Shown here: positions 1 through 64,000 of the stretch, in pieces
Position numbering within the stretch: the stretch's first letter is position 1
Layout of the letters: every line of letters starts with the position of its first letter
From: Savitreella phatthalungensis
Taxonomy: Eukaryota
Direction of reading: 5' to 3'
Assembly: GCA_051599415.1 (NCBI GenBank)
Contig: AP039713.1
Location: 1-64,000, forward strand
Length of the DNA stretch: 64,000 bases
Program-made: the position numbers and the translations under genes
Notes under the pieces: generated by a model
What the model was told of the DNA's origin: nothing
Database searches by the model: none
The model's input: only the letters and a program-made list of their open reading frames with translations

Positions 1-11289: not shown

Positions 11290-12081
11290 ATGGGACGTGG
11301 ACCTCAGAAGCACTTGAAGCGATTGGCGGCGCCGAGCCACTGGATGCTGGACAAGCTGTCCGGCACCTATGCTCCGCGTCCGATGGCCGGTCCGCACAAG
11401 CTGCGTGAGTGCCTGCCACTTATCGTCTTCCTTCGCAATCGCCTCAAATACGCTCTGAACGGTCGCGAAGTCAAGGCTATTCTCATGCAGCGTCTTGTGC
11501 AGGTCGATGGAAAGGTTCGCACAGAGTCGACCTACCCAGCTGGTTTCCAGGATGTCATCTCGCTCGAGAAGACTGGCGAGCACTTCCGTCTCCTTTTCGA
11601 CACAAAGGGACGATTCACCATTCACCGCATCTCAGCCGATGAAGCTGCCTACAAGCTCTGCAAGGTCAAGAAGGTACAGCTTGGTGCTAAGGGCATTCCA
11701 TACGCCGTCACACACGATGGTCGTACCATCCGCTACCCTGATCCGCTCATTAAGGCCAACGACACGATCAAGCTCGATCTAACCACTGGCAAGATTGTCG
11801 ATTTCCTCAAATTCGAGGTCGGCCAGCAGTGCACTATTATCGGCGGTCGTAACAAGGGTCGTGTCGGTATCATCACTCACCGCGAGCGCCACGAGGGTTC
11901 ATTCGAGGTCATTCACGTCAAGGATGCTCTTGACCGCACGTTCGCCACTCGTCTCGCCAACGTCTTCTGCATTGGTGAGTCTGGTAAGGCATGGATCTCG
12001 CTGCCGAAGGGCAAGGGTGTCAAGCTCACCATTTCTGAAGAGCGCGACCGTCGCCGTGCTCAGGCTGCTGCCGCTCTTTAA
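11290..12081 (+). CDS. RPS4: 40S ribosomal protein eS4
   Basis: [22 protein letters not shown]...; full-length 263 aa. Confidence 0.99.
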
Positions 12082-12506
12082 GAAAGCATTTTTAACGACT
12101 TTAAACAACTGATCATTCGTTCCGCAAAAACTCAAAGAGGTGCATCGAGGAGAGCCTGCTCTGCGCTGGAGACATCGTACGAAGGCCCTCGACATCCACA
12201 TATAGGCCGTTTGGGATTCGCCATGTGCTCGATGAAGTTTCGATGGTCCTTGTCGTTTCCTTTACTGCTTGTAACTGTGGCCTTGAGTCCTACTGAAATG
12301 CCTGAAATCCAGAGAATTGAGAATTGAGCTCAAGATACAGACTTCAATCAGATCTATCCAAAATTACATGCGTTGTCCAATCACATGATAGAAGCGTTAT
12401 GTCTGATCACACATATCATGTGAATGACGCTATATGTACGCTCGGCAGGTGATCGACACCTGCAGCATTTGTCGCTTTGAGGGCGTTGACCGATCGCCCG
12501 CAGGAC

Positions 12507-13361
12507 ATGGCGTACTTGACAGATCGGAAAGGCTCCTTAGTAGACGATGCTGCACCGGTCGCTCGTCTTAGAGAAGGAAGGCGGTCATCGTGGGCGGATA
12601 CACACCTGGAGATCCCTTCAGACTTTGACCCATCGAAACGTAAATCGAGCATCGGTGTTTTTCAGTTCGTGCCGCTCGACCGAGAGGATATTCGGAGTGA
12701 AAAATTGATGATGGCCTCTCCTCCGACCTCACCCGAGCCGCGGGAGGCGGCGAGAGAGTACCTTCAGCGCGACTCATCTCCCGCGCCGGCAAAATCAGAT
12801 GTCGGACCGAGTTTATTGGCCAGCTTTCTGAACTCTGCAGTGGAAGCGATGACCGCCGCAGGGAATACGCTGGATCCATACATCCAGCATGACGCGCATC
12901 TAGCGGCACAGCGGCGGCATGCTAAGGGCAAAGGGAAGGCTGGTGCCGTGCTCGATCATACTGACGCGCAATTGTCCCGAGGAACAGATGATGCAGGCCG
13001 GCCTCGAGACGAGACACAAGCCTTTGGAAACCAAGGCCGAAGCAACGATACTCTAGAAAGATGGCAACTTACAGCTGATCACCAAAGGGTTCCTCCCGTT
13101 GCCATCGCCAGCACGGCAGGCTCATCCATCAGACCACCAGTAGACGGCGCTCTCGCGGCAACGGCAGGTATGTTCGCTGCGCAGCAATCACAGCGATTCC
13201 TGATGACCGGTTCCTCAATGCAGACGGCCGAGCCGCAGATAGACCTCGAAGCAGCGCTCAGCCAGACTCTCGACGGTGTCGAGCGCAAAGTCAAGGATTT
13301 TTGGTCCTGGCTGACGAACGCGAGTGCTGACACGAGTTCAAATGAGTCTGGGCAGCTCTAG
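12507..13361 (+). CDS. Hypothetical disordered protein
   Basis: ~285-aa ORF from first ATG, protein-like composition; no recognised domain. Confidence 0.65.
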   Translation: MAYLTDRKGSLVDDAAPVARLREGRRSSWADTHLEIPSDFDPSKRKSSIGVFQFVPLDREDIRSEKLMMASPPTSPEPREAAREYLQRDSSPAPAKSDVGPSLLASFLNSAVEAMTAAGNTLDPYIQHDAHLAAQRRHAKGKGKAGAVLDHTDAQLSRGTDDAGRPRDETQAFGNQGRSNDTLERWQLTADHQRVPPVAIASTAGSSIRPPVDGALAATAGMFAAQQSQRFLMTGSSMQTAEPQIDLEAALSQTLDGVERKVKDFWSWLTNASADTSSNESGQL

Positions 13362-13376
13362 AACCCTTACCGCTGG

Positions 13377-13874
13377 TCACCCTTCAATGTCAGCCTGATC
13401 ACCGTGCGTTGCAACCGTTTTGACATTTTCTGCCACGCTGCGAAGCGCACTGGCCCATTTGATAATGCCCGGCGAGTCTGCCGCATGTAGACGAATGAAT
13501 TCGACCATATTACGACGCATCACGTCTGGCGATCGCAAAGTCTCGTCCTCACGTAGTAGTGCCCCAGCTATAGCTGCTCTCGTTTCATCCGAAAGCGATG
13601 CGGACTGGTGCATAGTAGAGCGAATCTTTGTGCACAATTGCGAATGTGCACCTGATGTCAGCTTGGATGGCGCGCTAAGCACAATGTCGATGGTTGAATC
13701 CAGGCGTGCTTGGCTGATTCCTGGTGACGGTGAATTGGACTGGCTACGGGCTAGAAGCGGTGTCGCCGATCGAGACTCTCTTCTGATCTGTGCAAGAGGC
13801 GGAGCATCATTCCAATGCTTCCCGTGCGCGATCGGGCGCGATTGATGCGACATAGTTTCTTCCTCGGCTGTCAT
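13377..13874 (-). CDS. Hypothetical protein
   Basis: 165-aa ATG ORF filling the gap between neighbours. Confidence 0.55.
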   Translation of the reverse strand: MTAEEETMSHQSRPIAHGKHWNDAPPLAQIRRESRSATPLLARSQSNSPSPGISQARLDSTIDIVLSAPSKLTSGAHSQLCTKIRSTMHQSASLSDETRAAIAGALLREDETLRSPDVMRRNMVEFIRLHAADSPGIIKWASALRSVAENVKTVATHGDQADIEG

Positions 13875-14056
13875 GGGCCACTACAGGTTGTCCGCTCGTA
13901 CGGAATTTCGGGCTCCTTAGTGAAGGTCAGCATTGCGTTGCTATATTTGGGTGGGCTTGCATATGCGACGGTGATGGAGTATTTTGAGAATCGATCTTTA
14001 CAGGAAAGGCCAAGTGAACTCTTTAAATAGTTGCCTGGTGTCTCTTGCTCGTCAGC

Positions 14057-17000
14057 ATGAGCCAGCAAGACCGGCCGCTTCGAGCGCCCTCGAAGCGGTG
14101 GGTTGCAAATAGGCCAACTTATGATTATGATGACTGGTCGGACGACGAAACAGATGGGTTGTCAACCGGCGCACCAGCAAAGTTCGCTGATGCTGAAGAT
14201 TTGCGCAGCCAATTTGAGGAGGCCAGGAGGCTACAGAATGAGCGGCATCCTGCCCTGCGACCCCCGCAAAGACCATCGACACAGGACGGACGTGCGAAAG
14301 CGCCTTGGGAAGACGATGATGAACAAAAAGCTGCTGCATCGACTCCGTTCAAGCCGCCCGCTACGGCGCAGTCTGTGGGGTCTGTGACTGGAATTCGTGG
14401 CGCGCCCCCCAATCCTCCGATCGTCGCCCGATTGCGCACACCAAGTCCAAGTCGGCCTTGCCCGCTGTCCAGCGCCCAAACAGAGCCGCGAGTGAACGCT
14501 CCTGAAGATATGAGTCGGTCCTCGCTGCCCTATGATGGCCAAACCTTCCAGCAACCTGCCACGTCCGCTCAGACGAGCTCTACAAACCATACGCTGACTA
14601 GCCCGCAGGTGCCACGGTATCCCCATGATTTTCAGCTCAGTGCTCGCGCACTGACGGATGGCATGCTGGACACCGCTCGATCGATTCCAGTTACAGAGAC
14701 ACGACGGAACTCTATCGGTACAGCGGACGCGGTTGATGAGGTGGAGAAGGCATCACCCGTCACCTCCGAGGATGTGGTCGCCGCCGCCAGCGGTACAACT
14801 TTGCGAACGCCTTCGATTATGCTTACCGCGAATAATTGGGCGGAAAAAAAGCGTCTTCTCAAGGAGCACCTAGGCATCAATCACGGACCGGACACTCTGA
14901 CCACATCTACATCCACATCACCGCCTCCCGTGCCAAAGATACCGCAGATATCATCTGCTGACTCTCCTGCGAAAACTTCGTATCACGAAGACGGCGACTG
15001 GTTCAGCCATCCACAGATAATGAGGACGGCAGCGTCTGTGGAAGCGCCCGTTTACGAAGCACCGGAATTGCTAAAGACACTCCATGAGGAGGACGAAGAG
15101 GAAGTGACTGTGCCCGCGCTGAATCAGCCTGCGTCAGAAATGCCTGGAGCTCTGGCCCCGCTCCCTGTCAAGGATGAGTTTGCAGCTATTCGCAGCCCGA
15201 CTCCGGAGATGTCCGCGGGCACAGCGAGAACGCCCGCCCTTCGTAGGCTCATCACTGACACAAGCGCACATTCTGGCGAGCCCGAATACTCTCCTAGCAT
15301 GTATTCGGCAGCCTTTGTCAACAGCGCAGGGGAGAGCAAGGAGCAATCAGTCCGAGAAACGAGCCCATCGACTCCGACGGATCCTGAGCTGCCTACACCT
15401 CTGCACTCCACAGGTATGTCGCCAGATGATGGGTCACGCATCTCTATGGCGTCGACGTTGAGGCAGACGCCACAGAAGGTATTGAATACCTCGCGGTTTT
15501 CAGAGGCTTCGACTGTGCCGCAGACGCCTGTCTCGCAGCACGTCAGCCGCGAGATCGATATGACAGATGCGACAGAGGAGCACAATACGCCTGTGTCCAT
15601 GTCGGGCCTTGATGGAATAACTCATATCAATGACGCCGACGAATATCACTTCGACATGCGGGACAGCTTCAATCCTGCAATACTCGTTGATCGCTATCAT
15701 ATGGCGGAATCAGATGCGGGATCTTTACGCACGCGGGAAAATAGCCAAGCGCTGGTTGCTGAAATAGAAGAAGCGGTGCTAGAACCAGGGCCTTCCAGCC
15801 ATTCACAACCTGTAGAGCGATCAGCGACCGAGTCTCCAGCCTCGGAGGATCTCGACCCGCGACAGTCCGCCAGCGAACAGATGCTGGAAGAGATGATGCG
15901 TGAGCTCGCAGCGGATACGCCCACGGCAGATGCTGCGACTGAGAGGTTTGATGCGGCTACGAAGGAGGTATCAGTCGAGGACAAGCGTGCTTCTGCCAGA
16001 AGCCTGACGTCAGTGCTTGATAAAGCACTCCCGCAGAATCCGCGACGGCATGGAGTGGTAGATCTGCGGTCGCCATCGCTGGAGGAACATTCTCGGGCTT
16101 CTTCAGACCCACTTCGCGCAGAAGGCGCGTCGATCAGGTCCATTGGAACAAGATCCGAAGGTATTGAGGATGTCACGGAAAGATCGCTTTCGTTGCGAGA
16201 CCCGTCAGAAGCCGCACATGATCTTGAGTTCGACAACGCGTTAACAGGCCGCCGCAAGCGAAGCGACTCGGCCGGCTCGCGCTTCTTAGAAATGATGGAC
16301 GCAAATTCTCTGCGAAACACACAGCTCGCGATAGGTTCTGCAGTCAGATCTCCAGAAGCATCCAACCACGCCACGCCAGATGTCGCGCCCATCGATCGAA
16401 GAGTACTGGATCTGAAGGACGTGAAGAATCTCATCACAGCTTCGCAAAGAATCGATGAATACAGGCGACGGACGCGGCTCATCGAGGTTCAAGCTTCTGG
16501 TCTGCGTGAGTACCTCTATCGAGCAAGACAGCTGAGAGATCAACGCGGAGAGCGCATGCCCGTGGCAGCTCCTGCGTCTGCGGGCGCAGGCGAGCCAACT
16601 AAAACAACTTTAGCGGACAGGCTCATCCCTTCAAATATCTCTCATTCAACACAGCGGACTGTCGACCGCTCGAAGGATGCCGCTAAGGGCTTGTTCCGCA
16701 AAGGAAAACATCTTTTTGGACACAATGGGCCCAGCTCGGCTAATTCGACAGGAGGACGCAGTGTGTCGGCAGCCTTTTCCAATATGCGCCCGTCTTCGAG
16801 CAAGATACGCATCGTTTCGGGCCCTGCCGGATATCGTGCTAGCCAGCCGGCTATCCCGAGCTCTCCCGGCGTCGATCCAGCGCTTGAAAATCGCCGGACC
16901 TCACTGGCCAGTTCAACGGCTCCCCCATCGTACACCGCGTCGCCGCCGCAAACGTCGCGCGCCACGGGCTTGATCAGCTCCCTGCGCGAGAGTGATCTAC

Positions 17001-17257
17001 CTGCCTTGCCACCGGGTGATCCGCTCCACGGCACGAAACCTTCATCAATCGCATTGTCTCTTGACAGCATGGACAGCGAACGGCTGGACGTGGTGCCACC
17101 CTCAAGGCTTGCTAGCAGCGAAGCTCCCCCTGATGGTGTAACGCGGATCCGCGTTTTCATGCCGCATCTGCCCGAGCACGTAATCGAACATGCCCTTCGT
17201 CAGAATGACGGTGACGACGCCCGCGCTCTCGGCTGGCTGATGATGCACCACTCATAG
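14057..17257 (+). CDS. Large disordered protein with C-terminal CUE/UBA-like domain (possibly Fyv8-like)
   Basis: ~1066 aa, S/P/E-rich; C-terminus FMPHLPEHVIEHALRQNDGDDARALGWLM resembles CUE. Confidence 0.75.
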   Translation: MSQQDRPLRAPSKRWVANRPTYDYDDWSDDETDGLSTGAPAKFADAEDLRSQFEEARRLQNERHPALRPPQRPSTQDGRAKAPWEDDDEQKAAASTPFKPPATAQSVGSVTGIRGAPPNPPIVARLRTPSPSRPCPLSSAQTEPRVNAPEDMSRSSLPYDGQTFQQPATSAQTSSTNHTLTSPQVPRYPHDFQLSARALTDGMLDTARSIPVTETRRNSIGTADAVDEVEKASPVTSEDVVAAASGTTLRTPSIMLTANNWAEKKRLLKEHLGINHGPDTLTTSTSTSPPPVPKIPQISSADSPAKTSYHEDGDWFSHPQIMRTAASVEAPVYEAPELLKTLHEEDEEEVTVPALNQPASEMPGALAPLPVKDEFAAIRSPTPEMSAGTARTPALRRLITDTSAHSGEPEYSPSMYSAAFVNSAGESKEQSVRETSPSTPTDPELPTPLHSTGMSPDDGSRISMASTLRQTPQKVLNTSRFSEASTVPQTPVSQHVSREIDMTDATEEHNTPVSMSGLDGITHINDADEYHFDMRDSFNPAILVDRYHMAESDAGSLRTRENSQALVAEIEEAVLEPGPSSHSQPVERSATESPASEDLDPRQSASEQMLEEMMRELAADTPTADAATERFDAATKEVSVEDKRASARSLTSVLDKALPQNPRRHGVVDLRSPSLEEHSRASSDPLRAEGASIRSIGTRSEGIEDVTERSLSLRDPSEAAHDLEFDNALTGRRKRSDSAGSRFLEMMDANSLRNTQLAIGSAVRSPEASNHATPDVAPIDRRVLDLKDVKNLITASQRIDEYRRRTRLIEVQASGLREYLYRARQLRDQRGERMPVAAPASAGAGEPTKTTLADRLIPSNISHSTQRTVDRSKDAAKGLFRKGKHLFGHNGPSSANSTGGRSVSAAFSNMRPSSSKIRIVSGPAGYRASQPAIPSSPGVDPALENRRTSLASSTAPPSYTASPPQTSRATGLISSLRESDLPALPPGDPLHGTKPSSIALSLDSMDSERLDVVPPSRLASSEAPPDGVTRIRVFMPHLPEHVIEHALRQNDGDDARALGWLMMHHS

Positions 17258-17359
17258 GCTCTGTCATTGACAATGCCGAATCACGATTCTGAAGGACGTG
17301 TATAGTCTATAGTCACTGAAACGTTATTTCATACATAATAAAGTGTACCATCTGCCTCT

Positions 17360-18958
17360 TCAAACGGTAAGAATGAAAACGCCTGCGATCAATGGGAGGC
17401 ACCAGAGCACTCTCGTCAATCGGGATGCGCTGGATCGCGCGTTTGAAGGGGCACCTTTCGCGAGAGCCGACCAAGGCTGCGACACCATGGAATTTGAGCC
17501 CGATGTCGTGGCAGAGGAAGCGTTGCCGGCCAATGAGTTCACAGCCCCCGGAGAGGAACTGTTGTAAATTGCGTGAGGTATGCCGAAAGTGCCCTTGCCA
17601 ATTGCGGTGACATTAGTAGCGGACGAGTACCGAATCTGAGCAATCGCGATTTGTGCCTGATCGAAGTTGAACACCACGTAGGCGGATCTCAAGAAGGTAT
17701 CACCGAGCAGATAGTAAGATGAAATAGCCTGCGCCACAATGCCCAGGCGGCACATCTCGACACCATTGCTTCGGCTGACCAAGTCTATCAAGAGAGAGAC
17801 GGGAGCACGAATCACCGCATTGTTCTGAAAGTGAAAATCAACCGTGGTCGAAGACGAAACGGTGTTGCACTGATAATAGACTTGTGAGTTTTGTACTGTA
17901 CCACCGATGCTGCTGGCGATCGCGCTGACTGCCCCAGCCGGCAGGTAGGTGAGCGTCGTGCCGGAATCCAGCACAGCTGTGGCCGCCACAGCAGTGGTGC
18001 TCGCCGACCCATTGACCCCGATTGACACAAGCTGGACCTGTAGTGTGTTCTGAGTCGGGGAGGTGATTGGCAACACAATCAGATTACCCTGATATTTGGC
18101 GGCATCGACGCCGCCGAGCAAGACGTTGCCGCTTCCCTTATCATCAAGATAAAGCGAGTAAGCCTGGCTGGCTAGGACCCCCTGTCTGACGAGTTCGGTC
18201 AAAATTGTCGGAGAGTTGAACGCATATGCTGTGCCTGCAGTGGTCCCAGTGATACTGCTCTGAACCGCTGCGGTCAGCGAGCTGTAGCCAGCAAGAGCAG
18301 TCACTGGCGAGAGTCCGAGAATGCCACCGGTTATACCGGTCGACACCGGATCATACTGAAAGGAGCACAGACCAAATGTCATGTTCCAATTGAGCCCAGC
18401 CCATGTCGCAACATCCTGCACGATTGTTCCGAGGGCTACAGATGTGTCAACGTAGGTGATCTGGTAAGCTAGGCCTACTAGCGGGCTGAAGGAAGAGCTC
18501 GAGCTCGCTGTGAAGCACCCTGCAGTGCCACGACAGACGCTAGATTGCAGCTGTTGCGTCGTTGACCCCGCGCTACTGCCTGATGGCGTCAGAGCCGATA
18601 TATTACTGCTGGACAGCCACGTCAATGGTGAGCCCGAATCCAGAATAAGCTTCACAGTCTGTGCAGGCGTGCCAATATGAATGCTAGCTAAGTATCCAGA
18701 TGTATCGGTCGATATTGTCACACCGGCCAGTGCTGGATAAGAGCCCGAGGCACGCTTGGCAAGGAGAGCTTGCCATTCGAGTCCGGAGACGCGTTCGAGC
18801 GGCAACTCGACGTAACCAATAGAAGCGACGCGCTTCCATCTTGAGTTCGTCGTCGTCGACACCAGAGAGTCTTCGTACCCAGCGGGGGGAATCACTTTGC
18901 TTCCCTGGCAGCAACAAGCAATGATCGCAATAGCGCCACCGATAGGAACAAATCTCAT
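17360..18958 (-). CDS. GPI-anchored yapsin-like aspartic protease
   Basis: Signal peptide, KR sites, catalytic LILDSGS and VLDSGTT, LLGDTFLRSAYVVF, hydrophobic GPI tail. Confidence 0.93.
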   Translation of the reverse strand: MRFVPIGGAIAIIACCCQGSKVIPPAGYEDSLVSTTTNSRWKRVASIGYVELPLERVSGLEWQALLAKRASGSYPALAGVTISTDTSGYLASIHIGTPAQTVKLILDSGSPLTWLSSSNISALTPSGSSAGSTTQQLQSSVCRGTAGCFTASSSSSFSPLVGLAYQITYVDTSVALGTIVQDVATWAGLNWNMTFGLCSFQYDPVSTGITGGILGLSPVTALAGYSSLTAAVQSSITGTTAGTAYAFNSPTILTELVRQGVLASQAYSLYLDDKGSGNVLLGGVDAAKYQGNLIVLPITSPTQNTLQVQLVSIGVNGSASTTAVAATAVLDSGTTLTYLPAGAVSAIASSIGGTVQNSQVYYQCNTVSSSTTVDFHFQNNAVIRAPVSLLIDLVSRSNGVEMCRLGIVAQAISSYYLLGDTFLRSAYVVFNFDQAQIAIAQIRYSSATNVTAIGKGTFGIPHAIYNSSSPGAVNSLAGNASSATTSGSNSMVSQPWSALAKGAPSNARSSASRLTRVLWCLPLIAGVFILTV

Positions 18959-19676
18959 CGAAGGATAAGCACTCCGATGTACTCGACCCGTCGTCCGCCC
19001 TGACCTTATAAGTGGAGTAGCATCAATGGCATCTCGGCTTGGCAGGCTCGCGCCCTATTGAGATGCTCGGGGGATGTCGTGCATCTCAGCAACGAGCATT
19101 TCAGAACGGGTCAATGACGACGCACCGCCGAGACTTGTTGAGGAAGGCTCAAGATACCTCTGAGACACCAGCGTGCTCAGTACCAGTCAAATAAGTAATC
19201 CGAACGCATGTTTCCGCACTTGCAGCACGGCTATGCAGAACGTTGGCCAGGCAGATCTTCTTCATACTTGGGTAGGCTGGTTACAGCTGAAGAATCATCC
19301 GACCCCAGTATAGGGACAAATGCGCCAGCCAAAGCTCGAAATTTCATAGGCCGCCTCCATATTTTGCCAAGCAGACCTTGTCAATCTTGGAAGGGAGCGA
19401 TGAAATCCATCGTCCCTAAGCATGGTCAAAAGGTTTGTCCTTCTCGGAGTACAAAGACAGCGGGTGCTAGACTAGAAGCCTAGGGTTACTGATCGTACAC
19501 GTGTTCGCTCTGACGTCCTAAGCTGCCGCACAACCCGAGAAGTCCTGAAATTTGAACGCCGTGGTCGAGTCATCCGTGCTGTATTCTTGACAACAGCTGG
19601 CCTACAAAATCAGAAATTTCGAAACGTGGGCGTGACCAGGACGCGTCCGCTTCATTTGACGGGTTGTATATCTACC

Positions 19677-20591
19677 ATGTCGCTTGCTCGGGGTGCAGCA
19701 GTGGCTCTAGACAATATTCCCACATCGATCCACGATGCCTTGCCAGGTATCGATACCATTAGCTCGACCAGCAAAGGTCTTTTTGGCGACTTCGACGGCC
19801 ACTCCTTCTGGACGTCCTTGACAATGATTGTGATTTCTGAGCTCGGCGATAAGACCTTCCTCGTGGCTGCGCTGATGGCGATGAAGCATGATCGGCTTAC
19901 AGTCTTCCTCGGGGCCTTCGCTGCCTTACTCATAATGTCTATCCTATCAGCGTTGCTCGGCCATACGATGCCATCATTACTTCCAAAATGGCTGACACAG
20001 CTGCTGGCCGCCGGCCTCTTTTTCGTATTCGGCGTACGAATGCTCCGCGAAGGATTGGAGATGAGCAAGGATGCTACAGTCAAAGAGGAGATGCTTGAGG
20101 TTGAGCATGAGATTGAAGATGCAGAGGGTAAAATGGAGTCGGGTACAGCAGGCTCAAATTCGCGCGCAGTGGAGCGAGGACACGCGTCGTCGCAGTCGGC
20201 AGATTTCCGCAATCCGGAACTCGGAGCTCAGCGCAGTGTCATTAAATCCCTGACGAGCGGATTTCGAGATCAAGTCGAGTCAATGATCAATCTGATGTCG
20301 CTTGTTCTGTCACCAGTCTTCGTCCAAACGTTCTCGCTCACCTTCTTGGGAGAGTGGGGCGATCGTTCGCAAATCGCGACGATCGCGATGGCTGCAGGGT
20401 CTGAGTACGGCTGGGTCATCATCGGAACTGTGCTTGGGCATTCTTTGTGTACCGCTCTGGCAGTGGTCGGCGGCCGATTGTTGGCTAGCAAGATATCTGT
20501 CAGGACAGTCACTCTATGCGGTGGCGCGCTGTTCCTCGCCTTCGGGGCGCTCTACGGACTTGAACTCTTGGGCTACGAGCTGATCGGTTGA
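19677..20591 (+). CDS. GDT1: GDT1/TMEM165 (UPF0016) Ca2+/Mn2+ transporter
   Basis: Two E-x-G-D-K/R motifs (SELGDKTF, GEWGDRSQ). Confidence 0.96.
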   Translation: MSLARGAAVALDNIPTSIHDALPGIDTISSTSKGLFGDFDGHSFWTSLTMIVISELGDKTFLVAALMAMKHDRLTVFLGAFAALLIMSILSALLGHTMPSLLPKWLTQLLAAGLFFVFGVRMLREGLEMSKDATVKEEMLEVEHEIEDAEGKMESGTAGSNSRAVERGHASSQSADFRNPELGAQRSVIKSLTSGFRDQVESMINLMSLVLSPVFVQTFSLTFLGEWGDRSQIATIAMAAGSEYGWVIIGTVLGHSLCTALAVVGGRLLASKISVRTVTLCGGALFLAFGALYGLELLGYELIG

Positions 20592-21642
20592 CCCGCCTCT
20601 AGTGGCCGGTCTGGATCGAAACGAGATGATCGCTTGTACAAATAATGGCATGCATGCATAGATCTGTCCTTCTACATGATGACAAACCGGGTAGTCTGTT
20701 CAAAGCGAATGATGGGGCGTTTGGAATCGTCAGGGACCCTTCCACGTCATTCCATCGTGCGTGGCAGAAGCAACGTCGAGTAATGCCAAAATCACTGCAG
20801 CGATTCGTGATCGAGAAACTCAAAGTCCGGTTGACGTGCAGCGCAGAACCATATCCATATCAATAAGTGTATTCGCCTCAGACGGCGAGCAACCACGCCT
20901 TTCGTAGTCTCGTGAGTTTTGCGAGCTATAGCAGGCGGTCTCCAGTCTATCCTTTTACAGTCAGTGCTTCACACAGTTCTCTGTTGGCAGTACGGTATGT
21001 GCATTCATATGAAGCTGAATATGGAGGTACGTGTGTACGTGTTGTTTATTTCGCAGGTCTGTGAGTTCTTATTTTGATCAACCACCTCGTTCCCCAATTG
21101 TCCTATTCGCCCAGCAGAAAATCAAGCCAAGTTAAAATTTGGTTTTTGACCAAGGCAAGCGACCGCTCTTGTCTTATGTGGGTCAGTCCAATCCCATCCA
21201 ATCCTCCTCATTCGAATCCAATCAAACCCACTATTAATATATATAGCCGGGTCTGACGGGCTTCCGATCTAGCATCACCTTCGAATCAAGCATCACCTGA
21301 TAAGACATTGGTAGAGCAAAAGCAGCAAGCTTGAGCGGGAGGAATGACCAGCAGCCTCATCCAATACACAAAGACTTTGACATTTTCAGATCAAGGTTAT
21401 TGAGCTTTCTGGGAACTCAAAAGCATTCCTGCGGCCAGTGCTAACAAGGAGTCACGCGTTCACCCACCTTCTAAGCAAAAATATTCTGGGTGTCTCTCCA
21501 CAAGCGCTTGGAAAGCAGCTTCTGGACAACAGCTGTTTTCATCATCGCTCAATCGACTTGATTTGCGGACAAGCGCATGGCTGTTGGGCTGAACGCTCTT
21601 TAAGATCGTCGCGTAGTCTCTTGCACTCACCAGGTATCGGTG

Positions 21643-23241
21643 ATGGCGCGCTTCAGGCCGCTCACGCCCGGCGCTGTCTGCCTGATCGTTGCTTTTGTGC
21701 TATTACTCCTCACTGTCATCTCGGCCCCGATCACGCGCTTCAGTAGCCTAGGCAGCGCTTCAGGTGTAAAATTCGGCGTCTTCGGCTATTGTACAAACAA
21801 GGGTGTCTGCTCGAGCGTACAAATTGGCTATGCTATGGACAGCGTTCTCAATAGCCAGACTGCTTACGCGAGGAGACAGCTAACGTCCTCTAGCACAGGA
21901 AACAGTGGAGGCGGCGCGGCCGGCACAGGCACTGGCAGTAGTAGCACGCAGTCTACCGCCACAAGCTCCTCAGCTCTAAGCAATTCGAACTTCAACCTCC
22001 CCAGCAGCGCCAGAAACGGCCTCTCAAATGTCCTAATTGTACATGTGGTTGCTGCTGGTCTGACCCTCGTTCTTCTGTTCTTCACATTGGTCGCGCACGT
22101 TCGTGGGCCCGCAGACTCTCCGGCGTTTCTCACAAGCACTTTCTTGCTCTCCCTGCTTACTTTTCTCCTCACGCTTCTCGCATTTCTTGTCGATATTCTC
22201 ATCTTTGTACCGAACATCGACTGGGGCACGTGGGCGACGCTTGTGGCTACAATTTTCAATGCTGCTGGTGCGATGCTCATTTGTGCGGGCAAGCGTAGCT
22301 TGTCCGCACGCAAAGCCATGCGCGCTCGACGGATCGCCAACGATGAACCTTCAGGTTTCCAGATGCAGCAGCCCTCGAGTCCACGGGCTGAGACGGAGGA
22401 TGATATGCTTGCGAAAGCTACCGTACCACGGTTTGCCCAATTTGAGGTTGCGGAACACGACTCCAGAGAAAGTTTGGAACCGTCGATGCGTAGCGAGCAG
22501 AATCCTACACTATCTCGCCCTCCGGTCTATGATTCCGCATTCCGTTTGCCTCATCGACGCAATGAGGCACAAACGATTCCTGCAGTCGATACAGCCATGC
22601 AGGACAGCGCTTACGACGAAGGATTCGCTTCCCACGGGACTTTCCGACATAATGAGCCACGCACGCAATACCATGATGACATCGCTTTCGCAGATTCTGA
22701 TTATCCCAACGAGCCTTACGCGGATGATGGTCAGTACGAGCCTCCGACCCTTGGCGTGCCCGAAGTCTTTCCTGCTGGACAGCCCGGCATTCCTAATCAG
22801 CGCAGGCACTACGACGGCTACTCGACACCACCTCGACAGCCGAGGTCGCCAGGCACAGTCTCGAATTCGTCTCATTTCACGTCAGTCTCACAAAGGGGCA
22901 TAAACCCGCGCTGGGCAGCTGACAATCCATACGAGGCTGGCCAACAGCAGCAAAGGTCCATGGTGCCAAGACGTCCGGGGGGCACCGGCCTGCCGCGACC
23001 TCCTTCTCAGCGCGATTTACAGGCAGAGGCGACACGCAGAAGACACCAACAGCAAGATGAAATTCTTGCAGGCAACCCAGACTTTCAATTGTCAAGCGGC
23101 GCAGGGCTTCCTTCGACACGGCGTCTGCCACGTCGTGCGCAGGTCGGACCGTCCCGCCTCGGACCCGGCACGACGTCAGGGGCGGGCCTAATCGCCTCAC
23201 TGCGCGGCAATGATCCCTATGCGATCGCTAAAATTACCTAG
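21643..23241 (+). CDS. RIM9: PalI/RIM9 (SUR7 family) pH-response membrane protein
   Basis: FGVFGYC..C..IGY motif, 4 TM segments, long disordered tail with SHFTSVSQRGINPRW. Confidence 0.88.
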   Translation: MARFRPLTPGAVCLIVAFVLLLLTVISAPITRFSSLGSASGVKFGVFGYCTNKGVCSSVQIGYAMDSVLNSQTAYARRQLTSSSTGNSGGGAAGTGTGSSSTQSTATSSSALSNSNFNLPSSARNGLSNVLIVHVVAAGLTLVLLFFTLVAHVRGPADSPAFLTSTFLLSLLTFLLTLLAFLVDILIFVPNIDWGTWATLVATIFNAAGAMLICAGKRSLSARKAMRARRIANDEPSGFQMQQPSSPRAETEDDMLAKATVPRFAQFEVAEHDSRESLEPSMRSEQNPTLSRPPVYDSAFRLPHRRNEAQTIPAVDTAMQDSAYDEGFASHGTFRHNEPRTQYHDDIAFADSDYPNEPYADDGQYEPPTLGVPEVFPAGQPGIPNQRRHYDGYSTPPRQPRSPGTVSNSSHFTSVSQRGINPRWAADNPYEAGQQQQRSMVPRRPGGTGLPRPPSQRDLQAEATRRRHQQQDEILAGNPDFQLSSGAGLPSTRRLPRRAQVGPSRLGPGTTSGAGLIASLRGNDPYAIAKIT

Positions 23242-23298
23242 ACCATGTAGATCCTCGTCATACAGATGTATCATTAGCCTCGGAGATCGTCTGAGCAA

Positions 23299-23631
23299 CT
23301 AGACTGCGCCTTGAATAGGCAGAAGTAGTGGCAGATAAGCGACGAGGACGGCAGAGGCAGAGACGCTGTTCGTCGTTAGTCATGAGGCCCGCTGAATGAC
23401 GATGAAGGCTTACGCGACATTCATATATGTCGATGATCTCCTGTCGCTCGGGCTGTTGAAGACAACGGCAGCACTGACAAAGACCGCGAGCCAGGCGAAG
23501 TACCGGTTTCGCATGAACATGGCGATGAAGGAGACTGTGCCGCTGAGAGTCGTGAACAGGTCGTCCTCGCGGGCAGGAAGCACGCGTGCAACGTATGGTC
23601 TGATCATATCGACGCGCTTGTTGTCAGTCAT
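23299..23631 (-). CDS. PAT complex subunit Asterix (UPF0139/WDR83OS); 2 exons
   Basis: RVDMIRPY...IAMFMRNRYFAW; intron 23366-23413 (GTAAGC..ACTAAC..CAG) restores C-terminal TM SASAVLVAYLP. Confidence 0.8.
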
Positions 23632-23794
23632 CTTGCACTATAGAAGAGCTGCGTTGCTCCTTGTCGCTGCTTTCTGGGATCTATCGTGACAAGCAATTCA
23701 TTGTGCGTATTTCATATACATTATTGGGCATAGACTGATGCCAAGCTGCTCGATAGTCTTATACATACCGCAGTTGACCGTGACAACTCTGCGG

Positions 23795-24556
23795 CTAATT
23801 GAGCCGGTGATGCCGCTCCCGCAGTAATCCTGTGGCAGTCGTCGATGGGGTCTTGCGGAACAAGCGTAGTGACATGAGCGCCGTTGCGAAAGCCAGCATG
23901 TACCACGTAAAAATGTACTGAACGTGGTTATTGCGTAAGAGCACGACGTGTTCTCGTGGGATCGGTATACCTTGAGCTTCCAAGTTGTCCGTCGCATATC
24001 CTGATGGCATCGTCTGCTCCAGTAGCACCGGCATTGTATGCGTCTGCATGGCCATTCCGTCTACGTCAACCCAGTAGTACTTCATCTGTCGCGCATCATT
24101 GGCCGGTGTGAACAGGTTGCGATTGCCATGTCTCCGGAGGAGCCCATATACCGACGAAGTCACGTTCCGAACGCTTGCAGGCCTGTCCCGATGCCTTTCG
24201 CGCCGCTTGTCAATCCAGCCACGATTGACAAGAATACTGCCGCCGTCGTCAGCATCGAAAGGGACAATAACGTGGTAGCCAGGGACTCCGCCGTGTAGTC
24301 TCGGTCCCACCAGCATTTCTTCATTGTGTCGGTAGCGCCCACGAAGACTGCAGGGCACACCATCTAGTTCTATTTTGTCGATAAGGTCCTGCGTGCGACG
24401 GACTGGCTCGCCCCGAATGCGGATCTCGGCTTCATCGATGAGCTGCAGCTTACGCTGCCAACGATACACCTGCCATGTCCCGAGACCGAATGCCGTTGCA
24501 GGCATCAGTGCTATGAAATATCGGATATTGCTCGCCATGCCACCCGGCTGCTTCAC
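23795..24556 (-). CDS. SHY1: SURF1/Shy1 cytochrome c oxidase assembly factor
   Basis: FGLGTWQVYR, ILVNRGWI, NNHVQYIFTWY; start uncertain (GTG 24556 or ATG 24538). Confidence 0.95.
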   Translation of the reverse strand: MKQPGGMASNIRYFIALMPATAFGLGTWQVYRWQRKLQLIDEAEIRIRGEPVRRTQDLIDKIELDGVPCSLRGRYRHNEEMLVGPRLHGGVPGYHVIVPFDADDGGSILVNRGWIDKRRERHRDRPASVRNVTSSVYGLLRRHGNRNLFTPANDARQMKYYWVDVDGMAMQTHTMPVLLEQTMPSGYATDNLEAQGIPIPREHVVLLRNNHVQYIFTWYMLAFATALMSLRLFRKTPSTTATGLLRERHHRLN

Positions 24557-24659
24557 TGCAGGGCTTCAAGGCTATTGAATTAGGTCATACTCTCCCCTAT
24601 TTCAACTTTTTCGTACGCGATGACAAACTAGCGTACTGCACCGCATTGTCCAACACATA

Positions 24660-25262
24660 ATGTCCAGAATCGCTCGACTGGGGCTTGGTGCAAGGCTCTG
24701 GCGCGGTCTGGCAACGACACGTCGAGCGACGGATGATTCTGTGGTCGCTCGCGAGGACTTAGGATTGATCGAATTCAAGAAGCGCTCGCCGACTTTGCCT
24801 TTGCGTCCGACGGCTTTGCTTAAAGAGCTAGTGACTCGCGTATGGCACAACGGCGTTCTGTCCATCATCTCGCGAAGACAGTTTAACAAAGTCATCAGGC
24901 CTGACACAATCGACCTCACTCGCATCGAGCTCCTAGCTGGCGAGCTACGCGGAGAGCTCCATGCGGCAATGACCGCGAATGATGCTCGAAAGGTGCGATA
25001 CCTGGTCGGCACTTCGCAGCTGCAGTCGCGCCTCGTCAGAGCATGCAAACGCGGGAAAGCACCCGCAGACCCGTCGTTCCCGTCTTTGACGGGAATGGTC
25101 GGTCGTCTCATCAGCTTTCAGGCACAGCCTATCAACGAAGCTCGTACCCAGCTACTTACGCAAGCCGTCGTACGCTTCGATGATGGATCAGACTACATTC
25201 TTCAGGCACGCTCGTGGGTTCGTCCGATCACCTGGACCCTACAGGACATACAGAGGTTCTAG
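24660..25262 (+). CDS. Mitochondrial Tim44-like (Mba1/mL45-type) protein
   Basis: Arg-rich presequence; C-terminal QAVVRFD..YILQAR..W. Confidence 0.6.
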   Translation: MSRIARLGLGARLWRGLATTRRATDDSVVAREDLGLIEFKKRSPTLPLRPTALLKELVTRVWHNGVLSIISRRQFNKVIRPDTIDLTRIELLAGELRGELHAAMTANDARKVRYLVGTSQLQSRLVRACKRGKAPADPSFPSLTGMVGRLISFQAQPINEARTQLLTQAVVRFDDGSDYILQARSWVRPITWTLQDIQRF

Positions 25263-26365
25263 AGCTTCGAGGATGGCTCAGAAGCGTCCTCAATGGTTTG
25301 CCATCCGAGGTAGCCAAGCGGGACAAACATCTGAGCATGCGTCTTCGCCTTCAGCGAGGATGCCTGTTTGCGTGCTACTCTTGCAGCGATACCCTGAGTG
25401 ATCACGGCGAGCCGCAGGTGCGCAAAGGCCTCGCCAAAGGTCCAGTCGACTGCAGGATCGTAACCTGTCAATGAAGCGTAATGCTTGAGGACCTCAGCGG
25501 CTGTCGGTACGCCCCCGAGGTCGTCCAGGCCCTTGAAGCCTGTGAGGGAAGAATCTGCGCCCGATGGCAAGCAGTGAGGCTGCAACAAATTCGCCAGGTC
25601 TGAGAGTGGATGGCCAATCGTAGAAAGCTCCCAGTCGAGGACACCGATCACTCGCGCCTCGGACGGGTGGAACACACAATTGTCCATCTTGAAGTCACCG
25701 TGAACAATGGTAGATCGATCCTGTGGAGTGTGTTGCTTGAACCATTTTTGCATATCTGGCCAGTGAGGGATGTCGCCAACCTCTTCTCCGGTGTCTGCAT
25801 CCTTTGCAGATGCTTGCAGCGGGCACAATTTGTCAAAGGTCCTGAGCTGGCGCTCATAGAATCCCGTCGCGCGGCCGTAGCCGTCGAGCCCAACATCTTT
25901 GGGAACGACGCGGTGTATCTTCGAAATGGTCTCGACGGCCGACATCCAGCATGCACGGCGCTCCTCCTCGGATGACAACACTCTGAGTGCAGGGTTAGTA
26001 AAAATGCGCCCTTCGAGGAATTGCATGACGTAGAAGGGGGTGCCAATCACAGCCTTGTCTTCGCAAAGGCAGAACATCTGCGGCACCGGCACATCCGTTT
26101 TTTCCAGAGCTTTCATAATGCGATACTCGCGCTCAACGGCATGAGCGGTCTGAGAGATCAATTCGCCGGGTGGCTTTTTTCGGAGCACGTAGCGAAGTCC
26201 CTTGGCATCTGTGAGCAGGATTGTCGGATTCGACTGACCGTGAAGGAACTGATTGAGCTTGAGAGGATGGGAGATCGCTGGAGCAGCATGCGAAAGATAT
26301 TGTTCGAGCGACTTCACGTCAATCTTCTCGCGCAGTTCGCCAATATTGTCGGTCGTTCGAAACAT
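25259..26365 (-). CDS. Phosphotransferase (APH/ACAD10-11 N-terminal-like) with PTS1
   Basis: QFLHGQSNPT, HGDFKMDN, VLDWELSTIGHP; C-terminal SKL. Confidence 0.92.
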   Translation of the reverse strand: MFRTTDNIGELREKIDVKSLEQYLSHAAPAISHPLKLNQFLHGQSNPTILLTDAKGLRYVLRKKPPGELISQTAHAVEREYRIMKALEKTDVPVPQMFCLCEDKAVIGTPFYVMQFLEGRIFTNPALRVLSSEEERRACWMSAVETISKIHRVVPKDVGLDGYGRATGFYERQLRTFDKLCPLQASAKDADTGEEVGDIPHWPDMQKWFKQHTPQDRSTIVHGDFKMDNCVFHPSEARVIGVLDWELSTIGHPLSDLANLLQPHCLPSGADSSLTGFKGLDDLGGVPTAAEVLKHYASLTGYDPAVDWTFGEAFAHLRLAVITQGIAARVARKQASSLKAKTHAQMFVPLGYLGWQTIEDASEPSSKL

Positions 26366-26624
26366 CGCGCTGACGTGTGTGAGATGCTGTCTTGGCTATG
26401 TGAACCGGATTTCTTATCAAGCTCGCGGCTAGCCGGCCTTGCAGGTTGTACTTTTTGCATACAGAAGGCTGGGAGCCACACTGAGGATGGGGCCGATCGA
26501 GCGCTTCCCCGGGGCCCCCACAAAAAGTTCCCGAGGCAGAAAAATACGCCTGATCAACTTGAGATGTGGAGCGGTGGTCTATAAGATGCATGAAAAAAAT
26601 TCAATTAGCATTGGAAAAGGCTGT

Positions 26625-27488
26625 CTAAACACCGCCGGAGATGAAGAACCACTTGTCGATGCTAGCATCGATTTTTGCGGGCTGGTTCTCCTCGTTCGCA
26701 GGTACTTGCGGCAGGTTCTGACCCTTGAATGGTGAGCGATCGACGCTTACGTTGCCGACCTCAACGCCGGAAGGAGCCTGAGTCTTCCCGGTGATTAGTC
26801 TCTCCCAGGCCTCTGCACATTCGTGGATGACCTCCAGAGCGTACTTCTTATTTTTGCACTCTCCGCTGAAGGCGAACTGGTTCTCCGGCTTGCCATCAGG
26901 GATCTTGTAGATGCGGAACCACTCATTCGATGCACGGATGAAGCCCGGCAGGTGCTTCTCCACATCCTCGATGTCGTTGAGCTTTGAAGCTAAAGGGTCG
27001 TTGACATCAATCACAATCACTTTCCAGTCGGTCTCTCCCTCGTCCAGAAGAGCCATGACGCCGAGAGGCTTTACTTGCTTGATCTGTCCGACATAGCCGA
27101 CAGCCTCGCCGATCTCACAGACATCAAGAGGATCGTTGTCGCCCTTCGCTTTCGTCTCCGAGTGGACCACATTCGGATCCTCCCAAGTTTGCGGGAACGC
27201 TCCGTAGTTCCAAATATAGCCGTGATGGGGGAAGCAGTTGCGTACGAAGCGGAGCTTGCCCTTCTTCGTATCTTGCTTAATCGGATTCAAGCCTTCGTCC
27301 TTGGCGATCTCCATTTTTGCGTTGGTCCATCGGGGAACTTCGACGACCATATTGAGCACTGTTTGCTCCTCGTTAGCCCACAGAGGAATGTCGTGGAATG
27401 CCGACACAGGCTGGCCATCCTGTTCGATGAAGACTCGATACTCCAGTGTGTTGGGTGCCCCAACCTGACGACGGCTAAACTGCGGCAT
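26625..27488 (-). CDS. IPP1: Inorganic pyrophosphatase
   Basis: [38 protein letters not shown] at 27488 with the frame open further upstream. Confidence 0.98.
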
Positions 27489-27765
27489 AGTGTTTCTCAA
27501 GTGTCGTGACACGGCTCGTAGACGGTCTGCCAGCGTGAAGTTCTTAGTTTCCACACGTTCAATCACCACTGGTCGTCTTTCGAACTAACGCAATGCTCGG
27601 GCCTATCCGCGGATCCTCACATCCATTATCGCATCATCAACACATCCGCTGATCAAATTCTCACGCGGAAATGTTCGGAACCAATTAAATTAATCCTTCG
27701 TGCAGCGGCAAGCGCTGCGGATATGCAATCAATTCTAGCCATTCTGCCATGACCATAAAGGGAAA

Positions 27766-29217
27766 TCACCGCCTATTGCCACTTACTCCAGCGCGTCGGC
27801 GCTCCCAGGATATCGATGATGCACGTCTGCTCACGCCAACATGAAAATCAGACAGACGAGGCGTGGGTGGACTTGGATCCAAGCAGAAGCCCTTCTGAAT
27901 GAAAGCTTCGTGTTGCATCACATCACTAGGTAGTCGCAGAGGCTCGTCTGAAAGACAGTGATACCTCACCACCAAGTCTACGAGAAGCTGCTCGCTGGGC
28001 TTGCAAAGGTAAACCTTTGGCGCTCTGTCGCACAAGTCTAGCACAGCGCCCGAAATTACCATGGCGCATGCGTCGTAAGCTGCATCCTTGATCAAAAGCT
28101 CGTCATCATGCAATCCACAAGATTCCCAGAGATGCCGCGCCACGGTCGGCCAATCGTCATAGAGAATGAATGCAGCGATTCTGAGATCTCGTGAACCGGT
28201 GCGCTCCAGAATTTGAGCCAGCTCTTCGCCTGACGCCTCAACACTCAGCGTTGCGAAGAAGTCGTCCGCCTCGAAATGCACAGGAGTTATCACGGCATCT
28301 TCCATTTGCGTCCGAGGAATAGCATCCGCGAGAATGCAGAATCCCCAGGCTTGTAAACTCACGCGATCCAAATCCATACACGCCCTCTGAATGCGGCCAA
28401 TCAGCCCATCCGCTAAGGGAAGCGGGCGTGCATCGTCCTGAAGTGCGAACAGGGTTTGACATGTGCCTCGAACGAGCGTTTCGCGCTCGCTGGGCTGCTT
28501 CAACAGAAGACGACGCCTGTATTCCAGCCTGGAAATCCTGCCATCGACAATGAGCGCATGAATTCGATCAATTCTCTGACATAATCGTCGTTGCGAAACA
28601 TAAAACGGTCGATCGATCTCCTCCAAGAGGAGCATCAGCAAATCTGTGCGCGGAAGCATGTTCATATCAGTGACTGCCCGATCAAGGAAGTCTTTCACGA
28701 CTCGGGCCGGAGTTGGTGGCATGCTCTCTTGAAAAGGCCGCATTCTGCTTGCAGCTCTTCGCAGCGTCAGTCTGTCGCGCGGTCCAGCAGCTAGGACTAT
28801 GCGGCGGATGTTCTCGTCGCGCTTCGCGTACCAGACAAGGCGCTCCACCGGAATACCCGCATCGCTCAGATGATTGACAAAACGTTGAATGCTGTCTCTT
28901 GGGAGTAAGGGCAGAGCAGTTCCCATAGTATCGATGCCAACGCGCCGGGAGCAGAGTTCCTTCACGAATCTCTCGAGTCGTTCCCTGCTGAAGCCTTCTT
29001 TCCGTGGCGCTTCTCGGGCTGCAATATCATTATAAAGTCTGACCTGAGCCAGGAGATTGCGCAGCGGACTGGTGTTATGTTCCCACGCCTGTCGCGTTGT
29101 CAAGGCATTCTCGTCCTTCACTCTGGAACTGTACGCGAGACCGTTGACGGCGACTGCGGTCGGCACTACAAGACTAAAGCCCGGTTGCCAAGGTTGATCG
29201 AAAGACCTCGCCGTCAT
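27766..29217 (-). CDS. Hypothetical protein
   Basis: 483-aa ATG ORF; no recognised domain. Confidence 0.7.
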   Translation of the reverse strand: MTARSFDQPWQPGFSLVVPTAVAVNGLAYSSRVKDENALTTRQAWEHNTSPLRNLLAQVRLYNDIAAREAPRKEGFSRERLERFVKELCSRRVGIDTMGTALPLLPRDSIQRFVNHLSDAGIPVERLVWYAKRDENIRRIVLAAGPRDRLTLRRAASRMRPFQESMPPTPARVVKDFLDRAVTDMNMLPRTDLLMLLLEEIDRPFYVSQRRLCQRIDRIHALIVDGRISRLEYRRRLLLKQPSERETLVRGTCQTLFALQDDARPLPLADGLIGRIQRACMDLDRVSLQAWGFCILADAIPRTQMEDAVITPVHFEADDFFATLSVEASGEELAQILERTGSRDLRIAAFILYDDWPTVARHLWESCGLHDDELLIKDAAYDACAMVISGAVLDLCDRAPKVYLCKPSEQLLVDLVVRYHCLSDEPLRLPSDVMQHEAFIQKGFCLDPSPPTPRLSDFHVGVSRRASSISWERRRAGVSGNRR

Positions 29218-30184
29218 ACTGCGGACGATTCGTTACAATCAGTGGCAGTATCGATCGCATCGATGAATGATGCCCTTCGTGTCGAGCTACATACAAGTGA
29301 ATGCAGCTGCAGTGCTTGTACAACCCGAAGACTTTAATGATGTTGCTCTGAAATCACTTCGTCATGGTCGGACACGCCTTGTTAGGTTGAGCATACAGTC
29401 CATCCGAATAAACTATGCATCCGCAATACAGAATAGATTCAAGCTCATGATGAAAAGCCCGCGCGTACTCGTAACTGGCGATAGGTCCTTAGCCATGACT
29501 TCGTAGTCTGAACAGGATTATCTATCAGCAATTCAAAAACATATTGGCTGGTTTATAGAACAGCGTGAATCTGAGAAAGATGGCTTAATTAGATACGATC
29601 ACTGGTCGCCAAGCATCCAAACCGGCGCAATTCTTTCTCAAAGTACACGTCAATTATAGCGGAGACGGCAGAGATAAGAACTACAATGCTCAATCTAGAT
29701 GGATATTTCAGGAGATGGTTAGGGCTGATTTTGAACTTCTCTTTCCGAATTAAATTCAGCCTCGATATGATATCTAGAGTCTGTCGAACTTGAAATGTTG
29801 GATTGGTGGATTCTAGAAATTGGTCGTGCAGATTATAGTTGGCCTCGTTGTCAGAGCTGGCGCTGGAATATACACGGGATTAATTCTGAGCTCACGATCG
29901 TGACTTGCTTCTGAGTGCTTGCAGTCTTGCTCGCTCGCAAAGCAAGCATCGCGCACCCACGCACGCGCGCGAACGCGCGAGCCCGCACCGTTGTTCCTTA
30001 GTGCTACAGACGGCTGCTGAGCGCGTCAGGACCGCTGGGACGCCCGCGCGCAACGTCATGCAGGTCCGCTCGAATGCGCAGCATCGGCCTTCCCGACCGC
30101 TGATGACTTGAGCAGGAGTCGGATATATTCGTGTGAACTAGAGGCTTCCAAGAGGTTCAGGAGATCGAACGTCGGCGCGCTTTG

Positions 30185-30675
30185 ATGACCGAAAACATCA
30201 CCAACTTCAACACTGTTGATCTCTTCGCCGAGACCGACGACACACAGCCGAAGAACTACATCCGTACGCCTGCCCTTTCGCGAAATCTCAGACTACGCAT
30301 CGCACGTATCCATCGTGTACTAACCCGTCCTTCCATGCACAGATATCCGCATTCAGCAGCGAAATGGTCGCAAAACCCTGACCACTGTACAGGGTGTGCC
30401 TACGGAGTTTGACCAGAAGCGCATTCTGAAGGCCTTAAAGAAGGATTTCGCCTGCAATGGCACGATCGTTAAGGATGCCGAGATGGGCGAGGTAATTCAG
30501 CTTCAAGGCGACCAGCGCCTAAAGGTAAGCGAGTTCCTCACGACTGAGCTGCCCATCGCCAAGAAGACCATCAAGATTCACGGGTAAGGATCTAATCTAT
30601 TCGGTGCTGCTCGACCGCAACACAAGACTGGCACAAATCGAATAAAACTGTATTACTGACACGGATAGTTTCTGA
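30185..30675 (+). CDS. SUI1: Translation initiation factor eIF1; 3 exons (30185-30263, 30343-30583, 30669-30675)
   Basis: Spliced YIHIRIQQRNGRKTLTTVQG...FACNG...LQGDQR...IKIHGF; introns carry GT donors, TACTAAC/TACTGAC branch sites and AG acceptors. Confidence 0.96.
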
Positions 30676-30730
30676 GGATTGAGCGCGGCTGTGAAGCGAC
30701 ATTGCTATGCTTGTCGATTGCAAGACGCAT

Positions 30731-33718
30731 CTATAGTAATGTGAGAACGAATGAGCCAGTAAGCCATGCCCAATCATGCATGATCTTTGGACCCGCACTC
30801 CTGGAACCTTGCGGAATCGACGAGACTTTTGGAGATTCTGGCGCAGACGCAGACGCGGCTGAGGCGGTCGTGAGGATTGTGCTTATAGGAGACGAGCCGG
30901 TGACTGCGTTGTTATCAGAAGCAGGGGCTTGTGCTGTCTGCCCGATACTCACCGGGGTTGCGCCGGTGCCGGCCGAGTTTGTACCTGCTGACAAGCCGGA
31001 AGGCGCAGCACAGCGATAGCCGAAGATGGTACTTTGTGAATTGATCGAGCCAGTCGTGCAAGCCTGGCCGATTTCGGAAGCAGCAAACGTCACTGCAGCA
31101 TTTGCGCCTGGGTAGGCCAGCGTGCTCGTAACGGCTTGGTCACCTGCCGTGATAATCTGCAGAGGACACTGCGCGCAAGCTTGGAAATACTGAAGTGTGA
31201 TGACCTGCACGACAACAACAGGGCTCAGACCCGCTGCGCTTGACGTGACTGCGGTCGTCGACAATTGGCAGCCTGTACACGAATACGTCGGTACCACAGT
31301 CGAAGTCGTCGTTGATCCGGCATTCACTCCGGCACCGCCATTGGTCCCGACGGGCAACGACGTCGGCATGGTCGCTGAGGTGGATGAGATTCTCGCGCCA
31401 GGCCCTTGTGTATTGCTAGTGGCTGGCGCCGTTGTCGCCGGCGATACCAGCGACGAAAATGTGATCTGACGACTTTGACTTGTCGTGGTGGTCGAGATAG
31501 CGCTGTTGAGGATGCTACTCGCAGCACTTGTAGTGTTGGCGAAAGGCAGCGGCGTGGACGAGCTTGCCGCTGAATTTTGAGGCATCATCGTCGAGGTTAC
31601 TGTATTTGCTGAATTTGTGGTCGATGACGACGAGTTACTCGCTTCCTGAATTCGAGGGGCGTCCATGGCGACGAGCACGACCGCTGCATTCTGTGGGGTC
31701 GGTGAGCTGCTGTTCACAAGAGAGAGGAGGCCGTATTGATCGAGATAAAAAGTGGTATCAGGCGGCTGCATCAGCACGCCTGCTGCTGGGTCGTATTGGA
31801 AGCCCGCCGTCGTGACATCCGCAGCTCTCCTTTGCATCGTCTGTTGAACAACCAAGATGAGTCGGGTGCCGTCGGCCAGGGCTGACTTATCGTAGCCTAC
31901 CAGGTTGCTGCCGTGCACAAGTATCGCGCGTTCTTGATCATAATGAAACACAAACGCCTCATCCTCGGTCTTTTCATAGTCCTGGTTGTTCGTCTGCAGA
32001 AGCCCGTTGCTTGTGGCGAAAATAGGATAGGTCAGTCCGTTCGAGTCGGAACCATAGAGGTTCAATGCTGGACCAACGGTGGTCGAGGTAGGAGTGGAAG
32101 GAGAGACCTGGGAACTCTTACTTGCTGAGATCGAGGCGGGAGCAGACTCGGTCGAGCTTGCAGCCAGGGAAGATAAGGTGGGGGTCACTGACGTCGTGCT
32201 CGTGCTGACATCTGTCGAAGCTGCCGATGCCGGCTCTTCGGAATTCGATGGCTGTGAGGACGAAGCTGAATCGATGCCTCTGGTACGACTGATAGAGTTT
32301 GCAGGATCGTTCGTCATAGATGAATCGGGTGGAGCAGATCCGGATACGCTCATCGGGGTAGGATTGACCGGTGCTTGCGTAGTAGGGACAGTTGTGAATG
32401 TGCTCGCTGGAGATGAATCTTGACCGTCGCTGCTGAAGTGCTGAGAACTTCCGGGCGAAGAAATGGTGGCAGTGGAGCTAATTGAGGGAGATGCTGAGCT
32501 CAGCAATCCTGGGACTTCCGTGTTGGAGAGAGAGCTGGATGGTGTGAGCCCGGATGAGGAGGAATCTTGTGTTGACACTGGCACTGACTGAGTGGATAAT
32601 GAACTCGCGGGGACAGAAGTCGACGCAGGCATCGAAGCTGAACTCGGCGCAGAGCTGCTGTGTGTGCTCGAGTCACTGACATAAATGACCCCAAAGCCGT
32701 ACGGACTGGTACTGGTCGGAACGAAGCTTCCGTCTTCGGCCGGTTGCACGTATGCTGGCGACTTGGCCTGTGTTTGGATAGCCACTCGTCCATCTTGAAG
32801 CACGATCAATATGGACTCCGTTGAGCGTGCAAGACTTGAGCTACTTGCGCTTATCGGTGAGGCGACGAAATTGACGTATGACTGCAAAGACCGATCGTAA
32901 AGCTCGTAGAGCCCGGAATGGAGTGGGCTGTCGAGTGCGGTAAAGACAGAGGCCGCGGACGGGTTTGATGTCTGGAAATATCTGTTGTTCATGCCATCCC
33001 AAGCCCAGTATTGGGTGCTTGATCCTTGCTGTTCGCTCAGCATGAACGGGGCGTTCGTCTTGAATGAACTCCCGCGTTGCTGGACGGCTGTTGAAGCGCC
33101 TCCATCCGCGTTGCTCGGGGCGAGCTCCAGATAGAACACGGCAGCTCTGCTTTCCGTAGTGGTGCTCGATGTGATAATCGAGCCGTCATTCGCGACGGTC
33201 CAGTAGCCAGTATCAGGACCATCGCTGATCTTTCCGCCGTTGAATTGGGGAGCCTGGATCTTGAAGCCACCGTCAGCTTGAATGTAGAAGGTGAAGGCAG
33301 TCTCGAAGTTATAGTATGGCTGACCGCCCGGGGCATAATCGTTTGTGACAAGATTGAGCGTGCCTTCGGTGTTCGACTGGCCATGTGCCGTGGTCAGATA
33401 CCGCGGGCTCTGTCCTAGGTACGCAAAGTGAAAACAACCAGCTGACGTCAATTGTGCTGCGGTCGGCTGTCCTGCTCCAAACGCATTGTCTGGATCCGCA
33501 GAGAAGGTGCTACCGAGACGGAATGCTGCGGGTACACCGTTGTCATTGAGATCTGCGCTGCAGATCGGGTATAATTGCCCGGCGCTCGACACCATAGAGA
33601 GGTAAAGGCCATCAGGACACTTGACAATTACGTTGTCCAGCGCGAGGGGAGAGACGATTTTGGACGCATCTTGCGCGTCGACAAGACTCCATAGAGCTGC
33701 GAGTAAGAAAGCTAGCAT
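30731..33718 (-). CDS. Secreted Ser/Thr-rich, probably GPI-anchored cell-wall/adhesin-like protein
   Basis: 995 aa; signal peptide, globular N-terminal region, S/T stalks, Cys-containing segment, hydrophobic C-terminus. Confidence 0.85.
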   Translation of the reverse strand: MLAFLLAALWSLVDAQDASKIVSPLALDNVIVKCPDGLYLSMVSSAGQLYPICSADLNDNGVPAAFRLGSTFSADPDNAFGAGQPTAAQLTSAGCFHFAYLGQSPRYLTTAHGQSNTEGTLNLVTNDYAPGGQPYYNFETAFTFYIQADGGFKIQAPQFNGGKISDGPDTGYWTVANDGSIITSSTTTESRAAVFYLELAPSNADGGASTAVQQRGSSFKTNAPFMLSEQQGSSTQYWAWDGMNNRYFQTSNPSAASVFTALDSPLHSGLYELYDRSLQSYVNFVASPISASSSSLARSTESILIVLQDGRVAIQTQAKSPAYVQPAEDGSFVPTSTSPYGFGVIYVSDSSTHSSSAPSSASMPASTSVPASSLSTQSVPVSTQDSSSSGLTPSSSLSNTEVPGLLSSASPSISSTATISSPGSSQHFSSDGQDSSPASTFTTVPTTQAPVNPTPMSVSGSAPPDSSMTNDPANSISRTRGIDSASSSQPSNSEEPASAASTDVSTSTTSVTPTLSSLAASSTESAPASISASKSSQVSPSTPTSTTVGPALNLYGSDSNGLTYPIFATSNGLLQTNNQDYEKTEDEAFVFHYDQERAILVHGSNLVGYDKSALADGTRLILVVQQTMQRRAADVTTAGFQYDPAAGVLMQPPDTTFYLDQYGLLSLVNSSSPTPQNAAVVLVAMDAPRIQEASNSSSSTTNSANTVTSTMMPQNSAASSSTPLPFANTTSAASSILNSAISTTTTSQSRQITFSSLVSPATTAPATSNTQGPGARISSTSATMPTSLPVGTNGGAGVNAGSTTTSTVVPTYSCTGCQLSTTAVTSSAAGLSPVVVVQVITLQYFQACAQCPLQIITAGDQAVTSTLAYPGANAAVTFAASEIGQACTTGSINSQSTIFGYRCAAPSGLSAGTNSAGTGATPVSIGQTAQAPASDNNAVTGSSPISTILTTASAASASAPESPKVSSIPQGSRSAGPKIMHDWAWLTGSFVLTLL

Positions 33719-35136
33719 GTTGACGGATACTTTCTACCGACGACATCGCTCAGCTATTTATACCGCGAGTTGCGTGACCGAGAACACCGGGAATCAAATG
33801 AGGCCCATCGTGTCTGCAAACGACGAGAGCGGACAGACCGAGAATCACTATTTCTCGAGGTCTACAATTTCATGGCAATCCATTTCGGTGCGATCTTCAG
33901 TGTCTGTATGAGCTGCCCCGTTCAATGTAAACAAATCGTCTTTTGAGATGCTTCCAATTTTGGCCACCAAAGTAACACTTGTCGTCCGATGTCAGCTGGA
34001 TTCCCTTCGGAGTGAATTAAATTAGTGCGCGACGGATCGAGTGTCCAAAACAGTGACTAGATCCTTTTGGCAGATTCCTATCAGTCTTTGGAATGCTCAA
34101 GAGAGATTCCATCATCCGGGAATTCCAAAAACGATGACTTGAGCGGTCTTCTAGGCTCAATCGGGAATTTGTTGAGGACGGTCATCTGACAGGTACACAG
34201 TCTGCTTCTGTCCATCTTGCCTTGTTCTCTTGAGATCGGCGATCGAGCACACTAATAACGCGACTATTCGAGGAATCGGATTCAAAAGCCAAAAGGATCC
34301 TCGACTATGGAGCATTCAACTGAAGGAAACTTTCGAAGCGCAGTGATCGTCGGATGAGAACACCGGGAACCGAGCTATTGTAAATCAACTGAATGGGCGT
34401 CTTGCATATTGACAGGAATGCTGCATCGGCGTTAGTGGTGATCAAAACTTGGTACAAAGCATACCGAGACACTCGGCCGCGCGCAGCAGCAGCTTACGTG
34501 CGAAGCCGTACGACCATTTCTTACGCTCTTTTGTGTATTTCAGGCAAGAGCTGCATGTGGTTGCAATCCTTCTCGGTGAGCTAGAACACAATATCAGACT
34601 GACTCCCGTATTGCTCATAATCACGAGACGTGTCATCAGGGCCCGATGTTAAGATTTGACTGGCCTGAGCGGAATCAGTGTACCGCGGAGGAGCAAACGG
34701 ACCTTGGTGACCCTCGCCGAAAGCTGGCCTTGTCAGGGTGGGCAAAAGTAAAAAGGAAATGGACGAAAGATCCCAGTCCCAGTGTGCCCCGATCATCATA
34801 GGAAATTGCATCCACAGTATACGTACGTGTATATAGTCGAAGCATTCAATTTGATCTGATTAATTCAATCCATATATTTTATATATAAATTATATATATC
34901 ATGAATGCACGGGGCGATTCTCCACTATTCCACATGTGACCTACACACATACACGATATATCGATCATGAAAACTAGGACACGTCTGTGCTAGCGTTAGA
35001 TCAAGGTAAAGCCACGATCCAACGAAGATATATTTTATCGCCGAGGAAGGAGACCTGTCGCTCGTGACGCCGGTCAAGCAGGTGGCGGATCGAAAAGATT
35101 GATAGTCCAGGGCGCTGTCCTACAGATAGTTGCAAC

Positions 35137-36954
35137 ATGAGTTCAGCCAGGATCGAAGCTATATTGCAAAGCGACGTGAGAATCCTAACCCGAGACTCAT
35201 TGGTCAACAAGGCTAACTCTGCTCAAGTCAAGCACACGGATTCTATCAGAGCGTGCAAAACAGGGAATCAGTGCGCTGCGAGAGCTGAGCTCCTTTCTTC
35301 GCAAGCGCGCATCGCTGGAAGATCAGTATGCCAAGGATGCGCAGCGCCTACGCCGGCAAGCGATCGAGAGCTTTGCCAAAGCTGAAGTCAAGCAAGGTTC
35401 ATTCGGAAAATGCATGCGCAGTGTATTGATGATCGAGGATCGCGCGATGGAGAATACGGCTGGCTTCGCCGGCTACCTTCATGAATGCGCAGAAGAATGT
35501 CAAGAAGTTGCACGCGAGCTCGAGAAGTCGCGCAAGACAATCAAAGAAGCATCAACGCGGGACGATCGACAGGTGCTAGACGACGAGTCTGCCAGAGACA
35601 AAGCAATCGCAAAGTATGAATCTGTAGCAGAGGAGTGGGCTCGTCTCAGTCGAGGCGACCCTGCTTCACGGAAAACGTCGTTTGCATTTAAGTCCAATGC
35701 GAAGCCTCCGAGCTCAAAGCAAATAGATGATGTCCGCGCGCGACTCGATGCCGCGCAAGCCGATCGGAGCGCGCGCACAGCACATGCTGAGCGAGCTCGC
35801 GATGGCTTGCAAAGAACCCTTAGACCACGCCACACGGCTGCGTGGCAAGACCTCATCTCTCAGATCGATTCATACATTTCCGCACAGCTCGCTCGCTACG
35901 GCCTTCAGCTCGAGGAGCAGCATTTGAAAGCGGCGCAGGTAATATGTCCGACAGATTCTGAACACGGACCAGGCGTGCGCGACCATATCAAAATGATAGA
36001 CGACTCGATCGATCTGACGCAGTTCATCCTCAGTCAAGGATCATCCCTGGCTATTCCCCTGGAGCCGGTCAGCCAGCGAAACGGACCTGCTCAGCTCGCC
36101 CCTGCCACACGAACCGCTTCCAGTCCCGATCGGCGATCGCCGTTCTGCATGCCGCTCAGTGACCTCATCGAGCTCGAAGGCAATCCTCGTGGTATTCCCT
36201 ATCTCGTCGAATTCCTGATAGGCCATATCGATGCACACTACCTCGGCATACAGGGGCTCTATCGTATCTCTGCCCCACTTCCAGCCATACAGTCGATACA
36301 CGATGACCTGCCGATAGGTGAGAACGCGTTTTCTTACTTTGCAGCTATGTCCAAAATTGCTAACGTCGAACTTACAGGCCCGCTGATTCCGCAAGATCTA
36401 CCGTCAGAGTTGCTGCGTGACCCGCATGTCGGAGCCAGCCTGCTGAAGCAATATTTCCGCGAACTGCCTGATCTCCTAATCCCAGCCGAGCATTGCGGCA
36501 ACTTTGCTCAGACCTCGCGTAAGCCCTATTCAACCTAGGCCGAGAACCAGCCACTGACTTGTCTCCAAGACATCGCCGATGAGAGACAAAGACGCATCGC
36601 GCTCCACCAGGCGATCAATAATCTTCCGGACGCCAACTATTCGACGCTTCGTTCACTCATCCAGCATCTAGCCAAGTAAGCCTGCAGTCATCACACGAGC
36701 ACCGCACAAGCGCAAATCTTAACCGGATACACAGGGTGATCAAGTTGTCGGAGCAAAATTTGATGACAGCCGATAACCTGGCGATCATCTGGGGCCCAAC
36801 TCTGCTAGGCGACCGCAATCTTAATGATGCAGGTGAGGAGGAAGGATGATCAAATTTCACTATGGAGGGCGACTAACTTTCAGCAGAGGCCTTTTCAGTG
36901 GTTATTGAGACGGCCATTCAGAACTGCGGTCTCATATTTGAGGACGAGGAATAA
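35137..36954 (+). CDS. F-BAR + RhoGAP protein (Rgd1/Rga7-like), multi-exon
   Basis: Spliced N-terminus ILQSD/..LRELSSFLRKRASLEDQY (FCH); GLYRIS, SLLKQYFRELPD, NLMTADNLAIIWGPTL. Confidence 0.88.
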
Positions 36955-37029
36955 AGCGGATTCAATGGAGCCAGTGCACTCGATCTCGAGTGTGGGCTAG
37001 TCGAATGGGGAGAGGATGAAATAGCTCAA

Positions 37030-37941
37030 TTAGGCAAGGTCAGCGTTCTGGGAGCCGGCTGTTGTATGGTTAGCACAATGATCTAACGAGATGCGACAGA
37101 TTACATACAGTTAACACCATTGATCCACCATCCCTGAAGCGGAACCGCAGCCTCTGGGATATTCTGGTGCCCAGTGAGAAGCCAAAGTCCGAATACGCCC
37201 TTTGCGAGGACGTCGAGGACAGCATAGAATCCAATCTCCTGGTCCACTGAGAGAATGGCGGCGCCCTCGGACACACCCCAAGCAATAGGATACAGCGTCC
37301 AAAGGATAATTGTGAAGAAAGCGACAGAATCGTAAAGCTTGGCGACCTTTTGTCCCCGCGTGTTGGCAGAGACGCGGCCGGAGATCACGAGAATGTAAAT
37401 GATGTAGAGGAAGAAGATGCAAGCGATCGCATACCAGCCCCAGCTGTATTTGCGGTTCGCCTCGAGCGAGGCAAACAGGCCAGTGACGATCATCCCGAGG
37501 TCGGCAAAGACGAGGGCGATGAGATCGATGCCGCTCAGACCGGCCAGGAGGGCCAAGTCAAGCAGCAGGAGAGGAGTGGTAATGGTCCAGTCGATGTAGC
37601 GGGCGTAGAAGATTTGACGGTAGTGATCATGACCCACACTGGTGAACGTTGTGCCGGCATGCGTCGCCATTGCGTAGTAAGACATGGCGGCGGTCAGCGT
37701 GATGAAGGAAGTTATGTAGTGGAAAAGGCGCAGCTCTTTTTGCACACGCAGCGCTAGCACCACGTAGCTAGCAGTCGCAAGCAGCATCAGCACAAAGACT
37801 ACCCAGAAGATGTTGTAGCCCCTACAATCGAAATGTTAGCACACAGAAGGTTCGCTTGAGATAAGCAACGACGTACGTCTTGGTAGCCATCTCCTGAACA
37901 ATCGGGAACGGCAGCGAAGGCTTGACAGTCATGCTCGACAT
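37030..37941 (-). CDS. Fungal microbial-type rhodopsin (opsin), 3 exons
   Basis: YARYIDWTITTPLLLLDL, LYPIAWGVSEG, VLDVLAKGVFG with retinal Lys; short introns near both ends. Confidence 0.95.
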
Positions 37942-38908
37942 CGTAAGTTGAATAGAAGAGGTGTCTGAGGAGCAGAATTGTGAACGTTTGGTCGTCTTAT
38001 GACCACAGGTGGGTCGATCGCTCAGGTTTACGTCGACGCGCGAAACGCTAGCGATGGTCGATGACGCATAGTTGGTCATTCGGGCGAAACTGAAGCTGGC
38101 AGCTGTGAATTCAAACAATCGTGGCTATGCTTATTCGAAAAGATCTGCTAATGAATTCTATTCGCTCTATTTTATTGCTGACTCGGGTAGCTTATTGAGC
38201 TGGTACTATTGCGGTTGCAACCATTATATATGATGAAGCTCCGTGAAAGTAATCTGTTAATTCTTCGAAAACTCGAGCGTTGGGAGTACTATTTTCAATT
38301 AATTCACCCGACAGATCACCGGCGATTGGGGAAGCACATGGAACTGGGATTGGCTCTCTCTCTTCAAACGCCCAAGGATCCTGACGCAGGCTCCAAATGT
38401 TTTTGAGCCCATGCGTATACCTGATCGTAATAGGATCGACCTCTAATCCGAGCCGAGCTACGATTACATGAGCCTCGGAAGTCACCTGCCCCACAAGCCT
38501 GACACAAGTTTTACCTCGATTAATTGATATCATATTAAACCAGACCAACGAAACACAGGCCGTATGGATCTACACCCAGCTGAAAATGCGGCTGGCATCA
38601 GTCCACCCGGGCTCCGTCGCATATGCCACCTGTGGGCCATCGATGCACATGCATTAGCGCCCATGCACAACATGGCACATCAATACTGGCACGAGCACCG
38701 GGCACTAGTGCCGTAGTTTAGCCACACCAGCCATAATCTGAATTCAGAGGTCGTCTCCACGCGTGCATACCGAAGCGTTTTCAAAGCTAGGTGTTAGCGA
38801 AGAACTATGCGACCATTTCGCAGCCAGGACCAAGATATTCTTCAGCTTTGAACGCTCGACATAACGATCGGAGGCGACGCAAATCGTGACATTGAGAGAC
38901 AAATCGAG

Positions 38909-39424
38909 ATGCTGCCAACGTACGGAGATTCGGGTACAACATTTGTTCTGATCGATCGACTGACAGACTCATCAGATTCCGCGCCGCCCTGCAGCGCAAC
39001 ATTGGCGGACGACGCCTGATGTCGTCTAATGCATTTACACAAGAACGCGACGCGGTAACTCACCACGCGGCTGGTGCGGCGTACGAACAATCTCTTGAAG
39101 CGATTGACGAAGCACGACAGCTGACATGCCAGTGACCTTTGGCGCAAGATCTCGATCTACGTTGCCATTCCCGCACTCATCATTGGGTCCGTCAACGCAT
39201 GGAACCTATATTCCGCTCATCAGGAGCACCTCGCGCACATGGAGCATAATGAGGATGAAGATCATCCGGAATATCCTTACCAGAACATTCGCACAAAGAA
39301 CTTCTTTTGGGGCAATGTGAGTTCGACGTATTTGCGGCTAATGCATCGATCAATACTAACTTTCTGTCAGGGCGACAAGACTCTGTTTTGGAATGACAGC
39401 GTGAACACGCACAAGGATGCTTAG
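38909..39424 (+). CDS. COX13: Cytochrome c oxidase subunit VIa, 4 exons
   Basis: Spliced ..HHAAGAADLWRKISIYVAIPAL..EYPYQNIRTKNFFWGNGDKTLFWN. Confidence 0.95.
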
Positions 39425-39999
39425 GTGCCATCATTCGTCCTTATATGGAGGGGCAGTATCACCGGCCGCCCATGTGCGCATTGCCACGGCAGCCGACACC
39501 CATTTAGCCTAGCAATGAGATGCCGTTGTTCTGCTTCTTGCAGCGTATCATTGAAACGAATCGCTTGATGGCATGCCTGCTGAGCACATCTTTCGCGCAG
39601 AAACGTAGGTAAAAGCGACACCGATGTTATCATGCGTTGTTCAATCACCTTTGCACAGATGTGCCGCATTACGGATAGGTCCCGTGTCCACCCTTGAGCA
39701 GCATGCGTTACGAACATGCGGCCCTCTCTCAACTCGGCGTACAGGCCGATGCGGTGTAATTGTTCGAGTGCGGCGTGCCATATATCAGTCTCCATCGTGA
39801 ACTCACCAAGATCTATGGGATGGCATATTCGCGAGAAATTGACCATTGGTATCTGTTCTTCGAGTTTGATTCGCTCAGACGCAGCATGCTGGTCGACTAG
39901 TAGCACGCGCCGCGTTTTGAGATCGACAATTACGATGACTTTGCAATCAAATTGGCCCACCAGCCGGTGAGCTTGGTCGATGCGCGTTCCAGCGGCCAT
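39421..39999 (-). CDS. MLH3: MutL C-terminal endonuclease domain only (MLH3-like)
   Basis: DQHAASERIKLE, ACHQAIRFND, CRLPWQCAHGRP; 192 aa; in-frame TGA 5 codons upstream of the ATG. Confidence 0.8.
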   Translation of the reverse strand: MAAGTRIDQAHRLVGQFDCKVIVIVDLKTRRVLLVDQHAASERIKLEEQIPMVNFSRICHPIDLGEFTMETDIWHAALEQLHRIGLYAELREGRMFVTHAAQGWTRDLSVMRHICAKVIEQRMITSVSLLPTFLRERCAQQACHQAIRFNDTLQEAEQRHLIARLNGCRLPWQCAHGRPVILPLHIRTNDGT

Positions 40000-40200
40000 C
40001 GAATCATCAACACGTCAAGCGATTCTTCGCATATCCACATATCTTGTTGCCATTTGTTTTTTTATTGATTTCTTATCGATCAGCACTCTGGATTGTGGAT
40101 TAAATAGAGCCTAGCACAGCAACACCAACGTCACCTAGCACATTGATCATAAATAAACATCAGCTACGTCTGCTTTAGCACGTAAAAGGGGCCGAGCGAC

Positions 40201-41051
40201 ATGGCAAGCGCAATCAGTGGTGTACGAACAGCACTCTCGTTATCGCCATGCGTCGACGAAGCAGATCGAGCACTTGCACACACTGGAATCTTCGACGATC
40301 TCGCCTATTTCGAGCATCTCTTCCGGAACTTAAAGATCAGCTATCAAGAAGAGGAAACGCGCGAGCGATATTTGAAGGAATTGTACTCCCTGGCAATTGA
40401 CAGTGACCATGATGCGATTTCACAGCAAGGCAAGATATGACGCGGTACTCATGCAACTCGCAAGGCTAACAGCCAACAGAAACAGCTAATCAGGACTTGA
40501 AGGCAATGCTTCGAGCATCCAAAGATCACTGCAACGCTCTCCGCGTGGACCTTGCCAGGGTACTGAAAGAGATCTCCAAGAGTACGCCTGTCCACGACCA
40601 ACAAACAGAAGACTGACCTCCAGGCTCCGCAAGACTCCAGGTCGCCATTGACAAGCAGGATCACTTCTGTTGCGACATTGCAGACTTGCATGCTTCTGGT
40701 GCCAGCTTGAGGCATCTTAAGGATGGCAGAGAGCAGGTAAGGATGTCCGTCCTACGAGTGAAAAATGTCTGATTGTTTTCCCAGCAATGCAGCTTGCAAT
40801 CTTTGTCGCACAGGACGACAGAACTTCAAGCTAGAACTTTTGCAAAACGTGGCGACATCACTGCTGTGCGCAAATGCGTGACCGAGCAAAGGGCTTGTCT
40901 TGAAGTGCTAATGACCGCTACTGCAGATGCTGATCAACGGGGGCGTTTGGAATCCCTACCATTTGGGCCCCGCATTCTGCACTCGAACAACTCGACTTTA
41001 CCTGGCAGATATTACCAAGGACTATCGGGATGTTTATCGTTGCTCATGTAG
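40201..41051 (+). CDS. Kinetochore Sos7/Kre28-like coiled-coil protein, 4 exons
   Basis: DLAYFEHLFRNLKISYQEEETRERYL resembles the Sos7 motif; three ~45-50-nt introns give one continuous frame. Confidence 0.7.
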
Positions 41052-41632
41052 TTCGAGCAGGGGTGCGGGACAGTCGTGGCATTACATACCACTTCGATTA
41101 AATGCGAATGAAGGTCGGCATGCGCTGCTTCGAGTTCCTAGCTAGCCTCAGTGATCGGAAATGTTGCGACAAATCGTCACCTGCACGACCTCTCCGAGTC
41201 TGCAAAGCGCAAATTATTTCTCTCGCAAAAGGTTGGCGTACTTTAATTAAATCCCGGTATAGCGGTGACGCTTCTCTGCCTCAGGATTGTAGCACAAAGA
41301 ACATCGGGAAATGACTGGAAACGGACCCACAAATTGTAGCATTCAGCATACTAGTCAATGTGACGTCCTTCTATGGGCGGTCAACGAGTCGGGAAATACT
41401 ATTTAATTTATCAGCTTGTCTTACTTGATCTGGCGATCATTTGTCTTTGTCTGCACTCAACGACATGTGAGGGGCCATGATATGTTGAGTCCTCCATTTC
41501 GCAATCACTATCGCATGGCTTGACAACAATAGCAAGCATGAGACTTGTCAAGGACCATTTCTGTGACCTTATAGAGGGGCATCGCGCAATGCTTCTACCT
41601 ACCCACTGGAGGATACGTAGGAGGACGTCAAC

Positions 41633-42316
41633 ATGAAGCTCACACCCACCAAAGCAACAAGAGGAGTGAGCAAAACGAATAATGCTCCGTTGAAAATCAT
41701 ATTGTCAGATGGCAGAAGCGACACCTATATCGGATTCGATGCTCATACAGGTAATCGTCGTGCGACTCGTCTTAACGCGTTTTTCCTCTACATGGAAGAA
41801 CTACGATGCGATCCAGCGCGAGCCGCCACCTATGCTGCGATTCTAGCCGAATTTCCCGATTGTAAGGTAACGGAAGCGCTTGCTCGATCGTGGCGCAGAA
41901 TGTCCGGCGAAGAGCAGAAAGCATATCACATAAAATCGGATATCGCGAAGTTCAGCAGCTCGATTCCAACACAGGGAAACCGGACACTACAACGTCACAG
42001 CCGGGCTCCTATGTTCAAGCCGCCCACTGAGCTCAGGACGGCTAGGAAGAGAATGCCGGACCTAGTTCACGAAGGGCCTTGTCCAGTGTATGCTCCACAG
42101 ATCGACTATTACAGCCCCGCGATCTATGCGCGAGCCGTTCAGCCCGAGATCGCAACTGCGATCGGCTGCACGACGGGCATCGCAAGCAATTCAGCCATTC
42201 CAGCATGGCTTGCTTACAGCATGTCACCCTCGCTGGACTACACAACCATTGAGCTGTCGCCGCCTATTCTTGCTTCGTCGATGCAGACTTGGCAAGAAAC
42301 CGAGGACTTTGCTTGA
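41633..42316 (+). CDS. HMG-box transcription factor, candidate mating-type gene (matMc/matPc-like)
   Basis: RRATRLNAFFLYMEELR...KVTEALARSWRRMSGEEQKAYH single divergent HMG box; context next to COX13 and a homeodomain gene. Confidence 0.8.
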   Translation: MKLTPTKATRGVSKTNNAPLKIILSDGRSDTYIGFDAHTGNRRATRLNAFFLYMEELRCDPARAATYAAILAEFPDCKVTEALARSWRRMSGEEQKAYHIKSDIAKFSSSIPTQGNRTLQRHSRAPMFKPPTELRTARKRMPDLVHEGPCPVYAPQIDYYSPAIYARAVQPEIATAIGCTTGIASNSAIPAWLAYSMSPSLDYTTIELSPPILASSMQTWQETEDFA

Positions 42317-42577
42317 GCCACAACCATCTTCTAAATCGGTTATGACACGGGCCGAAGTTACCGCTTTGACGACGGCACGCGTAATTGCTGCAAATCCAAT
42401 CACCGAATCACATCACATCATTGTACATCTTGACCAGAGAATTTGTATAGCTCATAGTAATCTTCTGTATAGTTGTTGTCTTGCATCAGTCGAAATGTCT
42501 TGATAGTCATGATGTTTCACAAATGAGGCTTGAAAAGCTCGTCCGCATTGACGTTTTAAGAAGGAAATCTTCAAGAA

Positions 42578-43204
42578 TCAACCTGTCAGCGCCGGACCAT
42601 TACTCCCATTTGTGCATTTGTGCGAGCCCCGGTTGACCTCATGATCGAGCCTCGTACCTTCGCCACGTACAGTATGTGTATCCTCGTCCCGACCATAAGC
42701 ATGTTGGACTGCGGATTGGAGGCCTTCATTGGACACGATTTGCATACATTGGCGAGCTATGTCTGCGTCGATCCCATGCGTACGGTAAAGGTTTGTGGAA
42801 TTTGAAGAAGCTGTTACGTGTTGCGACTGGTCGTGCGTCGTGACAACGCCGGCTAATGCATTGGGTTTGCCCGCGGCAGTAAAATCATCGGAAATCAAGA
42901 GCGCGCCAGCAGAACTGATGAAGAGTCGGTGTGTGATGCTGGCCTGGCGAAAAGCAGAGCGACGCAAAGATGGAAAAATCCGATAAGATTGGATTATGCA
43001 ATGAAATCTTCGCCCAAGTGCTGCCAAGTGGCTGGACTCGCCTCGGCAACCAAAGATTGTGGGCTTTGGCAAGAGATCTTCATCATGACGCCAGCTGCAG
43101 CGGACGCCCGCTGAGAACGAGGCCAAATGCTCCACATCTAAAGTACCGCCGACGCGAGGTGGCGCGCAACTTTTCAGGTGCCAGTTCCGAGATCCTGGAC
43201 GCAT
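42578..43204 (-). CDS. Orphan ORF inside the candidate MAT region
   Basis: 208-aa ATG ORF; no recognised domain. Confidence 0.3.
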   Translation of the reverse strand: MRPGSRNWHLKSCAPPRVGGTLDVEHLASFSAGVRCSWRHDEDLLPKPTIFGCRGESSHLAALGRRFHCIIQSYRIFPSLRRSAFRQASITHRLFISSAGALLISDDFTAAGKPNALAGVVTTHDQSQHVTASSNSTNLYRTHGIDADIARQCMQIVSNEGLQSAVQHAYGRDEDTHTVRGEGTRLDHEVNRGSHKCTNGSNGPALTG

Positions 43205-43425
43205 GTCAGAGTTGATGGTCGTTCAGGTCCTCGTTGAGTCAAATACACAAAAGCCCATCGAGTCTCACCTCATTGGTCATCAATCGCTCTGATCGTGCGT
43301 TAGACTCAGTTTCGAGGTCACTGGGGCAATAATGCACAGCTGGTCATATCAGAGCTACTGTACGTCTGTGTACATGTTCGCACAAGCATTTCCAAGGGAG
43401 AGTTCATTTAAGCCCAATTCGCGAG

Positions 43426-44100
43426 GTACACGACGCCGCCACTCCCGCAATCACCCGGCCTACGTATGACGAGATGATAGCCCTGTATGGAGCTGTCAAC
43501 TAGTATCGTTCTGTGCTAGGGCCTGGTGATGGTGATATCTGGCATGCTGTCTGTGCGCAGCATGCTGCGTCCTCTTGTACCCCAACCAGCCTGCCATGTC
43601 AGCAGAGTTGTGGTCTGTATCACTTATAGCACAGTCGGCGTCACTGCCTAGATTGCTTCTAGTAGGCCTTCTGTGTCTGTTTTTACTCGTCTGTATGTCG
43701 CGGCCGGTCGATGGCCCGGGTCAATTGTATACGGTTTGTACACGACGCTGTCACTTCCGCAATCACTCGGTCTACGTATGACAAGATAGTAGCCCCATGA
43801 GGAGCTGTCAAATAGTATTGTTCTGTGCTAGGTCCTGGTATTGGTGATATCTGGCACGCTGTCTCCATGCGGCGTGCTACGTTCTCTTGTACCCTACCAA
43901 CCTGCCACGTCAGCAGAGTTGTGGTATGTATCAGTTATAGCATGCTCAGCGTCACTGCCTCGACCATCTCTTGTAGTTCCTCCGTGATTGTTTGTACTCG
44001 TTCGCATTTTTCCGTGTCATTCGGTGGACTCCGTCTTTGTCCTCCTGTGTTGTCTGGTTTGTGTCCGTGTTGTTTCGTCCGTCGCTTTCGGGTCCTGCGG
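43426..44100 (+). repeat. Two tandem degenerate copies of a repeat unit (period 312 bp); left arm
   Basis: GTACACGACGC..GCAATCAC..TACGTATGAC..GGAGCTGTCAA..TTCTGTGCTAGG at 43426 and 43738. Confidence 0.93.
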
Positions 44101-44684
44101 TCGTCCTCCGCGACAGCATTCTGTAATTGTGAAAAATGAGACAAATTGCTCGATAGTTGCCGGGGATGTTATTTTCAGCATCAACTTTGTTTGTTAGTAG
44201 TTCTCTGCCTTCAGTCGGGCTTGATACAGTGTAGAGCCTCAGCAAGTGTACTGAGCAAGATGTGGTCGTTTGTGTTCGCCCCTGTCTTCTTATTGTTTTC
44301 AAACATGACCATCTGAGCGCGACATCCCTGTATGATTTCAAAGCAAGCTGGTGATAATGTGCAGTCTATACAAGTATACTGAGTAAAACATGATTGTGTC
44401 TGATTTCCGATGGTTTCCTGTTGTTTCCAAAGATATCCATCTGACTGAGACAACACTACAATAGTCAAATCATCGTGCGGATATTTGCGAAAATGGCAGC
44501 AATAGGTGATTATACGAGTAATTATACGAGTAGTAGTTCATGCGGCGATGCCCGTCACTGACACATTCGTGCGGGAAATCGTCCATGCTAATCACGGAGA
44601 GCGGCAAATTTAGAAATTGCTAGTCAAGGAATTGCTAATTTTGACAACTTGGCTGATACAAGCTGCACAATCACTTTTTGATGG

Positions 44685-45850
44685 AACAGGGCTCAAGGGC
44701 GACGGACGAAGCGACACAGACATTACCCAGACCACACAGGAGGACTCAGCGGGGCCCATCAAAGGACACAAACGGACACAAACGCTTCTGAACGAGTACA
44801 AACAGACACAGAAGGACTACAACAGGTCGGTCTGGGCAGTGGTTCCAATCTTTGATAGACCTGACACATAACACGAGTCTACTGACGTGGCTGGCTGCTG
44901 ATATGGCTGGTCGCTGCTGACGTGGCAGGTTGGATCTAGCTACAAGAAGACATGGCATGCCATATGAGAACGGTGTGCATGATATAACCAACGCCAGGAA
45001 CTAGCACAGAACGATACTATTCGACAGCTCCACACAGGGCTACCATCTCGTCTTACGTAGACCGAGTGATTGCAGAAGTAACAGCGTTGTGTGCGAGTAT
45101 ATACGATCGACCCGGATATCTTAGCGGACATGACACACATAGGAGCTGAAGTTTTGAGTGCACCCATGTCGCCACTGATCTAGCCATGCAGACCACTCAT
45201 ATACAATGCTACAGGCCTTGACTTTGCTGATATGACAAATTGCACGACTAAGCCTCAGCGCCCATGATTGCAATATGCTACACACAGATGATGTGCATGA
45301 TATTACTCAACATCCAGCTTAGAAGAATCATGCGACAGCTCCAGCATGGGTCCACAACCTTGTCACACACAGCATCAGGTGTTTGCGGAAGTGACAGCGT
45401 TGTGTACAATTAATCCTGTAACAGCAGCATGGACAACCAAATCGTGTTGCAGAAGACAATCGTCAAACCAGAGGGCAACAGACAAAGGGAAAAGAATACA
45501 CACAGGACGACTCATATGGAGCTCACTAAACAACCAAAATAAATCCAAATTTTTATGAACAAAGACAAACAGACACAGGAGGACTGCAATAGATCAAGCA
45601 AAGTCAGACACCAGGATCCGTAAAAATGCTGTAGCTGATACATGCCTCAACTCTGCTGACATGACAGGTTGCACATTGGAACCTAAGCATCAGAGGACGC
45701 AGCAGGTCGTCTACAGGAGGCATGCAAGACATCACCAACACCAGGATTTCCAGTAGCACAGAACAATACTACCTGACAGCTCTTTAAGGCGCTACAATCA
45801 TTATATACGTATCCCCGAGTGATTGTCGGAATGATGGCATTGTAAACAAT
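44685..45850 (-). repeat. Two inverted degenerate copies (~44685-45130, ~45560-45850) plus a fragment (~45380-45410); right arm
   Basis: CTAGCACAGAACGATACTATTCGACAGCTCC at 45001 and TAGCACAGAACAATACT at ~45754 are reverse complements of the left-arm unit. Confidence 0.9.
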
Positions 45851-45976
45851 TGTATAGCACCAGGCTAGACAACCTGACCGGTCTGTCACGACCGGTATGA
45901 CAACAATATGAGAAGAACTGCACAAAAGTTATCACAAATAGTCAGAAGGAGTTTGAGAAGTGATATCTCGCTACTT

Positions 45977-46591
45977 TCAAACACCTGACGCGGCATGTGC
46001 AGGCCGGATCGCCTTGCACAACAGAGCGTGCCGGCTTGTATCCGGATGCCGGACTAGACTAGCCACGGGAGCGCGAGCCAGTTCACCGACGAATCTTCTG
46101 CCGTCCGCAGAACGTCGACGGGCGTTGATGAACCAGGTATTCAGTTGGGCGTAGGACATACCGGATTGCTCCACTAGCCTCGCTTTGACACTGCTCGAAG
46201 GATACGGATGGTCCAAGTGCTCGAGATACCACTCCTTCAGCAAGAGAACCCTCATCTTAACATCATGGTCCACTGCCAGAACATTTTTGCGTGTCTTTCG
46301 CGCTCGAATTTTCTCAGTCCGATTTTTCGAGCACAGAGCCACCACGCGCATGCAGGTCTCGCGCATCGCGAGGACTTCTGTGATAGACGCTTTCCGTATC
46401 CATGCCGTCAGCTGTGGACGATTCATCGTGATTCTCAGCTGTGTCTCCAAGGTTTCAATTCTTTGAATGTCCATTTCATCGCTCGAAACATTGAGTGCAT
46501 CGTGTAGATCGCCCACGACATCCGAGGTGTCCCCTAGCATCTTAGATGCTACAATCAGCGTCCCAAGTCCCCTTTTGTGCTGCTGTTCCAT
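45977..46591 (-). CDS. TALE-class homeodomain protein, candidate mating-type gene (matPi/HD1-like)
   Basis: LKEWYLEHLDHPYPS...QLNTWFINARRR; start taken at ATG 46591 (alternative 46693); TATATATA at ~46665. Confidence 0.85.
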   Translation of the reverse strand: MEQQHKRGLGTLIVASKMLGDTSDVVGDLHDALNVSSDEMDIQRIETLETQLRITMNRPQLTAWIRKASITEVLAMRETCMRVVALCSKNRTEKIRARKTRKNVLAVDHDVKMRVLLLKEWYLEHLDHPYPSSSVKARLVEQSGMSYAQLNTWFINARRRSADGRRFVGELARAPVASLVRHPDTSRHALLCKAIRPAHAASGV

Positions 46592-46710
46592 CCTGCGCAC
46601 GGACCCATATGCATCATCCGGCTTTGTAGTACTGTAAGTCGGCCCTGAGCTGTATTCGTAATTGTATATATATGTGCAAACATGATTGTTCATAAAATAA
46701 GCTCTTTGTC

Positions 46711-47787
46711 TCACTCGGATTCATCCCAGAAAGACCGCTTATGTATCATCGCGAGGATAAGGAGCAACGGCAAATGGAGCAGGCTCGCAAAGAATAGTTT
46801 CCGTGCGGCTCTATCGCGAAAGCTCTCATCCCCATGGAAGGGTCTTGAGGCCTGCCAGAAGCGCAAGGCCTGGAGTATCAGATAGCCGTTGACGATAGAC
46901 GAATCGATCAAGAACCACGGATGACAGATATCGGCATGAACCAGAGCCCAACTTATTGGTGCGCAGGCGATGGCGTAGCGTAATGAGACGCGGCTATTGA
47001 TGCCCGGATTTGTGACCGATGCCATCACATAGCCCGCACGCGCATATTCACCACGTATGTACCACGCAAGACTGTTGAAGTGAGGAAACTGCCAAGCATA
47101 TAGCAGACCAGCGAGATAGAGTGCTCCGATGTTGTCAAGCGAGAAAGGGTCATGGGACGAAGCTGCGAACCATCCGATGAGCGGAGGAATTGCGCCAACG
47201 ATCGCACCGGCCCACGTGTTGAGGATTGAGACGCGCTTGAGCGGTGTGTAGATTCCTGCGTAGAGGACAATGTTGGCAAGTCCGAGGCCTGCACAAACAG
47301 GATTGATCATGAAAAGCGTCACTGTGCCGGCGACGCCTGCCGCCGCGCCTATCGCAAAAGCCTGGTCCGGATGCACCGCTCCTCGTACGAGCGGTCGATT
47401 GCGAGTCCGAGACATTTGTGAGTCGAAGGGAGGCTCAAGCCACATGTTGAAGGCATTTGCACTGCTGGAGCAAAGTACTGTGCCGGCCGTCAAGAAGCTC
47501 AAGGTCGTCAAAGGAGCGTCGGCTGCAAATGGACAAATCGCATAGGACGCCATGGTGGAAAGGACCACGAGAGCTGTCAGTCGAGGCTTCGAAAGCTCTG
47601 TAAGTGTTGAGATGGATGGGCGGCCGCGACGACGGCTGTCCGGGGACACCGTCTTTGAAGCTCGATCATTGGTGGTAAGAGCGGCCGTCTGCGGATGATA
47701 CACACTGCGAACTGTTATGCGTAGGCAACCACGCAAGGCAGAAGTCTGGATACCAACACAACGCGTTATCAGACGACGAGCAAGCAT
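46711..47787 (-). CDS. COX10: Protoheme IX farnesyltransferase (heme O synthase)
   Basis: LSKPRLT, DSQMSRTRNRPLVRG, YTPLKR..NTWAGAIVGAIPPLIGW, WQFPHFN. Confidence 0.97.
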   Translation of the reverse strand: MLARRLITRCVGIQTSALRGCLRITVRSVYHPQTAALTTNDRASKTVSPDSRRRGRPSISTLTELSKPRLTALVVLSTMASYAICPFAADAPLTTLSFLTAGTVLCSSSANAFNMWLEPPFDSQMSRTRNRPLVRGAVHPDQAFAIGAAAGVAGTVTLFMINPVCAGLGLANIVLYAGIYTPLKRVSILNTWAGAIVGAIPPLIGWFAASSHDPFSLDNIGALYLAGLLYAWQFPHFNSLAWYIRGEYARAGYVMASVTNPGINSRVSLRYAIACAPISWALVHADICHPWFLIDSSIVNGYLILQALRFWQASRPFHGDESFRDRAARKLFFASLLHLPLLLILAMIHKRSFWDESE

Positions 47788-47831
47788 GTGCAAAATCCTT
47801 TTGACGTGCGTCGTTGTGCTACAATTGAAAT

Positions 47832-49430
47832 TTATTGCTTGCCGGAAGTGTGGATATGAGCTGACTCTGATCTTGCACGCCGGCCAATTGGGGTCACGCT
47901 ACTCCTATTTGATACAGATTTGAAGCGCGAAGACGATGGAGGACGGGTCGGGCCAACTGATGGAGATGAAAGGCCGAAGTCGCTGGTCAGTGGACGGGAG
48001 ACATTCGTGAGATGCTTGTTGATGAGCTTTGCGTCCTCTGGCGAGGCGAACGGATCGACGAGCGTGTCCAATTCGATTGGCTTTGACACCGCACGATCAC
48101 GACCGCGACCTCTGCCGTGTGAAGTTGCGAGGATCAGGGATTCGCCCGTGCCACTGAGTGGAATTGCAAGACCGGCCCTTGGACGAGGTGTTTGATCCGT
48201 CTCATCCCAGATTGGCTCCTGAATGAGCTCCTCGAGCACGTCCTCGAGTGTGATGACACCAATGGGATCGAGCTCAGCCATCTCCGCCTCTGTCCAGAGT
48301 CTCGTAGGCACAGAACGCTCTTCGAGTACGGTCTCGTTGGAGGAGCGCGAATCCGTGGTACGCGTGCGGGCAACTTCGACCGGCGGCTCCGGGGAGGGCG
48401 ATGGCACCACAACGGCTAGGTGCGACCGACCTTCTTGGAAGATATTGAGAATATCAAACAAAGGTAGATCGTCCTGCACTGATGGGATGTGGTTGATGTT
48501 GATGTGCCGTAGGGGAAGCTCATCATCGGGGTCGACTAGGAGGAGGTTCTTGGCGAGCAGACAGCCTGTTATGCGCATATCACCTCTGACAGTCTGGTAG
48601 ATCGGGATACGGCTATGCCCACGCTCTGCAATACTGCTCATGGTTTCACGATCGAGCTTCGCGTCATGGGGGAGCATGAAAACGTTCTCGATAGAAGTCA
48701 TCGAATCACGCACACGCTTCTCCTGCAAGTCCAGTGCACCACGCATGATCGTGACTGCATCTATGTTCAGATCTCCACCGTGAGCAGCTTGTTGAGAGTG
48801 GAAATCTATGAGCTCCTTGAGCTCGGCTCGACGATAAATCATGCCATGCGTCTCTCCGAGCATGAGATCAAGCAGCTTGGCTATCGGCCAACTGATGACG
48901 TAGAGCAGAAGTATCAGACCACGGACGGGTATAGCCATAGCTGCACCTATTCTCAAGCCATGTGTCGAGCACACCGCTTGCGGAATGATTTCGCTGAAGA
49001 TGACAATCATTACAGTCGACAAGACGATCGAGACTGGGCCAGAAGAGAACAGCCGCTCTGACAAGATCGGTAGCGTCTCATTGACGACCACGTTCATCAA
49101 CAGCAGGGACACAAGCAGGAGATGTCCCTTGCGGCGAATCGGCAGGATTTTTGTCGCGTGACGCTTCTGTTCCGCAGTGCCAGATTGCGCCAGAACGTGT
49201 AATTGAGTCTCGTCAAGAGACATCAAGCCGAGCGTCAAACCCGCCGTGACGCCACTGACAGCGACGAGCATGAGGATAGCGATCACATATCCGACAATCT
49301 GCGCGGGTGAAAGACCCTCAGCCAGACGGCGTGGAAGAAGTAGTTTTGTGTCTACAGGCTGCGCATTCACACAATTGATGAGGCCTAGTAGCGCGACCAG
49401 GCGCGATGTTATTGAGCGATCATGGCGCAT
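47832..49430 (-). CDS. MAM3: CNNM/DUF21-CBS protein
   Basis: AGLTLGLMSLD, HLLLVSLLLMN..NETLP, GHSRIPIY, FQEGRSHLAVV, GVITLEDVLEELIQE. Confidence 0.93.
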   Translation of the reverse strand: MRHDRSITSRLVALLGLINCVNAQPVDTKLLLPRRLAEGLSPAQIVGYVIAILMLVAVSGVTAGLTLGLMSLDETQLHVLAQSGTAEQKRHATKILPIRRKGHLLLVSLLLMNVVVNETLPILSERLFSSGPVSIVLSTVMIVIFSEIIPQAVCSTHGLRIGAAMAIPVRGLILLLYVISWPIAKLLDLMLGETHGMIYRRAELKELIDFHSQQAAHGGDLNIDAVTIMRGALDLQEKRVRDSMTSIENVFMLPHDAKLDRETMSSIAERGHSRIPIYQTVRGDMRITGCLLAKNLLLVDPDDELPLRHININHIPSVQDDLPLFDILNIFQEGRSHLAVVVPSPSPEPPVEVARTRTTDSRSSNETVLEERSVPTRLWTEAEMAELDPIGVITLEDVLEELIQEPIWDETDQTPRPRAGLAIPLSGTGESLILATSHGRGRGRDRAVSKPIELDTLVDPFASPEDAKLINKHLTNVSRPLTSDFGLSSPSVGPTRPPSSSRFKSVSNRSSVTPIGRRARSESAHIHTSGKQ

Positions 49431-49723
49431 AAACTTGGTGATGACTCGGAAGGGCGCGATCGTCGATCGAGGAGTAGAATCTATCTCTTACTTAAGACCC
49501 CGGCTCCGGCTAAAGGTTTCGAGATACAGTAGATTGAAACATTGCATCAAAGCCGGGCGTGCGGAATTCGTCGAAACGACGATCGTCTGTCGCGAATCGC
49601 GTGCATTGGGAGAATAGAATTCGAATGTCCTCTACCGAAGTCACTGCTCGGTCGACCGGCACACCACAGCACAAAGGAACACGTAAACCGCACGCTTTTT
49701 ACGCCTCACACAACCCGGCGAAT

Positions 49724-50037
49724 ATGAGTGAGCAGCTCAAGGATTTCGCCGAGCTGCCGAAAGAGCTTGCCAGAGATGGCGGAGCGTGAGTTATTATCGC
49801 CCAGATATCTGTCTATGGACCAAGGCTAATCCTTAGCTTTCTAAAACGTTGCCAGAAGCCAAACAAGCGCGAGTTCATTGGCATCGCTCAGGCCGTCGGG
49901 GTCGGTTTCCTCGTCATGGGTTTCGTCGGCTTTCTCGTCAAGCTTGTACACATTCCAATCAATAATGTTCTTGGTATCGTCCTAACATCCCATTTGCTAC
50001 AGATCCAGCTGACCATTCCTAAGTTGGTTCATCATAG
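49724..50037 (+). CDS. SSS1: Sec61 gamma subunit, 3 exons
   Basis: Spliced ..[42 protein letters not shown]. Confidence 0.93.
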
Positions 50038-50137
50038 AGCAGAAACGACGGGTGTCCACAAAAGGGATGTCCTTCACAGCTTCAGACCATGGGAAATTAC
50101 AAGACGAGCTCTAGAATGTAATTGTCTGTCGGATCAT

Positions 50138-51682
50138 TCAGAACAAGATGTACACGAGACAGATGAGAGGTGGCCCAGTCATGAGTGAGAACCAAAAGAA
50201 ACTGTTGCCGAGTGTGGTGCGATGTCTGAAGAACTTCGATCGAGAGATCATGATGATAGGAATCTGAAGCATCTGAATGAAGACAAAGTAGAGGCGAATC
50301 TTCTTTGTCATGCACGCCATCACAAGCTCGTGCACCAGTGATGAGAGGACAAATGTAACCAGCGTGGCTTGCTCCTTGCGCAACTGGAGTGCAGAGATCG
50401 AGGAATGATAGACATGTCTTAGCAGGAATCGATGAACCGGTACATTCCAGTCTCTGGCGAATTCGTCAAATGAGATGCTGTTCCACCAGTCGTTGTAGAA
50501 ATTACGGTCAGCGAAGCGCGTCAACTCCGCGAACCACTGCAGTATGCACTCGAAGGTCAGGTAGAAGAACAGAAGGTAGAGAGAGATCAATGGGAAAGCC
50601 ATGTCGAGCATCATCCAGGGCATCTCCTCCAGCTTTTGCCGCGACGTCATAAGGTCCAGGTTTAGCGGTATGATTGGCAACATATAGTGCTCCACCATCA
50701 TCGACATCAAGCCAAAGCATCCAAGCGCTGCCACCGTCTTCTCGAGGACGAAACTCCAGCGAATGCGCTCTGTACGTGGGTAGCTTATATCATAGACCAA
50801 ACTCGGGACCAGGAGATAATCCACAAAATTGCTAAGAGTGAGATTCTGGGGATATGTCACACCATCAAGTGTCAACTCGTCGTCGATTTCTTTGATCTCC
50901 GTCAGAAGTTCGGTCTCATGAGAATTCTTCTCGGACATGTTGTTATACTTGAGCGCATCGAGCTTGTGAACCACCTCGAGGTGCTTCGCTAGTGTCTGAC
51001 GACGCTTATAAAGCTCTGACAAATAGCCGAGGTATTGCGCGTAAGAGTGCTGCTTCATCAGCATAACGCAGCAATGGAGGATGATCACAACTGACTGGAT
51101 CCATTGCCATTCATAGACCCATGACCTGTAGATGATTGTCGCAAGGTAAAGGGTCTGCCAGGCCTGTTGAATGTACCATCCAGTAGTTTCCCAGGAGACA
51201 CCTCGGAGCACTGCCACCTGTAGGAAGTAACAGAAAACTGATGCAACGACCATGATAGCATCCGTTGCAGCCAGATCCCAGATATTTAGAGCATACATGA
51301 CGGCGAGCCTTCCACCGAAGAAGTGACCTGTAGCGCGCCAGTGTTGAAACAATGTCTTAACGACGAGGGTCCCAAGACCAATCCAAAATAGAGTGAAGAA
51401 GCCGTGAAAGCTGCTGTTGTGCTCCTGATTATGGCGATCAAAGGCAGTGTTCGCCGGCTTGAATTTGACATCGCGGCTCATCTTACGTCTTGTAGCGGAG
51501 AAAGAAGCCGCCATCTTGTCATTCAGCCGCGCCTCTTTCTCCGGGGTGAAGTCGCGCGCATCCTTGGTTGGTTTCCGTGAGACCAACGGACGTCTGACCA
51601 CTTGGGCGCTCCCGTCATTGCCTTCCAGCCGGCACTCATCTGTAACAGCCGACATGCTGGGTTCTGAAGCGGTATCAGTCAC
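50138..51682 (-). CDS. Sterol O-acyltransferase (MBOAT, Are1/Are2 family)
   Basis: MKQHSY, AELTRFADRNFYNDWWN, WNVPVHRFL, SSLVHE; first ATG at 51655. Confidence 0.95.
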   Translation of the reverse strand: MTDTASEPSMSAVTDECRLEGNDGSAQVVRRPLVSRKPTKDARDFTPEKEARLNDKMAASFSATRRKMSRDVKFKPANTAFDRHNQEHNSSFHGFFTLFWIGLGTLVVKTLFQHWRATGHFFGGRLAVMYALNIWDLAATDAIMVVASVFCYFLQVAVLRGVSWETTGWYIQQAWQTLYLATIIYRSWVYEWQWIQSVVIILHCCVMLMKQHSYAQYLGYLSELYKRRQTLAKHLEVVHKLDALKYNNMSEKNSHETELLTEIKEIDDELTLDGVTYPQNLTLSNFVDYLLVPSLVYDISYPRTERIRWSFVLEKTVAALGCFGLMSMMVEHYMLPIIPLNLDLMTSRQKLEEMPWMMLDMAFPLISLYLLFFYLTFECILQWFAELTRFADRNFYNDWWNSISFDEFARDWNVPVHRFLLRHVYHSSISALQLRKEQATLVTFVLSSLVHELVMACMTKKIRLYFVFIQMLQIPIIMISRSKFFRHRTTLGNSFFWFSLMTGPPLICLVYILF

Positions 51683-53041
51683 GAACTTCGAAAGACGCTC
51701 GTGATAGAACTTCGCTCTTGTTACGAAAGCTTCATGTCAATGCGCGGTCGCGGTCGGCAATCGAAGGCAGAAACATCGCGGCAATGCTGTCATCGCAAGA
51801 TCGGGACGTGTGATCGACCGGCATTATCTTCATGCTGTAGACGCCTCTCAGATCTCATCGAGCTAGATTCTTGACGATTGCTTCGAAAGCTATACATAGA
51901 GAAATTTAGCAGGCGAGCGCCCATTGAAGGATTCGCAGCTCGCCAGGACTTTCCTCCTGATCGTTCTGAATTGGTACGAATTCACCCAATGAGCTACAGT
52001 GCGTATAGATTTGTCCGGGAGTCGGAAAGATTGAAGTCCGAATGACATGATAGTCTTGAATGACAGCATTTCGTATTGCTCATACTAATCAAGCCCAAAG
52101 GATTTTTGTGGAGTAAAAGCCGAGGAAAGAATTACAGGACCAGTCTGGACAGTCGTTTCGATCAGCGCCACAAAGTCTGCGGCATGTCCGCCAATGATCA
52201 TTCTACAATAGCGCCACTCATGCCTTCTACGTATGAGCACAATACATACCCGATTTCACAAGGGTTTGATGTTATGAATACTGATTCTGGCTGCGCAATC
52301 AGCACATCTGACATTTTTTTTTCTTGTAAGTCCTACTCATCTGTCATACACTGCAATGGCGACTCTCGCGTCGAGTTATTGACTCTGATCTTGCAGATTC
52401 TGTCATCTCATTGCGCCAGCGATGACGGGGACTCGAGTGCATTCACTGATGCACAATTTGACTTTGTTATCTGCCCTCGACTTCAAAATTGCCGGTTTGC
52501 TCATTGTATAGCCCGTTCTTCGGGCACGAAAATACCTACCAGGCCACGGCACAAGACAACCTAAGCACGAGCGACTAGTCGAAACCGACAGGCAAGATGC
52601 CTGCACTCTTGCGACCTTGCGACTCTAATGAGCAACATAGTCCGTTGCGGAGATAGTGTACGGGAGAACCCGAACGACGGCTGCCTGGATTTTATTATTA
52701 CTTGTATGCACGATTCAATTGGACTATTTATGAAAGAGTCACATCTTCAGTGAGTGCCCATAGTGGATCGTGGATTCTTCAATTGGTCAGGAAGCCTGGC
52801 ACGCTCAAATATTGGAGATCAATATAGTCGGTACAGACCTTGGGAACTCGTATACGATCTGATCGCCGCTGATTCAGCTGAACGGGCGTCTTCTGAAGCG
52901 CCGTTCACACTCACTTCATCTCGTGTCCATCGGCGTGTGCAGTGACCATCGGAAAGCCTAGCGGTCTTCTAGCTCTTTCCACTGCTGCTTTGCGATCCTA
53001 GCTTCGGTGTCCGTTCAGGAGTGGCTCGCGCGGTTGACGGA

Positions 53042-55057
53042 ATGTCTCGATTGATGGATCGCGATCGAGCGATTGACACTCCAGAGGATGAGGACATGAA
53101 CGACGTCTCACGTGCCTTGGAATCGGACTCGAATGACGATGCTAGTCAAGAGTTCTTCGATACCGAGCAAGTCTTCCAGCTCTTGTCTCACGCTAGCGAG
53201 GTAATGGAGGATGGTGATAGCATTGAGGAAATCATGGTCGGAGCTGAAAATACTGCGTCGAGTGACGACGACGATGACGCAGGAGAAGACGAATACATCG
53301 ACGATGAAGAAGATGCCGAGCTGGATGATGATGAGGACGAGGATGATGAGGATGACGAGGATGACGAGGATGATGAGGATGATGAGGATGATGAGGATTA
53401 CGAGGATGAAGATGAGGACGAGGACGGCGACGATACCGAGATCCACGAGGACGAAGCCGGCACCACAACGCTTGACAGAGGCAATCTACTGCTGAGTCGT
53501 CGTGCGACGCTTGCGCTCCTTCGTCGATTCCATCTCGTTGCCGCTGGGGACGACATTGATGGCGAGGACGATGATGATGATGAGGTGCCTTTCCGGAGAT
53601 TGCTGGCTCGGCGCAAAACCGCCTTCAAGCCGACAATTTGCAAAACTCCACAGCCTGCAGGAGTCAGTCTGCTGAACAGTGGCGAATTCGGTATTCCACC
53701 AGTCAGTCACACACTGAAGACAGATCGTCGGGCGCCGTCTAGAGTGTCTGGCGAGCTGATCAGACGCCGAACTGCCGGATGTGCTCGCTCGTCCCAGAAG
53801 CTATGCTCCCATTTTATTCCCAGAAGCAACGGTCGTCTTGCAGTCCAATACGACCGCCGAGCATACAGCGGTCAATTCAGCCAAGACGGCTCCTTCTTCT
53901 ACACTTGCTCACAAGACTTCCGAGTGCGCATGTACGACACGAAAGACCCTAGTCGCTGGGAGCACTACAAGACCGTATGTGCACACAATGGCAGATGGAC
54001 CATCACGGACGCTAATCTCACGCCCGACAACCGTCACGTCGCCTATTCCACGATCATGCCTATCGTCCAGGTTTCGCGAACTGATCCAGAGGATGAGGAG
54101 CAACCAGTTCTACTGGACTTCCGCCACGGCGTTTCGGCCCGATATGGTTTCGGCATCTGGTCAGTGCGCTTCTCTAGTGACGGTCGCGAACTCGTCGCAG
54201 GTACAGGCGACCATTCTGTCTACGTGTATGATCTCGACAAGGACACCGTCGTTCTTGCTGTGCGCGGTCACCAAGACGATGTCAATGCTGTCTGCTGGGG
54301 TGATCAGAGCACGAACGTGCTCTTCTCCGGCTCGGACGACGCTCTTATCAAAGTATGGGATCGCCGGTCGATGCGAAACCGCCGTGAAGCGGGCGTACTC
54401 GTAGGTCATCAGGAGGGAATCACTTACATCGCCTCGAAAGGAGACGGCCGCTATGTACTCTCCAATGGCAAAGATCAGACCGCAAAGCTCTGGGACATAC
54501 GCAAGCTAATGGCGGCAGACGTCTGGGATCAGTCGGAAAAGGTAGATTACACAACTGGATTCGATTACAGACACGAGCGTTATCCAGGCCCGACGCGGGA
54601 ACGTCACCCTCTCGACAATTCTGTCATGAGCTACACAGGCCACGCCGTACTCAAGACTCTCATTCGATGCGGTTTCTCTCCAGCGGACTCGACAGGTCAA
54701 AGGTATCTGTTCAGCGGAAGCGATTGCGGACGTGTATTCATCTGGAATTTGGACGGCACGATTGAACGCACCCTCGATCTCTCCAAGGCGCAGAAACCGC
54801 GTCGACCTGTGGCAGCATCACAAGGCAACGGACACGCCAATTGGTGGGGATCGACGACGAACCCTCGAGGGTCGTGTATTCGGGATGTTGCATGGCATCC
54901 GACCCTGCCCGTGATCGCGTCAACGTCATGGCACAATCAGCAAGAAGCTGGATCGATCTACTTACATGAAGCCTTTGAACCAGACGCAGACGAGCGTCCC
55001 GTGCTCAGCAGCAAAGGGATTTCAGAGCCGCCATATAGTCCTTCTGCGATGTGGTAA
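53042..55057 (+). CDS. WD40 protein WDR23/DCAF11 (LEC14B) with acidic N-terminal tract
   Basis: YSGQFS..SQDF, WTITD, GHQDDVNAV, WDRR, SNGKDQ..LWDIR, YTGHAVLKTLIRC. Confidence 0.92.
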   Translation: MSRLMDRDRAIDTPEDEDMNDVSRALESDSNDDASQEFFDTEQVFQLLSHASEVMEDGDSIEEIMVGAENTASSDDDDDAGEDEYIDDEEDAELDDDEDEDDEDDEDDEDDEDDEDDEDYEDEDEDEDGDDTEIHEDEAGTTTLDRGNLLLSRRATLALLRRFHLVAAGDDIDGEDDDDDEVPFRRLLARRKTAFKPTICKTPQPAGVSLLNSGEFGIPPVSHTLKTDRRAPSRVSGELIRRRTAGCARSSQKLCSHFIPRSNGRLAVQYDRRAYSGQFSQDGSFFYTCSQDFRVRMYDTKDPSRWEHYKTVCAHNGRWTITDANLTPDNRHVAYSTIMPIVQVSRTDPEDEEQPVLLDFRHGVSARYGFGIWSVRFSSDGRELVAGTGDHSVYVYDLDKDTVVLAVRGHQDDVNAVCWGDQSTNVLFSGSDDALIKVWDRRSMRNRREAGVLVGHQEGITYIASKGDGRYVLSNGKDQTAKLWDIRKLMAADVWDQSEKVDYTTGFDYRHERYPGPTRERHPLDNSVMSYTGHAVLKTLIRCGFSPADSTGQRYLFSGSDCGRVFIWNLDGTIERTLDLSKAQKPRRPVAASQGNGHANWWGSTTNPRGSCIRDVAWHPTLPVIASTSWHNQQEAGSIYLHEAFEPDADERPVLSSKGISEPPYSPSAMW

Positions 55058-55247
55058 GGTATTAAAGGACTGATAGATGCGACACGACATAGGCAAGGCA
55101 GAAGAAACAAAACGACATGACCGAGTTGGATAAGACACGAATCGGTGAAATATAAAGAATTCCTTTGAAGCGTCGCTAGGGGTTTCGGGGCATATGCATG
55201 TTGTGGTTTTGCGTAGTCTTGTGCAAGAAGCCAACTGAAGGGATCGT

Positions 55248-55832
55248 CTACTCGTCGTCCTCGGCGTCATCACCGCCCTCGGTCTTGGCCGCTGCAGCTG
55301 CAGCGCGCTTTCTCCTCACACGTCCTGGGCGACCTCCGCCGAATGGCGAGGTAAGGGCAAAGTCGATGTGCTTCTGTGAGTCGAGACGCACGATGAAGGA
55401 AGGGACGTTGACGATCTGCTTGCCAACGCGGATGTGACGCTGCTTGATGAGAACGCGGGCGTGGTGGATCGACTTGGCGAGGCCAAGCTTGAAGACCTGG
55501 GTCTGTAGGCGACGCTCCAGGAAGTCCTCTGGGCGGAGTGCAAGGACGTAATCGAGCTTCATGCGTGTCTCGTCAAGCACACCAATGCGCACAAGACGGC
55601 GAATCAGGGCATTGCCCTCGAAAAGACGCTTTGGGTCCTTGTCGTCGAGGGTGAGCAGCTCACGGGCGGCACGACGGATCTTGGACAGGGTGAGAAGCAC
55701 GCGCCAGATCTCACGCTTGTTGCGCAATCCAAACTCTCCGGCGAGCTTGAGCTCGTAGTCAAGACGAGCCGACTCGAATGGGCGACGTGGGACCTTGTAG
55801 GTCTTGCTGTAAGAACGAGGTGCGCGAGGCAT
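55248..55832 (-). CDS. RPS9: 40S ribosomal protein uS4 (S9)
   Basis: [32 protein letters not shown]. Confidence 0.99.
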
Positions 55833-57333
55833 CTTGTGGTATGTGGTGAGCCTCGGTTGCTGAAGTCGCTGCTGACAATCTTATGCTGCAATGACTTTCC
55901 AATCCTTGTAAGGTGGGTCGACGCTGGTGGTCCGTTCGTCTGGTGGCCGGCTTGCTGCGTGCTTGGCTGCTTGCCTGCTTGCTCGCGTAGTAGGTATTGG
56001 TTTGCTGGTTACGCCGCTCAGGTGTGATGGCGATGCTGGATAGAGAATGAGGCAGAGACACCACAGAGAGAGACAGAGTAACAGAGTGGTAGAGTGAGTG
56101 ATAGATGGATTGGGATTAAGAGAGTAAGAATAAGGCAGATACTCGATGAAATTTGATTAATCCGATAGTATATTTCTCTTTATCTTTATAGTTCACTTTT
56201 CCTGCCGTGGGAAAATTTTCTCTCTATGATCACAATGAGGTGAGGCGCAGGTGGCTAAATTCGAACTGGAACATCCATGGGCATATCAACCCATTGGAAC
56301 CACTCTGCAGTTCAGATCGGTTGATCAACGCATCAAGTCAAGGCATCAGTCATTGCTGGCCCACGCCGTCTGTCGAGAGACACAAGTCTGTAGGGTAGAC
56401 CATCGAATCGAATAGAGACTCGTCCAGGTCGTCCAGTTTGTTTCGACTTGACTGAATCTGATCCAATCATATACTCGCTATTCTTCATTCTGTAGCATTG
56501 AGTCACATGAATTCCACTGTTAGATACGAGTCCTCTGTGACCAGACCAGCTGGGATTCTGTAACTGCATATATCACTTTTGGGAGTTTGCCAATATCGAT
56601 GTGCCATCCACATTCTATGTCTCCGCATAGATGTCCGGATAGGTTTACATGCGCGCGAGCATCACACAAAATCAATTGCATAGCTCCAGTATATCAGCAC
56701 GTGGTTCCAGGTTGGCCATACTTACAGAGCAAATTATTATCAATATTTATATAGTATAGTATATATATACTGTATCGATGTATACTGTATTATGGCAGAG
56801 TATAAATCTGCAGCTGATGCACAAAAGGCGCGAATGCAGCCGAGTCAACACACACTCACCCTGACCATTGACACTCAACCACCCTCAGCCATTTCATACA
56901 CGAGATGAATGGGAGGGGACAGATTTCGTACCGCCTTTCAATGCATGCAAGATTGATATCTATGCATCCAAATTCGAAGCCACTGTGGAGATGGCATGTA
57001 AATATGTGCATCAGATCAGAGTACTACTACAACGGGTGACGTCGAATCATACGGTCTCTTCCAGGCTCGACCTTGACAACAGAAAGCCCATTTACCCATC
57101 TGCTCCGTAACTTGTCTCGCAGATATCGTGACGGTCCTGAGCAGACTCGATTCAGCCAGACAGATGCAAATGCAAGTGAAATGGATCTGTCAGTCCACCG
57201 TGACCAGCCGTTCAGCAAGCGCTGCCATGAGCTACACGAACTCACGGGCGCGTGATTCTTGAGTTTCTTCTTTGCACGAATTGACGGAACCGGCCGGGGT
57301 CTGCAGTACAGTTGACGTGCTCGTCATGCACTT

Positions 57334-60300
57334 ATGCCCGAGCGCATAGAATTCTCCCTCAACTACATCGACTACGAGCTCTTTCCGCCCACAGCACTTG
57401 ACCAGAGCTTCTTTGGAGCGAGCTCGACAGATGGCGTGTTCGAGGCTGTTCCTATCATCAGGCTTTTCGGGCGTACAGACGCAGGTCAGAATGTGTGCGC
57501 TCTCGTCCACGGGATATTCCCGTACATGTTTGTCGAGTACAAGGCGGGTAGTCTTGATCGCAAAACCGTCGAGGGCGTCCAACAGCGCGTTTGTAGGGCG
57601 ATCAATGCTTGCCTTGCCACAGCTTTCCGCAAGAATCCGCACGACGACAACAATCAGTATGTGGCCTCTGTGAGACTATGTCGAGCAGTGCCATTCTACG
57701 GACTGCACGCTGGGTGGAGGCCATACTTGAAGATATCTCTCCTCTCCCCCCGCCACATGACGCGACTTGCTGATCTTTTCCGACAGGGCACGATCACCGG
57801 AGAGCCGACGCAGCCTTTCGAGTCCCAGCTGCCATACTTGTTGCAATTCATGATCGACTATAATCTCTTCGGTTGCGGCACGGTTTCGTGCGCGAAAGCT
57901 CTCTTTCGTCAGCCACTCCCATCTAGACACGAAGCGCCGCTCACAGGCTCGTGGACGGACTCAGCAGGTGTCACGGTCAAAATCTTGCACGAGGGCAACG
58001 TGGCAGATGACAGCATTCTCGATGAAAAGTTTCCGCGAACGACGCACGCCGCCCTCGAATTCGACGTCGAAGCTATCGATATTGAAAATCGCCGTGCGCT
58101 TACTGAGAAAGCGATTCATGGGGACATTGTCACCGAAGGTCGCAAGACCGGCGTTGTTGATGATCGCATCCTCACATCCCTGACGGAGCTGTGGCGTGAA
58201 GATCATGCACGTAGGCAAGCCCTGGGCCTTGCTCCGTCACAGTCGCAACAAATGCGCTCAGGTCAGCGTGCGAGACATACGCGCTGGAACAACGAAGACG
58301 CGACAAATGAGCAGTTGCGTAAGGTGCTCGAGAGCAAGCAGCGCCAGGTTGAGGAGCAATCCGCTGACGTTCTGCTTGGCGAGCTCAGAACCACATTTCA
58401 GGACGTAGCTTTGTCATGCTCTGAACAACACGAATCAATTCGAGGACAAGTCGACGATATAAGTGATGAGCCCCAGACTCGGACTTTCCAGTACGGAAAC
58501 CTGGTACCTCAACTCTCGCAAACACAGGCCAGGCTTGTTCGTCAGCCGGGTCGGCTTGTACATGAGTATCGGCAGTCAACGATTTCCGTTTTTCTCAGCA
58601 AGTCAGATCGTTTGCGCGGCGGCGGCAATCATCGAGATCTCCCAGCTCCGCCGATGCAGGCTTCTCTCGGTCGCCCTACCCAGCAAATTGCCTTTCCGGA
58701 ACCCTTCTTCTCAAGATTAGCTGATGTGCCTGCCCTCTCGAGGCAGTATGGCATGCTCGAAAAACGTCCAATTTCCTCGCATGCGAAGCATCGCCAACCA
58801 TTCCTCCCTGACACGGCGCTCAAGGCAGTCTATAGTCGCTGGCGCTACTTGCCGAAGGCGCCAGTGGCGCGTGCCGCAGAAGGCTCGGCCTCCAAGAGTC
58901 GCATCACTCACACTGTGACCTTGCCCACGCAGGTCAAGGAGGCCTCTCAGCTTTCACGAATCAGTCAATCGGACATACCCTTGAGCACGCTAAGCCTGGA
59001 GATACACGCTGTCGCAAAGACCGACATGCTGCCAAATCCTGTGGACGATCCTGTCGTCGCTGTGTTCTGGTGCTTCAAGGATTTCGGCTTGGGAATTGAA
59101 GCTCGCAGTGGCACGCTTTTCTCCAGGCAAGAATTGACTGGCTTCCAAAAGGTGACGGATGGCTACTACGCTGTTGATACTGAGCTCGATCTCTTCATGG
59201 CTGTGGTCGAGCTAGTACGCACCTTTGATCCTGACATCGTGGTCAGTTACGAGATCCAGAATGCGTCGGTAGGCTATATACACGAACGCGCAAAGTTGGT
59301 CTATCAGTTGGACTTCTGCGAAGAACTCGGTCGGGCGCTCTCGATCGAGCGCGACAGACCGGTCTTCCATGATCGGTGGGGTGAAACTCACGCTACCTCG
59401 GTGAAGATTCAAGGTAGACACGTCCTGAACCTGTGGCGCACCATGCGAAGCGAGCTTAATCTCCTGCAGTACACGCTGGAGAATGTCTGCTTCCACCTTC
59501 TCAAGCTAAGAATACCCAAATACTCGGCCGACACGCTGCACCGGTGGCTCACATCGCGACAGATCGCTTTGCAAGTCCGAGCGCTTGAGTACTACCAACA
59601 GCGCACCCTTCTCAATCTCACCATCATAGAGCAACAAGGTATTCTATCGCGTGTTAGTGAGCAGGCACGCTTGCTGGGCATCGATTTCTACTCTGTCTTT
59701 TCCCGGGGTTCGCAATTCAAGGTTGAATCGCTCATGTTCCGCATTGCCAAGCCAGAGTGCTATATGATGATGGCTCCGAGTAGAAAGCAGGTTGCTCAGC
59801 AGAATGCTCTCGAGTGCCTCCCGCTTGTCATGGAACCAATCTCTGGCTTCTACAACAACCCGGTCGTTGTCCTCGACTTCCAGTCACTCTATCCGTCGAT
59901 CATGATTGCTTACAATCTCTGCTACTCAACCTGCCTCGGGAAACTCGGTTACGAGGGACTCGAGTCGAAATTAGGGGTCACGCACTATTCGGCTGATCCA
60001 GTCACTATGGTCGAACTCCAGAATCATATCGACGTGTCCCCAAATGGCGTTCTGTTTGTCAAAGAATCAAGAAGGCGGTCGGTGCTAGCCAAGATGCTTC
60101 GCGACCTGCTCGAGACTCGAGCTATGATCAAGGACGGAGCGAAATTGTATCCTGGTGATGCCCGCATGCAGAAGGTCATGCACAACCGCCAGCTTGCTCT
60201 GAAACTCATCGCAAATGTGACCTATGGGTACACATCGGCGTCGTTCTCTGGCAGGATGCCGTGCGCTGACATTGCGGACGCAATTGTCCAGACTGGTCGA

Positions 60301-61461
60301 GAAACTCTGGAAGCCGCTATTGAGCTCATTCACGCACATCCGACCTGGGCTGCTCGGGTTGTGTACGGAGATACTGATTCACTGTTCATTGAGCTTCGAG
60401 ACCGGACAAAAGCCGCAGCATTTGATATTGGTCGACAGATTGCAGATGCCATCACCGGCATGAATCCTTCCCCAGTCAAGCTGAAGTTTGAAAAGGTCTA
60501 TCTCCCATGTATTCTACTGGCCAAAAAACGCTACGTAGGCTTCAAGTACGAAAAGCTCGATGACAAGTTTCCATCATTTGATGCTAAGGGCATTGAGACA
60601 GTACGAAGAGACGGCACGCCTGCAGAGCAGAAGATTGAAGAGAATGCGCTCAAGCTATTATTCCGTACGGGCGACCTGTCACAGGTCAAAGACTATTTCC
60701 AGCGTGAGTGCTCGAGCATTCTGTCAGGGAAAATTTCATTGCACGACTTCTGCTTCGCCAAAGAGGTCAAATTGGGCAGCTATAGCACGAAGGGCGTACC
60801 TCCACCTGGAGCCGTCATCTCGGCCAAGTCCATCGCGCGAGATCCGCGTTCAGAGCCACAGTACGGAGAGCGCATTCCGTACGTCGTCACAAGTGGCAGT
60901 TCCCGCAGCCGGCTGGTGGATCGCTGCGTGGCGCCGGAGGAACTCCTGCTCAACCCGGACTTGCGACTGGATGTAGAATACTACATCGGCAAAAACCTCA
61001 TACCCCCTCTTGACCGCATATTCGCGCTGATGGGAGTCAATGTCAGATCATGGTACGACGACATGCCACGGGCGACGCGGCTAAACATTGTCGCTGTGCC
61101 ACAAGCACACCAACAAGTCCAACAGGTCACGAAGACAACGCATTTAATCGAGGACTTCTTGGGATCGTCGCACTGTCCTGTTTGTAGGACAGAGCAAAGT
61201 CGTCCCGGTGTCTGTAACATCTGCCTGGCGCGGCCGGCCGAGACGACCTTTGCCCTGCAGATGCAGGCGACAGCCCGAGAGCTGGCCCATCAGACGATTC
61301 TACGGGTGTGCTGGTCGTGCGTCAATGTCTCACCCTTCAACGAGGTCGCGTGTGTGTCGAAAGACTGCGCACTCTACTATCGCCGCGTCGAGCTCGGTCG
61401 TCAAGTACACATCAATCTCGTGCACGACCTGCTCGGGGATCATATAGATATGACGTCATAG
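57334..61461 (+). CDS. REV3: DNA polymerase zeta catalytic subunit
   Basis: HGIFPY, SRGSQFKVES, LDFQSLYPS, KLIANVTYGY, YGDTDS, C-terminal CysA/CysB. Confidence 0.98.
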   Translation: MPERIEFSLNYIDYELFPPTALDQSFFGASSTDGVFEAVPIIRLFGRTDAGQNVCALVHGIFPYMFVEYKAGSLDRKTVEGVQQRVCRAINACLATAFRKNPHDDNNQYVASVRLCRAVPFYGLHAGWRPYLKISLLSPRHMTRLADLFRQGTITGEPTQPFESQLPYLLQFMIDYNLFGCGTVSCAKALFRQPLPSRHEAPLTGSWTDSAGVTVKILHEGNVADDSILDEKFPRTTHAALEFDVEAIDIENRRALTEKAIHGDIVTEGRKTGVVDDRILTSLTELWREDHARRQALGLAPSQSQQMRSGQRARHTRWNNEDATNEQLRKVLESKQRQVEEQSADVLLGELRTTFQDVALSCSEQHESIRGQVDDISDEPQTRTFQYGNLVPQLSQTQARLVRQPGRLVHEYRQSTISVFLSKSDRLRGGGNHRDLPAPPMQASLGRPTQQIAFPEPFFSRLADVPALSRQYGMLEKRPISSHAKHRQPFLPDTALKAVYSRWRYLPKAPVARAAEGSASKSRITHTVTLPTQVKEASQLSRISQSDIPLSTLSLEIHAVAKTDMLPNPVDDPVVAVFWCFKDFGLGIEARSGTLFSRQELTGFQKVTDGYYAVDTELDLFMAVVELVRTFDPDIVVSYEIQNASVGYIHERAKLVYQLDFCEELGRALSIERDRPVFHDRWGETHATSVKIQGRHVLNLWRTMRSELNLLQYTLENVCFHLLKLRIPKYSADTLHRWLTSRQIALQVRALEYYQQRTLLNLTIIEQQGILSRVSEQARLLGIDFYSVFSRGSQFKVESLMFRIAKPECYMMMAPSRKQVAQQNALECLPLVMEPISGFYNNPVVVLDFQSLYPSIMIAYNLCYSTCLGKLGYEGLESKLGVTHYSADPVTMVELQNHIDVSPNGVLFVKESRRRSVLAKMLRDLLETRAMIKDGAKLYPGDARMQKVMHNRQLALKLIANVTYGYTSASFSGRMPCADIADAIVQTGRETLEAAIELIHAHPTWAARVVYGDTDSLFIELRDRTKAAAFDIGRQIADAITGMNPSPVKLKFEKVYLPCILLAKKRYVGFKYEKLDDKFPSFDAKGIETVRRDGTPAEQKIEENALKLLFRTGDLSQVKDYFQRECSSILSGKISLHDFCFAKEVKLGSYSTKGVPPPGAVISAKSIARDPRSEPQYGERIPYVVTSGSSRSRLVDRCVAPEELLLNPDLRLDVEYYIGKNLIPPLDRIFALMGVNVRSWYDDMPRATRLNIVAVPQAHQQVQQVTKTTHLIEDFLGSSHCPVCRTEQSRPGVCNICLARPAETTFALQMQATARELAHQTILRVCWSCVNVSPFNEVACVSKDCALYYRRVELGRQVHINLVHDLLGDHIDMTS

Positions 61462-61534
61462 GCAGCTACTGAGTAGCGGCTTAAAATCCTTGAATGTATG
61501 TACTTAATTGTAGAAAGCGTGACCTCATGTGCCG

Positions 61535-62365
61535 ATGCCTGGGCCAGTCCGGAAATCTCGAAGTCTTGCCCACCTGATTGGCTCGAGCGCATCTAACAGG
61601 AAAGTTTCGAAGACTGCGTTTGACGAGGATGGCGGGGACGCGCTGGCGCGACTTGCTGCCACAGCTCCAGCACTACCCGTACCAGCGCGTGATTTCACGG
61701 GCATCGACATCCTCGCGGCGATTGACTACCTTAAACAATTACAGGCGGCAACACGCCTGCCGCCAATGACCTCTCGCGACCAGCGCACAGAGATCCTTGT
61801 ACACCGGCGGGAGATGCCATCGATCGTGCTTGCGCACATGGTATCGAGTCTATTCCCAAACGCGACCACCCTCGAGCGCGATCAAGCAGAGCTGCGTCGG
61901 CGAGGTCGGATCATCCAGATTCCGCTGGGCGGAGGCGCCGAGCTGGCACTAATGCGTGTCGAGGACTTCGATGCGCCCGCCGCTCTCAGGGACGCCATCC
62001 TAGCGGGCCATGGGACGATCCGCGAGGACGTGCTCGAGCCGAATCTGGTCGGAGACCTCGTCTCGGACGGCTACCTGGTACGCGACCGACGGGACGGGTC
62101 TCTCGCACCATCCGTGCCAAACGTCGGACTCTACCTACGCGCACTCCGAGCGTGTCGACGTTGGGTCCTCACCGCCCTTGTCCGCGCCAAGGGCATCCTC
62201 GACCAGGCACTTCTTGTCCACAGGTACAGCAACTGGAAGGAAGGCAAGTACTTCCTGTGGCAGACTGTTCTCCACGACCTCGTAGGCAGCGGCCGCGCCG
62301 AGATCCTTCAGCTCGGCACCGGTACAGCATTGCGAATCACGAGACGCGGCAGACTCGACAAGTGA
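61535..62365 (+). CDS. STK19-like winged-helix protein
   Basis: MPSIVLAHMVSSLFPNATTLERD, SVPNVGLYLRAL, W..VLHDLVGSGRAE. Confidence 0.7.
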   Translation: MPGPVRKSRSLAHLIGSSASNRKVSKTAFDEDGGDALARLAATAPALPVPARDFTGIDILAAIDYLKQLQAATRLPPMTSRDQRTEILVHRREMPSIVLAHMVSSLFPNATTLERDQAELRRRGRIIQIPLGGGAELALMRVEDFDAPAALRDAILAGHGTIREDVLEPNLVGDLVSDGYLVRDRRDGSLAPSVPNVGLYLRALRACRRWVLTALVRAKGILDQALLVHRYSNWKEGKYFLWQTVLHDLVGSGRAEILQLGTGTALRITRRGRLDK

Positions 62366-62434
62366 CAAGGATGACAATGGCGACGCGTGGTAGCGCGGGC
62401 AGTCATGCATGAATGCGTATATCCACTCGTTATT

Positions 62435-64000
62435 CTATGCTGAGACGCGCCAGGAGCGTGGCCCTAGGCTTTGCAGATGCAGGATGCGGTCTTTGATGAA
62501 GGTGAAGAAGAGAATGGTGCCTGCGACGACGCAGATCGTGTTCATGATGTAGTAGCCGTCCTGCGTGGTGATGGTAAGGCCGCCCAGGGCCTTGCATTTC
62601 TCCGCATCGAGCGAGCCGTGGATGGAGAAAGTCTCGAAGGCATCTCCAGCCTGGAGTGAATCAGGCGCACGGCATTCCCGCCTCGTGAAGCGCTCAACAC
62701 CCTCGAGCACGAAGTACCTCGGCCAGGTGCCGCCAAGGTTAGAGATGGTGTTGAGCAGGGTCATATATGTGCCGCCGATGACCGGGTCGGCAATCTGGGT
62801 GTGGAAGGCGTTCGAGCTGACGAACTGGACTGTGCTCATGAAGGACGAGATGAGGTGCTCGAGCAGGATGAGAACAAAGTAGAACCAGCCGACCTCGCGT
62901 GGCATGAAGTAGACAAGTAGCATACTCAGCAATGCCGCAACAAGTCGACCTTGGAATGCCATCAGCCACGGTCGTAGTGGCTTTGGACCTGTGGACCATT
63001 TTGCTGCGTAATAGCCGAAGGCAATCTCGAGGGGAAAGTCGATCAAGACCGCGAGCGAGAGATCCTCTTTCTTGAGGCCGCGCTCGAGCAGCTTCAGGTT
63101 TGTGACTGCATCGTTGGCGATGAAGCCAACCTTGGCAATCAGGTGGATCGCGAGCAGAGACCGCACCTGTGGCAATTTCACCACTGCCCAGATCGATCGA
63201 TAGACCTTGCGCACACTGTCGTTCTCGTCCTTCTCCTGGTTCTCGCGCTTGAACAGAGCGAGGAATGCCGTGAGGCCAAGGAAGCCCCATCCACAGAGCG
63301 TCGTGTATTGATTGAGCGTGATAAGGCCGACGTCGAGTTGAGCGTCTGCAGAGCGAAAGTATTTGTTGGCGAATTCAGGAGACTGGACAGCGAGGAAGAC
63401 GGTGAAGGACATGAAGTATCCGATGTTGAGACCGATCGTCTGAGCTGTAGAGGCGTAGCTCAAATTCTCCGGCGAGAGCAACGTCAGCGCCCAGCCATCG
63501 ACGGCAATGTCCTGCGTCGCGCACAGCAGGACGAGGGCAAAGAAGAAAACTGTGAGGATCTTTAGATGCGTCGAGGCGTGCTCGACCCAAGCGTCTGCAT
63601 TTGCGCCAATGTACAGCAGCAGCAGTCCGACGGCAGTCTGAGATGGCAAGATCCAGCTTTTCCGCCGACCGAGCTTCTTGTTGTAGATTGCATCGACAAT
63701 GGGACTCCAGAAGAGCTTGAGGCTGTATGGGTAGCTCGCCAGGGAGAAAATTCCGATAGCAGAGTAATCGAGCTTGCCCTGGAGCAGGTATGGAAGAGAG
63801 CCCATAGTGAGGCCGAGTGGGACGCCTTGAAGGGTGTAGAGGGCAATGAGAAGAGCGAGGGCGCGTTTGTCCTTTTGCGTCAGACCTTTGCTCGTTCTCC
63901 TGAGCTCGCGACCCTCATCGTCCTCGTCGTCTGCTTCGAACTGGAACTCAGGAAGAGTTGGTTCATCTGGGAGTTTTGTGAGGGGAATGGACGTGCTCCC
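62435..64000 (-). CDS. Acetyl-CoA transporter (AT-1/SLC33A1 family), 5' end beyond window
   Basis: LYTLQGVPLGL, YPYSLKLFWSPIVD, ATQDIAVDGWA, GGTYMTLLNT; frame open to base 64000. Confidence 0.95.
   Translation of the reverse strand, partial: GSTSIPLTKLPDEPTLPEFQFEADDEDDEGRELRRTSKGLTQKDKRALALLIALYTLQGVPLGLTMGSLPYLLQGKLDYSAIGIFSLASYPYSLKLFWSPIVDAIYNKKLGRRKSWILPSQTAVGLLLLYIGANADAWVEHASTHLKILTVFFFALVLLCATQDIAVDGWALTLLSPENLSYASTAQTIGLNIGYFMSFTVFLAVQSPEFANKYFRSADAQLDVGLITLNQYTTLCGWGFLGLTAFLALFKRENQEKDENDSVRKVYRSIWAVVKLPQVRSLLAIHLIAKVGFIANDAVTNLKLLERGLKKEDLSLAVLIDFPLEIAFGYYAAKWSTGPKPLRPWLMAFQGRLVAALLSMLLVYFMPREVGWFYFVLILLEHLISSFMSTVQFVSSNAFHTQIADPVIGGTYMTLLNTISNLGGTWPRYFVLEGVERFTRRECRAPDSLQAGDAFETFSIHGSLDAEKCKALGGLTITTQDGYYIMNTICVVAGTILFFTFIKDRILHLQSLGPRSWRVSA

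Follow-up and report, generated by a model that had tools for sequence, protein, structure and literature searches.

Whether the inorganic pyrophosphatase gene IPP1 of Savitreella phatthalungensis serves more than one cellular compartment is the question raised by a short leader on contig AP039713.1 (positions 1 to 64,000; this whole 64,000 nt stretch is the window referred to below). A preliminary description of the same DNA had proposed that leaky initiation at a CUG upstream of the annotated AUG adds a PTS2 to the enzyme, and that the resulting peroxisomal pyrophosphatase removes the pyrophosphate formed in acyl-CoA synthesis.

The gene encodes a family I pyrophosphatase, with its canonical start at the ATG at 27488-27486 on the minus strand (Table 1). 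The product matches Pfam PF00719 (E 5.7e-51) and is 77-85% identical over its full length to fungal IPP1 proteins, so it is orthologous to these and of the IPP1 type. Its TAG stop (26627-26625) is followed by just seven sense codons and a TGA, and the read-through tail encodes no PTS1, in agreement with the preliminary description. Also as described there, the neighboring APH gene ends in SKL. For the 483-aa ORF on the other side of IPP1, no family match was found, including in Protein Atlas and NCBIfam. Only ~280 bp separate its stop codon from the IPP1 AUG.

Table 1. Features in and around the IPP1 locus (positions are those of the window).
Feature	Positions	Strand	Basis or remark
IPP1-type soluble inorganic pyrophosphatase CDS, 287 aa + stop, intronless	26625..27488	minus	translation
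APH-family kinase-like protein, downstream neighbor, C-terminus SKL (PTS1-like)	25259..26365	minus	PF01636, E 1.8e-42
Same-strand ORF upstream of IPP1, 483 aa	27766..29217	minus	ORF list
Open in-frame 5' leader, 32 codons, putative N-terminal extension, AUG-free in any frame	27489..27584	minus	sequence
Nonapeptide RLRAVSRHL, canonical PTS2 match, ending 3 codons 5' of the AUG	27498..27524	minus	translation + consensus
CTG with A at -3 and G at +4, foremost candidate for a non-AUG start, 3 codons 5' of the motif	27531..27533	minus	context scan
Other in-frame near-cognates 5' of the motif: ACG 27536, AAG 27545, GTG 27554, ATT 27563, GTG 27566, GTG 27569	27534..27571	minus	
Two in-frame TAG stops (27587-27585, 27605-27603) bounding the extension frame upstream	27585..27605	minus	sequence
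Five upstream ATGs (27645, 27637, 27634, 27626, 27622), ORFs of 1-7 codons	27620..27645	minus	ATG scan
Candidate upstream AUG exon, 26 codons, presequence-like composition, weak	27665..27742	minus	in-frame join to 27584

Upstream of the canonical AUG, the codons ACG CTG GCA GAC CGT CTA CGA GCC GTG TCA CGA CAC TTG were found letter for letter as first reported, within a frame that stays open over the whole of the leader. A scan of all frames from 27621 to 27489 found no ATG, which confirms that the extension, if made, would need another start. PTS2 signals are defined as [RK]-[LVI]-x5-[HQ]-[LAF] in the relevant section of PMC7710942 and in a figure legend of PMC7214817. RLRAVSRHL fits the definition as given in PMC7710942, and the RLx5HL motif was thus rightly called an exact match. 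Its position 5 is Val, the hydrophobic middle residue expected of a PTS2. The frame opens 20 codons before the nonapeptide, so any in-frame start would place the motif within the first 40 residues, presumably a position like that of the PTS2 in thiolase, to which it had been likened.

Among the in-frame near-cognate codons, CTG 27533 has the best context of those upstream of the motif, with the A at -3 and G at +4 that had been ascribed to it; the proposal of CUG initiation can be retained to the extent that this codon is a candidate start. The others are in weaker context, save for ATT 27563 (G at -3, G at +4). The cluster of short upstream ATGs ends abruptly, which suggests that the main transcript start may lie downstream of it. 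RNA folding of the leader gave no structure beyond that of shuffled sequences (z +1.2 and +0.8), and hence no downstream hairpin of the kind that could boost a non-AUG start.

Of 97 distinct Pezizomycotina-type N-terminal extensions predicted for IPP1 in other fungi, 96-97 have a homologous nonapeptide where the window has its motif, and it is among the most conserved parts of these predicted sequences. In an unbiased MAFFT alignment of the 97 distinct Pezizomycotina-type N-regions, the motif has R (95/97), I, L, or V at position 5 (97/97), A (89/97), H (96/97), and F or L (97/97), between flanks of low complexity. It lies 43-88 residues from the AUG. Conservation in relatives had been put forward earlier as a check; in these other fungi it does not extend to every position. 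Position 2 in Pezizomycotina is T, S, or A rather than L, V, or I, and in basidiomycete-like sequences F, L, T, or I stands in the His position, with R-x-[LF]-S kept. Yeast-type IPP1 loci have no trace of it. The window motif keeps all of the PTS2-defining positions and differs from the Pezizomycotina consensus at positions 2-6, a pattern to be expected of selection on the signal rather than of recent inheritance.

Homology is supported by tblastn as well: of 80 metagenome loci, 20 have a match that begins at or before query residue 21 and so runs across the nonapeptide. Other searches were less informative. A protein search with IPP1 residues 1-75 returned six matches, none of them extended. 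Among 150 representatives at 50% identity, 57 proteins start with M and have 50 or more residues ahead of the domain; the canonical motif with a hydrophobic position 5 was found in three of these, where 0.6 would be expected, numbers too sparse to describe a distribution. The odd N-termini of the nearest relatives were considered as evidence on the leader and rejected; their ORF calls run through an intron.

The extensions elsewhere have a layout suited to leaky scanning. Among 22 distinct stop-bounded loci, 20 have a pyrimidine at -3 of the upstream AUG and all 22 a purine at -3 of the canonical AUG, and in 14 the 19-117 codons separating these AUGs are free of ATG, whatever the frame. Because the first AUG is weak, the second strong, and AUGs between them often absent, the extended protein would generally be a minor product. 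An in-frame upstream AUG is present in all 14 of the other stop-bounded loci with the motif; the Savitreella window is the only AUG-less case. The leaders ahead of the motif in other fungi are presequence-like, with at most one acidic and at least three basic residues among the first 25 in 63 of 81 long models. Acidic residues are missing from just one of 39 short IPP1 N-termini.

The reading proposed here, tentatively and as not quite an even call, is that a single IPP1 mRNA gives rise to the cytosolic enzyme and to a minor, CUG-initiated isoform that is directed to peroxisomes by its PTS2. The mRNA of this Protomyces/Taphrina-like ascomycete would then yield two proteins. Most ribosomes would scan to the AUG at 27488 and make the cytosolic pyrophosphatase, and a small fraction would start at a near-cognate codon in the leader, most likely the CUG at 27533, whose context is the best and which is nearest. 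Such a start would add 15 residues, with the nonapeptide at about residues 4-12, and the strong-context CUG may be the functional equivalent of the weak AUG of other loci. Pex7 would carry the minor isoform into peroxisomes. Acyl-CoA synthetases release pyrophosphate inside these organelles, where the imported enzyme would hydrolyze it. We infer all four of the steps on which this depends: transcription past 27533, use of the CUG, binding by Pex7, and the peroxisomal destination.

Some of what sets the window apart would also suit a leader that is not usefully translated, in which the motif is a remnant of an ancestral AUG-initiated extension, now part of the 5'UTR. The leader has no in-frame AUG, two in-frame stops stand upstream of it, and the window departs in this from the norm of the other loci with the motif. 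At 27727-27722 stands TGC ATA, similar to the TGC ATG found as start context in many other loci, as if an old start had been mutated. Codon usage in the leader is weakly coding-like, at +0.9 bits of log-likelihood where coding chunks score 6.1 +/- 3.6 and the off-frames -7.6/-9.8, and so neither clearly coding nor clearly non-coding. Four contig pieces from one sequencing run (a small share of it, and of a kind that was guessed) map to 26634-27278 in the coding region, none to the leader; three of the four are less than 90% alike and so come from other organisms. A remnant would nonetheless be expected to have faded: yeast lineages without the extension show no trace of the motif, which suggests that it decays fast once unused. 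In the window, by contrast, the five constrained positions are intact, although at positions 2-6 the motif is unlike that of any other lineage; the reading frame continues unbroken to the AUG, and the best-context CUG lies three codons upstream of the motif. An untranslated remnant is, on this evidence, unlikely.

A mitochondrial presequence is a basic, acid-poor, amphipathic N-terminus, with a processing site of the R-2 or R-3 type. The short extension from a near-cognate start could be such a presequence, or a dual mitochondrial/peroxisomal signal, and would then supply the mitochondrial pyrophosphatase that is made elsewhere in fungi from a long AUG-initiated isoform. Six Arg and one Asp were counted by eye in the 25 residues from the CTG, and the motif is preceded in other fungi by the presequence-like leaders noted above. 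PPA2 is a separate mitochondrial pyrophosphatase gene of yeasts, its product being mitochondrial in baker's yeast, and RLx5HL is found in three PPA2-like representatives (P0290, P0294, and P0310). Non-AUG mitochondrial isoforms are described as common in yeasts in PMC7214817 and PMC7049704. Most Pezizomycotina motifs end in R-H-[LF]-S, compatible with an R-3 processing motif, and basidiomycete-like sequences retain the Arg and Ser of this but not the His. A processing site, however, would predict the reverse of what is found in Pezizomycotina, where His at position 8 is kept in 96 of 97 sequences and Arg at position 7 in just 71. The window has Arg, rather than Ser or Ala, directly behind the motif. 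The presequence-like part has been lost there and the nonapeptide retained, which fits retention for some use other than mitochondrial import. A mitochondrial or dual destination is considered improbable.

For the peroxisomal isoform favored here, several points support the preliminary description: the canonical PTS2, the homologous nonapeptide in other fungi, the context of the CTG, and two examples from Ustilago maydis considered below, a predicted PTS2 in Ipp1 and the precedent of pgd1. Its choice of the peroxisome over the mitochondrion is weakened, because leaders elsewhere are presequence-like, PPA2-like paralogues carry RLx5HL, and the His is variable in basidiomycete-like sequences.

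A spliced transcript could supply an AUG, if the candidate upstream exon were joined to 27584 by removal of an intron at 27664-27585; the product would be an AUG-initiated isoform with a presequence-like segment and the PTS2, and only the non-AUG part of the first reading would be wrong. The preliminary description had named such an exon as a refuting condition, and an in-frame join does exist. It would remove both TAGs and all five short upstream ATGs. The donor is GTGAGA, the ATG at 27742 is flanked by A at -3 and G at +4, and the 26 codons are presequence-like in composition. No branch site was found to go with it: in none of 27 in-frame splice configurations is there a YTRAY 6-45 nt before the acceptor. 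In the confirmed SUI1 intron of the window, by comparison, TACTAAC precedes the AG by ~20 nt, and CTAAC or CTGAC stands at 15-25 nt in two other candidate introns; apart from a few clear examples such as these, a rough search for introns across the window gave too much noise to be of use. The TTAG acceptor is also preceded by three earlier AGs. The exon would begin just 25 nt past the stop codon of the upstream gene, which would require transcription to start within that gene. Splicing-in of an AUG exon is judged very unlikely.

The motif was also checked against its background frequency. RLx5HL occurs three times among the 127,996 six-frame positions of the whole window, and the refined PTS2 consensus [RK][LVIQ]xx[LVIHQ][LSGAK]x[HQ][LAF] six times. 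Only the site at 27524 fits both, so that the expectation for a 24-position leader is ~1e-3, and the PTS2-like match there is very unlikely to be due to chance. Pure coincidence inside a 5'UTR is hardly credible. Short motifs do arise randomly, as the six broad-consensus matches illustrate, but the expectation for this leader is very small and the nonapeptide occupies the homologous place of a motif conserved in orthologues.

A wider reading, which is rather doubtful, would make IPP1 of the Dikarya a gene with three destinations: a weak AUG for a mitochondrial form, a near-cognate codon in strong context, placed right ahead of the nonapeptide, for a peroxisomal form with PTS2, and a strong canonical AUG for the cytosolic form. 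The window would then be a stripped-down version, without the mitochondrial part and with the module of near-cognate codon and PTS2 left. Of 28 distinct loci, 20 have a near-cognate with A at -3 in the 10-codon interval directly upstream of the motif, compared with 25 of 67 in the three preceding 10-codon intervals, though the loci are phylogenetically related; in many Pezizomycotina loci it is an invariant AAA AT[TC]. As support for three destinations this enrichment is suggestive only. Whichever is the case, the locus offers a minimal and readily testable system, with a 100-nt leader, one candidate CUG, and one canonical PTS2. Deciding between peroxisome, mitochondrion, and both would show how one essential enzyme is split among compartments, and IPP1 leaders bear as well on the evolutionary replacement of AUG by non-AUG starts and vice versa.

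Precedents were sought in the literature. A search turned up no paper on fungal IPP1 extensions, and for PPA2 together with Pex7 just a co-expression list. In the material covered, no fungal peroxisomal pyrophosphatase was shown experimentally; there is only the prediction that U. maydis Ipp1 bears an N-terminal PTS2, with an alternative downstream Met, and the pyrophosphatase activity cited for rat liver peroxisomes (both in Stiebler et al., 2014, PMC4207609). The supplements to that study list read-through PTS1 cases only. Pyrophosphatase is absent from a Histoplasma peroxisome proximity proteome (text and five supplementary files), which is weak evidence against a peroxisomal form, as enrichment would not be seen for an enzyme located mainly in the cytosol. 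The text and one supplementary file of PMC7049704 do not name IPP1, their "pyrophosphatase" being a cap-removal reagent. The novelty of the present proposal is correspondingly limited: its parts were known separately, from the Ipp1 prediction (Stiebler et al., 2014) and from a non-AUG PTS2 (Kremp et al., 2020), and what is added is an IPP1 case without an AUG.

The signal predicted for U. maydis Ipp1 is likewise a PTS2, on the same enzyme and again at the N-terminus. The difference lies in the start, which is an AUG there, with the cytosolic form made from a second AUG, whereas the leader in the window has none. A Ustilaginomycotina-like contig (L025) likewise has RISLQARHL nine residues past a weak-context AUG. 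The paralogue PPA2 also resembles the proposed isoform, as a family I pyrophosphatase with an N-terminal targeting extension that in some PPA2-like representatives includes RLx5HL, but it is a separate gene with its own AUG, and the window gene is of the IPP1 type. Swaps between AUG and near-cognate starts are documented among fungi for dual-localized tRNA synthetases, in the sections of Wallace et al. (2020; PMC7049704) consulted. The DualAUG and DualNCC genes described there resemble IPP1 in architecture: the targeting peptide is bounded by a first start that is weak and a second, in-frame AUG that is strong, and AUG and near-cognate versions replace each other between species. They differ in that their products are mitochondrial and cytosolic.

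The closest parallel is U. maydis pgd1, the gene for 6-phosphogluconate dehydrogenase (Kremp et al., 2020, PMC7214817). Its 5'UTR codes for a PTS2 that begins 39 nt upstream of the AUG, in a frame without an AUG of its own; initiation takes place at AGG AUU at a rate of ~2%, and the GFP reporter localized to peroxisomes. In both genes the nonapeptide begins a few dozen nucleotides before the annotated AUG (36 nt in IPP1), there is no in-frame AUG upstream and a near-cognate codon lies shortly upstream, and the outcome, proposed in the case of IPP1, is that a small share of an abundant cytosolic enzyme is made as a peroxisomal isoform. The two genes encode different enzymes and belong to different lineages, and the pgd1 start, ~20 codons before the AUG, is experimentally proven, whereas the IPP1 CUG is a candidate. 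The IPP1 signal differs further in that it derives from an AUG-initiated extension present in other fungi. Judged from its leader, IPP1 in the window would be one more case of a device that has been demonstrated before, with a different enzyme, in fungi.

The IPP1 product matches Pfam PF00719 (E 5.7e-51) and shows 77–85% full-length identity to fungal IPP1 proteins, with its closest relatives at 84–85%. The 32 codons before its ATG are open in frame, bounded upstream by TAG 27587-85, and include the nonapeptide RLRAVSRHL, proposed in the preliminary description to be a cryptic PTS2 (the Pex7-dependent peroxisomal targeting signal) exposed by leaky CUG initiation. The observation behind this proposal was confirmed in all details that could be checked. 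The codons are exactly those listed, the CTG at 27533 has the reported context, and the stretch from 27621 to 27489 is free of ATG in all frames, leaving the extension without an AUG. Read-through of the IPP1 stop adds seven residues and no PTS1. The APH gene downstream does end in SKL, so both adjoining genes may have peroxisomal forms. Nothing unusual was found in the RNA structure of the leader. The contigs from the one sequencing run aligned to the gene span 26634-27278, within the coding region.

Features of the IPP1 region
Feature	Position	Strand	Remarks
APH-family kinase-like gene (PF01636)	25259-26365	minus	directly downstream of IPP1; C-terminal SKL, PTS1-like
IPP1 ORF	ATG 27488-27486, stop TAG 26627-25	minus	287 codons, family I inorganic pyrophosphatase
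Nonapeptide RLRAVSRHL	27524-27498	minus	ends three codons before ATG
In-frame near-cognate CTG	27533	minus	upstream of motif; A at -3, G at +4
In-frame near-cognate ACG	27536	minus	upstream of motif
In-frame near-cognate AAG	27545	minus	upstream of motif
In-frame near-cognate GTG	27554	minus	upstream of motif
In-frame near-cognate ATT	27563	minus	upstream of motif; G at -3, G at +4
In-frame near-cognate GTG	27566	minus	upstream of motif
In-frame near-cognate GTG	27569	minus	upstream of motif
Second in-frame TAG	27605-03	minus	upstream of leader frame
Five ATGs	27645-27622	minus	ORFs of 1–7 codons, clustered upstream of leader
Three further ATGs	27756, 27750, 27742	minus	farther upstream of leader
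Upstream same-strand ORF	stop 27768-66	minus	precedes IPP1

The stop of the upstream ORF places the two coding regions about 280 bp apart. This ORF has a consensus GTAAGT donor six codons before its stop which, with a TTGAT branch-like site (27732-27728) and an acceptor CAG (27717-27715), gives a candidate 72-nt in-frame intron (27786-27715, minus strand); its removal would shift the stop to TAA 27687-27685, nearer the IPP1 leader.

In the available text of PMC7710942, PTS2 is defined as [RK]-[LVI]-x5-[HQ]-[LAF] in which the middle residue is hydrophobic, and is usually found among the first 40 residues; RLRAVSRHL fits at each position, an exact match as claimed. A similar element is widespread in the Pezizomycotina, where many annotated IPP1 models have 340–490 residues instead of the usual ~290. 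Their N-terminal extensions contain a nonapeptide such as RTAQIARH[LF], 40–70 residues before a conserved FHDIP anchor, and the window motif is 42 residues before the same anchor. A scan of metagenome contigs yielded 80 loci, in 20 of which the tblastn match starts at or before residue 21 of the extended query and thus spans the motif. Among 135 N-regions from database proteins and loci, each with 45 or more residues ahead of the anchor, R-x3-[LVIHQ]-[LSGAK]-x-H-[LAF] was found in 102, the remainder being mostly near misses or yeasts. The 97 distinct Pezizomycotina-type N-regions (from 128 of that type) were also aligned without a motif filter, using all sequences with at least 85 residues through the anchor, anchor included.

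Residues at the nonapeptide and the following position in 97 Pezizomycotina-type N-regions
Position	Residues (number of sequences)
1	R 95
2	T 55, S 28, A 9
3	A 65
4	Q 82
5	I 59, L 34, V 4
6	A 89
7	R 71, G 10, Q 5
8	H 96, Q 1
9	F 49, L 48
10	S 70

In this alignment the nonapeptide equals the beginning of the catalytic domain in conservation, and its Ser/Thr/Pro-rich flanks show none. Its positions 1, 5, 6, 8, and 9 agree with the PTS2 definition; position 2, mostly T, S, or A, does not. The window motif departs from the consensus at positions 2–6 with all PTS2-defining positions intact, as selection on the signal predicts. Judged by sequence, it is homologous to the conserved nonapeptide of fungal IPP1 extensions. 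One of the best representative proteins, P0258, is a predicted 5113-residue protein with 20 separate pyrophosphatase-like stretches, perhaps a repeat array, perhaps an artefact of assembly or annotation.

For the comparison of start codons, 22 distinct loci with a stop closing the upstream frame and two identifiable starts were used. At -3 the upstream AUG shows T in 14 and C in 6, and the canonical one A in 20 and G in 2; in 14 of the 22, the 19–117 codons separating them contain no ATG in any frame. This layout is like that of the dual-localised fungal proteins described in the accessible portion of PMC7049704, where a targeting peptide lies between a leaky first AUG and a strong second one; Wallace et al. 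further report there that AUG and near-cognate starts swap between species. Among the first 25 residues, 63 of 81 long models have three or more basic and at most one acidic, and just one of 39 short N-termini is without acidic residues; the long isoform thus begins like a mitochondrial presequence. All 14 motif-bearing, stop-bounded loci have an in-frame upstream AUG, which precedes the motif by 43–88 residues in Pezizomycotina-type loci, by 8 in L061 (RLSYLARHL), and by 26 in L073 (RLSAVSSHL). The last two are more distant eukaryotic PPase transcripts (55–56% identity) with fully canonical nonapeptides, each followed by an internal Met at the enzyme start. The window is the sole stop-bounded motif case without such an AUG. 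TGC ATG, a weak context, is very frequent at the upstream AUG in ascomycete-like and basidiomycete-like contigs (L002, L007, L018, L025, L031, L035, L040-L042, L064, L068, L074); at 27727-27722 TGC ATA is found in the window, in frame with the ATG 27742 ORF, and resembles a mutated former start codon.

Among the near-cognates in the leader, CTG 27533 is nearest to the motif and has the best context; the others, ATT 27563 excepted, have weaker ones. With initiation at this CTG, the motif would occupy approximately residues 4–12. A CUG-initiated peroxisomal isoform is the best single explanation, held with somewhat less than even confidence.

It is unlikely, at perhaps half that weight, that the extension is a mitochondrial or dual targeting signal. 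The His position is taken by F, L, T, or I in basidiomycete-like sequences, and the Pezizomycotina motif, with T/S/A at position 2, lies past the first 40 residues. RLx5HL also occurs near the N-termini of three representatives (P0290, P0294, P0310; in one at residues 4–12) resembling PPA2, a paralogue type that is mitochondrial in baker's yeast; this could reflect dual targeting or an old component of PPase presequences. Yeast-type IPP1 loci, from genomes that also have a separate PPA2, have lost both motif and presequence. No pyrophosphatase appears in a Histoplasma proximity-labelling peroxisome proteome (text and five supplementary files); this weighs little since enrichment would not be expected there for an enzyme that is mainly cytosolic. 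Against these points, the window motif matches the canonical PTS2 consensus and is still present where the presequence-like part is gone. In the Pezizomycotina, Arg 7 is much less well kept than His 8, the opposite of what a processing-peptidase site predicts, and the Ustilaginomycotina-like locus L025 has RISLQARHL nine residues past a weak-context AUG. Also on the peroxisomal side, Stiebler et al., in the available part of PMC4207609, predict an N-terminal PTS2 on U. maydis Ipp1 and cite PPase activity in rat liver peroxisomes.

An untranslated remnant is a similarly doubtful reading of the motif. The leader's codon usage, like its RNA structure, is neutral here, with a score of +0.9 bits, vs 6.1 ± 3.6 for coding chunks and -7.6 and -9.8 for the off-frames.

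Still less probable is an AUG exon spliced onto the leader from upstream, which the preliminary description had allowed for. The source lineage is, from sequence comparisons, Taphrinomycetes-like and poorly sampled: the best named relative of the DNA polymerase zeta (REV3) gene (57334-61461, plus strand) is Protomyces lactucae-debilis (70% identity), followed by Orbilia and lichen fungi (~60%), and contigs without a species name match it at 72%. The genome is compact, with few introns. Genuine introns were judged against the SUI1/eIF1 gene (30186-30590, plus strand), where two or more short ones occur, with signals GTACGC...TACTAAC...CAG and, at the last codons, GTAAGG. When every upstream ATG/GT/AG combination up to 28000 restoring an open frame through the motif was enumerated, 27 were found, none with a YTRAY branch motif 6–45 nt before the acceptor. 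The best candidate joins ATG 27742 (A at -3, G at +4) through donor GTGAGA 27664 and a TTAG acceptor ending at 27585; it would excise both TAGs and all five short upstream ATGs and contribute 26 presequence-like codons, but it has three competing AGs and requires a transcript start within the last codons of the upstream gene.

A chance origin of the motif is barely credible: RLx5HL occurs 3 times and the refined consensus [RK][LVIQ]xx[LVIHQ][LSGAK]x[HQ][LAF] 6 times in the 127,996 six-frame positions of the whole window, both at 27524 alone, or about one in a thousand for a leader of such length.

Near-cognate initiation may extend beyond the window. In many Pezizomycotina loci (L002, L033, L040-L042, L044, L057, L063-L065, L070, L077) an invariant AAA AT[TC] (Lys-Ile, always with the AAA codon) lies 4–9 codons before the nonapeptide, which amounts to an AUU/AUC near-cognate with A-rich surroundings. 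Of 28 distinct loci, 20 have a near-cognate with A at -3 among the ten codons preceding the motif, vs 25/67 for the three ten-codon windows before that. Three isoforms are thus conceivable, the weak AUG giving a mitochondrial form, a near-cognate just ahead of the nonapeptide a peroxisomal one, and the main AUG the cytosolic enzyme, although this is improbable as it stands and, because the loci are related to one another, a lead and not a result. The window would then keep only the peroxisomal and cytosolic forms.

The literature searched held no account of the Pezizomycotina nonapeptide, the leaky-scanning layout, or a non-AUG isoform of IPP1, and the pattern across the family is worth experiments. 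The window itself offers a clean test case and no new mechanism, since both the mechanism and the enzyme's candidacy are already in print; the PTS2 candidacy of Ipp1 was predicted earlier, in another fungus, by the group that described pgd1 (available part of PMC4207609). U. maydis pgd1 is the closest known system. As described by Kremp et al. (2020) in the sections available of PMC7214817, its cryptic PTS2 nonapeptide starts 39 nt before the AUG and has no AUG in frame; no splicing was evident from RNA-seq, initiation is at AGG AUU (~2%), and a reporter was observed in peroxisomes. The anatomy of the window IPP1 is the same, with a different enzyme.

Follow-up and report, generated by a model that had tools for sequence, protein, structure and literature searches.

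A candidate mating-type locus of an ascomycete that combines a divergent HMG-box gene and a TALE homeodomain gene

Genes and repeats of the locus

The window, a 64-kb stretch of DNA analysed over its whole length, contains a divergent HMG-box gene and a TALE homeodomain (HD) gene in convergent orientation, with their stop codons 3,660 nt (3.66 kb) apart. Both open reading frames (ORFs) were found where a preliminary description had placed them, and the separation agrees with its figure of about 3.7 kb. The features of the locus and its surroundings are listed below in their order along the window.

63..320, no strand: chromosome end, (CCCTAA)n at 63-180, followed as far as about 320 by degenerate CCCTCA/CACTCA units, read directly
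30324..30584, plus: SUI1 (eIF1), main exon (Pfam SUI1 1e-25; NCBIfam TIGR01160 5.5e-40)
35189..36954, plus: gene with F-BAR (FCH) and RhoGAP domains, the rga7 architecture (FCH 1.1e-12; RhoGAP 2.4e-8)
38909..39424, plus: COX13 (cytochrome c oxidase subunit VIa), 4 exons, 117 aa (COX6A 5.5e-33)
39421..39999, minus: MLH3-like ORF, 192 aa, MutL C-terminal domain only (MutL_C 1.9e-7)
40186..41051, plus: Sos7-like kinetochore gene, spliced, 3' end inferred
41633..42316, plus: divergent HMG-box gene, 227 aa, box at about residues 44-108 (41762-41956)
42578..43204, minus: ORF of doubtful reality, 208 aa, with the HMG gene on one side and the repeats on the other
43426..45850, no strand: palindromic repeat block of about 2.4 kb, repeat unit about 312 nt
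45977..46591, minus: TALE homeodomain gene, 204 aa from the Met at 46591 (the database form), homeodomain at about 46109-46290
46711..47787, minus: COX10 (heme o synthase; UbiA 1.1e-49; TIGR01473 266.7 bits, cut-off 210.3)
47832..49430, minus: MAM3-type gene with CNNM and CBS domains (CNNM 3.8e-31; CBS 1.5e-4)

The pair sits 41.5-46.4 kb from the CCCTAA (TTAGGG) tract, and SUI1 lies 11.05 kb from the start of the HMG gene, in line with the 42-46 kb and 11 kb given previously. The term "telomere-linked" holds as a statement of position and of nothing beyond it, the 41 kb from the telomere to the pair being full of housekeeping genes (RPS4, SURF1, a pyrophosphatase and SUI1). Similarly, COX13, described as beside the pair, is only 2.2 kb off, but two other genes stand between it and the HMG gene. 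Bases 1-62 of the window resemble a sequencing adapter.

Several genes near the pair contain multiple introns. The rga7-like gene has at least five short introns, as read from X2 contigs and the spliced reading frame, and its first exon lies upstream of the intron at 35176-35227; the spliced COX13 model follows three GT..AG skips in X2 contigs. The best PDB chains for the MLH3-like ORF are named MLH3 (5.2e-12), and the 131 ORFs of 38-46 kb contain no further MutL match that could represent the MLH3 ATPase part. Pfam Sos7 matched two adjacent ORFs at 3.6e-5 and 0.013, both below the cut-off. COX10 directly adjoins the HD gene, its stop codon being 18-120 nt upstream of the HD start, and the CNNM and CBS protein beyond it presumably corresponds to yeast Mam3. 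A 42-aa ORF at 41411-41539 (minus strand) diverges from the HMG gene and is a purely mechanical ORF call. One sample (X1 and X2) contains the stretch; its genome size is about 12.7 Mb (X1), and X3, under the same organism label, has one 54-nt piece in common with the stretch. X2 contigs span both the HMG and HD ORFs gap-free (40782-43622 and 45105-49785), and the neighbouring genes are present in X2 in spliced form; the gap-free cover gives a weak hint that both genes are expressed.

The HMG-HD interval has the lowest GC content of the region (0.46-0.52). The 208-aa ORF within it has a codon score of about zero, no Pfam family and no usable Atlas match. The repeat block consists of about two plus-strand units at 43426-44100 and inverted, more diverged copies at 44687-45850, and profile searches with the 131 ORFs of 38-46 kb assigned no credible family to the ORFs in the block. 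This repeat family is high-copy in the genome: X1 summed depth reaches 1925 and 725 in bins covering 43265-44566, compared with 46-62 in the flanks, and up to 24 contigs carry variants of the repeat. Regarding mating-type switching, tblastn detected no second copy of the HMG or HD protein in the 64-kb window, so that cassettes of the S. pombe kind were not found there. Over the HMG and HD genes, X1 summed depth (46.3 and 48.8) equals that of the flanks, and one X1 contig lies over each gene among the matches listed, a weak test for extra copies, since summed depth does not measure copy number. Nor were boxes of homology like those of S. pombe recognisable. Within 36-52 kb, the sizeable inverted repeats, which have arms of 45-152 nt, are confined to 43428-45811 in the space separating the two genes, and the others are 20-36 nt long; the sizeable ones do not flank the genes as flip-flop (inversion) switching next to a telomere or centromere would demand.

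The HMG-box and homeodomain proteins

Of all 131 ORFs in 38-46 kb, the HMG and HD ones alone match an HMG or homeobox family, and for each of them the own frame has the top codon score, in the case of the HMG ORF among six frames. The HMG protein scores below the Pfam cut-offs by itself (HMG_box, PF00505, 18.2 bits with a cut-off of 25.4, E 0.0034; HMG_box_2, PF09011, 19.2 bits with a cut-off of 22.4), whereas its two relatives, which are 51-54% identical over the domain, exceed them (26.4 and 27.9 bits for HMG_box; 24.4 and 27.0 for HMG_box_2). These two are the only relatives above threshold among 1.84 billion protein representatives, and a stretch ahead of the box, residues 20-35, is conserved as well. 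With default thresholds, the HMG and HD proteins each match only themselves in the database. The top single match of the HMG protein in a PDB sequence search was LEF-1 (E 0.014), with an LNAFxLYM motif common to both, and HMG boxes made up six of the eight matches at E<=1 in a PDB profile search. An AlphaFold2 model built from a 3-sequence alignment has a pLDDT of about 80-85 over residues 41-100 and helices at 43-59, 61-73, 79-89 and 92-108, helix 1 being followed by an additional helix or kink. For this model, each of the 10 best Foldseek rows is an HMG box, at E 0.33-1.2, none reaching E 0.001, and the 12 best VIA rows are likewise all HMG boxes (Z 4.1-6.2). The predicted structure therefore places the protein among HMG-box folds with moderate confidence. 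The divergent single-HMG gene of the preliminary description is upheld, and its box appears to be real but atypical and divergent, more firmly recognised through its relatives than through its own score.

Concerning other classes, the alpha-box profile (MATalpha_HMGbox, PF04769) gave no match at E<=0.1 for the HMG ORF, none at E<=0.05 for any of the 131 ORFs in 38-46 kb and none at E<=1 for the two relatives, and the protein was not assigned to the alpha1-domain class. The database searches returned no Mc, MAT1-2-1 or a2 sequence among its matches. Atlas neighbours named MATA-HMG scored 0.88-0.89, under the 0.9 mark, and serve as a lead only.

The homeodomain gene is recognised more directly. 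Pfam Homeobox_KN (PF05920) matches its protein at E 4e-17 (62.2 bits with a cut-off of 24), and all 23 PDB sequence matches at E<=0.01 are homeodomains, which bears out the PYP/WFINARRR homeodomain gene of the preliminary description. The best of these, MEIS2 (1.9e-11), covers both the HPYPS and the WFINARRR motif in its alignment, and the matches include MEIS, TGIF, PBX and MATalpha2 homeodomains, the last at E 0.0016-0.0036. Judged by its sequence, the protein belongs unambiguously to the TALE class, with the three-residue loop extension and a WFxNxR helix 3. A longer reading of the ORF (45977-46693, minus strand), begun at the ATG at 46693, encodes 238 aa. Its best, and only named, database matches are TALE proteins of Pezizomycotina (Phialophora, Aspergillus), and the unambiguous similarity to them is limited to the homeodomain.

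Flanking genes and comparison with known mating-type loci

COX13 flanks the locus of mating type (MAT) in many filamentous ascomycetes. According to a Protomyces preprint (bioRxiv 10.1101/594028), sui1, rga7 and cox10 are MAT-associated genes, a designation that covers Taphrina, Protomyces and S. pombe there, and proximity of sui1 to MAT has been stated to be conserved across Ascomycota. Almeida 2015 (PMC4313921) reports rga7 as a neighbour of matMc/matMi in T. deformans and in every Schizosaccharomyces species. In Lipomyces, MLH3 and MAM3 adjoin the ancestral MAT site, MAM3 that of L. doorenjongii (Krassowski et al. 2019, PMC6692504). In the window, all three of SUI1, the rga7-like gene and COX10 lie within 11.1 kb of the HMG and HD pair, and the MLH3 fragment and the MAM3-type gene bracket the pair. 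The order is SUI1, rga7-like gene, COX13, MLH3 fragment and Sos7-like gene, then HMG gene, repeats and HD gene, then COX10 and MAM3-type gene, so that the pair is surrounded by six genes that have been reported as MAT neighbours in some ascomycete group. HMG-class and HD genes beside sui1, rga7 and cox10, the arrangement that marks MAT in Taphrinomycotina, are thus present, and three such markers would rarely gather by chance in one 18-kb interval of a genome of about 12.7 Mb.

Mainly because of this synteny, which the preliminary description had noted in part, this is probably the MAT locus of a yeast-like ascomycete that has a small genome with introns and most resembles Taphrinomycotina. 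Near-orphan status is usual for MAT proteins and holds for both proteins here, and the low GC content and the gathered high-copy repeat of the HMG-HD interval are further MAT-like traits. MAT orthology of the two proteins is suggested by domain class and position. On the opposite side stand the HMG score under the Pfam cut-off, the Pezizomycotina TALE proteins as best HD matches, with unambiguous similarity confined to the homeodomain, and the convergent orientation, unlike that of the S. pombe pairs, and conserved flanks could outlive a MAT locus that has moved. A Ste11-type TR-box motif was not enriched (11 matches, 6.8 expected).

MAT gene pairs of S. pombe diverge. The gene classes at its mat1 (HMG-type Mc and Pc, TALE Pi; silent mat2-P and mat3-M, cenH) are those found here, and sui1 is near and rga7 adjoins there too. 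A repeat element also occurs in the S. pombe mating-type region; in the present locus, however, the genes converge, and the repeat lies between two expressed-looking genes instead of between silent cassettes. A similar gene content is that of Protomyces matP (matPi/matPc; bioRxiv 10.1101/594028; PMC7980564), in which one HD and one HMG-class gene share a single locus with sui1, rga7 and cox10 close by and no silent copies seen, as here; the present locus differs in being convergent with a 2.4-kb repeat block between its genes, and the likeness is drawn from gene class. The fused matMc-matMi-matPi loci of Pneumocystis and T. deformans (PMC4313921) likewise carry an HMG and a homeobox gene on one molecule, with rga7 on the HMG side in T. 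deformans as here. Mc was found in those species via a recognisable HMG domain, whereas the atypical box of the present gene lacks any named relative, and no supported Mi occurs at this locus. The ancestral Lipomyces site (PMC6692504) lies between MLH3 and MAM3, as the pair does here, and has in some species an extra HMG gene (HMGX) to which the HMG gene may be likened; in contrast, neither SLA2 nor APN2 turned up in the 64-kb window, no a1, a2 or alpha1 set is present, and MLH3 is cut down to its C-terminal domain.

Alternative readings and biological meaning

Given that the locus is MAT, the pair is slightly favoured to be a P-type set, that is, a Pc-like weak HMG gene and a Pi-like HD gene as in Protomyces matP. 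This reading is preferred because the HMG box is so atypical that nothing beyond two close relatives rises above threshold, because S. pombe Pc likewise has no significant HMG support, and because Protomyces matP is composed of Pi and Pc. Martin 2010 described the S. pombe protein as lacking significant HMG support and as not grouping with alpha1 domains, and the Protomyces matP loci contain exactly Pi plus Pc (Wang et al., IMA Fungus 2021, PMC7980564). Of the two possibilities offered originally, a fused Mc and Pi locus or a rearranged P idiomorph, within a MAT locus that the SUI1, rga7, COX10, MLH3 and MAM3 synteny supports, the fused form is weakened by the atypical box and by the Protomyces composition. 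It would be a primary homothallic locus with a diverged matMc as its HMG gene and matPi as its HD gene, in which Pc has been lost and both functions reside in one haploid genome. Such a locus was proposed in Almeida 2015 (PMC4313921) for Pneumocystis and T. deformans, and it would accord with rga7 standing on the side of the HMG gene, just as it neighbours matMc/matMi in T. deformans, with LEF-1, a sequence-specific HMG box sharing the LNAFxLYM motif, as top PDB match, and with the lack of an alpha-box match in the window ORFs (E<=0.1) and the two relatives (E<=1). The 42-aa divergent ORF would suit it by position and orientation, which are criteria that others have used for matMi, but the call has no support. 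A canonical MATA_HMG box should moreover match many HMG proteins instead of two in 1.84 billion, and a fused locus is regarded as unlikely.

A more elaborate and quite unlikely possibility is a single non-switching MAT locus with M and P functions, made up of an HMG gene akin to Mc but very diverged, an HD gene of Pi type and perhaps a small Mi-like ORF that diverges from the HMG gene. It would occupy an ancestral ascomycete MAT neighbourhood in which otherwise separate flank markers are united, namely sui1/rga7/cox10 of fission yeasts and Taphrinales, MLH3/MAM3 of Lipomyces and COX13 of filamentous ascomycetes, and its high-copy, transcribed palindromic repeat might act like cenH, with local heterochromatin gating expression. 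Chance proximity of an HMG protein specific to the lineage and a TALE protein like Cup9 or PAH5 in a conserved block, with the true MAT locus elsewhere, is highly unlikely. The only named HD matches are Pezizomycotina TALE proteins, the Pezizomycotina TALE genes PAH5 and PAH6 are treated as ordinary developmental genes, and neither protein has a named MAT relative among its database matches; however, the clear TALE similarity ends with the homeodomain, and such coincidence would have to account for the six surrounding genes and for three Taphrinomycotina markers in 18 kb. Most improbable is a budding-yeast-like arrangement of an early-branching lineage, with an alpha2-like HD gene and an HMG gene that is either an HMGX-like accessory or a very diverged alpha1. 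The MLH3 and MAM3 neighbours, the extra HMG gene of unknown function in Lipomyces MAT loci and the MATalpha2 homeodomains among the PDB matches would fit it, whereas the linkage of rga7 and cox10 is reported for Taphrinomycotina, the quoted Lipomyces telomere repeats differ from TTAGGG, no alpha-box matched, and several multi-intron genes lie nearby.

As a MAT locus, the region would be an expected kind of find, with known MAT gene classes between known MAT flanks. By analogy with fission yeast, the HMG-type protein would, in haploid cells, activate the pheromone and receptor genes that are specific to cell type, and the homeodomain protein, acting once cells have fused, would set zygotic or meiotic development going. 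If the favoured P-type reading is true, strains of the opposite type would have different genes between the same flanks.

Gene order and MAT flank markers

The preliminary description had proposed a mating-type (MAT) locus carrying an HMG-box gene and a TALE homeodomain gene. Both ORFs, 41633-42316 (+) and 45977-46693 (-), are present as it described, and their stop codons face each other across 3,660 nt, in agreement with the claimed convergence at about 3.7 kb. The gene order from the chromosome end onward is as follows.

Features from the telomere to the MBOAT gene
63-180: telomere repeat (CCCTAA)n, then CCCTCA/CACTCA-type variant units to about 320
30324-30584 (+): SUI1
30731-33718 (-): 995-aa ORF without family
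35.2-36.95 kb (+): FCH+RhoGAP gene (rga7-type)
37101-37787 (-): opsin-like gene
38909-39424 (+): COX13
39421-39999 (-): MLH3-like ORF, C-terminal domain only
40.2-41.05 kb (+): Sos7-like gene
41633-42316 (+): HMG gene, 227 aa
42578-43204 (-): 208-aa ORF, doubtful
43.43-45.85 kb (no strand): repeat block
45977-46591 (-): homeodomain gene
46711-47787 (-): COX10; TIGR01473 (heme o synthase), 266.7 bits against a cut-off of 210.3
47832-49430 (-): CNNM+CBS gene (MAM3-type)
about 49.8-50.2 kb (+): Sec61-gamma
50138-51655 (-): MBOAT gene

The contig carrying the window proteins is 207,365 bp long. Bases 1-62, ahead of the telomere repeats, resemble the residue of a long-read sequencing adapter or barcode flank and probably do not belong to the genome. 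Farther in, 27 consecutive C at about 559-585 precede short CTGTCAAATGC-like repeats that extend to about 1100. The earlier label "telomere-linked" holds for the position of the pair but not beyond it, as the 41 kb that separate the pair from the telomere are filled with housekeeping genes. A comparison of RPS4 with PDB sequences did not discriminate where the organism belongs, the top chains scoring within 2 bits of one another.

Within 11.1 kb of the pair lie SUI1, the rga7-type gene, COX13, the MLH3 fragment, COX10 and the MAM3-type gene, with COX10 abutting the homeodomain gene. For T. deformans, S. pombe and Protomyces, sui1, rga7 and cox10 have been used as "MAT loci associated genes" (bioRxiv 10.1101/594028), rga7 adjoins matMc/matMi in T. 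deformans and all Schizosaccharomyces (Almeida et al. 2015, PMC4313921), and the proximity of sui1 to MAT is retained across Ascomycota (S. osmophilus preprint). According to Krassowski et al. 2019 (PMC6692504), SLA2/MAM3 and APN2/MLH3 bounded MAT at its ancestral site in Lipomyces, and SLA2-SUI1-CWC25 adjoins MAT in an Ogataea species. In a literature listing, COX13 recurs with APN2, SLA2 and "MAT locus" across many papers on filamentous ascomycetes. Compared with the ancestral Lipomyces site, MLH3 and MAM3 are present here too, whereas SLA2 and APN2 were not found in the window, nor was NVJ2. The deep SUI1-MAT linkage is already in print; no earlier report of the combined marker set was met in the cited MAT literature. 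Considering that the contig set of sequencing run X1 totals about 12.7 Mb, which was taken as the genome size, we infer that the occurrence of six MAT-flank markers this close to the pair is far beyond chance, and it fits one ancestral MAT neighbourhood. The interval with the HMG and homeodomain genes is probably the MAT locus, a reading of the preliminary description that is well supported by this synteny and by gene class. Matches to the Ste11-type TR-box consensus were not enriched, with 11 found against 6.8 expected and 11 reached in 5 of 100 shuffles.

The family scan covered all 131 stop-to-stop ORFs of 40 aa or more in 38-46 kb, 82 flank ORFs and the long ORFs. There was no HMG or homeobox match beyond the pair among the 131 ORFs. 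Across the whole window neither protein had a second copy, and searches for tRNAs and Rfam families were negative. The MLH3-like ORF has only the MutL C-terminal domain, with DQHA..E....E-type and CAHGRP motifs in its translation. The ATPase half is missing from the vicinity, since 190 nt upstream the Sos7-like gene already begins on the opposite strand; the fragment could be a trace of an old breakpoint at the MAT edge. The 995-aa ORF beside SUI1, considered as a possible NVJ2, has no Pfam family even at E<=5. Four long ORFs of 452-1066 aa, 14057-17257 (+), 30731-33718 (-), 27766-29217 (-) and 2715-4073 (+), each show their best codon usage in their own frame; none has a Pfam match at E<=0.001, and two have none even at E<=5. 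Exactly 532 aa is the length of four ORFs (7701-9299, 17360-18958, 21643-23241 and 47832-49430) of the unrelated CAP, aspartyl protease, SUR7 and CNNM families, presumably a coincidence. The 208-aa ORF at 42578-43204 (-) gave no usable Atlas match and an uninformative codon-usage score.

The homeodomain and HMG-box proteins

The homeodomain ORF encodes 238 aa, or 204 aa if translation begins at the Met at 46591, as in the protein database. It matches Pfam Homeobox_KN at 62.2 bits (cut-off 24, E 4e-17), and the HPYPS loop and WFINARRR are visible in the alignment. At E<=0.01 its sequence matches 23 solved structures, every one a homeodomain, with MEIS2 at the top (1.9e-11) and MATalpha2 structures at E 0.0016-0.0036. 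Their names are MEIS, PKNOX, TGIF, PBX, extradenticle or MATalpha2, of the TALE class, in 22 cases and SIX1 in the remaining one. In a 5.8-billion-protein index the protein matched nothing but itself at E<=0.001; at E<=10 two further matches appeared, Pezizomycotina TALE proteins from Phialophora and Aspergillus. One aligns at the homeodomain only (50% over 44 residues); the other aligns along 151 residues (26% identity), and its clear similarity falls at the homeodomain. A metagenome scan with the homeodomain returned solely an unrelated 1.3-kb contig (L001). No more than 18-120 nt (46592-46713) separate the start of the gene from the stop of COX10, which has the same orientation; its promoter must therefore overlap COX10 unless the gene is transcribed by read-through from there.

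The HMG protein is far more divergent, falling under the Pfam cut-offs of both HMG_box (18.2 vs 25.4) and HMG_box_2 (19.2 vs 22.4). The LEF-1 HMG domain matches it at E 0.014 and has an LNAFxLYM and a W...S.EEQ stretch in common with it; six additional residues follow helix 1 relative to LEF-1. A word-indexed homologue search returned only the protein itself. When 1.84 billion representatives were searched exhaustively with phmmer, three proteins came up at E<=0.001, namely the query and two database relatives, P0005 (324 aa, E 1e-23, 54% identical across residues 16-121) and P0006 (291 aa, E 2e-22, 51% identical). The relatives score 26.4 and 27.9 bits on HMG_box and so exceed its cut-off. 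In the three-protein alignment the conserved block corresponds to residues 20-107 of the window protein, and the tails are unrelated. A domain profile run against solved chains at E<=1 gave eight matches, six being HMG boxes (LEF-1 0.0037) and two not. A single-sequence AlphaFold2 model of the whole protein was unusable (pLDDT 35.7); with the three-sequence alignment, AlphaFold2 reached a pLDDT of about 80-85 over residues 41-100. Foldseek with the latter model found no match at E<=0.001, its best 10 rows all being HMG boxes, as were the best 12 rows of a VIA comparison (Z 4.1-6.2). HMG neighbours in the Atlas score <0.9, and the metagenome scan yielded nothing for the family. The alpha-box (PF04769) gave no match at the thresholds used in the window ORFs or in P0005 and P0006. 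On codon usage each gene of the pair scores best in its own frame, though the scores are low (0.054 and 0.015 bits per codon). In our reading 41633-42316 is a genuine, if atypical, HMG-box gene whose product defines a small atypical HMG-box family with three members in 1.84 billion representatives.

Locus type, switching and a hint of expression

The presence of an HMG-class gene with a TALE gene is compatible with either a P idiomorph (Pc-like and Pi-like) or a fused M+P locus (Mc and Pi). Fusion has precedent in Pneumocystis and T. deformans, where matMc, matMi and matPi are described together by Almeida et al. 2015 (PMC4313921). Martin et al. 2010 found no significant HMG support for S. pombe Pc and called for more taphrinomycotinan examples. 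The window protein, too, stands apart from other HMG boxes, and by this analogy we favour a Pc-like identity. On the strand opposite the HMG gene, 94 nt ahead of its start codon, a 42-aa ORF at 41411-41539 (-) diverges from it. This ORF is a mechanical one only, matMi-like solely by position and orientation, the two features by which matMi has been called elsewhere; a complex prediction of its 41414-41539 product with the homeodomain protein scored 0.00, which speaks neither for nor against an interaction.

The palindromic block between the pair comprises about two units of ~312 nt in + orientation (43426-44100) and inverted copies at 44687-45850 that are 69-83% alike. The left copies are near the genomic majority; the right inverted copies are diverged. 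The family is high-copy: summed X1 depth climbs to 1925 over the block, where flanking sequence has 46-62, and variants occur on up to 24 contigs. It may consist of solo LTRs, a satellite or a foldback element. The ~312-nt repeat had no coding, tRNA or Rfam match and no further copy in the window, and Tandem Repeats Finder did not report the 312-nt unit. The inverted repeats flank neither gene, and no extra contig on either gene occurs among the X1 contigs listed; therefore, in what is a weak test, there is no sign of cassette or flip-flop switching.

In the RhoGAP, opsin and COX13 genes, contigs of run X2, recorded as "DNA?", skip at least 10 stretches of 50-60 nt that have GT..AG ends (10 of the 15 X2 joints listed), whereas X1 keeps them; X2 therefore behaves like cDNA. 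X2 is gap-free over 40782-43622 and 45105-49785, including both ORFs, a weak hint of expression from contigs that are blind to strand, level and transcript ends. A single X2 contig spans the homeodomain gene and COX10. Run X3 comes from the study of X1 and bears its coded organism label, yet over 33500-53000 it has in common with the window only one 54-nt piece, in the opsin gene, at 80% likeness; the label must therefore cover very different organisms.

Significance

Flank markers from different ascomycete subphyla, described separately before, stand together here, and together with the atypical HMG family these markers, known from three subphyla, make the region of moderate interest. The HMG family bears on the old question of the nature of the fission-yeast Pc class. 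The probable sex-determining locus is now located in an organism with two MAT proteins that lack named relatives; therefore, isolates would become typable and the breeding system, outcrossing or selfing, resolvable.

Follow-up and report, generated by a model that had tools for sequence, protein, structure and literature searches.

The 64 kb of DNA that we analysed (hereafter, the window) is the left end of chromosome C25 (207,365 bp) of Savitreella phatthalungensis, a yeast placed in Taphrinales incertae sedis. It carries two convergent genes, 3.66 kb apart, which an initial annotation had proposed as candidate mating-type (MAT) genes and which do resemble matMc and matPi. The first (positions 41633–42316 of the window, forward strand) encodes a 227-aa HMG-box protein (Pfam HMG_box_2, E = 0.002, under the cut-off) and is probably matMc. 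The second (45977–46591, reverse strand) encodes a 204-aa TALE homeobox protein (Homeobox_KN, E = 4e-17), probably matPi, and is located directly downstream of the cox10 reading frame (46711–47898, reverse strand; UbiA, E = 1e-49), whose best named matches were those of Taphrina (61%, T. deformans) and Protomyces (58%). On the M side, we found the main reading frame of an rga7-like F-BAR/RhoGAP gene (35189–36538, forward strand; FCH and RhoGAP domains) and a weak candidate for matMi (41411–41539, reverse strand), a 42-aa frame lacking any Pfam match that is divergent from matMc, with start codons 94 bp apart, and that was retained by the position and size criteria of PMC4313921. Both cox10 and rga7 have been named as MAT-associated genes in Taphrinales (bioRxiv 594028, PMC4313921), rga7 adjoining matMc/matMi in T. 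deformans and Schizosaccharomyces (PMC4313921), and sla2, the ancestral MAT neighbour in yeasts (PMC6692504), lies at C25:65983.

Genome searches retrieved matMc and matPi as single-copy genes, the latter with one weak paralogue only, and no second MAT cassette, donor or additional MAT copy was found in the genome. Likewise, no repeat pair enclosing matMc and matPi was detected on C25 (scanned as 16 pieces). The two genes are thus less than 20 kb apart, single-copy and devoid of switching repeats, as expected for a contiguous MAT locus of the primary homothallic type. Based on protein domains and gene neighbours, we infer that this is a fused M+P locus, probably with a centromere inside it. 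A search for MAT orthologues returned no named one, and a matPc profile (PF04769) had no match, an uninformative result given that the control likewise matched nowhere. A 208-aa frame at 42578–43204 had no Pfam match either. Among 80 metagenomic cox10 loci, which were at most 55% identical and included no Taphrinales locus, none matched matPi or matMc. Upstream of matMc, the product of a spliced gene (40201–41100) has an N-terminal match to the kinetochore protein Sos7 (E = 3e-5, under the cut-off), and an ORF of 192 aa (39421–39999) contains a MutL C-terminal domain with no N-terminal ATPase part seen adjoining; this ORF may be an MLH3-like gene in truncated form, on the border of the MAT region. 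When the segment 23500–43400 was compared with the genome, an opsin paralogue was the only return (one of two candidates scored).

The gap between matMc and matPi is occupied by a repeat array, in the very place where the initial annotation had seen one. Self-comparison revealed a direct pair (43426–43690 and 43738–44001; 265 bp, 81% identity, E = 1e-67) and a main inverted match (43716–44085 and 44699–45115; 420 bp, 69%, E = 1.5e-46), with more inverted matches extending to 45627–45833 and 45334–45409. It is the sole long repeat of the window, telomere and short tandem repeats aside, and also of C25, where all the other repeats found in the 16 pieces were short. The 'subtelomere' in which it had been placed is a loose term for a site located 43 kb from the telomere, at 21.5% of the 207-kb chromosome. 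The array is also the longest stretch of C25 without a 180-aa frame and the second-lowest in GC among 343 windows, the GC effect being modest. An Rfam search of 40000–48000 yielded no match.

The copy positions first proposed were largely correct, but the repeat unit, estimated then at 300–400 bp, measures 424 bp, has sharp TG...CA ends and, as detailed below, is the long terminal repeat (LTR) of a retrotransposon. Five decayed LTR copies, whose extents were mapped with natural copies and whose strand is given as the sense of the retroelement, surround a 571-bp core. On the reverse strand, copy 1 (43426–43695) is partial (LTR positions ~106–380), 78.8% identical to the LTR of the full-length element, and abuts the start of copy 2 (43696–44115), a complete solo LTR (positions 1–424) that is the youngest of the array (87.6%). 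On the forward strand, copy 3 (44687–45134) is near-complete but decayed (79.4%), copy 4 (45205–45410) is partial (73.3% over 45286–45407), and copy 5 (45445–45881), which starts ~115 bp earlier than initially annotated, is near-complete and the oldest (70.3%). The latter ends ~95 bp from the matPi stop codon, whereas matMc is 1.1 kb away from the LTR island. Copy 2 is not flanked by a target-site duplication (TSD), four of the five flanking letters being different, which indicates that recombination has occurred inside this cluster. The array had been described as nested; however, its three near-full copies share only 69–78% identity, and each finds a closer copy on another chromosome (75–88%) than among its neighbours. 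Copies were therefore inserted serially, over a long time and in both orientations.

The single full-length copy of this element (C23:220681–227389) is a Ty3/gypsy chromodomain retrotransposon, with gag followed by a pol encoding protease, reverse transcriptase, RNase H, integrase and a putative chromodomain. Its two LTRs are 99.8% alike and share a common 5-bp TSD. The chromodomain, at the integrase C-terminus, scored 19.2 bits (cut-off 25.1), had CBX3 chromodomains as best PDB matches (E = 0.005) and is atypical, without an aromatic residue after the conserved Trp. The putative primer-binding site (PBS) has an 11-nt complement inside the LTR, at position 263; a self-priming PBS is what would be expected of Tf1/sushi chromoviruses (PMC10085805). 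Between pol and the 3′ LTR, the element carries an extra antisense ORF of 430 aa with a Cys-rich middle part, a candidate targeting factor. This ORF had no Pfam match, its Atlas leads reached just 0.78–0.79 and a search for relatives returned only itself; a remnant with 37% identity adjoins the C4 cluster. Among the 40 LTR copies with both ends, 12 had a perfect 5-bp TSD and six more had one with a single mismatch; the 40 include both LTRs of the intact element, with their common TSD.

The genome assembly (12.74 Mb) consists of 27 contigs with telomeric sequence at all 54 ends, the longest tandem run of telomere units counting 11 or more, or nearly so (minimum 9), at each end, so that the contigs are whole chromosomes. 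Canonical hexamers are distal in these telomeres and variant ones proximal. A shared non-telomeric leader persists at contig ends (positions 1–321 of the window and others) and resembles a sequencing adaptor. When the LTR was searched by BLAST, 63 matches were obtained, distributed over all 27 contigs (40 of 67 candidates scored), and a 30-letter LTR pattern allowing up to three mismatches had 66 matches, all of them in 27 clusters, exactly one per telomere-capped chromosome, whereas its reversed control had none. For 27 clusters placed randomly according to chromosome length, the chance of such a distribution is about 1e-12. The initial annotation, which listed a small centromere-like element among its options, had named one copy per chromosome as suggestive of a centromere, and this is the outcome (27/27). 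It had also considered that the unit might turn out to be a common dispersed LTR or transposon fragment: an LTR it is, but not a dispersed one.

Clusters span 0.7–4.2 kb, except for that of C23 (at least 8 kb), which holds the intact element. Eight are found at 43–67% of the chromosome length, six at 11–22%, and 13 within 18 kb of an end; 12 of the 27 are less than 9 kb away from a telomere. Such near-telomere positions fit a history of centric fission followed by telomere healing, as well as the large number of chromosomes. LTR pairs from the same cluster (57) had a mean identity of 78.7%, and those from different clusters (1773) one of 79.4%. Since copies in the same cluster are no more alike than those on different chromosomes, the inverted layout of C25 appears to be a by-product of separate insertions. 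All mapped copies are on one strand in the clusters of C10, C13, C15, C20 and C22. Identity to the intact LTR varies between 99.8% and 69.6% among the 61 near-full copies, all within clusters, so that recent as well as ancient insertions selected these sites. Other gypsy families are represented by six full-length elements whose LTRs are identical; all six are in chromosome arms and, apart from telomeric hexamers, had no match to the cluster loci. An element from a different gypsy family, at C3:467.6 kb, has some four telomere hexamers just within its 5′ LTR. Other chromodomain-type gypsies in this genome are not centromeric either, suggesting that a chromodomain alone is insufficient for targeting. 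As the one exception, a related pol fragment (72.7% nucleotide identity) is located outside any cluster, at C16:1138–1446, far from the C16 cluster.

Three clusters possess homogenised inverted arms, at C4:468164–470330 (625 bp, 100% identical, including non-LTR flank), C12:98835–100835 (98%) and C5:294910–296596 (95%), separated by cores of 0.9–1.15 kb, which suggests inverted-repeat centromeres arising from LTRs. As a general class, inverted-repeat centromeres of the type found in Komagataella or the imr-cnt-imr type of S. pombe do not account for the clusters, with arms 69–78% alike in C25 and 95–100% alike in only three of the 27. We also rejected tRNA-targeted insertion, as no tRNA gene was called in the 26 other loci or in the window (intron-containing tRNAs may be missed).

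The LTR-free core of the C25 array (44116–44686, 571 bp, 41.7% GC) matches the ~600-bp unique core described earlier (44100–44685) insofar as BLAST against the genome retrieved only itself, but a profile search uncovered in it two tandem copies (44182–44337 and 44328–44478, forward strand) of a degenerate repeat of ~150 bp, repeat B, which is found in other clusters too. The profile, built from its own matches, had 17 matches (E < 1e-3) on 10 of the 27 chromosomes, 15 inside cluster spans and the remaining two within 57 and 668 bp of one; the two window copies alone retrieved 13 matches on eight chromosomes. With a genome-wide pattern for repeat B, all four matches, on two chromosomes, were in or beside clusters. 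The core of the C1 cluster contains what we take, from a recognised motif, to be the remnant of a Tc1-like transposase, and repeat B is possibly the end of a decayed Tc1/mariner-type DNA transposon; other decayed transposon pieces are also present in cluster cores. Repeat B was discarded as a universal centromere motif, reaching only 10 of the 27 chromosomes, and so was any universal core motif of the point-centromere type, k-mer enrichment consisting mostly of AT-rich words.

Leaving out C23, GC was below that of the flanks in every one of the 26 clusters (0.489 versus 0.527), and so was the CpG observed/expected ratio in 24 of them (0.83 versus 1.07). The LTRs have decayed mainly by CpG transitions: compared with the intact LTR, 24.4% of CG sites (996 of 4075) bore transitions in 45 copies, against 4.9–9.1% for C in other contexts; this comparison excluded the C23 pair and 14 copies with less than 78% identity. 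TT sites, too, had an elevated rate of T-to-C changes (15.6%), a sign that the intact LTR is an imperfect ancestor. On C25, 13 of the 343 windows have a CpG ratio below that of the array, the lowest at pogo-type and MULE DNA transposons (135318–137241 and 183944–186341) that have open frames, terminal inverted repeats and strong CpG depletion. CpG loss, being stronger at these elements, thus marks transposons in general and is not specific to centromeres. The genome encodes a protein of 2085 aa with DNMT5 architecture (DNMT, SNF2 and helicase; C27:136892–143146), a second gene with a DNMT domain (C4:619305–620831) and one Argonaute. By contrast, Taphrinomycotina have been described as devoid of DNA methylases (PMC10327204), and DNMT4 has been listed for T. 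deformans (bioRxiv 2023.01.30.526367).

A pile of retrotransposon ends present once on every chromosome most likely marks the centromere. We consider it very probable, judging from sequence, that the array is a regional centromere of ~2.5 kb, marked by LTRs, with the matMc and matPi genes of a fused MAT locus on either side. In the mechanism that we envisage, the gypsy chromovirus would integrate into centromeric chromatin, probably through its integrase C-terminus with the atypical chromodomain or through the extra antisense ORF, and recombination between LTRs would reduce insertions to solo LTRs. These would be methylated by DNMT5 and kept quiet by DNMT5 and RNAi, while CENP-A would occupy the AT-richer core, or its vicinity, of a small (~1–4 kb) epigenetic regional centromere. 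It is more likely that LTRs follow the centromere than that they make it. Targeting, rather than mere retention, is indicated by the occurrence of copies of all ages in clusters and of all six other-family gypsy elements in arms. The oldest copies, down to 70% identity, speak against the centromere having arrived very recently. It may always have been linked to MAT, the M and P genes having fused on either side of it, or may have come to this place afterwards.

Alternatively, the clusters might be heterochromatin islands or integration hot spots occurring once per chromosome, with the true centromere elsewhere or only nearby. The decayed pieces of other transposons in cluster cores, reminiscent of a general transposon graveyard, and the many clusters that abut subtelomeres are compatible with this, the centromere assignment being deduced from sequence. 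In particular, insertion on the telomere side could explain part of the pattern, since 13 of the 27 clusters are less than 18 kb from a telomere, some of them against subtelomeric repeats; yet no chromosome has two clusters. We regard such islands as improbable: there is exactly one cluster per chromosome, be it central or terminal, no tRNA gene was called at these loci (with the above caveat on introns), and young transposable elements of other families survive in the arms. Moreover, no second LTR site exists on C25, whose other low-GC gap (64.0–66.0 kb) is just upstream of sla2.

A hairpin or siRNA silencer, or a boundary, specific to MAT and fed by read-through from the convergent genes was another option of the initial annotation, and one that we find very improbable. 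Of 419 bases, 332 could be paired between copies 2 and 3, in stacked runs of up to 22 and 34 bp (no shuffle control), an Argonaute is present, and a hairpin could still form on read-through. In addition, contigs from a run (X2) that was listed as 'DNA?' but is RNA-type, since they skip GT..AG introns, cover matMc and matPi and reach the outer LTRs on either flank (as far as 43622 on the left, and starting at 45105 on the right). Nevertheless, a contig spanning two features does not demonstrate a single transcript, and contig depth, which summed to 18.8 in the core versus 325 and 462 in the flanks, cannot rank the parts of the locus. More importantly, a silencer dedicated to MAT would leave the 26 other clusters unexplained: the same LTRs occur on all 27 chromosomes, several clusters have all mapped copies on one strand, and the C25 arms, 69–78% alike, are not homogenised. 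A cenH-type silencer, expected to show centromere homology at a silent donor region away from the centromere, was also rejected as a class, the array being the sole cluster of C25 and there being no donor cassettes.

We give hardly any credit to the idea that the repeats are a flip/flop mating-type switching system or a relic of one; the scar of an M–P fusion, also suggested by the initial annotation, is likewise unsupported. As in Ogataea, the M and P genes adjoin each other, with a putative silencing centre beside them, and the inverted arms of C4, C12 and C5, 95–100% identical, imply that recombination between inverted repeats occurs in this genome. However, the inverted repeats of C25 lie between the genes, with arms merely 69–78% alike, and, in the absence of outer inverted repeats and of extra copies of the single-copy matMc and matPi, switching by inversion is unsupported. 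By the definition of FF1/FF2 flip/flop switching (PMC6692504), an inverted-repeat pair would enclose both MAT gene sets, and none was detected in the 16 pieces of C25. A junction of M and P created by mis-assembly through the repeat is equally hard to credit: copy 2 lacks a TSD and no contig listed for another run, a public one (X1), bridges 43622–44041, but copy 2 is at most 87.6% identical to any other near-full copy, too little for an assembler of long reads to be misled, a single cluster and two telomeres are present on C25, and MAT-linked genes are found on both sides (rga7 on the left, cox10 and sla2 on the right). The X1 contigs match 38500–43622, 44041–45030 and 45003–48407 without differences; runs X1 and X2 derive from a single sample, and the assembly may itself have been built from them.

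A single cluster of retroelements per chromosome is a known sign of centromeres in several yeasts (PMC2997560, PMC12711049). Centromeres marked by Ty5 LTRs in Scheffersomyces stipitis, Debaryomyces hansenii, Ogataea polymorpha, Cyberlindnera sargentensis and Wickerhamomyces canadensis resemble those proposed here in having one single-family cluster per chromosome, mostly of solo or broken LTRs, in a long intergenic gap (PMC2997560, PMC12711049); in W. canadensis, these gaps measure 2.2–9.3 kb and LTR-derived sequence is reported at centromeres only (PMC12711049). In contrast with these budding yeasts, S. phatthalungensis belongs to another subphylum, has a Ty3/gypsy chromovirus with a PBS of the self-priming type, Argonaute and DNMT5, and possesses 27 chromosomes of which about half are telocentric. 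The centromeres of Cryptococcus are much larger than the clusters described here. They also have LTR elements that are centromere-specific and common to chromosomes, which can mediate rearrangements affecting MAT, but in a basidiomycete and through a tetrapolar-to-bipolar fusion (PMC5568439).

Within the same subphylum, Schizosaccharomyces species have Tf1/sushi chromoviruses and MAT genes tied to centromeric DNA, with S. japonicus having its donor region inside a centromere (PMC10085805). However, fission-yeast centromeres extend over tens of kb, with near-perfect inverted repeats, many tRNA genes and silent donor cassettes (PMC10085805), whereas the C25 array spans ~2.5 kb with no tRNA called and no donors. 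Pneumocystis, also in the Taphrinomycotina, has small (<10 kb) centromeres on many small chromosomes (PMC10327204) and a fused Mc/Mi/Pi MAT locus (PMC4313921), but its centromeres are genic and repeat-free (PMC10327204). T. deformans has the Mc/Mi/Pi set that is proposed here, with genes split over two contigs (PMC4313921). Taphrina has more than 20 chromosomes and frequent fusions, and the accessible text of PMC7036362 makes no mention of centromeres; that of PMC4007546 mentions them for fission yeast only. In the literature covered, mostly outside subscription journals, we found no description of centromeres in Taphrina or other Taphrinales.

The closest parallel at the locus itself is CEN2 of Barnettozyma californica, a centromere also located in a small gap (2.8 kb, versus 3.66 kb here) between opposite MAT genes, MATa and MATalpha, of a homothallic-looking locus (PMC12711049). 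That centromere was mapped by Hi-C, was recently relocated and has a 460-bp shared non-coding sequence (PMC12711049), whereas the putative one proposed here is marked by LTRs with copies down to 70% identity and is, therefore, probably old. Barnettozyma also has a mixture of centromeres with and without inverted repeats (PMC12711049), resembling the clusters of C4, C12 and C5 versus the others here. What appears to be new in S. phatthalungensis is a gypsy chromovirus as centromere marker, the very small size of the clusters, a host in the Taphrinales and a second, putative and independent, case of a MAT locus that contains a centromere. A more speculative idea, improbable though worth stating, is that the centromere itself acts as the mating-type switch, with its chromatin spreading heritably to one side and silencing matPi or matMc, such that genetically identical cells would be M or P without any DNA rearrangement. 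If so, a centromere-based switch would have arisen independently of Barnettozyma and would explain the self-fertile formation of dikaryons in Taphrinales, and the MAT locus of T. deformans, split over two contigs, would be broken at the same centromere.

These results provide candidate positions for all 27 centromeres of a Taphrinales genome; according to PMC10327204, inferring the ancestral state requires additional centromeres from Taphrinomycotina. They would add to this subphylum a third centromere design, tiny, LTR-marked and probably methylated at CG sites, and would offer a compact example of a gypsy element that targets centromeres strictly. Finally, a second independent centromere wedged between opposite MAT genes would make the choice between M and P in a primary homothallic cell testable at one 4-kb locus.
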